A DNA stretch of 62,189 nt, filler included, from Collodictyon triciliatum (lineage: Eukaryota): the NCBI GenBank assembly GCA_043381765.1. It is 6 parts of 6 records of this genome, joined end to end, with 100 filler letters (N's around TTAATTAATTAA, not from the genome) between each part and the next. Parts side by side here need not be neighbours in the genome. Positions count along the whole stretch, not along the records: positions 37,406 to 51,375 come from JBHJMP010000199.1; 5 more parts are not named here. One strand, written 5' to 3'. The translations under genes were made by a program, and so were the position numbers. Below the pieces are notes generated by a model, which had not been told where the DNA came from, did not search any database, and worked only from the letters and a program-made list of their open reading frames with translations. Numbering within the stretch: the stretch's first letter is position 1; each line of letters starts with the position of its first letter. Positions 1 to 62,189 of this stretch are shown one piece after another.

Positions 1-44
1 TTTTTTTAATTTTTTTTTTTTATTTTTTTTTATAGAAGTAAATT

Positions 45-83
<39 letters not shown>

Positions 84-154
84 GAGAGGGATTCGGTCCA
101 CCATGGCGGGGCACATACGTAGCCGAATAAATCTCTTATGCATCCAACTTGCAG

Positions 155-3100
155 GCAATGTCCAACCGCGCGCGATGTATCGCTCCACTAATAAAAGTAT
201 CGACGATTCGTGTCTGGTCTCCGTATGTGACGACCCAAACATCGTAAATGGATATCAAAACTCCCTGCAGCAGAGTCTTATTCCATCTGTGACTGCACGT
301 GAGTGATTGCCTCGCCATAGCTCCTTCTTTATTTTATCACTCTCTGGGCGAATACCCTTAATTGCCACATCGCCTTCTCACTCAAGAAAATGATTTCTCT
401 ACGTGATTCTCCCCATGGTTACACCTACGATTTTCATGCAAAGCTTTTCCTCTCCACTATCACATCGGCCTAAAAGACGCTGGAATAATTCCCTGTGTTT
501 GTTAAGTACTCTTCACAATCCATTTTCTTTTCATACTTTCTTTTTTACCGACCAGACGTCAGGGTTTACTTTATCGCAAGGGCAGACGGGTCAGACGCTT
601 CCTCCAACCGAGAAAAGACAAAGTCTCAGAAGGAAATCATGAACGAAGCTTTTCGCGGCAGCAACATAAACTTTGTTTTTGAGGACTTCATGATTAACTC
701 AGACTATCTCTGGTTTGGAGAGATTACACCCTATGAATGCGACATCAGTCTTGTTGGGAATGGTTTGTAAAGTAGAATTTATCTCTGTGTCAATTATTTT
801 GTTCACCCTGGTGTATTTTCCTCATCCGCAAAACTTTCAATTATTATCTGAACCTAAATTACTTGTGCACATGCATTTTAGATACGTTTATTTATTTATT
901 TATAAATATCATTTCTTTACACAGGAATCATGGATTTTGAATGCCTTCACAAATTCAACGGCTATGATGGTGGTGATTTCCTTTGTGATGACCCGACAAA
1001 CTGTGACCCCATTTGCAACATAAATGACATTACGAACCAAACACCTGGTACCGAATATTGCGATTGTATATGCTTCGATTATGAAGCTTGTAGCGAGGTA
1101 TCTGATGTTTTTTTTTAAAAACATTTCTTTGCATGGACACATTCATTCCATAGAAGTCTCTCATCTGAGTGATTCTACCACCTCAAACGTGTTTATATTT
1201 TTTCGTGATTTCATACAAGACAACCCTACTTAGTATTTTTTATACTGGTGGTATTATTATTGATGTTCAACCCTTTTCTTTATCAAATTAGTCCATGATA
1301 GGCGATGGAGTTTGTCAAGATAATTGCAACGTTAGGCAGAGAGATTACGACGGGGGAGACTGCTGTCAGGACCCATCTCTTGGAAAATGTTTCGACCCGA
1401 CTCGTCCTTTACTAGAGAGAAGTACTCACACTGAGTATATGAAAATAAAATATATTATTACTCGGGACGAGAGTTTTTATTTTTAGTTATTAACTTATTA
1501 TTCGATATTTCCATTTTTCTCAAATAGTTTTTTCTCTGCTCAGGTTTTGCTGATATTTCGGAAATAAGAGAGTATGCGGAATCGGATTTTAATCATTACT
1601 TTTACATGTATATCGGTTCGTTAAAAAGTAAGCGATGTACCATACCTCTTTATCACCGTCATACTTTTTTTTTGAATATTACTGCCGATAATAAGTATCA
1701 TCAAGAAAAGAGGAGCCCATTTATTTTAATAAAAGGTGAACGTTTGGCCGGAATATCTGTTTTTCCTTGGACAGTTACGTTTGGGTCTACAATTTACGGG
1801 GGACTATTGATGGAAAGTTTGTATTGGGGATTTGAACCAGTTTACCGCGGTTCTGTTGCACCCCATGAGGTTATTCATCTATTCTGAAAGAGTTTCATCA
1901 GTCTTTTTCATCTTGGGCTCTCATAATATCATTTCCTCTGGTTTCCATAACACCTGAATGTTTCATCTTTGACAAATATAGTCTGAAAAACAAAACAAAA
2001 AAAAAACTCTGCAAATGTAATAATTTTATTTTTATATCACCCCCAATTCATACCTAGGCTGGTCACTCGCTCGGGTTATGGCATACTTTCCACGGCGTTT
2101 CTGAACTCGACTATGGTAGCATTATGTTGTTTCCAAATAAAAGTTACCAACCCTTTGATCTTCAAGTAGATTCACGCACCAGTGAAAAAAATAATAACAT
2201 TATGCATTCCCTGCATATTATTGAATCCGCTCGCTTTATGTAGATTGTCTGGATGCATGCTACGAGGCGCCATATCCTGCAGGGAGCAAAGGAACCATGC
2301 TCAAGGGGGACTTTTGCTCGGACACAAACCCAACACCGATGAACTACAAATGCTCCGACCCAGCGCCTTGCCCCAAAGGGGTTCGATTTTCGCAAGAACA
2401 AATACCTTTAAACTTTCAGAATTTAAAGACACCTTGTCATTTTTTAATTCTTTTTTTCCATCTTTAGACATGGGATTTATCATGTGCTGATTGCCATAAT
2501 GAGCCTTGGGTCAATACACCGCTGCAGAACTTGATGGGGTATTCATCTCCAGTCGGCGTTTGTAAAAGCCAAACCTTTTCTTCCCAACAGGTGAGTAAAA
2601 GTAACAAATATAAATATAAATATAAATATAAGTATAAATATAAATATAAATATAAATTAGCTGGTCGTATCCTTGCGACGCTAAATATATATGTCTAATT
2701 TGACTATGAATGATTGAATCGACTTTAGTTTGCAAGAATGCGCTGCTATTATGACGCATTCTACACAAATTGGGACACATATGGTAATCGCCTAGCCACT
2801 CCTATATGATTATGAACTCAATTATATCTGGTGTGATGCCTCTCATAAAAAGTTTTCTTCTTCGTCTCAATAATCTTGTCTATTTACTATCACCTATCTT
2901 TATGAACCATTAGACCTCCCTGGTACAATCGTTCTGCCTCCCTCAGTCACAAGAAACAGTAACGTCAATTTTATTCAATGGAATCCACCATTTGATACAG
3001 GTCTGTTGTTTCCATTATTCTTGATAAATAATTTAGTTAATAGCTTTATTTTATGTAAGTAATACTGGGAAGTGAAGTTGAAATATGTCTCTCAATATCA

Positions 3101-3795
3101 TCCGAATAAATACCACCCCTGAAACCTGAAATCAGTGTGCACATGTCAACAAATATAAAAGTGAAGCAGTTTGCGAGGATTATAAAAATCCCTATGACAG
3201 GAAATGCGGGTCCGCTGTATTACCAACTGAGAAGAACACCGGCTTTCAGCGCGGGGGACATTACTGTATACGCCACATCATATCGTGACGAGAACGCCAT
3301 GTTTGTTCCGCATATGTCCTGCATGCTGATTCCAGTCTATTGACAATCAGAGCACCAAGCAAGCCTGCTTCCCTTCTTTTCATTTCTTACTTAGTTCCAA
3401 TTGAAATTATTTTTCTTCGGGAGTTGCATATTGAATATGTAATGCACTGTTACACTAGGAACGCAACAGTGTACACATACCAAGTGAGGGCTGGAAACAA
3501 CGCGGGATTTACACAGAGCTTTAGCCCAATGCAGCATGTGCACAAGACTAGCGCAACAGACTCTGCAAAAAGCGTGCGCGAAATCATCGTCATCACAGGA
3601 AGCATCTTTCTGGTCCTGATAATCATTTCTGCTGTTTGCATTTCGATGTCGAGGAAAAGACAATCTCGCTCCTCGCACATGCATGGGACTTCGTGCGACA
3701 TCTTCTTTTGCTACATTTGCTTTATGCCGGGTGGCGGAAACGGTGGATGTGACTTTGGGGCGTGCGACATAGGCAATGTGTCGTGCTGCGATTGA
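155..3795 (+). CDS. Pappalysin-like M43 metzincin metalloprotease with LNR modules, FN3-like region and C-terminal transmembrane anchor (multi-exon, probably 5'-partial)
   Basis: Spliced translation in order: CLVSVCDDPNIVNGYQ, LNR-type CDISLVGNG..DGGD and IGDGVCQDNCN..YDGGDCC, LAGISVFPW..GG, zinc motif HE|AGHSLGLWHTF (split by intron 1870-2057), GDFCSDTNPTP, Met-turn NLMGYS, FARMRCYYD, IQWNPPFDT, YTYQVRAGNNAG, hydrophobic IIVITGSIFLVLIIISAVCISM then SRKR, TGA at 3793-3795. Motif order follows PAPP-A. An acceptor ttgcag at 154 and no signal peptide suggest upstream exons lie outside the window. Confidence 0.88.
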
Positions 3796-4083
3796 GGCTG
3801 TCAAACCTGAACTCAAGGGCTTTCTATCTACTTTTCCATTCTGCGAACTCTTTTCCTTTGTATGAGGCAAGTCTGCTCTTAGTGTTATAAACAACCGCTT
3901 AATTTTGTCTTTGAGTTGCGAAAAAAAGAATGAAAGAAAAAGAAAGAAATAGAAAGAAGAAAGAGAAAGAGAAACATGTTGATTTGGGATGATTTACTGT
4001 TTGGCTACATAAGCAAATCATGTTGTGAAAATAAACCTGGACTTGAAGAATACCTGAGGATGCTACCGTGTGAGAATTACCGC

Positions 4084-4170
<87 letters not shown>
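4084..4170 (+). repeat. (TTA)n microsatellite
   Basis: Perfect trinucleotide run. A poly-A tract follows at about 4343-4421. Confidence 0.95.
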
Positions 4171-4172
<2 letters not shown>

Positions 4173-4340
4173 TTATTGGGTTTAGCAGAGGAAAATAAGA
4201 GCCTTTTCTCCTATTTATTCTTACATGGAATTTTGATGGAGGAAACACGGAAAACAATGACGAGGCGATCAGATAGAAAAATGGGTGCGAATCCTTTGGA
4301 GAAAGATAGTCAACTTCAGTCTCTCCTGTGATGATAGCTT

Positions 4341-4425
<85 letters not shown>

Positions 4426-4866
4426 TGTTCAAAAGAAGGAAAGAAGGAAAGAGAGGGATGGTTAACAAGATTATCCAAAGCCATCATCCATCATTCAGCA
4501 ATAAGCCATAAACAACAAGCGCACACTGAATTGAGTCACACAAGCAATAGACGGGTTTCGTGCAAGATTTAAGATTTGGAAGCACAAATCACTGCATTCT
4601 GATGGGTGTATGTTAAGCCAAGCTTACCGGTGTTGCGTTCATCGCTTCAATAATCGAGTTACAAAAGTCGATGGCCTTTTCAGCATTTCCAGACTCATGG
4701 AGACTAATCGAAGAAATAGGAAAAATTTTACATCAGACATCCTCTTTTTATGCCTATACATCCGATCTCAAAAAAAAAAATTCATAGAGGGATAAAATCT
4801 TGAAAGAATAGGGAAAAACATATTATATGATAAAAATGTCATTTTTGTCTTTTTTTTTTTTTTAAT

Positions 4867-7800
4867 TCAATCCAACCGGGAAATATAGTCGTCGCCATCA
4901 GCAATAATAGAGAGCAGAGCTTCTTTTCGAATCTAATAGCATGGATGAGACGCTAATATATATTTCTGAGAGGCGAGGAAATATGTCCTGCGCTGATGAT
5001 TTTGTTGGTTCATCTTTTTAATAGCATAAGAGAGCCTCTTACACGTTCAGATTCTTCCGCCAGGCTTTCCATCGTATCAAACGTTGGAGAATGAGGTCCC
5101 ACAAACAGAGTTTCAGTACCTAATAGTCAGGTTAGAACAAAAAAAATACGAGAAAAAAAAAAGACATAAAAGAAAATCATACACAGGACCATATAAAGGT
5201 GCACAATTAAAGAACGAGAATTTTTAGATTGGGTTGATGGAATGGTTTGGATGCATGTCTGTCACTGAATATTTTTGCATTTGTTCGGTTTCGATACCTG
5301 ATGCTCTAGTCTCAAAATCCACGCCTGTGTAAAGGATGTCGTTTTTTTGCTGCTGGTCTGACGAGGTAGTGTTTCGGTCATTTTGAAACAATTCCAGCAT
5401 TTCGCAAGCAGGGGTTCTGATGGTCATGTTTGGGTCTCTCGCCAATACACCTGAGATTATTATGCGTGTGTATTGGCGTCAATTACTTTAATGTATAGAA
5501 ATAAGTAGCCAAAATAAATGCAGGCATTATTTATTCTACTTCTTTTGCGACATAAATCCGGGGAAAGTTGAGGTAGAGTTTTGAATATTCGATTATTAAC
5601 ACAGAAAACCCCCGAAGAGTTCAAATGTATATATAATCAACGAAGAGATATTCACGTAGAATTTTGATGCATGACTCGCGGGTATGGTGAGCGCAAGAAT
5701 CCTCCTCTAAGCGGCGCAGAATCACATTGAGGGATGATGTGATTGCTAAGCGGACAGGTGTGGAAGGGTCTTTCACAAACTTTGCAAGAAGTGATACCAT
5801 CTCGGGAAAATGCGGTGATTGAAACTATAAAAAAAACAACCAAAAACGACATTAAAATCACGTCCATTATATCTAGACGTGGGTGGTAACCATAGCGGTA
5901 TTTTTTTGCTATAAAGATATATAAATATCCTGAAAACCCCCAAGTAAAGCCATCTGTTAACAACCACAAACGTTCATAAATGATATGGCTTGGATGGATG
6001 CTGTTTTTTCCTGGAGGAAAGAAAAATTGATGACTTAAAAAATGCGACATGTTTCAGATTGAAGCCAGTAAATTACTCTTGGTAATAAACATAATTAAAA
6101 AAAAGTGGAATACTGGAGGCTGCGAACGTTTCATCAGATCAACATGTAATTGAGGTATGTAATATTTGAAGATTACTTCGTTTGTGGGATTCCCTTCCCC
6201 TTGAAGAAGTCTGTGTAGGGAGGCTTCTCCTTTGCTCCCAAGTTTAATTAGCGTTTTCGTCACAGTCAATCGATTGAGCGTCCCATCACGAAGCATCTAA
6301 TGCCGGAGTGTTTTTAAGTATTAAGTATATGTTTTTCGAAGGTTGAAAACACTTAAATAGAAACAGATTGTTCTTTAAGCCTTTGTGTAAAATAATTTTT
6401 TTTTGATTTTTCTTGCTTACACTACCCTCATCAGCTGAGGAAGACAGGCGGATGCACGTTCGCCAATCTCTCCGAGACCATGGCATGCGGCATGTCTCAC
6501 TTGGTAGTGATTGTCCTTATCATTTATTTATTTAAAAATATAATTCACGGACAGGCGAGCGAAACAGAAACCCATTTTTAGAGGTCAAAGTGTCTGTATT
6601 CATTTATATATGGAAATGAATTCAAAAGAAATCATCCACAAATGTGTGTCCTTTTACACATATAAAAATACTTTGAGCGAATTCATCATCAGAGGTATGA
6701 TTTTGGGATAATAGTGCTGGACTGTCGTTGCAATTCTCGACAATGACTCGAGCGATTTCTCGCGAACCTAGATGAGTAAATTAGAATTTCGATGGATTAG
6801 CCCCAACAGCAGAGTGAAATAAATTCGATTAGCGCAGTTTAAGGCGAATAGTAAGGAGAGAAGGAAAAGGAAAAGGAAAAGGATAAGGAAAGGGAAAAAA
6901 AGAAAAAGAAAAGAAAAAGAAAAGAAAAAGAAAAGAAAAAGAAAAGAAAAAGAAAAGAAAAAGAAAAGAAAAAGAAAAGAAAAAGAAAAGAAAAAGAAAA
7001 GAAAAAGAAAAGAGTGTGCATTACTTTATAATCGACATCCTGACACCCTTTGATGAGACCATCGACCAGTCCAGCAACAATCGGAAATGACCCACAAACT
7101 ATGATAATAGCGAGATAATGAAGGAAAAGATAGCGTGGATTGCACATGAGTTTGAAATGGTTTACAGGAAGGAGAAACGAAAATAATTAAATATCAGCCC
7201 AAGTAGTTTATACTGAAATACTAAACAATTACTGGAGAACGCAAAGGCCGCGGCAGCTCGGACAGAGGCCTTAGAATCACAAAATGCATGGAGAAGAGCG
7301 GAGACTGCTTGTTGGGACAAATCTTGTTTATCCTGGGTATCTTCGCCATTCTCAGTGCCTCGTGGGAAGTCCCTTAACGTGGTTTGTACATCATTAATTA
7401 ATCAAATTGACAGAATATGACAAAGTTTATGCTATATATTTTTGGAAGTTAATCGTTTGTATATACCAATGAAATAGGATTTTATATGGTTTAAAAAGTT
7501 AAGAGAAGCACAATATCGATGCAAATGAAATCAATAAGATCTGTGCTGTTTTTTTTTTCTTCTTCATACAGCGCATTCCAATGGATTGGTGATATTCCCG
7601 TCTCAACTGCGAATGACCGAAGCTGGATAATGAATTTATCAACACATAAATAGGCTGTGTCAAAACCTACATAATAAAAAAGGAAGAAAAAAGAGCAAAA
7701 CAATGAGAATAAAAATATACTGTGTTGAGAGAAAATCCTTAACTACATAGTGATTAAAAGATGCTTATGGATGCAATCTTTCATCTACAAAGACCATGAT

Positions 7801-10800
7801 TTGAAAATAGCAAACAAAGATGGATTTATTTGTCATCATTTCATAACAATAAATATACCACTACATATACCTTTCCAATCAACATCTTCTTCGCTTGGGC
7901 TATCTGCTTGGGGTTTCTTTGCTAAAGGCAGTTCAAGAATAATTGATGGCTTCTGTCTCCCACTCGCTTCGAACTGGCATACTTCAAACTATTGAATGAG
8001 GATTGAGTAGTAGAACTTAGTAGCATCGATAATACACCAATCATCTACTCCCTTAGTTGGTCGTCTGGTAAAAAGAAAAAAACGCCGATGAAATCAATTC
8101 TTTATTTTATGAATTATCTCGTGTGTAAATCATTTGACAATCATATGTTCCAGGTACCTTAATGTACGGTGGAGACAGGAATGTTCCTATGCCAAGACCA
8201 ATGGCAGCACTTTCTCTGGCCTGGATTTTTTCCCAAACATTTTTGTGTAATTCAAGTGTTTTAATCTTCTTTAGAAATACAAGGAGAACGGCTGACTTTG
8301 CTGCAACGATAGAATGCGTACCATCTCGTGTGGGTTGCATCGTAATACATCTATTAGCAGACACTCGCCTATTTCACATGAACAGCTCCGTTTGAATAAG
8401 AGGAAAAATTACTGTTGCAAATGGTTCATGTAAATATATGAATAAGTACCATCGGAGCCCATGTGACGGATAGCCCAAGCAACGAGTTTGCGCTCAATAG
8501 CACCATTAGCGAGAAAAGAAGCCAAATCTGAAATCTTTGAGGGAAGCGAAAGAGAAAAGAGAAAAAAATGGAAAAGAGAAAATTTAGTGGAAAAAGAAAG
8601 AGAGAAAAGAGAGAAAAGAGAGAAAAGAGAGAGAAAAGAGAGAAAAGAGAGAAAAGAGAGAAAAGAGAGAAAAGAGAGAAAAGAGAGAAAAGAGAGAAAA
8701 GAGAGAAAAGAGAGAAAAGAGAGACTAGTTTCAGAACTTATATTTTTCCCGATATATACAACATATTTCTTTTTTAAAAATTACTGCTGGTGATGCCCTT
8801 TCGAATAACTTTCCAAGCACGATTACAGCAGATGTCTTGCGCTTTAGCTCAGTATGCGAGCTGAGCTCTTTCCGTATGATCGGAATTATGACCATTTTCT
8901 GAATGTAGGCGTCATTAGCCAGGAGATTTCTGAGTGTGTCAGAGGTCAGTTAAAAAATAATCATGATTAGAATGAAGATGATGTACACTGCAAAGAGATG
9001 AAACTTGGAATTCATGAAGACGTAACTGGAGAAAATAAAGATGAGAATATGAGAAACACAAAGTCTTACAAAATTATCCTGTTCTTCACAGATACTTGCT
9101 TATTACTAAATCAGCCGCAGAATATAATAACAATAATAATAATTTTTAGTAAAACAGTCTGCAAATTACACCACATAGCAAAAATGATTCTTTCCTTCGA
9201 GATAGAACCATTTAAAATTATCTAATTACTCTAATTCTATTTCCTCGAAGAGTGAATTTAGGGTGAAGTGAGTATTGATGACCAGCAAGGTGTGCACGAG
9301 TTGGCTACATGAATTGTTGTTGGTTTCACGAATGAACTTTTGCACAATAAAAAAAAAAAAGAGTGACTTACGTTTGATCGAGGAGGGTATAGAAGTCAAT
9401 CAAATGATATGAAAGTGACAAAAAAATTTACAATAATCTACCAAGGTAAAATAGGAGTTAGAAATAAAGGTGAAGCTTTAGGTAACATCAAAACATCAGA
9501 CCTTGCTGTCAACTCAATCGTTAATGATTTGTCATTGAACGAGGGAACCAGGAAGTCGTTCAGCAAGAATACGAATAATTCAAAAAGTTTGTCGATAGCA
9601 CACTCAAATTCAGCCCTCAGATATATGGCACATTCAAGTACAAGACTCGATATATCCCCTAAAGTCAACATAGGAAAATATGCGAAGAAAAGGATAGTTA
9701 AAATGCTTTTGACCCCTTGGGGTAGAGGGTGACTTACGGTATTATGCTTTAGATTTAGATGCAGCAAAGAGTTGATAACATGAAGAAGGAAAGGGAGGAA
9801 TGAAAAATGACCAGCTAATGGGAAATGCCTCTCAAGGGCGGTGAAAAGGGCAGGAATGAGCCTTGATGTGATTGTAACAGACTCTGATCGGCTCTGCAAC
9901 ACACCAAGAAGTCCGACCAAAGCCTTCCAACAAACCTTTTTTTTTTTAATCCATAAAATTATTAAATTTTAAATCTGGTTCATGAAAAGATGAAGCACGA
10001 TTATTTTTCAATCGGATAAAGGAAAGGAGGAAAAAAAAGCTTCAACAATTAACTGAATAAAGAACATAATCCACTATTATTTCCATCCACCTCATGCTCA
10101 GAACTCTCAAGCATCGCATAAAATTCCATCGCATTTGAATTTTTCTGCAAAAATTGTATTACATGCAACCATATTAAAGGAAAATTTGCTTCGATGATTT
10201 ACTACAAAGGATATATTCTCTGGAAAAAGAGAAGGAACAAATCATTCAGATGAACTTGAGACAAAAAAAAAACGAGAGAATAGTATAGTATGTTAAAAAG
10301 AACGAACAAAGAAATACAAAGAGAATAAAATGATGAAGAGAAGAGACGATGAAAATGAAGATGTTAAATATGATGAAGATAAGGAATAAGATAAAGATGG
10401 CTGAGAAGAAAAGTGGGAGTTGATGTCGAATATATATTAATATTGATATATATATTCGACATCAGGAGTAAGGAAGAGAAAAAAATATCTACCTCTTCAT
10501 CAGCCGACGTCCCTGCCGGAGACAGTCCCCGCATATGCAGCGCGGACGGCTGCACTGCAAACAACTCATCACTGATGGAACCGGCGCTCAGAGGTGCGGC
10601 ATGTTTCTGTTTCGCGCGACCCTCAAAACCCGGAGCCCGCGGTGGACGACCGAATCTCCCGCGCGGTTGCGTGTGAGGCGCTTCGAATCCGCCGTGGTCG
10701 GTGTCGTCTGCTGCAGAGAACGGCGCAGACACGTTTCTGTTGTTGGCCGGATTCTCCTGGTCGTCGGAGTGCGGGTTTGGTTTGAGACCCGCGTCGGTTG

Positions 10801-10939
10801 CTTTGTGGAAGTGGACGCCCGCAGTGCGTTTCGAAGGCGTCGCCCACAGAGAAGAAGCGGACGCGTCGTTTGCCGCGGCAGCGTCGAGCGAAGTGAAAGA
10901 GGCGCGGCTGAAACTGTGTCGTGGCGGGAGGCCGGTCAT
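4867..10939 (-). CDS. HEAT/ARM-repeat protein with disordered N-terminus (multi-exon, family unassigned)
   Basis: GC-rich first exon from ATG 10939. Later exons give HEAT-like units: ARESAAIGLG, DSKASVRAAAAFAFS, DNHYQVRHAACHGLGEIG, KDPSTPVRLAITSSL, RDPNMTIRTPACEML. Last exon IRKEALLSIIADGDDYISRLD*. Several internal junctions are uncertain. Confidence 0.7.
8598..8723 (+). repeat. Intronic (AAAAGAGAG)n tandem repeat
   Basis: 9-mer array next to a HEAT-gene splice donor. Confidence 0.93.
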
Positions 10940-11049
10940 TGCGTATCGCGGACTGGCGGAGTTTCGCGCTCTGTGTTGTCCACGGGGTTGGTTTCGCTAT
11001 TGCTGTCGTTGGGATGGGGCTTTTTTTTTTTGTTTTTTTTTTTTTTTTT

Positions 11050-11117
<68 letters not shown>

Positions 11118-11217
11118 NNNNNNNNNNNNNNNNNNNNNNNNNNNNNNNNNNNNNNNNNNNNNNNNNNNNNNNNNNNNNNNNNNNNNNNNNNNNNNNNNNN
11201 NNNNNNNNNNNNNNNNN

Positions 11218-11330
11218 GAAAAGAAAAATGAAAAGAAAAATGAAAAGAAAAATGAAAAGAAAAATGAAAAGAAAAATGAAAAGAAAAATGAAAAGAAAAA
11301 TGAAAAGAAAAATGAAAAGAAAAATGAAAA
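11218..11330 (+). repeat. (GAAAAGAAAAAT)n tandem repeat
   Basis: 12-mer array abutting an N gap. Confidence 0.93.
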
Positions 11331-11895
11331 CAAAAAGAGTTAATACAAAAGGATCGAACCACACAGGCGCTTCGTAGTGGCCTTCTTCCTTTGATCATAG
11401 CCGCATCTCTCACTTGATTGAGACGGCGAACTTGGTTTCCATGGGATTTTCTATATGCGGAAGCAGTGGCCATCGCATGTTCGTGAAAAGAACCACTCAC
11501 CACAAAAAGCTTTGCAACTGCAAGCCGCAATATATATCTATATATTCTAAATTATTCTATATATGCAAGACAATTTATGGACATTCGAATATATTATAAT
11601 CAGTAATTATCATATATTCCAGAATTACACTTCAACGGCATTGCATCCGATCCTTGGATCACGCTCCAATCACCTTTCTCAGCACAGGAAGGAAAGTTTT
11701 TTTTTTTTTATTCTAAAAGTCTTAGCTGTTGAGCCCGTCTCAACAATCTTTCATTCAACCATCAGGCAAGTAGTTCCAAAGTAGTACAGGAAGGAAAGAT
11801 TGCATCAAAAACCAATAAACCGAACGGCAGCACAGCAGCAATACACCCAGACGAAGAAAGAAAAAGATCCCAGGCAGACAGTGCGAAGCTCAAGT

Positions 11896-12884
11896 ATGGC
11901 TCAAGCGCGATGCAATCGAAGCAACCAGTCAACAATCCAGCTCGGATCCGATCCCGCGTCCTTCGTCTCCGAAAATCGAGGACTTTTCACGCCCCACGTC
12001 GATCGAGAGCGCGTTGTTCGTGCCAAGCGCCCTGTCACAGATACCGGCTCCAATCTGGGCTTTCGAGCAGCTGAGGGCTCCTCGCCTCAAGTCCCAAAGC
12101 CCCGCTCGGAATCAACAGGACCGCACCGGGCACAAACGCAGTCCGTCTACATCGGAGGCGAGCATACCGGAAAGGTGAGAGCGTTTTATGGGCTTCATAG
12201 GCCCGAGCCTGCCCGCTCAGATGTGGTTACAAGTTGCAAATAACAGTTAATTTATAAAAGCTGTGCAAGCAATTATTTTTTTTTAGATTTGCTTATGTAA
12301 AAAAGAAAGAAAAAAAAAAGAAATGATATTTTGTGAAATTTCGGAGTTTTGGCGTTTATGTATTCTTCCTTTATATGACATCGCGCTTGACGCAAAATGG
12401 CAGCAACATTGGGTGACCCTCGCAAGCCAAGACTTCAATCAGAAGGAGGCTGAGTGCATCCTCCCTGTCATTCGAGTGAACCACTTTGGAGGCTGTGGCA
12501 TGAAACTTGGGACGGACCCTTTGACAAAAACGTCAGAGTACCGCCAGGAAATCAGTACTCGGGCAAGTACAATGCCAATTAGCGGCCCTGTGCCACGGGC
12601 CAAACACAATCCGCGTGCGTTTAATATACTGAATGGTAGATTATATTTTTCCTGTTTGTGCATTCCCTTAAAATTCACGATTGTATTTTGGTTCTTAAAT
12701 ATATATGTTCATACATCAAAATTTAGCCTGTGAAACAAAAAAAAATAATTTATGCAATGTGTTTTCAATATCAGGAAGCGATGGAAACAGAGATTTGGGC
12801 CTGAGCAAGTCCAGATATCAAATCGCACGCGAGTCTATCAAAGTCAGGGCAGATATACTTACCGGGGCGCCCCTTAACAAGTGA
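11896..12884 (+). CDS. Small 3-exon basic protein, putative ciliary microtubule inner protein
   Basis: Three phase-compatible exons with donors AAG|gtgaga and ATG|gtagat and acceptors aatcag and tatcag. Repeats LGSDPASFVSENRGLF / LGTDPLTKTSEYRQEI and FNILNG / DILTG. Gene structure is solid; the functional call is inference. Confidence 0.6.
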
Positions 12885-13310
12885 GAAGGCTAGGCCAGGC
12901 CTCAAGGAACATCAAACTATATTATGAGTGCTTCAGCTTGGTACTGCCCTCTGTCAAGTTTATAATCCGATCCGCACATTTACTTCTGAATATTGCATTT
13001 TGGAAATAAAGTAATCATTGTCCATGGTCAAATGCAAACGGATATTTGTAATAATAACAAACCAACTAGGTGCATATGGTGAATAGAGGAAATATTATTT
13101 GATTTATAAAAAAAATAAATTAATTGATTCAAATTAAAAATTATTCCCTTGAGTAACATCAATCGAATAAAAAAAAATGACATGCGATGAGCAAAGTATC
13201 TAATCAAGTCCCGAAAATCACTACAGAAGCGAAAGAAAATGTACCGAACAGACGCAGGTCTAATGATAATTGATATCAAATTGACTATTATTCCTTCCTC
13301 GCCGGCAGCA

Positions 13311-13382
13311 GGGGATATGGTGTAGTGGTATCACGTTCGCTTTGCATGCGAAAGGCCATGGGTTCGATCCCCGTTATCTCCA
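13311..13382 (+). tRNA. tRNA-Ala(TGC)
   Basis: 72-nt cloverleaf. Acceptor stem GGGGATA/TATCTCC with G3:U70 Ala determinant, anticodon arm TTCGC-TT-TGC-AT-GCGAA, T-arm GGTTCGATCC, discriminator A, T-rich Pol III terminator just downstream. Confidence 0.97.
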
Positions 13383-13600
13383 GCTTTGTTTTTGCAATAC
13401 GGAGGACAGCGCCTTTCATTTTTCTTTGCCGTGGTGTATCACCCTTTCAACGCTCCAGCTATTTATAATACAAGATTTTGTGGCAGTCATCCAGTCAGAT
13501 AAGTTGTATTTGGTTTATTGAAAAGAATTCTCGCAACGCCACCTCCGGGCATAAAAGACAAGGACAGTGTCGGGGTCAGAGTCACGGGGTGCGCCTGGGC

Positions 13601-16600
13601 TCACATGCCGGGGAGAAGGTCATCTCCAAGGTCCGCGCTGCCGAAATCATCATCGTCCAGACTTTGCTATTTATTTATTTATTTTGGTTGAAATCGGAAT
13701 ACAATTCCACATGAAGCCGAGGCAAGATATACAAAAGAAGAAAAGATGAAGACAATAATGAAGCAAAGAATGCCCGATGACCAGACCTTGATTTTGGCGT
13801 GTGCTTTGGGTCTATCCTCGGCAATGGCACCGGAGACATTGAGTGCTATGTTTGTGTCGGCCATTTCTAAGGCAACATACCGTAAATAGGATTGCAGATA
13901 GAGCAGGGGAAAAGGGGTTGAAACCCTGAGGCAGGTGAATCAGGGTGTGCAAAATAGATGAAGCAAACGTGGAGCAGGGGCTGGTGCGGGTTCCGGCTCG
14001 GGCTCTTGATTGCGGACAGAGCTCATACCAAAATTGCGCTCGTCGAATATGTCTTGTGGAGCGTCAGCCTGCATTTTAATGAGATTCATTATGAACAGGA
14101 TAATTTAAGTAGAATGTGTTGTCTCAAAAGCAGATGAAAAAAAGAAGAAGAAAAGAGTCATGTGTGTGTATCTGGGTTGCGGAGTAACCTCGTCTTTCTT
14201 CTTTCGAGATTTACGGTCGGTCTTCCTCTGTTAAGTTACATTTCATTTATCAATCAACAATGTTCAATGATATCAAGATAGAGTGAAGTAAGATTATAGC
14301 CTTGACTATGATTCCAAACAAGTCATCAGCACCGTTTCCGGTTGTATATGCTCTCGTTCATACCTGCGCGGCTGCCTGTGCCTTCGCCTCTGCAGCTCTT
14401 TCTGCTTTCTTCAGGCGTGCAACGTATTCGTGAACCTCATCTTTCATTCCGAGGTCATTACATATGGCCATGAGATATTTCAAACCTGTTTTTTTTCCGC
14501 CCCAAGAAATAAATAGTGAGTCATAAGCATATGTAAGCAACAGCATAAATTTTGAAAGAGAATGATTGAAACTGGATATATTGCAGGACATCAAGAGCCA
14601 AAATAATAAAAAATAAATATATGTACATTCAACGTTTTCGGGGAACTTCTCATGTATTTGTTGGTAGGTCTCCAATGCTTGTTGGTATGAACCCATTCTG
14701 CGATAGCAGCTAGCAACCTTGTGATTCAATTCCATATCAAGAATAGACGACACAGAAAAATGAAGGAATATTAGGGAAATAAACTAATGTAATAGACACA
14801 TAAATATAGAAATTGGTCACCATTAGCCTCCAGCGTGGGTCGAGAGTCTGGATAAGAGCCGCTTGCTCAAAGTAGTGGATAGCTTTTTCATAAACCTCAT
14901 TCTTGACATAGTATGCACCTAACCATTGAATTACCTCCATATTGACGGGATATAGCTTATAAGCCTGTGGGAGTTGAGTTGACAAGTCAGAGTGATAAAG
15001 CATTCGAGATAAATTACGGATTAGTGAGAGATGATATTTGAGTTTGCTTAGAACGGTACATCGGTGTTGTAGTGATAGGCCTCACTTTCGTCATCTTCTT
15101 TTACATAGATATTTGCTAGTCTGGAATTAACGGATTTTGCCTTAGCCGTTTGGGATGTATGATATTTAAACAAGAGCATATACCACATATAAAGTTTATT
15201 GATTTATTTCATTTTTTTAAAAAAATTATATAAACAACGAAAAACCTTGCTAACACGCCTGGGTCAGTCGGCAGAACAGTTGCCAATTGCCTGAAATACT
15301 CTGATGCTACCTTGATGTTTCCAACGGCCTCAGATCTATTCATATACAAGATGTAAAAATAAACGATATCCATACAATATAATGATAAACATGAATAACT
15401 AAATCTTATTATGTTGCTAATATGCCATGGCCGGGGTGGGTTATTACATATCTGCGAGTTGAAACAGGACTTCTGGGTGAGATGGAAGAAGTGCAAGTAG
15501 TTTTTCAAATCGCTCTGTGGCCTCGTTGAATTTGCCCAATTTTTTATAGGATAGTCCTGCATAAGGAATACTCCGATTCACATGGATGCCTTATCTTTGG
15601 ATATATATATAAGAGTAGATGATTACCCAAATTGAAAAGCCCTTCAATACAATCAGCCTCTGCTTTGACAGCTTCGAAGTAGAACTCCTTTGCCTTTTCA
15701 TATTCAGCACGTTGGAAATGAATGTTTCCCTTATTCACCAGTGCTTTGGCGTTGTACGAGTCGAACTACACAAAGCACAAAGTTTTTTTTTAAATGTGAG
15801 AGCTTTTATGTACAAATTATAGTCAAAACCATTGGTCTGATGTACAATTTAAACTGCTATAAGTTTCACAAAATTTTGACGGCATTACCTGAAGTGAACT
15901 ATCAGCATATTTCTCAGAGTTTTTGAAGTCTCCTTCGAGGTAGTATAAAAAGGCCAGATTCGTTGATGCGATACCAGCAAGGCTCGCATCTCTCTTTTCA
16001 AATTGCTTGAGCTGTTCAATTGCCTAATATTCAATTCAATGAAAAAATCAATTAAAAATGGAGTGTTTTATGTTAAATCGCATGTAACACAATACAGTCT
16101 GCGAGTTTAAATCCAAAGAATAAACCTTGTCAAACTTCTTGGAACGAAGAAATTGTGATGCCTTCGAGATTTCTAACTGATATGATTACAACAGAAGAAT
16201 ACATTTAAAATAAAAATATGTTCAGACAAAGTTGCCATATGGAATGCATTACATTCTACTTGTATGTTTCATAAAATAATCATAAAATGATAAATCAGGA
16301 AACCTCGTTGATAACGGACTGGAAAGCGGTTGACCTCAAACATTCGATTATATAATCAACACCACCAACATAATCCTTCTCGATAACAGGAGCAATAAGC
16401 TTTGATGCATTCAGGACAAATTTGTTGGCCAGTCTCTGCCTGTATGAATGAGTGTAAACGTTAAGTATATCACTGTATTATATTGTTGCATGTGCAGCAG
16501 CCCGAGCCATTTGCTGTAACTGAGAATATAGCACCATTTTCCCCCTTTATTCGGTTCAAAGTGAGAATATAGCACCATAATAGCTCCATCAAGAGCAAGT

Positions 16601-19055
16601 GATGATAAACTTAATAAGCGAAATAAATGCAAGAGCAGGAATAGAAAATAGGGGTGAAAAAAAAAAGATAAGAAAGAACCTCGCTCTTATTTCTCTTTTT
16701 AAAGCCTCATCATGAAGAAATTCATCATCTGTGCCAGCAATCTCATCCTCCTCGTCATCGCCACCGAGAGCACGGATGCTGACGAGCTTTTCGAAACTGC
16801 GCTTCATCTTTTCTTTATCTCCCAATGCATAGTAGCACACAACAAGATTAAATCCTAAAAAAAAAAAAATAATGAAGAAAATGAAGAAAATGACGTAAAG
16901 AGAAGAGAATGAAATGATACCCATATAGATCAATTATTTATTTTTATACAAAAAAGAAGTCATTCTTGATATAAAAAAAATTTAGCTACAAATACCTGTT
17001 CTAAAATCCGGAAGCCCCTCCATAATTGTTTCATAAGATTGTACCGCATCAGCGAACTGGCCGAGTTTCACGAAAGCATTTCCAATATTCCTCATTATTT
17101 TGAACCTGCGAGTGTTCAAATAAGATTTTTGGTAAGTACTATTCCCATATGCAGTTTCTCTTTCATTTCTTCTTTCTTTTATTTTGGTATAATAAAATAA
17201 CAAGATTCGTGTACAAAAGGAGTACTCATATTCATATAATTGTAATAATATGCCCTTAGTGAAAAGAAAAAATATTGTTCATCAGTAACCTTATTTCCTT
17301 TCCAGTATTCGGAACTTGATCAAGAGCCATTCTGTACATTTTAATTGCAGACGGATATTTCTTTTGCTCATAGTAGATATTTCCCATATTGACACGAAGT
17401 CGACCAGACTGATTTATGAAAAAGAAAAACAGCCATCAATAGTTTATCCATGAATAGGCAAATCGGTCGTGAATTATGATCCGATGATTATCATGTTACA
17501 ATAGAAAGTAAACATTTCAAAGATGGTATATCATCTATGTGCAAAATGATTGAGAACCTGTGCATATTGTTTATTCCGAACAATAAGGGAATAGGTAGCC
17601 AGTGCGTCCTCGAAAAGCTTATTTGTGTGGTATTGACATGCAAGATTCAGATGCACGGCATATGTAAGGTCTGGATTGATCTGTTCACTGCAAATGTAAT
17701 TTTATCAATAAAATAATGATGATAATAATGCTAATAATATCAATTATACCAATAGTAATAGGGTAATCTCACATCTAACAAATATATGTGTAAGAAACAA
17801 AATAGCAAGACACCGTCGTTCTCGCTATGCAGTCAATATCGAATGTGCAATTTCTTCAACTTTGGTACAGCAGGAAAATAAAACTTCAATAGGATATAAG
17901 TCTGATACCTTAACCCATTGGACTCACGATATTTACACAAGCTACGCTCGAGTTTCCCAGCTTCCTTTGCCTTATCCAACGCTGCGCGCAGATTGCTTTC
18001 ATATCCGGCCATAGCACTCTCCTCGATCAGCACATTCACCTTCTTTTCCATGTCTTTTGCCTGCTCCTCTGGCGAACTCCGGTCAGGCTTCTGCAAGGGA
18101 GCAGCAGCTCCTCGCCCTTCAAACAACACTCAGGTTTAATACATAGACATCTACGCATTTACATTAATCCATTTTTACTTCACGAGCACAAACATTGACA
18201 CAAAAAAACACAAACATAAACATAAAAATAAACATAAAAATAAACATAAAAATAAACATAATATAAACATAAACATAATATAAACATAAACATAAAAATA
18301 AACAAAAAAACACAAAAAAAACACACAAAAAACACAAAAAAAACACACAAAAAAAAACACAAAAATAAACACAAACACAAACACAAATGAATGGTTATCA
18401 AAAAAGAAAAAAAGAAAGACATATTCAGACCTCCAAGAGGGTCCAGTCCCTGGCGATTGGCATTGCGGTTTCCTGCAGACGAATACCCGGCTGCACGCAC
18501 ACTCGTCATCGGTCGGTCCTCGCCTCCACTCGTTGCTGCAGCTGTGCCCATTCGTGAGCCGACGCCACGTCGCGAGGCTGATTGGCGGCCGCCTGATGTG
18601 GCTGGTGCGCCGTATGACGAAGCAGGGTTCGGCGCCGCATAGAAAATGTCGTCATTATCGTAGGCAAATCCTGTCTGTGTAATCCTGTTAGCTTCATTGA
18701 TGCTTCAAGGCTTCAGTTCTGCTCTTTCGATTGTCAATTTGAGTTATAAGGCAGGTATCGTTACATCTCGCGATGTTTGAAGATATTGTTGAATATGTTG
18801 AGAATATTGCTGGTGTGTACAAAAGGAAAGAATGCATAAAATAGTTTTGGTTGAAGAGACATTTCTACGACGATAGACATGTAAATATGTTGCTAGATAA
18901 ATGTAAACCAGAAATAATCATAATCATAATCATAATCATAATCATAATAATCATAACAATAATAAAAGTGAAGCTACAGCCCCAACCTGCAGCGGGACAT
19001 ATCCTTGTTGCTCAAAGCCTCCATAGACATCGTCTTCGTCTTCACCTCCGTACAT
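13601..19055 (-). CDS. IFT88: Intraflagellar transport protein 88 (TPR protein), complete multi-exon gene
   Basis: Starts MYGGEDEDDVYGGF. Contains RPMTSVRAAGYSS, ALDKAKEAGKLER, GRLRVNMGNIYYEQKKYPSAIKMYRMALDQVP, KIMRNIGNAFVKLGQF, WLGAYYVKNEVYEKAI and VASCYRRMGSYQQAL. Ends DDDFGSADLGDDLLPGM*. All junctions are GT-AG and in phase. Confidence 0.97.
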
Positions 19056-19905
19056 TTCTTAAAGGCTGGAGAAAACTTGTTTCGTGCTTAACTACCAGGT
19101 TGTTCGTTGGCTTCAAATATTCTTCTGTTCTTATCGAGAAAGGGGACAATAGGATATCCTTCTTATTTGTCCAGAGAATCTGCCTCGACAGATCCAAACA
19201 ATAGATGAGTTTCTTGGAATTCATAGATTTTTACAAAAAAGAAAAAACGTAATAACACTCAAGTTTAAGAGAGAGGGGGGAGGAAAATACAAGAGGAGAG
19301 GGAGAGCTCCAAACACAAGGCAGTACTTTCTGCGGCGAAAGAGAGAGAGATGGTGTGAGTGTTGAGACGAGGACGGACACTTCCAACTGTTTTAGGGCTG
19401 CTTGATCGTTGCCAAAAACATTTAAAAAAATCATTCCATTAAGAATATAGGGTTCTTGATACGAATCACCCGTCCCTCTTCAGTAGTAAATACATATATG
19501 ATAACAGGAAAGGCTGCACCGATACTCCCCCGCACACAAAGCCCTCTCAATAAGATGAATCTGAAAAACAAAAAAGTTATTCAAATAGTTTTCCAGAATT
19601 GGATTCAGTTCGAACATAAGTGGAATTTACTTTGTTGCGCGGTGCACTCATAATCAAACATAATCAAACATGGGCTCAGATTTCGTTTCCTTTTAATTCC
19701 CGAAGGAGGCAAAGGCGCTGCGATAATGGATTTACAACGGGAGGACTAGTAGAGCAAAAGCCATGAAAAGTTAAGATATAAAAAGACATTGATGGTTAAT
19801 TTCTTAATTTTTTTTTTTGTTGGGCAGTATGAAAAGAGATGAGGGGTGGTGCCATTGTATCCATTATCAGTTCCTTTCTGCTTCTTCTCCAAGTCTCTTA
19901 TGTTC

Positions 19906-22900
19906 CTAATCTGAGTGGCCTGGCATTTCAGGTTTGCTGGCTTCGTTGGGTGCTGCTGTTTCAGGATTTTCTCCAGGCTTGTCTTCGGTAACAAGGGTAT
20001 CCTTTTTCTCTTCAGCAGGTGGCGCGGTCTCTTGGGGGTTGATTATTTTTTCATCCGTGCCTGGTGTCGGTGCTGGTTCTCTCTCCAGCTCAACTGTCAC
20101 ATCTCGAGGCAGGTCTTGCGCTTCGAAGGTCTTCTTGTAGTCGTGTATCAGCATCCTCTTTAATTTTTTATACATCTTTCGAACCTCTTCATCCTGATGG
20201 TGGCGGAAATCCTTAATTGAGAGTCCAAGTTTGGTTTCCTGAGATTTCATTTAGAGTAAGGTTAGCACAATTGTTAGGAATAATTATTTTCATTATCAAA
20301 GAATTCTTACTATGAGTAGCTTGGAGTCGTATTTCAAACCAAGCATGATTGTGAGGGTCGACTTCAGTTTAGGCAGATTCTGCACGTTAAAATTTAAATA
20401 TATGAAGACTTAACACAACTGGTACAATACCAAGTATGATGTTTCCAGAGTCATAAATTTTCATAGACTTAGTTTAGAGCTATATACAAAAGGAGAGTAG
20501 AGTACATTGAAATGAAATTGAAATAGAGAATTACTTCAGGTTTGGCTTTATTGTCATCTATATCTTTCATGAATTTTTGGACCTCACCAAGGGTTGCCTC
20601 TGAGGTAATAAAAAAATCGTCAGATATTTATAAATTACATATATTTCTCTTTTTCGTCACTTTCAGCAATAAAATTCAATTGTCTTAACGATCAAAAGCG
20701 AAGTGAATATTGGAGCAACCTTGTCTTGAGGTATCATCCTGCTTCTTGTCAGAAGATTCTGCATTTTCTGTGGCTTTCGAAGCATCTTTCTGTGTCTCAG
20801 AGGTCTTTGTAAAATCGAGAATTAATCTCTTCTTTAACTTTTTGTACATCTGCCGAACCTCTTCGTCTTGATGGTGACGGAAGTCCTTAATTGAGAGTCC
20901 AAGTTGCGTTTCCTGCGATTTCATTTATAGAAAGGTTAGCGCGATTGTTAAGAATAAAAATTTTTTTCATTATCAAAGAATTCTTACTATGAGTAACTTG
21001 GAGTCGTATTTCAGACCAAGCATGATTGTGAGGGTCGACTTCAGTTTAGGCAAGTCCTGTATGTGACACGGACAAATCGTGGTAGAGTCAAAGTAAGATA
21101 CGGATTATTTCTCTTTAAATCGAATACAGGGGAAAAAATACAACTTCTATCAAAATTAATATAGTAAAAAAAATAATTTTTTTTTAATACTTCGGGCTTT
21201 GGCTTGGATGACTCGATTTCACGAAGTAGCTCGTGGATTTCAGTGACAGAAGTTTCTGCAAAGAATAATGTTGATTATTGGAATTACGGGTAAATGATGA
21301 CAACGAGAGCTGTAATCAAAAAGAGATGGTCAGACTACAATTATAATTCTAATGTGTTTTTGAAGAAAATTACATACTTTTTCTGGGTAAAATGTCAAAG
21401 TTTTCATCGTCCGAATCCTTTTTGTCTCCCGCTGGTTTCTTTTTATCTTTCTGATTTCCTTTTGATTTGTCTTTCTCAATCACTCTTGATGTGGTTGGCG
21501 TAGCTGTCAATCCAGGCGGCATTGATTCATCAGGGACATGAGTGTTCTTTGATGTATCAACAGTTTTTGATTCTTTAGCCTCCAACTTACGCTTTTTTGA
21601 CTTTTCCTTTTCATCCCCTTCGAGCTTTTTTTCTTTGTCCCTGCCTTTGGAAGTGTCTGCAGACTTTCCGATGGAGCTTGATTCATTTTTGGTGTCTTTT
21701 GATTTTTCTTTGCTTGTCTCCGTGGACTTCTCGTCAGACTTTCCTTCTCCCTTTCTGGGAGTCTCTGGTTTCTCTCCGTTTTTTGTTTTCTCTTTTTCCT
21801 TCAATGATTCATCGGCTTTTGTTTTCTTGTTTTCTTTTTCTTTTGATTTACCTTTCTCCTTTTCTTTCGAGCCATCTGTAGATTTGGACTCACCCCCTAC
21901 GCCTTTGGCTTTTGACTCCGAGGGTTTCGATGCAGATTTGGTTTCTTTCTCACTCTTACTAGGCGCCTTTTCAGAATCCTCTTTTCTGGACTTTGCATTC
22001 AATGAAGAGTTCTTTTCAGTGGCATTGCGTGCTTTGGGCGGAGTGTGCTTCTTTTCCTTTTCCTTCTTCTCTCCCTTCTCTTCAGATGCCTCTTTATCCC
22101 CAGATTTTAAGCTCTTACTTGATGACTCTTTGACTTGCCGAGACCTTGCCTGAGTGTCGGGAGATGTGCTCTTTTTGGGGGGGTCTGATTTGTCTCCTGA
22201 CTCAGATTCTACATGTTTCTTGGGCTTTCGTCCTCTTTTAGCACCTTCTTTCTTTTCCGACTTGGCACTTTGATTTTCTTTGGCGGAGGCTTTTTTTCGC
22301 CCTCTCTTCTTTGGTACCTTTGGGGCCTCTGGTAGGTTATCTTCTTTTGACAATTCTGTCTGATTTTCTTTAGCAGTTTCTTCCACTTCTTTCCTTTCGG
22401 CAACAGAGCCTTCAGAGCGCCTACGTCTCTTGCCCATGGCGTATATTTCTCGAAAGTCTCTTTGATTTCTCTTGCGGCCGCGAGATGAGAACGTAACTAT
22501 GCGGGAAGGTCCATCGTCTTCCTCCTCATTTTCACTTGAATCGCCTTGCTTATCTTTCTTTAGTGGTGTTCTTTTTTCTTTTTCTTCTATTTCAGATGAA
22601 GACTCTGTATCTGTTTCTTCTGAGCTGTCGTCTTGGTTCTCTTTCAGACCACTTGACTTGCCTGTGGATGCTTTTTGGCGTGGCTTCCTCTCTACAAGAT
22701 TTCTTCTTAGTAAGGGGCATCGGGCCCTGGAAATAATGACCAAATCAAATGCAGTCAATGAGAAGGTTAAGAATGGAGATTACTTATTGGAACAGCAGGG
22801 GCCTCGCGGACACGTCTTGTACGCTTTGGCTCCTCTTCAGTTTCACTTGATTCCTGCGATTGATCATCATCCGTGTCGTCATCTAACTCACTCAGCCCTT

Positions 22901-23500
22901 CATCATGTATGACTTCGACCTTGTCCAATCTTTTTTGCCGAGCAATTTTAGCGTATTTCATCGCCTGTTTTGACAGTATAATTAGTATTTAATTTAATTT
23001 ACATTACATGAATATCTCACGTGACTGTTATTTATATCCAAAAAAAAAAAAGGAAGAGACAAACCAAGACAAAACGAGACGAAAAGAAAGGACAGGAAAA
23101 GAATGAGTAGTGTAAAATATCGTTGAAAACTACAGGTCCCGTCCAAGATGAATCTACAAACCTCTGCATATGCGTGGCGTCCTGGCTTCGCGACATAGTG
23201 CGTCTCCCAAGTGCTGATGAGAGGGAACAGCTTCAACCCAAAGATCGCTGGCGAAACCCACTTGAAGTCACGCGATCCAAAGAAGCGGATGAGAAGAAAA
23301 GACGGATGGGTAGGTTCACAAGGTCGCTTTGGATGGGTAGGCGACATTATCTTGCCCGGCCAAATAGGATATCCTCGCATCTTCAGCCAGACAAGATCGC
23401 CTTCTTTCAGACTTGAGCCGCCCTCGACTCGCTCTTTGGGTGGCGGGTCGGCTGCCTTCTTTGGCTTCGGGCCTCGGCGGGACTTTTGACGAATGACCAT
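19906..23500 (-). CDS. PWWP-domain chromatin protein with long K/E/S-rich linker and two tandem TFIIS-N-like domains (LEDGF/HDGFL2-like architecture)
   Basis: PWWP: GDLVWLKMRGYPIWPGKI..IRFFGSRDFKWV. About 450-aa charged exon. Two copies of LPKLKSTLTIMLGLKYDSKLLI|ETxLGLSIKDFRHHQDEEVRxMYKKLK, matching the TFIIS N-terminal pattern LL.ET.IG..V..LRKH. Confidence 0.82.
20161..21060. repeat. Internal duplication of two exons plus the intervening intron (about 20161-20380 and 20834-21060)
   Basis: Direct alignment of the two copies, including introns 20239-20310 and 20913-20987. Confidence 0.92.
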
Positions 23501-25791
23501 TTTCTTTCTTACTTACTCCTTTTTATGTTCGTTTGGCGGCTCTTCTGCGTGCCTTGAGGTCTATTCTTTGCTTCTGTGTTTTATTGCACGATTCTTCTCC
23601 CTGGGAGAATAGCTTCGCACAAACTATGTCGCTTTCGTGATCTAAATAGGAGGAAGCAAAGTGAAATTCTACAGCTCTTTTTCAGCAGAAGTCCTCCGCT
23701 GGCTGCTTGATGACTCCGAGATGAGTGCATCGCAAGCATGTGTGGTTTGCATGCTTATTTGAATGGCATGACTGAAAGGACGAAGCAGGACAGAGATGAG
23801 GTATGTTGAAGACGTCTGCGAATGGGTCTCTGTGTGGTTTGATCGGCGCTTTGATCAGAGGCCGCGATTGTATGTGGTGGGAGGTTTGTGTCGTTGTCCT
23901 TCATTTGTTGCAACGTGCTCGGCAGCGAGAAAGAATATTAGAACGTTGGAGAGGAAAATATAAGGCACCCGCCCGGGAAAAGCTTACGTAACTTCTTTGC
24001 TAAATTTATGGATATTTATTTACTTACAATTATTTATTTGTGGAAATGATAATTTATCTAATTATTATTATTATCAAAGCATAATTTAGCTTGCATTCGT
24101 AATTAATTAATAATCAATGTATGATATATTATTATTTAGTAGAATTTTTTTAAGATGGCGGTGTTGCGGGGGGTAATTCCATATAAGAGCAGGAAAAATG
24201 TGTGCACCACCAGCGCATCTTTGCCAGAAGCGGAATGCCTTCACTTTGTGCATTTTCTCTTATGTCCGCGTTTCCCTCTCGCTTGTTATACTGCAATGGA
24301 AATTCGACCGAATTGGCCTGTTTTCCTTTTCAAACGCGTTTCTGTCCCTTTCTCTTTCTCTGTCTCTCTCGGTCTCTCTCGGTCTAAGCCTTTCCCAAAA
24401 GCCTGGTTGTTGGCAAATACGCCTTTGGAATTGCGTTGCGGGAACGAACCCACCCACTCTATTTTGTACTTCCACCAGCCANNNNNNNNNNNNNNNNNNN
24501 NNNNNNNNNNNNNNNNNNNNNNNNNNNNNNNNNNNNNNNNNNNNNNNNNNNNNNNNNNNNNNNNNNNNNNNNNNNNNNNNNNNNNNNNNNNNNNNNNNNN
24601 NNNNNNNNNNNNNNNNNNNNNNNNNNNNNNNNNNNNNNNNNNNNNNNNNNNNNNNNNNNNNNNNNNNNNNNNNNNNNNNNNNNNNNNNNNNNNNNNNNNN
24701 NNNNNNNNNNNNNNNNNNNNNNNNNNNNNNNNNNNNNNNNNNNNNNNNNNNNNNNNNNNNNNNNNNNNNNNNNNNNNNNNNNNNNNNNNNNNNNNNNNNN
24801 NNNNNNNNNNNNNNNNNNNNNNNNNNNNNNNNNNNNNNNNNNNNNNNNNNNNNNNNNNNNNNNNNNNNNNNNNNNNNNNNNNNNNNNNNNNNNNNNNNNN
24901 NNNNNNNNNNNNNNNNNNNNNNNNNNNNNNNNNNNNNNNNNNNNNNNNNNNNNNNNNNNNNNNNNNNNNNNNNNNNNNNNNNNNNNNNNNNNNNNNNNNN
25001 NNNNNNNNNNNNNNNNNNNNNNNNNNNNNNNNNNNNNNNNNNNNNNNNNNNNNNNNNNNNNNNNNNNNNNNNNNNNNNNNNNNNNNNNNNNNNNNNNNNN
25101 NNNNNNNNNNNNNNNNNNNNNNNNNNNNNNNNNNNNNNNNNNNNNNNNNNNNNNNNNNNNNNNNNNNNNNNNNNNNNNNNNNNNNNNNNNNNNNNNNNNN
25201 NNNNNNNNNNNNNNNNNNNNNNNNNNNNNNNNNNNNNNNNNNNNNNNNNNNNNNNNNNNNNNNNNNNNNNNNNNNNNNNNNNNNNNNNNNNNNNNNNNNN
25301 NNNNNNNNNNNNNNNNNNNNNNNNNNNNNNNNNNNNNNNNNNNNNNNNNNNNNNNNNNNNNNNNNNNNNNNNNNNNNATCTGGTATTATAAATCAAAGGC
25401 ACTCTTTCACATCTGCAGCCAAGAATTAATCACACTATACCCTACCTCTTCCCCCCTCGATTGTTTTGGTATATCTGAGAAGGCCGTCCTCCTGTTTTCT
25501 TTTGTTTTAAATGGGCCAACCGTTTTGTATCGCTGGTTAGCGATAAGACAGCCACTTTGATGAACATCTCATGTACCGGATGCAATCGGAGTCATTTCAA
25601 TCATGGCAGAAACATAAACAAAAAAAAACTTTGCTCTCCGATCATACAATCCACCACTCCTAATTTTCTTCCTTCTTTCCTCTCTTTATCATCGCCATGC
25701 AAACAAATCCAGTATCACAATCAGAATCTAATCCAAACAAAAAACAAAAAACAAAAAACAAAAAACAAAAAACAAAAAACAAAAAACAAAA

Positions 25792-25891
25792 NNNNNNNNN
25801 NNNNNNNNNNNNNNNNNNNNNNNNNNNNNNNNNNNTTAATTAATTAANNNNNNNNNNNNNNNNNNNNNNNNNNNNNNNNNNNNNNNNNNNN
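25792..25891. other. Artificial scaffold-join linker N44-TTAATTAATTAA-N44
   Basis: Six-frame stop 12-mer at 25836-25847 inside Ns. The same structure occurs five times in the window. Confidence 0.95.
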
Positions 25892-26069
25892 TCTTTTTTC
25901 TTCTTTTTCTTCTTTTTTCTTCTTTTTTCTTCTTTTTTCTTCTTTTTTCTTCTTTTTTCTTCTTTTTTCTTCTTTTTTCTTCTTTTTTTTCTTTTCAATA
26001 CCCCGAAACATAGCTATCAAATCTTTGTGACGCCACACGAAGGGAAAGCACGCGCCACCCGACGGAGTT

Positions 26070-29000
26070 ATGGACGTGAGTGCCTCAGTAATCATCAGCT
26101 GTCTTTTCATGCTTCCCGTTTGCACTCAAGAACAATCTTAGGCTGTGGCAAAGCTGCGAGACGTTCCCTTTTGTTGCTTGTTTATTTTCAGTCAATGCAG
26201 ATTCAACTATTCGTGTGCTCTACTTACGTATTTGCCGGTTATTTGTTCTCATATCTGGACTTCTCTACGCCAGGATTACTCAAGCTTTGGGCAGGAAAAC
26301 TTCGACCCGAAAGAATGGATAAATGAGGCCCTAAAAACGTGTCCTGATGGCTTGCAGGTGACTCACATGCTCTCTTAGCTTGTCTATATTTTCTTTTTTG
26401 TTTTGCTTCAGACTTGTAGCTTTGAAAGTTTGTGTATCCAATTACATATACAGCCTAGAGTATCGAGCATCGTCGTCAAACTGCAAGTTCTGGGACAAGA
26501 GATGAACCAAAGCCTAGAGGATTCCAGCTTGCGAGCTATTCAAAATTTGCCGCGGTATTGTCCTTCCCATTTTTAGCGTGTTCTCTTTATTCTTTTAATT
26601 CTCTTGTTCTCTTATTCTCTTATTCTCTTATTCTCTTATTCTCTTATTCTCTTATTCTCTTATTCTCTTATTCTCTTATTCTCTTATTCTCTTATTCTCT
26701 TATTCTCTTATTCTCTTATTCTCTTATTCTCTTATTCTCTTATTCTCTTATTCTCTTATTCTCTTATTCTCTTATTCTCTTATTCTCTTATTCTCTTATT
26801 CTCTTATTCTCTTATTCTCTTATTCTCTTATTCTCTTATTCTCTTATTCTCTTATTCTCTTATTCTCTTATTCTCTTATTCTTTTTTGCAAGTCACTCGG
26901 ATGACTGAAATAAATTTCATGATTTATGTGAAATAATAGCGCAACCAAATATATTGACCGGCTGTCTGCTGATGCTATTCACCTACAAAAGTTTATGAAT
27001 GGAATTCTAGAAAGTTTAGCTAAGGTAGAACTTACACCGAATAATGCTGCATGTAACCCTGTCAAAGAAGACCTAGATTACAGCACAATATGCAATAACT
27101 CTTGGTTTATCTATTTCTTATGCTCCCGTTGATGATAGAAAAACACCTAGCCCTTATTTAGTAATAAGAAACAAAAAAAAAACCCCCATCAGGTTGAAAG
27201 AGACACCGAAAGTACTGTTGGATTCATATCAGAAATCGACCAAGTAAAAGGGAGAATGGAATCTTGCTTAAGAGTCTTAAGTGAGGCGCAGCTGGTCGCT
27301 AGTCAATTCCACATTGTGAAAGAATCATTCACATCCAGTGACTATGAAGAGGTTTTCTTTCCATGTGATATTATCTTTATCCAATTTTAATTCTCGTTCT
27401 TTATTACTAACTATCCTATCGATAAATCTCGACAGATTGCAAATCGTTTGCATAGCATGAGTCGTAGTTTGGAAGTTTTGAAGCATATACCGGAGTTTTC
27501 ATCCAAAAAGAAAGACCTAGCCCAGGTTTGCTAACATCGATTTGTAAATTAAAAGGTGACAGTTATATCATTTTTCTTCTTTATTTGTGGTATAGATGGA
27601 AGAACAATTAGCAGCAGTCATCATGGATTCTCTACCGGGGATTTTTGAGAAGAGGGACAAGGGTCAGTCTCATCGCCCCACGAATCTGAACGGTTCTATG
27701 TCCTGCTATCTAATTTCTAGTCTAGCATTCGCACATCTCAAACTTTACTCGTCTCATTTTCTGTCATCTATCACTAGATAAGGCTGTATCTACCCTGCGC
27801 GTTTTGGTGAAAATCAATCGAAGTCAAATCTTCTATGAACACTACTATGCCATTCATGTGCGATCGGTTGCGGCTATCTGGTAATTGCTGGATATAGGTT
27901 GCATACAAACATGGACAATTTTCATTCATTAAAATAACCATATAATTTCAGACCTTAAAAGAAAAACAAAATGTATAATCTCCTTTATTTTTAAAAATTG
28001 CATGTATTTTCTTCGCTTCGTATTCACAACTATTGAAGGGCCTCCTCCTCTTTTGAAAGAGACCCTCTGCATTTCGTGAAGTGGCTGCCTCGGTTCTATG
28101 AAGAGATTCTGTCCCTGATAAAGGAACAGGTTCCTTAATATTAAGATTGGCAGATTGAAAATTGACACGAGCTTGGATGCTTAATTATCTTATATCACAC
28201 ACTTTTTTTTTTCAAAGACCTCCTGGGTGGCAGATATTTTCCCTGACTATGCTTCCATCCTGGGACAAATGATACATAAAATTCTTCAACCTCAATCAAG
28301 TCTGCCTTTTTTTAAATGATGACCAGAGAAAAATGCTGCCACTTTAATTCTCAAAAAAAAATTTCTCTATTCGATTCAAAGTGATTTCTGTGGTAGTTAA
28401 ATCACACCTTGCGGTGGCAAACCCCTCATTTTAGACTATAATTTATTTAAATAAATGCAACTTCATTAAATTTATTGTTCCTTTTGTGACACGAATAGGT
28501 CAATTCAAAGATAAGCTTACATCAGTTTCAACTGCCACATCGGATTCTCTTTCTGATGTACTGGCATGCTACTCATCAACAAAAACCTTTCAAAGAAGCG
28601 TAGAAGCACTATTGCAAATAACAGGTTTCACATTCATGTCTAGATTGTAAATAGTAGCTGAATAGCATATTCCTCAACTGAAGACAAAAACCCCCTCTTA
28701 ATGATTACTAGATCCGACTACCCAAAAGCTTATACAAACAACCATATTCGATCCATATACACACTTACAAGCTCAGTATCAAATACTTGAAATGAAGCGC
28801 ATGTCCTCGGAATTATCTGAGCTGAAACTAGTCCGTTTTTTTTTTTCCATTTAGGATGTTTTAGTATTTTTCATGTATTACAAGCTGCTCTATCTGCAGA
28901 ATTAAAAATCCCTAACTATGAGCAATTTTTAGAATTCGCAACTCTCAAACTTCCAATCGGCACTTACTTTGATTGAAGACAGTATTCCACACATATTCAT

Positions 29001-31471
29001 AATAACAGAGAGTGCACTCGACCGATGCAAGGTATTCACTGGTGGGAGGGAATCTGTCGGATTTTGTGCAGCATTATCTGTATGTATTCTCTATGGTTAA
29101 ATTTATTCTGTTTTCGATTTTTGTAATAACCAGTGATAGCATTGCTTCTCTCTTCTTTTAAGTAACTGGCTTTAAAAATAAAATAAAAAACATATGTACA
29201 GGCTTTTGGAGAACTTTACAGCAAACAGCTCAATGGACTTGTGAATCAACTAAGAACACAGCTTGGTTTGGACTCTGGAAGACATAAAGGTTCAGCGACT
29301 AAAAGAAGAAAAATGAGATATTCTTTGAAAACGGTATTCTGCATAATATGAAAAAATATTATATCATGAAAGTGTTTCCTTTTATCTCTACAGATGATGT
29401 GAACTCGGTCGATTATTCTCTGAAGCTTTTGCAGGTATTTTTGGGACAAACTCTCCCGCATATTGCTTTTTTTCTTTTTCTTTTTTAACTAAAGAAACTC
29501 CAAATTAGCAAGAAGGCATATATCTTCCAAATAATATATTTCTTTGTAGATTTCAAGCACCCTGTTGGTCAGAATGAGAGAGCTGCAGTTTTATGTGAAA
29601 TCGCAGATGATGGATTTTCGTTCCTACCTCGTGTCGTACGAAGGCAACGAGTAAATCTCATTAAGTTAAAATAAGAAGACTATACAGAGCCACATACATA
29701 TGAGTAAGTTAAAACTTTGGCTAAATTCAGAAGCAAGCCTGTTCTACTGGATCCGAGATATCTCAAAGGTGATGCTGAGAAGCTGTCCAAGCTTATGAAT
29801 TTCTTCAGTCAGCTAGACGAAGGTTTAGTTTACACAGACAAAACTTTTAATGATATTAAAAAATGAATGAAAAAGTGTAAGGAAGAAAAGTTAAAAAATC
29901 CCTCGCTACTTTCAAATCATAATGTTTACATTATCGCGGGGATATGGAAATGAAGAGCAAGAGAGAGAGAAGCAAAGAATTTAAGAAACAGTTTTGTGGC
30001 CATTTTTGTAATCCATTTCAAAATTTTCATCAGAAGCATCCCCTTTTCTGCACGAATTTCTGGGTTCGATCGAAAGATTCATCGAGTATTGTCAAAAGTT
30101 TGTCTACGACATGACCTTTTATCCGATCAAAAACAAGCTTAGTTCATTCCGGGCATTAGAGGTTTATTTGAAGAAACATTTTTCATCACATAATTTACTC
30201 TACGACAAGCGACGAGCTTAAATTTCATCTAGCTATTCCCTTATGCGTTTCACAAACATGTGCCTCATGTCATTCGCTATTATGCAGTGTTGGGTGAATG
30301 AGCCGGAGGTACAGCCCGAGGGTGTCTACATGCCCACATTTTCTCCAGACCCATCATCCGCGATTACTGATGTCGGTGGATATCTTTTTACTTTTTTACA
30401 GGAGATTGCTGCAATATCTTTTGAAGGTGACATCACATCCAAGGCATCAATGTAGTCTGGGATTTCATGCAATGGCACTGAGGCTGATAATTATATGCAT
30501 CGTGTAAAGAGACATCGACTATTAAACTCACGAATGATATGTAATTAGGATTTTTGCTGATCTACCCAAAGACATACGAGCTCACAGGGCTTGGGTTCGG
30601 TTATTTGCATATATGTACATTGAAGAGGCTGTACATTATTCCACTTTTGAAGACCGATTAACACTGGGTTTAAAACGTAGGGAGGTGAAGAAAAAGCTTG
30701 GGGTATCTACTTTGGATGAAACAATTGACGGTGTGTCATGAAATTAATCATTAGACATCTAAGACCTATCGATGCTCTGTATCACTAACTTCATGAAAAG
30801 TCTAAACTTACCTTCTACATACAAAATTCACACGCATGGCCCTGGTACTGAAAGATGATGCCGAGATTGACTCTTTCACTACAAAATGGTTGGGGGTCAG
30901 TATCATGATATTGAGAAACAGTTTATCCATAGAAAATCAATGCCCGCCACTGGGATAGACAAATAACGAGAAAAATGAATGTAGTTGATTGTCCAGGGCT
31001 CCCAGGGTCTCCTAATCGACCAGATTATGGCCATCCCCATGCTCAGTGAAATGGGAAAGAATCAACTTGTGGCAGATATTGGTTTGCAACTCGTCATGTA
31101 CACAATTGTGTTTTGTTTAAAAAAATTAATTGAAAAAGAAACGAGATACCCTTGATTGTATGTAAAATGCTGTTTCCGCTTGACATCCACCATTTTATTT
31201 TTTAAAAAAAAAATATCATCATCAGAGTATCTTACAAATGTGATTCGTGCGATGGGGTTGACGCACGACCCAATCATCGACGGACTTGTCGGGTGTCTCA
31301 AGATGCCCTTGGGAGAGTAAGTATTTTACATACCAGGTGATTGCCTCTATCTACAGAGAAGACTCACAATAGAATCGGCTTAGCGAGCAAGCTTTAACGG
31401 ATTCGAGGCTCTCCGACGTCCTGCAGATTTTGCACTCCAAACGAAAAAGTTACATCGAGTCCCGAAAGTAG
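26070..31471 (+). CDS. COG7: Conserved oligomeric Golgi complex subunit 7, multi-exon
   Basis: MD|DYSSFGQENFDPKEWINEAL..IVVKLQVLGQEMNQSLEDSSLRAIQNLPR..ISEIDQVKGRME matches the COG7 N-terminus. Later MPTFSPDPSSAITDVGGYL and QLVADI|EYLTNVIRAMG. Stop TAG ends at 31471. Confidence 0.92.
26609..26881 (+). repeat. Intronic (TTCTCTTA)n tandem repeat
   Basis: Perfect 8-mer array inside a COG7 intron. Confidence 0.95.
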
Positions 31472-31631
31472 TCCCCTTTTTGTTGCCAACAAACGGAGCC
31501 AAAGAAAGATAAATGCAGTAAAGATTTCCGAATCCGCCGGAACCTGTGTGCACCCCTATTCCACATTAAATGAATTTCAATGAATTTATCCTCATCCAAA
31601 ATGGAAAATGGTATCCAGCTTCCCGATATGT

Positions 31632-32001
31632 TTACTGAAATAGGCAGGAGGGTGGGCGTGACTCCCAAAGATAGAAGCAAGATTTCTTGATATATGTGGA
31701 TATGTGAACCGATTTGTCAATTGATATATTCTGGAATTTAGTAAATAATGCTCATAGAGCCTATTATTTAACCAGAATTGTCTACATTAACATATAGAAT
31801 ACATGCGACATAATATCTAGTTGTAATTGCGGTGAAGGAGAACTTACATCGTGGCTCTTTCCCTCGTATTTTGAAGTAGCCTCTGCTTCGGCCATTCTTG
31901 ATAGTTTAAGGATAATTCACACCATCACCCACCGCTTCCTCTTGTATGCTTCCTTAGTGAAACACACTGACTTCTCCTGCCGCAGATCGAGGCCTCCTTC
32001 T
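31632..32001 (-). CDS. 3' end (three exons) of an unidentified gene
   Basis: Phase-compatible exons EGGLDLRQEKSVCFTKEAYKRKR|MAEAEATSKYEGKSHD|NISIDKSVH..PPSCLFQ* with donors gtgggt and gtaagt. No recognisable domain. Confidence 0.4.
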
Positions 32002-32140
32002 GATTCCCAATTCGTTTTTTCTTTTCTTTTTCTTCCTTCTTTTTTTCTTTGTTTGTTTGTTTGTTTGTTTGTTTGTTTGTTTGTTTGTTTGTTTGTTTGT
32101 TTGTTTGTTTGTTTGTTTGTTTGTTTGTTTGTTTGTTTGT

Positions 32141-32240
32141 NNNNNNNNNNNNNNNNNNNNNNNNNNNNNNNNNNNNNNNNNNNNTTAATTAATTAANNNN
32201 NNNNNNNNNNNNNNNNNNNNNNNNNNNNNNNNNNNNNNNN
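32141..32240. other. Artificial scaffold-join linker
   Basis: TTAATTAATTAA at 32185-32196 flanked by Ns. Confidence 0.95.
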
Positions 32241-32458
32241 TATTATTGTTATTATTATTGTTATTATTATTGTTATTATTATTGTTATTATTATTGTTAT
32301 TATTATTGTTATTATTATTGTTATTATTATTGTTATTACTATTGTTATTATTATTGTTATTATTATATACTTTCGGAATTCTGGTGGGGAAGTTTTCGTT
32401 TTTGCAGGGTGGTAGATTAGATGGGAAAAGAGTAGGGAAATATGAAGGCAAGTAGTAC

Positions 32459-34460
32459 TTTGGCGTATTCTTCTTCGGCCACTTTCTTAGTGACCCAGTC
32501 GGGAACATCGGGAATCAGCCAAGCAATCAAGTACTTCAGGATGAGAATTCCGTGCTGTTTTGGTTTCAATTTTATTGGAATAAGTAATTAATATAGCTTT
32601 ATCAATATCATGGCTCCTTCTTTCTTTTCCCTCTTTTTTTCTGCTTTCTCCTTTTAAAGATTGCGTACTTTCACGAATTCTAAGAATGCAACAATAATCG
32701 CAATAAAAGTAAAATGAAATATCAGAAAATTTGAAAACAGTACCTCGATGGCCACGGCTACAAACAATACATCTCGTTCATTGGAACCGTCCATCAGCTG
32801 GGGTAGTTGGTCGCTGGTAATGGAGATGATTAAGCAATTGGTAAAGACGGCGATGATTCCCATCACTTCTAGAATCTTGAACCAGCTTCCTATTTCATTC
32901 AAACAACATTTTAAAAAAATAAAGAAAAATGGACATAAGCCTCCCTTCTTATATGTAATTTATTTATACTTTTGTATTACAACCAAAAGAAAACATGTTG
33001 ATGAATTGAAAGGAAAAGAAACATATCTCCATATAGCATTTAAGCGTATCTAATCCAAGTATGTTTTGTTTGTAAACCTATATCCTGGGCTCGCCGGTAT
33101 TCAGGGCGACGGAATTCAGTCAGCAGTTTAAATGCATCAATACGAATCTCAATTATGTTGTTGAGAAGTGCAATTGCAGGAGCAAGCGGGAATGCAGCAG
33201 CAAACAGAGTGACATAGCCGTATTGGATAACTAAAAAAATGCAAAAGCGTGTTATCGAATGAACATCATGCCTGCATTTCAAATCTCAATAGACGATGAG
33301 AGGAAGTGAGAACTGGGGCGGGGAACATGGTGGGTACAATGCAGGATTAACAAAATAATAACGAAAAATACTCATTTCGTTATAATCATCAAAGAGCGAT
33401 TCATATTCCCCTAGCAGGTATTGCTCTTCAAACCGATTTGGCTTCACTGGCACATCTTCGGTGTAATTAAATGACCTGAGCAGGATTCTGATTCGAGATA
33501 TGATGTGTCTTTTGTTTTGAAATGCAATTTTTTGGAGGATATTAAGGATATCTCAATTTTTTTATATTGTAATAAGATAAAGGTTGCATGGAAGAACATT
33601 TGCTCTCTGTTCTATAACTTATGTATTAGTAATAATGGGTTGAGAGTATTGTTGTGAAATAATCAACTGTAAGCAAAAGCATCGTGATCAAAGGAAAATA
33701 TTTTCAAATGGAGGGGATACGGCAGCAGAACTTCCATGAATTGACCGGATATTTGCCGGAAAATCATGATGGAAGACACCTGTGTGGTGAGCTCCTCCAT
33801 ACAACTACCCAAACATGAATCTCCTTCGATAAGCTGCTCAGGCTTAATGTAAGCGATGTAGAAGAGAGAAATATAACTAGTGCAAAAGAAAGGTTTCAAA
33901 AGAGATGCAGAATATAAATAATTTGTGCTAAATCTTCATTATATTTTGAAACATCGAATGGAGAGCCTTTTTTTTTTCTTGATTGAACAATATAAAAAAT
34001 GTAATAAAAATTGAGGAAGAGTTTAATCTGCTTACCTGTTGACGAATTGGAATAGAAATGTTTTTGTAATAAGATTATCTTCATAATCTGTCTCAGTTCT
34101 GTGGTTCTCTGAATACAAGTGGACGGTTAGTCTCCAGATAGTTTCCTGGCTCTTGGGTGATTTAAGTATGTTTATCTATGTTTATCTATGTTTATCTATG
34201 TTTATCTATGTTTATCTATGTTTATCTATGTTTATCTATGTTTATCTATGTTTATCTATGTTTATCTATGTTTATCTATGTTTATCTATGTTTATCTATG
34301 TTTATCTATGTTTATCTATGTTTATCTATGTTTATCCNNNNNNNNNNNNNNNNNNNNNNNNNNNNNNNNNNNNNNNNNNNNNNNNNNNNNNNNNNNNNNN
34401 NNNNNNNNNNNNNNNNNNNNNNNNNNNNNNNNNNNNNTTTTTCTTTTTTTTTTTTTTTTT

Positions 34461-34504
<44 letters not shown>

Positions 34505-37125
34505 CTTTTATTTTTTTCTTTTATTTTTTTCTTTTATTTTTTTCTTTTATTTTTTTCTTTTATTTTTCTTTTATTTTTTCTTTGGGGGTAAAGGATAGTA
34601 TAAAATTAGAAAAATCTGCACAAATACCATCAATACGATAATTGGTGCAACAATCATAATTCGAAGTCCATGGGCGGACTGAATCTTGTCATATCGCAGA
34701 CTCATAGGGACATCAGGGCCCCACTTAGCCTCATCAGCCAAGTCAACCCACACGCCTTTGATATACGTTCCACGTTTCAAAATTCCTCTATACTCAGGGC
34801 GCTCTTCTTCCTGGAAGGCGTCAGAAGAGGAAACAAATAATTAGATTTGTTGATTTGATGATTTGTTGATTCAATCGCTTGATGACTTATTTTTGGATGC
34901 CCAAAGGTTCACAAGAAATCATGGCATATCACAATAAAATTATTTGAGTATTCGAAAGGATGTCCTATTGATTGATGATAAAGTCCAAACCTCATCTTCA
35001 TAGTTGTTCGTCCCCCAGCGATAGCAGAGCTCAGCGTTATATCGCTTCCAATATTCAAGGAAAAGAGTTGACCACAGGGAAAGGAAGATACAATAGAAAG
35101 GGACAACTGGGCTATCAAATTGCTCGCGTTCGCTACAGCATGTGTCATATGAATACGTAAAGCAATTAATTTGTTATATTTGTACAGGAATTACGTGATG
35201 ATGAAGATAATAAGCCCCACGACCGACGCCAATAGTAGCCAGGTATTGTATGAACCTAACGTAGGCCAAATCAAAGTACAAGAATAAGGTTGAGAAGAAT
35301 ATTTAGATGATACAGTAGAAACCGGAAACATCTCCCAAAAATTATAAAAAAAAAAAATTATTAATTTTCGATTCACACGATGCAGACTATAAGACAGTGA
35401 AAGGATAATAGCTTTAATAAAAGAAAAACTTGCTACATGCCGAAAATAAGAGGAAACACACCTAACCAAGCGAAATAAATGGCTATTTTTTCACCAAAGT
35501 ATTGACGAATTTCGTCGATAGGTTGATATTTCCAATTTTTGGCCCAAGAAGACAGAAGCTTCTGTCGATATTCATCTTCGTGCACAGGAAATATGGACTT
35601 AACGACTCCAGATTTCAGAAGATGTGAAAATGCTAGCAACAAAATTGTGTGCATGAAAAGTGAAAATAGCGCATAAACAGTAAAATAAACTATATGAAAA
35701 TTGAATATGGATCTATAAAATCAAATAACAATATAGTATTGCTTATGGCGCCTATATAAGGTAAACCTAGGATATGCGGGGATGTGAGGATGCGTTTATT
35801 TAAGATACTAGGTTGAAAACTTCAGAAAAAAATGAGGGTACCTAGCCCAGCACCACCATTTTCAACAGGAGCTTCAATAATCTTTCGAATAATCTCGCTC
35901 CTAACCCCAGAGCTGAAAAAACTATCTTGAGTATATCGCTCAAAGTACTGGATTCTAGATTGCTCAAATGGAGCGTAGCTCCCGCCATACTTTTTCTGTT
36001 TATAACAAACCAAGAAATTATTGGAATGTGAATTTACTGATAAGACTCCATTTGGTCGATCTGATTTGCAATTAAACACAAAGACAGTTCAAAGAGACCA
36101 ATCATTCCAGCGGAATATAGATTGTGATTCATGTGTAGCAGTGAGGAAGGGAAGGGAAGGTGAGTGTTTATGAATTATATGACCATTGTATGGTTTGCTT
36201 TTCCACCCCGCACCAGCATACGGAGGTTTAGGCATTCAAAAATGATAAATACATAAAGGAGATGGGCTAAGGGAAAACTCACGCATAATTTGACATTCAG
36301 CTTGAATTTTTCGGCATAATCTAGAAGAGTACGTTCTTCAGCTGTGACTCCAAGATAAAGTGATGTTTTCGTCACCCCATCAAAGAGGGTGCACTTCAGA
36401 CTCAAACGCTGCAAAATAGCGATGACCTAAATATGCAGAATTGAATATTTGTGCTGATGAATGCATTTGGGTGAGAAAACTTTGCTGTTATATCATTTAA
36501 TCGACTCGTAAGTCGTGCTTATAAGTTGAATACTTTTGCTTGGGACATGGCAGCTTTTTTTCCAAAGATAATATCGGTCTCGACGGGGACTTTCGATAAG
36601 GATTGGGCAGCATCTCCTTCCTTTAGGTAAGAAACCCCACACAAAGGGTAGATTACTTGGTGGTGTTGAATTACAATAGAGGAAATATATAATTGTCATG
36701 GATGTGGGCTATGAGCGAAATCGGGTTCATACGTCTTCACGTTCAAAAACAAAGATGTAGTCGCAGTCATGCACGACGTTGATAGCTGCATTCCCAGAGT
36801 TGCTATCAGGCACAGTTTGCCCGGGAACATACTCGCATTTGGGCTCGCTGAAGAATACGTTATGTGAGTAAGTCAAAAAAGCAAAGACAACTGTAGTTAA
36901 GAAGAAAGGGAGAAAAGGGAAAAATGGCAAAAGCGTTGGCCTCGGAGGAATGATTTTTTCCCTTTATTCGACTCGAAGTGGCCACAGAGGAATATGTTGT
37001 GTGTCAGGTCTGAATCGAACAAAAGGGAAAAAATGGTGTGTGTGTGTCTGGTTATTGCACTACTGTTATAGATGAGAAAACCTGAAGTGCTGCGGTGGGC
37101 TGTAGAGCTCTGATTCCTTGAACAT
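32459..37125 (-). CDS. Anoctamin/TMEM16 family protein (ANO8/ANO10-like scramblase or channel), 3'-partial, with internal exon(s) lost in a gap
   Basis: [107 protein letters not shown]. Acidic Ca2+-site residues in TM6-8 are retained. Confidence 0.95.
34167..34337 (+). repeat. Intronic (TTTATCTATG)n tandem repeat
   Basis: 10-mer array running into an N gap. Confidence 0.95.
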
Positions 37126-37235
37126 CCTGTCTTGTTTTCGAAAAATCACTGTTTGTTAAATCAAAAGCCTTTTCTTGTTTAAGAAATAATGACTTTTCTT
37201 TGGTTGTTTTTTTTTTTTGGTTGTTTTTTTTTTTT

Positions 37236-37305
<70 letters not shown>

Positions 37306-37405
37306 NNNNNNNNNNNNNNNNNNNNNNNNNNNNNNNNNNNNNNNNNNNNTTAATTAATTAANNNNNNNNNNNNNNNNNNNNNNNNNNNNNNNNNNNNNNN
37401 NNNNN
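37306..37405. other. Artificial scaffold-join linker
   Basis: TTAATTAATTAA at 37350-37361 flanked by Ns. Confidence 0.95.
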
Positions 37406-37633
37406 CCGGTGGTGGTGGTGGTGGTGGTGGTGGTGGTGGTGGTGGTGGTGGTGGTGCAGCAGCATTACCTTTTTCCGAATTACTGCTAATTTTCTTTCAA
37501 AAGGATGAAAATCACACTGAAGACCATGAGGAAGATGCACCTCTCATCGTATTAATTATTATTATCACTATCACTATCATGACTACTACTTTATTGGCGT
37601 GTAGACAATATCTTTACTTTAAACTAATTACAG

Positions 37634-40600
37634 GGTTCTGCTGTATCAAGCACAAAAACTTGTAAGTTTTAGGCTGCTCAAAATTTTATACTTTAGACAT
37701 TAACTGTATATATTCCTTAATTGATATATTTCAAACAAATCGAAAATATATCTAAAAGGTTTTGCCGGGATATGCAAGACTCCAAAGTTTAAGTTGTGCT
37801 CAAACGGGGAGGAAGAAGAAATGGATGAAATTCGCCAGCCTGCAGACACTCCTTTCATTGATGCTAAATATGAGAGTAATTTTTCTCCCGATCTTTCTTT
37901 TCCTTAAACATAATGTTGTTTTTTCTCAATTATGAACACCATATTCTTAACTTTAGTTTTGTTGTTTCGTGAAGATTTGTTAGCATGACTAACTCAGTGC
38001 TTCGAGGAGATGTCTAATAAATAGTATTTATGATTATCAACATTTTAAATTGGACAGCCTCTTATCAATAACCTCTTTTTAAACCCGTCAATAGAGAAGG
38101 ACTTCATTCCAGAGTACATGAAAGAAAGAAGAGTGATAGACAATGAGTTAGAGGATGTTTTTAGTTCATCTCCATTCGAGGAGTTTCCTCTTTTTCGGTG
38201 AATGTCTATATTGCAGATTTTGACATCCCATTATATTTTCCTAGTATCATGCACCAAAAAAAAAACTTCATATATTTATTTTTCTGCGGTTGGAGTATAT
38301 CAGTTTTTGTATTAATTAGTTGTTTTGTTTTGTCTTGTTTCTTTGCTTGGATCTTAGAGGCGTCGCACTGGAGGATGATAATCCTTTCTCTTTCATTACT
38401 GATAAAGACTATCTCAGTCACTTGAATTCAGATATTTTCTCAGATGATTCGCGCCCAGTTGGTAAACTGAAGGTTAGACATCTAAATGTGCAATGGCAAC
38501 CCATTCTTTACATTCGTCTGTTCACCAAACATCAATATTTTGATACCAAAGCATACTTTTTATGTAGGGTTTTATTCGCACGTACCCTGCCTATTTGCCT
38601 GCCCCTCCGCCTGTTGTTGATATGCAAAAGTATCTTGTCCCCCAGAAATACATTATTCGTGCATACATTCTTCGTGCCCATAATCTGACCCCAGAAGACA
38701 ACGATGGTAGAGTACCAACTAATAACTATAGAGTTATAAAAAAAAAATTCAGTTGCTGGATATTAGAAATAACGAATTACAATTGATGTATGTAATTAAC
38801 TACTCATCAGACACTTTCTATCGCTAGGAATGAACGACCCATACATCGTTATTGAGCTGGATAAGAAGAAAATTAAGGATGATGAGAGCAGAAAGTCAAA
38901 CACAAACGACCCGGAATTCTACAAGTGCTATGAAATCGAGGCGAGTCTGCCAGGGGCGTCCATTCTGAAAATCTCACTTTTTGATTATGATGGATTTAGT
39001 GATGATGATTTGATCGGCTCGACCAAGATAGACTTGGAGACTAGAATGTACTTTTTATACATTTTTCTTTTTCTTTTTTATTTCGTATATTAGAGAAAAT
39101 AAACTTATTTATGCACATATTGCAAACCCCAGCTTCAACCCTGAATGGCTTGATTTGCCCAAGAAACCAGTGGAGTTTCGGACTCTTACAAGCAGACATT
39201 CGTCTGTTAGCCATGTATGAAGGCTAAATTGTAGCATCTTTTTCCCCCTTTATGTCAATTATAAGTAACTTAACCTTTTCTTCTATGAATCTTTTAAACT
39301 TGAATCTTTGCTAGGGTAAACTGGAGATGTGGTTGGAAATTATTCCTAAAGCTGATATCAAAAAGGTATTGCATATTAATTGATGAACATCGAAGCACGC
39401 CCAACGTCAAGATTAATAATCTTGTATTCACAGTTCCCGATGATTGACATATCCCCACCAGCCAAGAAAGATTTTGAACTCCGAGTAATTATCTGGAAGA
39501 CCAGATATGTCGAAAGTGAAGACAGTGTAAGAATAATCTCCTTGCTATGGTGAAAGAACGTCTATTAATTTTTTATTCATATCAAACGCATCGTTTATAT
39601 GCATGCACTTGTAGGTAACGAATCAAAACGACATGTATGTTACTGGTGAATTCTGTGAATCAGATATGCAAAAAACTGACATTCATCTCAGAGCGAAAAA
39701 GGGATATGGTAGTTTCAACTATCGAATGATTTTTCCGATCAAACTACCCATGAAAAATCCACGACTACGCCTTTCGGTAAATCTGCTCCTCCTTATCTTT
39801 ATCTTTATCATTCATTTCTCTTTTCTCCTCTTTTCTTCTCTTTTCTTCTCTTTTCTTCTCTTTTCTTCTCTTTTCTTCTCTTTTCTTCTCTTTTCTTCTC
39901 TTTTCTTCTCTTTTCTTCTCTTTTCTTCTCTTTTCTTCTCTTTCTCTCTTTCTCTCTTTCTCTCTTTCTCTCTCTGACTCATAAGTTGGATTTGAAGGTA
40001 TGGGACTTTGATATCTTCAAACCTAATGACATCATCGGACAAGCAGAGTTAGATCTCAGCGATTTGATGGATGTAAGAATTCACTACACGAGGGGAAATG
40101 GCAATCAATTTTAATTCAAGAAATAAGCAAGTAATGATTGGGCGACTAATTATTTTTTATTTTTGTGATAAAGGCCACCTTCTACAAGAAAGTAGCCGTG
40201 TCACTTCTTCCCGATCCCATGTGGCTAGATATCTATCATCCAAGCAAGGAAACCTCACGTGTAATTTACAAACTTTGCATTAACTATATATTTTAATAAT
40301 CTCACATCTTAATTCGATGTTTACTTTTTTTAAAAAAAAATATAAGAAAATATAGTAATAATAATAGTTCGATTCCAGTGAAAGAGCATGTTTACTCTTT
40401 GATAGAACTTCAACAGTCAGTGACAAACCTTCTTTTCTATTAACAGGGTCAAGTTCAAATATCAATCCAAATTCTACCCAAAGAGATGGCCACCTTGGCG
40501 CCCGCCGGCCGCGGTCGTGAAAGCCCCAACTTAAATCCCGTACTGGAGCCACCTGACCGCATCAAATTTGTATGGATTTATTTTAGCGTTTACGAAAGCC

Positions 40601-40870
40601 AAGGGGTATCTCTGGAACTCATGCTCAGAATATATGAAAGAAATTTTGAAAAATCATATCTTTAACTTGTTGATTGTTGTTTCTTGCATTCTCCGGGGTG
40701 GAAAATTAAAGAATCCTCTTCGCCCGGATCTGATGCTCATGGAGCTCCTCGGGCCCGAGCTGTATGGAAAGCTGATGAAGCCGCTTTACATCCTCTTCGT
40801 GGTTGTTGTGTCGCTCGTTTTCCTCTACATCCTCTTCCAATTGCTAACGGTTATTGGAGTTTTGCTTTAA
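37634..40870 (+). CDS. Ferlin family protein, 3' part (last two C2 domains and tail anchor), 5'-partial
   Basis: IRAYILRAHNL..DPYI..LFDYDGFSDDDLIGSTKIDLETR, KPVEFRTL, GKLEMWLEI, FELRVIIWKT, QKTDIH..GSFNYRMIF, PAGRGRESPNLNPVLEPPDR, then a C-terminal hydrophobic helix and TAA ending at 40870. Confidence 0.95.
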
Positions 40871-41441
40871 GCACAAGACATGAAAATGAGACAGGGGCCA
40901 CAACGGGACGAACGCCAAGCAAGAAGAAAGAAAGGACGAAGAGGGGGAGAAAAAATACTGGAAACTCGTTCACAACGGCCCATCAATCTCCAAACACCGC
41001 GCCTCAGCACGCATCACCACCAACCAATAAAAAGCAGAGAAAAAGAATCTATCCTACCTGTCTGTTCACATAAGGCGCTGATATGATTTACACAGAAGCG
41101 GCAAAAAACACGGAATCGACGAGCGATGCTGCATCAACGGCCAAATCAGTTCAGACCTAAGAATGAAACCTAACCGACCTGTCAAAAACACGCCCAAACT
41201 TTATACATAAATATGAAAGCATTCAAGTTCAACTGTGACAAACACAACCCCTGTGGCGCTGCGCAAGGGTGGGACTCACAGCGCGATCAACTAACAAGAA
41301 ATGGCACAATGGAGAGTATTTTTTCCATTCCTTTTTTCATTTTTTCCTTTTTTTCCCCTTTTTTTCTTCCTTTTTTTTTTTTCCCATCTTGTACAAAAGA
41401 CGGGCTCTGAAAGTCCTCCCAGACGCATAGGGCAATTACCG

Positions 41442-42119
41442 ATGGAATCGGCCCTCGACTGCCAAAACTGTGCCCAACTGGCTGCTGCTCTGGCCGCTGA
41501 GCAGAGCGCTCACAACCGCACTCTCAAGTCTTTGGAGACCGCTCGGATAAACACAGCAGAGGCCAGAAACGCCGCCGATCAACAAAGCGCCGCGGTCAAA
41601 CAGCTCCAGCGCCAGATCGACGAGTTGGAGGCTCGCCTCAAGGCAGCCGAAGGGAAGCTCTTTGATGCGACCACAGATCTCTTGGAAGCTCGCATCAAGG
41701 GCGATCAGCTTGCTGTTGTCCTGGCCGATAGTGCGGCTCCAAAGTCACCCAGAAGGCAGTTTCCTGCATTATCGGTTTCTGCTCCCGTTTCTCCAAGCAA
41801 TGCGAGTCCGAGCGAGTTTGGGGCGTCTCTCACGAACGGACGCCAAAGACATTCATCTGCTTCGCTCAACCCAAGCGCGCCGCACTCGCCCAGAATGCCC
41901 CAGTTCGGCCCGCCTTCCGTTATGTCTGTCCCGACATCGCTCGCTGCCCCGAGTGCAGCCGACGAAACAAATTCTGCTTTCCGGACAGACTCTGAGGTTA
42001 AAGTTGCTTTTTTTTCTAATTTATCCTTTTCACTCTCTCCATTTTTTTTTCATATTCCTTCATTTTTCCTTTACTCTTCCTTTATTTTTCGGTTGTTCAT
42101 GTTGTTGTCTTTTCATTTC

Positions 42120-42212
<93 letters not shown>

Positions 42213-42312
42213 NNNNNNNNNNNNNNNNNNNNNNNNNNNNNNNNNNNNNNNNNNNNNNNNNNNNNNNNNNNNNNNNNNNNNNNNNNNNNNNNNNNNNNNN
42301 NNNNNNNNNNNN

Positions 42313-42369
<57 letters not shown>

Positions 42370-42571
42370 AACATGGCTTATTTTCTATGACCTTGTATTT
42401 ATCCTTATCTCTGTTACATTTGATTTGTTCAATTTCTATGTGACATCGTATGTCACCATCATTTTTTCATCCACTTTGTATGCTTGACTTTTTTACTGTC
42501 GGTTTTTTTTTGTATCCTTTTGTTTAAAATACTACTTACATTATCTGTTGTATTATTTACCCGGTGTCCCT

Positions 42572-42646
<75 letters not shown>

Positions 42647-45600
42647 GCCTTAATATTGTGTTGCATTTACCAATACTCACAAAAAGGATAAAGTAAATAC
42701 TCTGTGAGTTTGAAATGGCTTGCTGAATTCTTCAATACCATTCGCAGGTTCATAGCATGGCCAATCAGCCTATTGAAGTACTGACGCCAAGATCGCGCCC
42801 GATGAACAATAGCGCCATGCGTGTCAGGGCCAATACTGAGTTTGGTGCACAAAGTGGTGGAAGTCCATCAAATCTGATGGCAAAAATGGCACTGATAGCG
42901 GAGGAGGATGAACTTGTGGATTTGGCAACAGATGCAAAACAGGAAATCAAGCGAGAGAAATCAAAGTCCGTGTCTGTTTCAACATCAATGTCCAATGCGT
43001 TGGTGGGCATCGGAGTCATCTCAAATCCAAAGGATGATGCAACAGAAAGGCTCATAGAAAGCTTCTCTCGTAATTCTTAGAAAACTTATCATGCATGGCT
43101 TTGATATTTATTTTTATTTTATTTTTTAATTCAATAAGATGATATGGTTCTGTTAATAATTGAGGTTTTCATCCTTAAGGTTCTAGTAGCATGAATTAAT
43201 ATAGCATTGAAAATACAGAAATTATCAGAAGTTTTATCTTATTTTATTTCTTTTAAAAGCACCGGTGATACTTCAAACTAGCTTTCAGAATCCATCCAGA
43301 AAGCAATCAGGAGGAACTGTTGTAAGCTATTAGCTTATACTTATAGCATTTTTTTTCAATATTGCCTCAGCTTTATTTATAGTCCCCCCCCCCCCTTTAT
43401 TTATATATTCGATTCAAATAAGCTGTTAATTGTTCCTGATTGTTCATTGATTTCAAACTCGGATGTGCAATATAGAAAGTTGTCAAGAAAGGGTATATTC
43501 TCAAAAGGACAGATGGTTTGATTAGATCAACAAAAAGGTTTTGGGCTGTGATTGCCGGTTGGAGGCTATATATGTTTGCTTCAGAAAATGTTTGTAGTTC
43601 AAAAAATGAATATTCATTATACCTTTAGTTTTCTGGTATAATTCAAATTTAAATATTAAATTGTACTTGTACCTCTATTTCTCCTGTCTCTCGAAAAAAA
43701 ATATGCATGTATCACCAGTTTATAAAATAAAATGTTCAAAATTAAAAGGACCTCGAGTTTGTTGAAGAATTCGACCTTTGCCATACTACTGTTCAAGTTC
43801 CCTTTGAAGGAGAGGATGACGGAAAGGCCTTTCATTTATTCACCCCTGGAAGATTTTCATTCTTTGTTTGTAACGACGCTGAGGATAGAAAATCTTGGTT
43901 GGGGATAATAGAAAATCTCAGCTGGGAAGGAAAAATTCTGCTTGAATCCAGCTTGGTCAGTTATGTTTGAAAAAGCTCTTCCTAGATTTTTAATTAAGTT
44001 ACCATTCATTTTATGTAGTATACAATATCTTTCCTTACTTAACTTTTTTAATCACTTTTGCTAAAATTATGGGTATAATGACTCTGGATTGTGCAAAAAA
44101 AAAAAAATTAGAAGGTGCCAAATACAACCACACAGAGACAAGGATATCTTTTGGTAGTCAAAAAGAAATCATCTACATCCACCCAAGATTTAAAATGGTG
44201 TTTCATCTCAGAGGGTGTTTTTGGGTATTTTAAAGGAGCAAAGGTAACAACATGCCAAAATCCCTAATAAAATTTCTTATTTGAAAATTCAATAAATCAC
44301 ATATTGAACATGACTGAAAATGCCTGAGCTATACACAAAACAAATTTTCATTTCATTTCATTTGACAATATGTAGAGCAAAAAGGATTTGAAGATTATTG
44401 ACCTTTCTCGGGCAGACTTTACAGCGACAACAAAGAGTAAAAATTATGAAAGCACATTTGCACTCCAGTCGGGTCCAGAGATGTTTATTTTGACAGGGAC
44501 TTCAAAAAGGGATTCTGAAGCCTGGAAGTCTGTCATTACTTGTTGCATGGATAAGGCTAAAGTGAGGCTTACTCTAGAAATCAGTACCTTGCGGTCTCAA
44601 TGATTTGAATCTCTTTAAATGAAACTTTAATAGAATCTAGTATTGCTCTGCTTTTCTTGTATCTTTAGCAAAATTTCAGCTGATTTGCATACATATTATT
44701 CATATACTTAGACGTCCGCAAATGACCCTGAGTATTGGCAGGGGTATCTTAGGAAAAAATCAGCAAGTTTCTTGTCTAGGTCGAAAGACTTTTGGTATGT
44801 TGTAAAAGAGGACAAACTGACTGCCTACTCTGGCGTTAATGTACGGATTTCAATTTTATTTTATTTTATTTTATTTTATTTTATTTTGTCAGCTGTTGGT
44901 TGTTTTCCTTCCGTATATCTATACTATTCGATTCATTGGTGTTATCGAAGAAACCCCAAAATAATAGAGATTTGCCTCTATTCAGATTCTAGACGCCTTA
45001 TATGCATTTGATCTTGATGGTGCGAGTGTTCGAGTCGTGGAAAAGTCCGGCTTTGAGTTGCTTCTAAAAGACTCTACCACTGTGTCATTATCATCACCCA
45101 ATGTCGATGAATTACAACGTTGTATCGAAGCTATTCAATTGACAATCAATCGAATTAAGGTTCCTTATTATTTTCTTCATTTTATTTTTAATTTAATTTT
45201 TTTTTATAGTTTTGCCATTCATTTATTGTGTGTTTTGAATGTACATTATTTAATGCTTCTCGTGGCCTTTAAGATGAAGCATGCGGGTGTCATTCGCAAA
45301 GGATTCTTAAATTTCAAGAAGGAAGACACGAGCAGAACTAAAAAGCATGATTTCAAAAACTGTTGGTTTGTTTTAACCAAGGATACGCTGAGTTACTACA
45401 GGCAACAAAAGGTGTTTTTTTTTATTTCTGCAGAGGCATTTTTTTTTCTCTTAATTGATCCAAATAAAGTAACAAATTGAACTATTTTTTTCGAAAAGAT
45501 ATACTCGCTTCAAATAATCTGAACGATGAAATTGTAGGATCAAAAGCCAAAGAAAGCGTTGAATTTACTGTCTCTTCGACTTTCCATTCCTGAAAATTAC

Positions 45601-46729
45601 CAAGAAGAGTGCACATTTTTGATACACACATCATCAGGGGTATATCTCTAATACAATCGCTATGTTTTCGAGACTCAGGCACCCTTATTGGTATGTGCGT
45701 AACATGGGCCTCTCTTTATTTTACGTCTACGTAGACTCTGCGAATAGTGGGTGCGGATGGGACCGTGATATCCCAGTGGATTGAAGATTTGAGAACTTCT
45801 ATCAACTCTCTGGAGTTAGATGCTCGCCGGAAAAAGAGAGAGATGATTTCCAACCAAAATAGATGTAAATAACGCTACCAGCTATCCTGCACAAACGAAA
45901 TAAACAAAAGGAATAGTTAAAATCGAATTTCTTCATATTTAAATTTACTAATTTCGATCTTTTCGTGATTGCAGCGAATCCTGCTATGTTTATGGATTCC
46001 AGACGTGCATCTTCCCCGCTAAATCAATTTACCATGTTGAATCTACAAGAAGATGATGGTTCTGTAAAGAAAGTCAATGCAAACAATCCTATCGAAGAGG
46101 TAAAATATACCAGAAATACAGATTCTGCACGGAAAGGATATCTTTGTATATTTATCCTACAAATGCGTTGATGTATAGGAAAATATGAAAGACTTGGAAG
46201 ATGACAGGTACAGTGTGATTAAAGAGGAAGCCGAAGAAGGTCCTACAAAGGATGAGAATATGCGACGCTTCAGTCTCCCAATCAAGCTTGATTATAGGGG
46301 CTACAGGTTTGTCTATAACTAAGGACATCGTGTAGAATATGCATATTCTCCTCGGATGATCAGAATGAAGCCATCGCTTATATTTATACGATAATTTGGA
46401 TACAACATAATAGATTCATTTCATGGTTTTCCTTTTGATTTTAGAATCGTAGAGGACTCTCCAATTGTAATTGATAACGGATCTAGTTACCTCAGAATTG
46501 GTTATTCAAAAGAGGAACTTCCTAATGCTGTTTTTCCGTCTATGGTCACCTACAATAATTTGGAGAATGTGAGCGAATTCTATGTCGGATATAACGCACA
46601 AAGACAGGTTAGTATATGATAGCTCTTATGGATTAGTATTGTCTTGCTTTTGATTACCATATTATTATTTGCCTATCTTCACTACTTTATCAAAAATTAC
46701 TATACGTTATGAGGTTTGAACTTTGTCAG

Positions 46730-46766
<37 letters not shown>

Positions 46767-48699
46767 TAATTTTTATTTTTTTTTTTAAAAANNNNNNNNN
46801 NNNNNNNNNNNNNNNNNNNNNNNNNNNNNNNNNNNNNNNNNNNNNNNNNNNNNNNNNNNNNNNNNNNNNNNNNNNNNNNNNNNNNNNNNNNTTTATTATT
46901 ATTTTTTTTTTTTGCTTTTTTTTACTTTTTTTTAAAAATTTTTTTTTGTTTTTTTTTTTTAAATTTTTTATGCTTTTTTTTTTTTTTTTTGTAGGAAATA
47001 TAACATCATTATATTACCCCTAAAAAAAAAATACTGATTGTAACAGCAAGCCATCCTTGGATGTCCACCTGTGTACCCGTTCAATCCTGGGAAAGACACG
47101 AATTGGGATGCCGTTGTTGATGTGTACAATTATTTGTTGTCAAATGAACTAGGCATTCACGCCAACAATTATTCTGTATGATTTAATTTTAAAAATTGAA
47201 GGGATGGAACTGTATAATTATCTATCACCATATTTCATTGAGTTTGGGTCATGCAATCGCTACTAATACTTCGATGACAGTTTTTGCTTACTCAACCGGC
47301 GGGTTTCAAACCGGGAGACAAAGAAAAGTTTTTGGAAATCTTGCTCGAGGTCTTTGAAATGGGAGCAGTTCATATCCAAGACCCTGGACCTCTGCCCTTG
47401 ATTGCCGTGGGAGAATCAGCCGGAATAGTGGTTGATTGGGGAAATCGCCTGACTGTCAGTTTCATAACCATCGTCCACCCTCCAAATTCAATTGCAATAT
47501 TATGATTATTATTCTTACTATTATTTTTACTATTATTCTTACTATTATTCTTACTATTATTCTTACTATTATTCTTACTATTATTCTTACTATTATTCTT
47601 ACTATTATTCTTACTATTATTCTATTTATATATACATTTATTGCTTAGCTTTGTTTATTTTTTATATAAAAAAAATAATTATCATTCATCAATCAAAATA
47701 TCCTTCATAGGTTACTCCTGTCTACGACGGGTGTGTGTTATCTGAGGGACAAAAATCTACGGACTTTGGCGGTCGCCAGTTAAATTTATTCCTTAATCAG
47801 ATGCTGAATAAAGAATGTGGATTCCACATCCCAGCCAAGAAAGTGGATTTTGCAACATCTGCCATCAAAGAAAAGTATTTGCAAACCACTTCATGCCAAT
47901 TTTTATTGGCATTTCCTCATGAATCACCACACATCAACTTTCTATTCTGCTATTTCTTCATATAATTTATAGTTTGCTTGTTTTTGTTTTTGTTTTTGTT
48001 TTTGTTTTTGTTTTTGTTTTTGTTTTTGTTTTTGTTTTTGTTTTTGTTTTTCCTTCACTAACCTTCTCACCATCTACATGAATTTTCTTTGTCGTATCGA
48101 GGTTTTGTTACGTTGCTCTGGATTTCAATAAGGAGCTATCCGAGTTTAAGATCGACCGAAGAGCAATAAGAAAGGAGTTTACACTCGACAAGGGCGTCTC
48201 TGTCGCTCTGGATACGCAGCGCTTTCGTGTACCAGAATTGCTCTTCAATCCAACGCTTGGCGGGTTCGATGAAGACCCTGTACATACTTTGCTCAAGAAA
48301 GCTGTACAAGATTCACCCATAGATCTGCGCAGGGAATTATGTCAAAATGTCATACTATCTGGAGGGACGACGTTATTTCCTGGTTTGATTCTTACTTGTT
48401 TTCTTTCGTTATTTTCATAATCTAATCTTTCTTGAAGACATATCTATTCCGGATGATATCTTACAACGACGTTCGAATTCAATTTTAATTTACTTTCATA
48501 CTTAGGATTCTGTCAGCGATTACAAAAGGAACTGGCACATCTGACTCCCTCCATCCCACCCATTACCACCCGCACCGAAGGCCTTTCCAAGTATTTGACA
48601 TGGATGGGCGGAGCGGTAATGTCCCTTGATGAATCATTTGATCAGCTATGTATTCGAAAAGAGGCGTATCACGAGGAAGGCGTCAACCGCTTGATTTGA
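41442..48699 (+). CDS. Coiled-coil + four PH domains + C-terminal divergent actin-fold fusion protein (about 20 exons)
   Basis: PH1 KKGYILKR..KRFWAVI..DRKSWLGII. PH2 RQGYLLV..KWCFI..DSEAWKSVI. PH3 WQGYLRKK..FWYVV..ELQRCIEAI. PH4 RKGFLNF..CWFVL..LSYY..ISQWIEDL. Linker joins in frame (intron 46307-46444, phase 2) to PIVIDNGSSYLRIGY..PNAVFPSMV..YVG..TNWD..IKEKFCYVALDF..RFRVPELLFNP..IDLRRELCQNVILSGGTTLFPG..RLQKEL..WMGG..YHEEG; TGA ends at 48699. Confidence 0.85.
47506..47622 (+). repeat. Intronic (TTATTCTTACTA)n tandem repeat
   Basis: 12-mer array in an intron of the actin domain. Confidence 0.9.
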
Positions 48700-49093
48700 T
48701 TACCACACCACCTTCTTGATTGTTTCTCTGGTTTCATACCCTTAATTATTTTTTTAAAATATATATATATCACTGTTAAATGGTGAAAGGAGAATTTGCT
48801 CATGCATCCTCCATATCGCAACCCTATCTTTTTTATTCAAGAGAATAAGCTTTCAATCTTTGCTGATATACATAATGTCTCAAGTATAAATTAAAGTTGC
48901 ATACTATTGTCATTATTTTTTTCTTGCTTGGCCATACATGCTTTGTTTATTTGCTTATTTATTATTAATTTATTAGTATTAGTATTATCATTATTACTAT
49001 TACCATTATTATTGGTGTTTAAGAAAGCTGATAGAAAGTACACTTAATTGTGATGACGGCAACAAGTACGGTTTCACTAGGAACTATCTTAAT

Positions 49094-49936
49094 TTATTTC
49101 TTTGACTTCAAGTATTCGATCTTCTCTTTGTAGCTTGTCTCGAACGTAGGGAGACCAACAGCGTGCGCCATGTACTTTGTTTTACAGACCAAAGAAAAGA
49201 AGATGAATATTTGGTGTAGAAATAGTGAGAAGCGATTGTTAGAGGGAAAAAAGTGTGTGGGGGGGATTCGAACAAAATTATATACACTTTATGTTCAAAG
49301 AAAACGCGGCATCGATACTTACATCCCGCACATTTTTTGCGTAAAGTTTTGGGTCACATTTTTCTTGTTCGTTTGGTACATATTTGTCTAGATATATGAC
49401 CTCCACTTGATTGTAAAACTGGAGCATGAGCTTGCAAACATGTGGCAATGTGTTCGAGCTTACATCAGAAGGATTTAAGTTTTTGTACGTATACCTGCCA
49501 AGTGATACGTACTTGTATTAGAAATATAATACAAATTATAAAACTCATGATTGGTAATGATTATGGTGACAAGAAAGGAAATTAAGGTGAAAACGGGTGC
49601 TATATTGGCTTCGTCTATGGTTGCAGAGACCTCGATATAAGCCCCTGGTGTCCAGTGTAATGATGATAATATTCATACAAGAATAAAAATAAAATTATCT
49701 ACTTGAGAAATACGGGGTAGACAGGGAGTCCCCCAAGGAATGCGCCAGTCTGAAACTGTGAGCTATTATTTTGTGAGGTTTTTATTTTCTGTTAGTTCTC
49801 AAACTACCATTCAATTGAATATATGCCTAGACGCAATGAATGGTTCGGTTATTAGAGAACAGCAGATGCTCTAATATGGGATTCAGTGCTTTGTCATTAT
49901 TTATCTTTCAAGTTTGCCAAAAGGGAAAGGAAAGCC

Positions 49937-50013
<77 letters not shown>

Positions 50014-50306
50014 AGTAATAAACAAAAATGAAAGAAAATTTCACAAGGATAGTCCGTTTGTTGTAGTACCCTCAGGAAAAATAACAATAGGGGGATAGTC
50101 TATTGATGAAGAATGCAAGGGCTTCAGTGAATGGATACGTTTTAAATTGGATACATCATGAAGCATAATACCATAAAGATATGAAAGAGAAACATAGTTT
50201 ACGTGTCTCTCCTGAAAAGTAGCGACTTTTTAGCTGCTGGCTAGTGTTTGATCCGGCCCCACGCTCTACGAATCTAGTGATGTTCATTAATTTTTTTTCA
50301 TTTTAT

Positions 50307-50379
<73 letters not shown>

Positions 50380-51151
50380 TTACTTACAGGCAACCTATTT
50401 TATTTGCAATCGCACCAACGATAGGGGCGTTACGGACCGCAGCCTACAAACGTAGTCATTTAAAGTGGTCCATTATGTCAGCAATATTTTGCGTCTGAAA
50501 GAAAAAATCGAAGGGGAAACTACCCACAATAAAGGTGGGGAAGTTCATTATGGATTAAATGTATTTACGTACCTTTGAAATAAATGAAGGTACATTATTG
50601 AATGCGACATGAACAAAAATATCGCAATAACCCGCGTGGTTTGATACAATCACAACTGACTCCTTCCTATTCGCTGGGCGTTGCTCCTCCTTTAGATTTA
50701 GATTGGTAGAAAGGGGGAATCAGATATACTACTAGAAACCCAGACAACTAATAAAAAGAAGAAAAAAGGAAACTGAAAAAAGACTGGTATAATCGGATAT
50801 GGGAGCAATATAAGAGAGTACTCACCACGGGGTTTCCAGTGGATTTAATGTACCAAAACCCAAAGCAAAAGAGAATTATTCGGGCCATGAGAGAAACCAA
50901 TGCCAAGATCTGATAAGAAAAAACGGAATAAAGGCATATGCGAAGAAATTACAATAGATGGCGCATGAGCCAATTTTGATTCTGCTGTTAAACGTATTTC
51001 CCATACTCCATACTTTTGTTCGAAGCCAACTTCTATCGTTTCTCGGCTCTTTTTCCCCATATGTAGCCAACATGACAAATACCCACGAAAGTAGGAAGCT
51101 GATAATAATTATCAGAACGCGGGGTATAAACAACAGTCCCATGATGATAAT
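49094..51151 (-). CDS. Lysophospholipid acyltransferase (LPCAT/LPEAT-type, PlsC fold), 5'-partial
   Basis: Catalytic NHAGYCD (HxxxxD), FVER, IVIFPEGTTTNG, FQTGAF, YVPNEQEKCDPKLYAKNVRDYMA. Stop TAA at 49094. Confidence 0.92.
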
Positions 51152-51273
51152 CTATCCACATGAAAAACGAAAGGAACACACATATACACACATAGAAGGG
51201 AAAATCGAACAGTCAGTTTGTCAACTCCATGTAGCTCCCATTGGCTCTGCAGAGGGTCAAACAAGGGAAAAAG

Positions 51274-51375
51274 GGGAAAGGGAAAAGGGAAAAGGGAAAA
51301 GGGAAAAGGGAAAAGGGAAAAGGGAAAAGGGAAAAGGGAAAAGGGAAAAGGGAAAAGGGAAAAGGGAAAAGGGAA
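51274..51375 (+). repeat. (GGGAAAA)n tandem repeat
   Basis: 7-mer array at a scaffold end. Confidence 0.93.
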
Positions 51376-51475
51376 NNNNNNNNNNNNNNNNNNNNNNNNN
51401 NNNNNNNNNNNNNNNNNNNTTAATTAATTAANNNNNNNNNNNNNNNNNNNNNNNNNNNNNNNNNNNNNNNNNNNN
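51376..51475. other. Artificial scaffold-join linker
   Basis: TTAATTAATTAA at 51420-51431 flanked by Ns. Confidence 0.95.
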
Positions 51476-51600
51476 ATAGTAATAGTCATAGTCATAGTCA
51501 TAGTCATAGTCATAGTCATAGTCATAGTCATAGTCATAGTCATAGTCATAGTCATAGTCATAGTCATAGTCATAGTCATAGTCATAGTCATAGTCATAGT
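51476..51600 (+). repeat. (TAGTCA)n microsatellite
   Basis: Hexamer array upstream of SMARCC. Confidence 0.95.
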
Positions 51601-51658
51601 TGCATTCGAATTGAACCGCAGGGCTACGAAGGCAACAGAAGGACGCACGCTTTTGACA

Positions 51659-62189: not shown

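Follow-up and report, generated by a model that had tools for sequence, protein, structure and literature searches.

Results

Between positions 41442 and 48699 of the window, a 62,189-nucleotide stretch (filler included) from the Collodictyon triciliatum assembly GCA_043381765.1, lies one intact protein-coding eukaryotic gene that carries four PH domains and an actin fold in a single frame (Table 1). The model comprises 20 plus-strand exons joined in phase (1202 codons, a CDS of 3609 nt), all 19 introns, of 79-751 bp, are bounded by GT..AG, and the terminal TGA (48697-48699) is the sole stop in frame. An initial annotation of this DNA had proposed a single gene of about 20 exons in phase and without a stop, encoding in order a coiled-coil-like helix, an S/P-rich spacer, four PH domains, a charged linker and a full-length actin fold, and this architecture is borne out. 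The model returns the same start (41442), stop (48699) and junctions (41996/42748 and 46306/46445), the positions of the N runs confirm that 45275-46607 is free of assembly gaps, and the actin exon indeed has no ATG of its own, the stop-to-stop frame 46395-46619 containing no Met upstream of DNGS. Scaffold joins are numerous in the window. Two alternative sites were considered during modelling and dropped, namely an acceptor at 44968 for exon 9, which adds 6 residues absent from the Diphylleia orthologue P0001, and a further in-frame Met upstream, at 41301, use of which would carry the frame through a poly-pyrimidine tract.

Table 1. Features of the PH-actin gene in window coordinates. Identities are to Diphylleia P0001; AF2 fold ranges are residues of the modelled part of P0001.
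Feature	Position	Strand	Remarks
Exon 1, codons 1-185	41442-41996	+	ATG, predicted coiled-coil-like helix, then S/A/P-rich disordered tail
100-N assembly gap	42213-42312		In intron 1; both flanks (ATT)n
Exon 2, codons 186-293	42748-43069	+	Conserved Ser-rich block K/R-S-x-S-[IVL]-S (family alignment)
Exon 3, to codon 313	43260-43321	+	Short spacer with conserved PP; AG/GT sites, phase back to 0, aligned to P0001
PH domain 1, exons 4 and 5	43476-43589; 43749-43955	+	Weak Pfam PH matches on both; 44% / 40%; AF2 PH fold 5-108
PH domain 2, exons 6 and 7	44112-44243; 44376-44561	+	Invariant QRQGYLL; 57% / 31%; AF2 PH fold 115-215
PH domain 3, exons 8 and 9	44712-44840; 44986-45159	+	Acceptor 44986 gives gap-free junction vs P0001; 63% / 43%; AF2 PH fold 221-316
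PH domain 4, exons 10, 11 and 12	45274-45411; 45538-45639; 45735-45864	+	Long basic helix at end; 59% / 68% / 56%; AF2 PH fold 319-436
Charged linker, exons 13 and 14	45975-46099; 46179-46306	+	No Pfam match on either fragment
Exon 15, actin fold start	46445-46607	+	DNGSS phosphate loop 1, shortened D-loop; Pfam Actin E 6.4e-10; 74%
100-N assembly gap	46792-46891		In intron 15; flanks A/T-rich, low-complexity
Exon 16, actin subdomains 2/1	47047-47175	+	60%; alone no Pfam match
Exon 17	47281-47454	+	Hinge DPGPLP (Q137 to P), altered phosphate loop 2 DWGNRL; Pfam Actin E 5.8e-6; 79%
Exon 18, actin subdomains 3/4	47711-47874	+	K213/E214 kept; Pfam Actin E 4.3e-5
Exon 19, actin subdomains 4/3	48102-48382	+	SGGTT adenosine loop kept; Pfam Actin E 2.7e-17
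Exon 20, actin C-terminal part	48506-48699	+	KYLTWMGGA; Pfam Actin E 1.5e-10

The nearest database relative belongs to the collodictyonid Diphylleia rotans (CRuMs), from which P0001 is a complete Trinity ORF with a Pfam Actin match of 5e-68 over positions 3-403. Model residues 210-1202 align with P0001 residues 384-1380 in one BLASTP segment (51% identity over 1001 columns, 1079 bits, E 0.0), and a single segment of this strength to an independent transcript ORF excludes a chance origin of the frame. A second Diphylleia paralogue, P0006, is colinear at 34% identity over model residues 281-1201, and P0003 of Rigifila ramosa at 33% over 378-1202; each contains PH and Actin domains (Actin 5.5e-69 and 1.3e-82, respectively). 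The family alignment is unbroken at every exon junction from exon 2 onward. As such, colinearity with the model, the linker/actin junction included, extends to three ORFs derived from transcripts of two other species, which argues that the proposed fusion is not an artefact of assembly or prediction. We define the CRuMs PH-actin family here by four PH domains, an RRxSxP linker, a PGPL hinge and a GNRL-type loop, all of which the window protein possesses.

Exon 1 is CpG-island-like in composition (GC 0.587, CpG o/e 1.0, versus 0.37-0.49 in later exons) and ends at a phase-0 GT donor at 41997. AlphaFold2 models it as a single 96-residue helix (residues 3-98, pLDDT 95-98) followed by a disordered remainder (pLDDT ~50); a/d positions are 67% hydrophobic in one heptad register, and residues 91-185 are rich in S/A/P, in keeping with the heptad-rich helix and spacer annotated earlier. 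Relaxed BLASTP of residues 1-185 alone against the orthologue N-termini gave no significant alignment, only composition-driven ones of low identity, and one significant local alignment (residues 17-300), itself of low identity, extends into the conserved exon 2 block. Orthologue conservation begins within exon 2, where the BLASTP alignment to P0001 sets in. In the orthologues the conserved block is preceded by 380-900 residues, and the Rigifila extension contains a long heptad-like helical stretch and then an S/P-rich spacer. We consider it reasonably likely that the GC-rich exon 1 is the true 5' coding exon, though its link to exon 2 spans a 100-N gap.

Single-exon Pfam PH matches in the window are weak and all fall below the Pfam cut-off (best E 2.8e-4, exon 10), and the assignment of four PF00169 domains is made through the orthologues. 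Pfam identifies three PH stretches in P0001 (E 2.5e-26) and four in P0003 (E 6e-38), AlphaFold2 places four PH folds in P0001 residues 494-1390 (pLDDT 72-95 in most 10-residue blocks), and window exons 4-12 align with these at 31-68% identity, which bears out the four domains first proposed. Pairwise similarity between the domains exceeds that of 200 shuffles (z 8.7 for PH1/PH3, 5.6 for PH3/PH4 and 4.9 for PH2/PH4). Furthermore, all four are split by an internal phase-0 intron at the identical alignment column, and thus the array grew through duplication of a two-exon PH unit.

The classical basic signature of PH domains that bind phosphoinositides with high affinity is K-Xn-(K/R)-X-R, located in strands beta1-beta2. 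Upon inspection of the alignments, this motif is present in none of the four window PH domains, in which the beta2 positions read KRF (PH1), KWC (PH2), KDF (PH3) and KNC (PH4), and by the same inspection the last Arg is missing from the three orthologues also. Membrane targeting is therefore not predicted by the sequence, and the phosphoinositide-targeted module that the initial annotation had envisaged finds no support in it. The dimerisation envisaged there would depend on the long helix predicted for exon 1, and the seeding, capping or anchoring of filaments is conjectural.

The linker between PH4 and the actin fold is acidic, about 95 residues long and disordered in the P0001 model (pLDDT <40), and contains RRASSP (codons 760-765), RRFSLP (codons 821-826) and LDYRGYR. 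Its attachment to the actin fold is as originally described: the alignment to P0001 is unbroken over the junction, and the codon split between exons 14 and 15 (AG/A, Arg) aligns without a gap. In each of the four family members (RRFSLP, RRYSLP, RRNSVP and RRNSLP) an RRxSxP motif precedes DN(G)S by ~20-24 residues; the motif was not found in the four compared proteins P0083, P0049, P0021 and P0111. The 14-3-3 mode-1 or basophilic-kinase motif is R-x-x-S/T-x-P, a consensus that RRxSxP matches as read from the sequence.

Pfam Actin (PF00022) matches five of the six actin-region fragments (E 4e-5 to 3e-17; the 47044-47181 fragment is without a match), and together these cover profile positions 4-403 minus the exon 16 part, so that the domain belongs to the actin family and, with the orthologue matches over positions 3-403, represents the full-length fold anticipated by the annotation. 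By identity it is distant from conventional actin, at 32-34% to the conventional-type actin domains of Colletotrichum P0067, Zingiber P0152 and P0135. Numbering residues against Colletotrichum actin P0162, the two have in common the Pfam match over the whole fold, DNGS, K213/E214, SGGTT, K336 and W340, and they differ by G15S, H73P, Q137P, the replacement of DSGDGVTH by DWGNRL-T (a one-residue deletion), a D-loop that is 6 residues shorter and has lost its hydrophobic residues, and a C-terminus that is 4 residues shorter. It is thus not a conventional actin, which would have high identity, intact DNGSG, Q137 and DSGDGVTH, and a full D-loop. The PGPL hinge is invariant in 4/4 family members and absent from actin and from the sister clade described below. 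The domain is divergent and, judging from these substitutions, probably non-hydrolysing. Because the adenosine pocket (K213, E214, SGGTT, K336) is retained and Q137, H161 and the larger part of phosphate loop 2 are lost, we infer that it is at best a nucleotide-holding pseudo-ATPase; the shortened D-loop would likewise leave it unable to make normal D-loop contact, and so it should not polymerise as actin does.

The actin part of the P0001 AlphaFold2 model is of low confidence (pLDDT 30-50, from a 20-row alignment), and statements on the surfaces of this domain accordingly rest on sequence alignment alone. Foldseek with the same model matched actins only, at low TM (0.16-0.18 by query), and left the PH array unmatched. 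A predicted complex of P0001 residues 1008-1390 with Colletotrichum actin P0162, modelled without alignments or controls, gave a score of 0.02 and a mark of 0.34, values that count neither for nor against binding. Against PDB sequences, phmmer gave 165 matches; the best 60 (212-236 bits) are actins without exception and include no Arp.

Word-index searches at E <= 0.001 found 1, 2 and 4 proteins, and the sole PH-array relatives among them are the Diphylleia and Rigifila proteins. An exhaustive HMMER search was queried with exon 19 (93 aa), and its best 150 of 2884 matches were considered, a sample that may miss distant members. Trees were built from the 52 matches with an alignment of 300 residues or more to the actin domain, which is a biased set lacking named Arps; one was a quick tree under the C20 mixture model, with P0153, P0154 and P0123 left out. 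In these the proteins from CRuMs group as a single clade (SH-aLRT 94 and 96), sister (SH-aLRT 97 and 98) to actin-like proteins from Mastigamoeba and the environment, which have the GNR[LM] loop and the short D-loop as well.

Discussion

The combination of four PH domains with an actin fold recurs in two deep-branching protists, in which it is transcribed, and it constitutes an undescribed kind of actin-family protein. A full-text literature search found no description of a 4xPH-actin family or of a PH-actin fusion, in agreement with the initial annotation, which knew of no such family. Its companion statement, that actin fusions are rare, was too strong; the family searches also returned kinase-, ankyrin- and single-PH-actin proteins, and arthropod PH+actin proteins exist as ESM Atlas clusters of ~1264 and ~1022 aa, all of whose members (100%) carry Actin and 76% or 61% of them PH.

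The sister clade of the CRuMs actin domains comprises the 882-aa 'putative actin' P0083 of Mastigamoeba balamuthi and the environmental proteins P0049 and P0021, each of which has an N-terminal extension and the GNR[LM] loop, one residue short, along with DNGSS and a truncated D-loop. Unlike the CRuMs proteins, they are without PH domains, the PGPL hinge and RRxSxP, and the P0083 extension is proline-rich, of low complexity and without a Pfam family. In the arthropod Ladona fulva, a 'hypothetical protein' (KAG8234451.1, P0111) likewise places PH before a divergent actin fold, one whose D-loop is short and whose phosphate loop 2 lacks the same single residue. It differs in that its PH domain is single, its linker measures 25 residues and RRxSxP is absent; its identity is 29% over the actin part alone, and it sits on a long branch with no settled position in the trees.

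Filactin of Dictyostelium and Entamoeba, as described in two reports (PMC2441452, PMC5859476), joins Ist1, two filamin domains and actin on one chain, and is thus comparable in having a long multi-domain N-terminal extension and a C-terminal full actin fold in one polypeptide. Its actin domain is described as having strong homology with conventional actin (PMC2441452), whereas that of the PH-actin protein is 32-34% identical, has lost catalytic residues and has a short D-loop. Moreover, the PH-actin extension consists of a coiled-coil-like helix and four PH domains in place of Ist1 and filamin; the Pfam scan of the window exon fragments found neither Ist1 nor filamin domains, and Pfam on P0001, P0006 and P0003 returned PH-type families and Actin only, which places the protein outside the filactin family.

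At this time a mechanism can be proposed only tentatively, by analogy. The PH array might recruit the protein to a membrane or cortical scaffold, acting through avidity or protein partners and not through one high-affinity lipid pocket, and the N-terminal helix would pair two chains. Arp2 and Arp3 are divergent, non-polymerising actin folds whose barbed-end faces are presented as a template. It is conceivable that two actin-like domains, brought together by the helix, might in functional analogy offer their barbed-end faces to conventional actin and so act from the pointed end as an anchor or seed for filaments, with RRxSxP, a basophilic-kinase or 14-3-3-type motif adjoining the actin fold, serving as a switch. 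Unlike Arp2 and Arp3, the PH-actin protein is without partner subunits, is fused to PH domains, has a degenerate phosphate loop 2 and finds only actins among its best 60 of 165 PDB matches. The step in which the domain would accept an actin D-loop is weakened by changes in the barbed-end cleft (I/F for Y143, D for L349 and, in two members, C for Y169). Such a PH-placed, helix-paired and RRxSxP-switched pointed-end anchor or seed, taken in its entirety, is possible and, in our estimation, rather doubtful. A bolder extension of it seems to us a long shot: an ancient Arp2/3-independent seed in which the coiled coil pairs two degenerate actin folds that mimic a short-pitch actin dimer, the four-PH array fixes the seed at membrane or cortex, and RRxSxP phosphorylation or 14-3-3 binding switches it, the fusion of PH to a GNRL-type fold predating the split of CRuMs and Amorphea and the arthropod PH+actin proteins being its surviving animal members.

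Explanations that dispense with a single fused product find little room. Two 100-N gaps do fall within the gene span, in a window rich in scaffold joins, and the exon chain could in principle arise from mis-assembly over them or belong to a decaying copy; yet both gaps lie inside low-complexity intron sequence, exons 15 and 16 meet across theirs with zero residues missing against P0001, and 1202 codons pass with neither stop nor frameshift, which leaves this reading a vanishingly small chance. The frame might also be open while a PH protein and an actin-like protein are made apart, if exon 14 supplies an internal promoter or start or if termination follows exon 13. In-frame Met codons in exon 14 (MKDLEDD, MRRFSLP) would permit a shorter actin-only product, and read-through of the exon 13 donor meets a stop at 46169-46171; against this, exons 12-15 have intact splice sites and phases, the linker motifs are kept in all four family members, the junction lies inside all three transcript-derived ORFs of the two other species, and a separate gene would leave only ~13 bp from stop to start where the introns of the gene measure 79-751 bp. 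We regard separate products as highly improbable.

The role of the fused protein invites further alternatives. One is that a pseudo-ATPase actin fold binds a helix or partner within another complex, in the manner of the nuclear Arp4-Arp9, with PH domains serving as protein-protein modules and no direct effect on filaments. The loss of catalytic residues, the shortened D-loop, the lack of the classical lipid motif in every PH domain and the invariant, family-specific PGPL hinge all suit such a non-cytoskeletal scaffold; however, the protein is closer in sequence to conventional actin than to any Arp of solved structure, as judged from the best 60 of 165 PDB matches, and Pfam finds no nuclear-type domains in P0001, P0006 or P0003, such that we think it improbable, if worth serious consideration. 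An anchor that co-polymerises with actin would fit the N-terminal position of the extension, as in filactin so far as the consulted part of its description goes (PMC2441452), and the retention of the adenosine pocket and many core actin motifs. That same account gives filactin an actin domain highly homologous to conventional actin, far from the 32-34% seen here, and the six missing D-loop residues, hydrophobic ones included, together with Q137P and the altered phosphate loop 2, speak against co-polymerisation, which we judge unlikely. The explanation as a whole, that this is one 4xPH-actin gene whose actin fold is at best a pseudo-ATPase, with the pointed-end mechanism as its most tentative part, is one that we lean towards with limited conviction.

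Actin-family proteins have nearly always been studied as single-domain subunits that are placed at membranes by other proteins, and here putative targeting modules and a degenerate actin fold reside on one chain. The organisms are not genetic models, and the functional steps are all inference. Collodictyonids and rigifilids, lineages that branch near the base of the eukaryote tree on its Amorphea side, have both kept the PH-actin design, and its PH array is a clear instance of a domain array enlarged by exon duplication. Should the actin-like domain touch filaments, the protein would represent a built-in membrane-to-actin link, or a seed that is itself built from the actin fold; if it makes no filament contact, it would be a new instance in which the actin fold has been reused as a pseudo-ATPase scaffold. 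In either case, it belongs to an undescribed 'GNRL-type' branch of the actin family, marked by a short D-loop and present in Mastigamoeba too.

Results

Direct reading of 41280-49000 yielded a PH-actin model of 20 exons on the plus strand, its introns all GT..AG, with a coding sequence of 3609 nt that specifies 1202 residues and in which the terminal TGA is the sole stop. With a GC of about 0.35, the eukaryotic DNA of the window is AT-rich; microsatellites and scaffold gaps are numerous, and both 100-N gaps within the span of the gene are intronic, the first having (ATT)n on either side and the second A/T-rich low-complexity flanks. This model reproduced the start, the stop and the junctions 41996/42748 and 46306/46445 of the initial annotation, and the further claim that the actin exon has no start of its own was borne out by frame 46395-46619, which contains no Met ahead of DNGS. 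Outside the gene, at the filler between joined records, five identical constructs of 44 N + TTAATTAATTAA + 44 N, each flanked by two differing microsatellites, look like an artificial six-frame-stop linker from a scaffolder, and so like joins and not measured gaps.

Positions of features in the window and of PH folds in the modelled part of the Diphylleia rotans orthologue P0001
Feature	Window positions	Strand	Residues of P0001 part	Window exons
PH-actin gene	41442-48699	plus		1-20
Terminal TGA	48697-48699	plus
PH fold 1			5-108	4-5
PH fold 2			115-215	6-7
PH fold 3			221-316	8-9
PH fold 4			319-436	10-12
Ser/Ala/Pro/Arg-rich open frame	10364-10996	minus
TPR-repeat gene exons	14358-16933	minus
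Region of the PWWP exon	19906-23512	minus
TFIIS/Med26-type match	19906-20250
469-aa open frame	21370-22779	minus
C2-domain exon	39713-40114	plus
TTAATTAATTAA constructs	25792-25891, 32141-32240, 37306-37405, 51376-51475, 57008-57107

Relatives were sought among longer proteins with exon 19 as the query, and among 108 candidates the sole protein at E <= 0.001 was P0001 (1390 aa), a complete Trinity ORF from EukProt with precomputed Pfam PH and Actin. The spliced model aligned with it in one BLASTP segment (model residues 210-1202 with 384-1380 of P0001, 51% identity over 1001 columns, 1079 bits). A second Diphylleia paralogue (P0006/P0153, 1370 aa) shares 34% identity across model residues 281-1201, and the Rigifila ramosa proteins P0002/P0003 (1490 and 1754 aa) share 33% across residues 378-1202; Pfam finds PH and Actin in every one of these relatives. 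The four-way family alignment is unbroken over all exon junctions from exon 2 onward, including the linker/actin junction, where ...LDYRGYR|IVEDSPIVIDNGSS of the window is aligned with ...LDYRGYRQAQYSPIVFDNGSS of P0001. The single-gene fusion of PH domains, linker and actin fold that had been proposed from the sequence is supported by these colinear Diphylleia and Rigifila transcript ORFs.

Single-exon PH matches in the window were all sub-threshold in Pfam (best E 2.8e-4). Pfam recognises four PH stretches in P0003 (E 6e-38) and three in P0001, and the AlphaFold2 model of P0001 residues 494-1390 contains four PH folds, each of seven strands plus a helix, with most 10-residue blocks at pLDDT 72-95. 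Within each of the four window PH domains a phase-0 intron falls at one common alignment column, and the introns at the domain boundaries are of phase 0 too. Measured against shuffled controls, similarity is clear for PH1/PH3 (z 8.7), PH3/PH4 (z 5.6) and PH2/PH4 (z 4.9), the other three pairs reaching z values of only 1.8-2.8. The shared intron column and phase, together with the similarity among the domains, indicate that the array expanded through tandem duplication of a PH unit of two exons, and one-to-one alignment of all four domains across the three species places this duplication before their split. High-affinity phosphoinositide-binding PH domains carry the basic signature K-Xn-(K/R)-X-R, which in its classical form is kept, by inspection, in none of the four.

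The linker is acidic, about 95 residues long and without a Pfam family, and its pLDDT is < 40 in the orthologue model. An RRxSxP motif about 20-24 residues ahead of the actin fold is invariant in all four family members, and none of the four closest proteins from outside the family has it; it fits the consensus of basophilic kinases and of 14-3-3 mode-1 binding, as a sequence match only.

The Pfam Actin match spans the entire fold. In a PDB sequence search, the best 60 of 165 matches were conventional actins (212-236 bits), with no Arp among these 60; the top match of the Diphylleia orthologue was the chain 'HC1 actin' of 9wc4 at 236 bits, the other listed actins scoring about 212-219. The actin domain shares 32-34% identity with conventional-type actin domains (those of Colletotrichum P0067, Zingiber P0152 and the unnamed protein P0135). 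Numbered by the 375-aa Colletotrichum actin P0162 (DNGSG at 11, DSGDG at 154, GGTT at 301), the window protein keeps D11, N12, G13, S14, K213, E214, SGGTT, K336, Y337 and W340, with K18 as R. G15 is replaced by S, H73 by P and Q137 by P, the last within an invariant PGPL; DSGDGVTH has become DWGNRL-T, one residue being deleted, with G158 replaced by R and D154 not conserved within the family. Six residues are missing from the D-loop, whose hydrophobic residues are gone, and the C-terminus is 4 residues shorter.

In trees of 50-53 actin-domain rows, biased to the top exon 19 matches and without named Arps, the four proteins of CRuMs (the group of these organisms) form one clade (SH-aLRT 94 with LG+G4 and 96 with the C20 mixture), sister to P0083 (Mastigamoeba balamuthi, 882 aa) and the environmental actin-like proteins P0049 and P0021 (97 and 98). 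These three share DNGSS, the GNR[LM] loop and the same one-residue deletion with the CRuMs proteins, but their D-loop is even shorter and they have neither PH domains nor PGPL.

Exon 1 is predicted by single-sequence AlphaFold2 to form a helix at residues 3-98 (pLDDT 95-98) followed by disorder; 67% of the a/d positions are hydrophobic in one heptad register, and the tail is S/A/P-rich. Its GC of 0.587 and CpG observed/expected of 1.0 (GC of the remaining exons, 0.37-0.49) fit a CpG-island-like first exon. Compared directly, exon 1 by itself has no significant similarity to the orthologue N-termini. In all orthologues 380-900 residues precede the conserved block, and the Rigifila N-terminal part has a long heptad-like helical region and then an S/P-rich spacer. 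On balance we think that exon 1 probably is joined to exon 2.

CpG is depleted in later exons (observed/expected 0.3-0.8 in most). A minus-strand open frame adjoining a 100-N gap (GC 0.558) has a composition as in exon 1, and GC-rich, CpG-undepleted first exons may be the rule in this genome. Also on the minus strand, a large Lys/Ser/Glu-rich exon with the 469-aa open frame lies beside a PWWP exon (Pfam E 1.3e-13) and a helical-bundle match of TFIIS/Med26 type, which is weak (E 0.0054); as a set, these parts look like a chromatin reader of the HDGF/LEDGF kind. A TPR-repeat gene is represented by several exons that match Pfam TPR families at E about 1e-5, and its sequence is, by eye, reminiscent of the intraflagellar transport protein IFT88. 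The gene that precedes the PH-actin gene has a C2-domain exon (Pfam E 4.4e-5), and the interval between the two (40.9-41.4 kb) is pyrimidine-rich.

Discussion

Word-index searches found PH-array relatives in Diphylleia and Rigifila only. An exhaustive exon 19 search (best 150 of 2884) added P0111, a 715-aa dragonfly 'PH domain-containing protein' (Ladona fulva, KAG8234451.1) with one PH immediately ahead of a divergent actin fold. Its D-loop is short and it has the one-residue deletion, both as in the CRuMs proteins; its 29% identity concerns the actin part only, aligned to the family it has no colinearity with the PH array, and its long branch has no settled position in the trees. In the ESM Atlas, where placement reflects language-model features and not alignment, P0001 and P0111 both adjoin arthropod-dominated clusters (about 1264 aa and 1022 aa; scores 0.88-0.94) in which Actin occurs in 100% of members and PH in 76% and 61%, respectively. 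PH+actin proteins from outside CRuMs are therefore already in public data, unnamed. Other combinations encountered, in which the added domains are N-terminal to the actin fold unless given as C-terminal, were protein kinase, coiled coil and actin (P0068, 814 aa, an unnamed ENA record), ankyrin repeats and actin (P0155, 1099 aa), actin with a C-terminal VWA/Sec23-like domain (P0135/P0156, about 1130-1155 aa) and CRAL-TRIO and actin (P0058, fish, 1833 aa), some of which may be merged gene models.

From an architecture that is demonstrably conserved, we infer a mechanism in which the PH array would localise the protein, the helix would pair two chains, and the two presumably non-polymerising actin folds would present their barbed-end faces to conventional actin and serve as an anchor or seed at the pointed end, with engagement gated at the RRxSxP site. 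We prefer this reading tentatively. Against it count the several changed cleft residues and the PH array, for which lipid binding is not predicted from sequence. In the actin-like domain, nucleotide hydrolysis has presumably been lost and the normal F-actin D-loop contact presumably cannot form, though nucleotide may still be bound in the adenosine pocket. A rival reading, that the protein is a pseudo-ATPase scaffold and plays no part on filaments, seems doubtful to us.

An anchor that co-polymerises in the manner of filactin is unlikely, because identity to actin is low and D-loop residues are lost. Separate products arising from an internal start are very improbable. The chance of an artefact or a pseudogene is negligible: one order of parts is common to the in-phase, intact genomic frame here and to three ORFs of transcript origin in two further species, and the fusion is thus not a product of prediction or assembly.

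We found no description of a PH-actin fusion in searches of full-text papers, a provisional result in that subscription journals were largely not covered, and a term search of the text of a 2024 actin-evolution review returned neither 'PH domain' nor 'CRuMs'. Filactin is described as Ist1-filamin-filamin-actin and as confined to Amoebozoa (PMC5859476); the window protein differs from it in its extension and in its strongly divergent actin fold. Actin-fold proteins with a targeting extension are a known kind, of which the window protein is a variant with a PH array. In organisms that are hard to work with, the PH-actin design is conserved across a phylogenetically important group, and it suggests biochemistry that can be tested.
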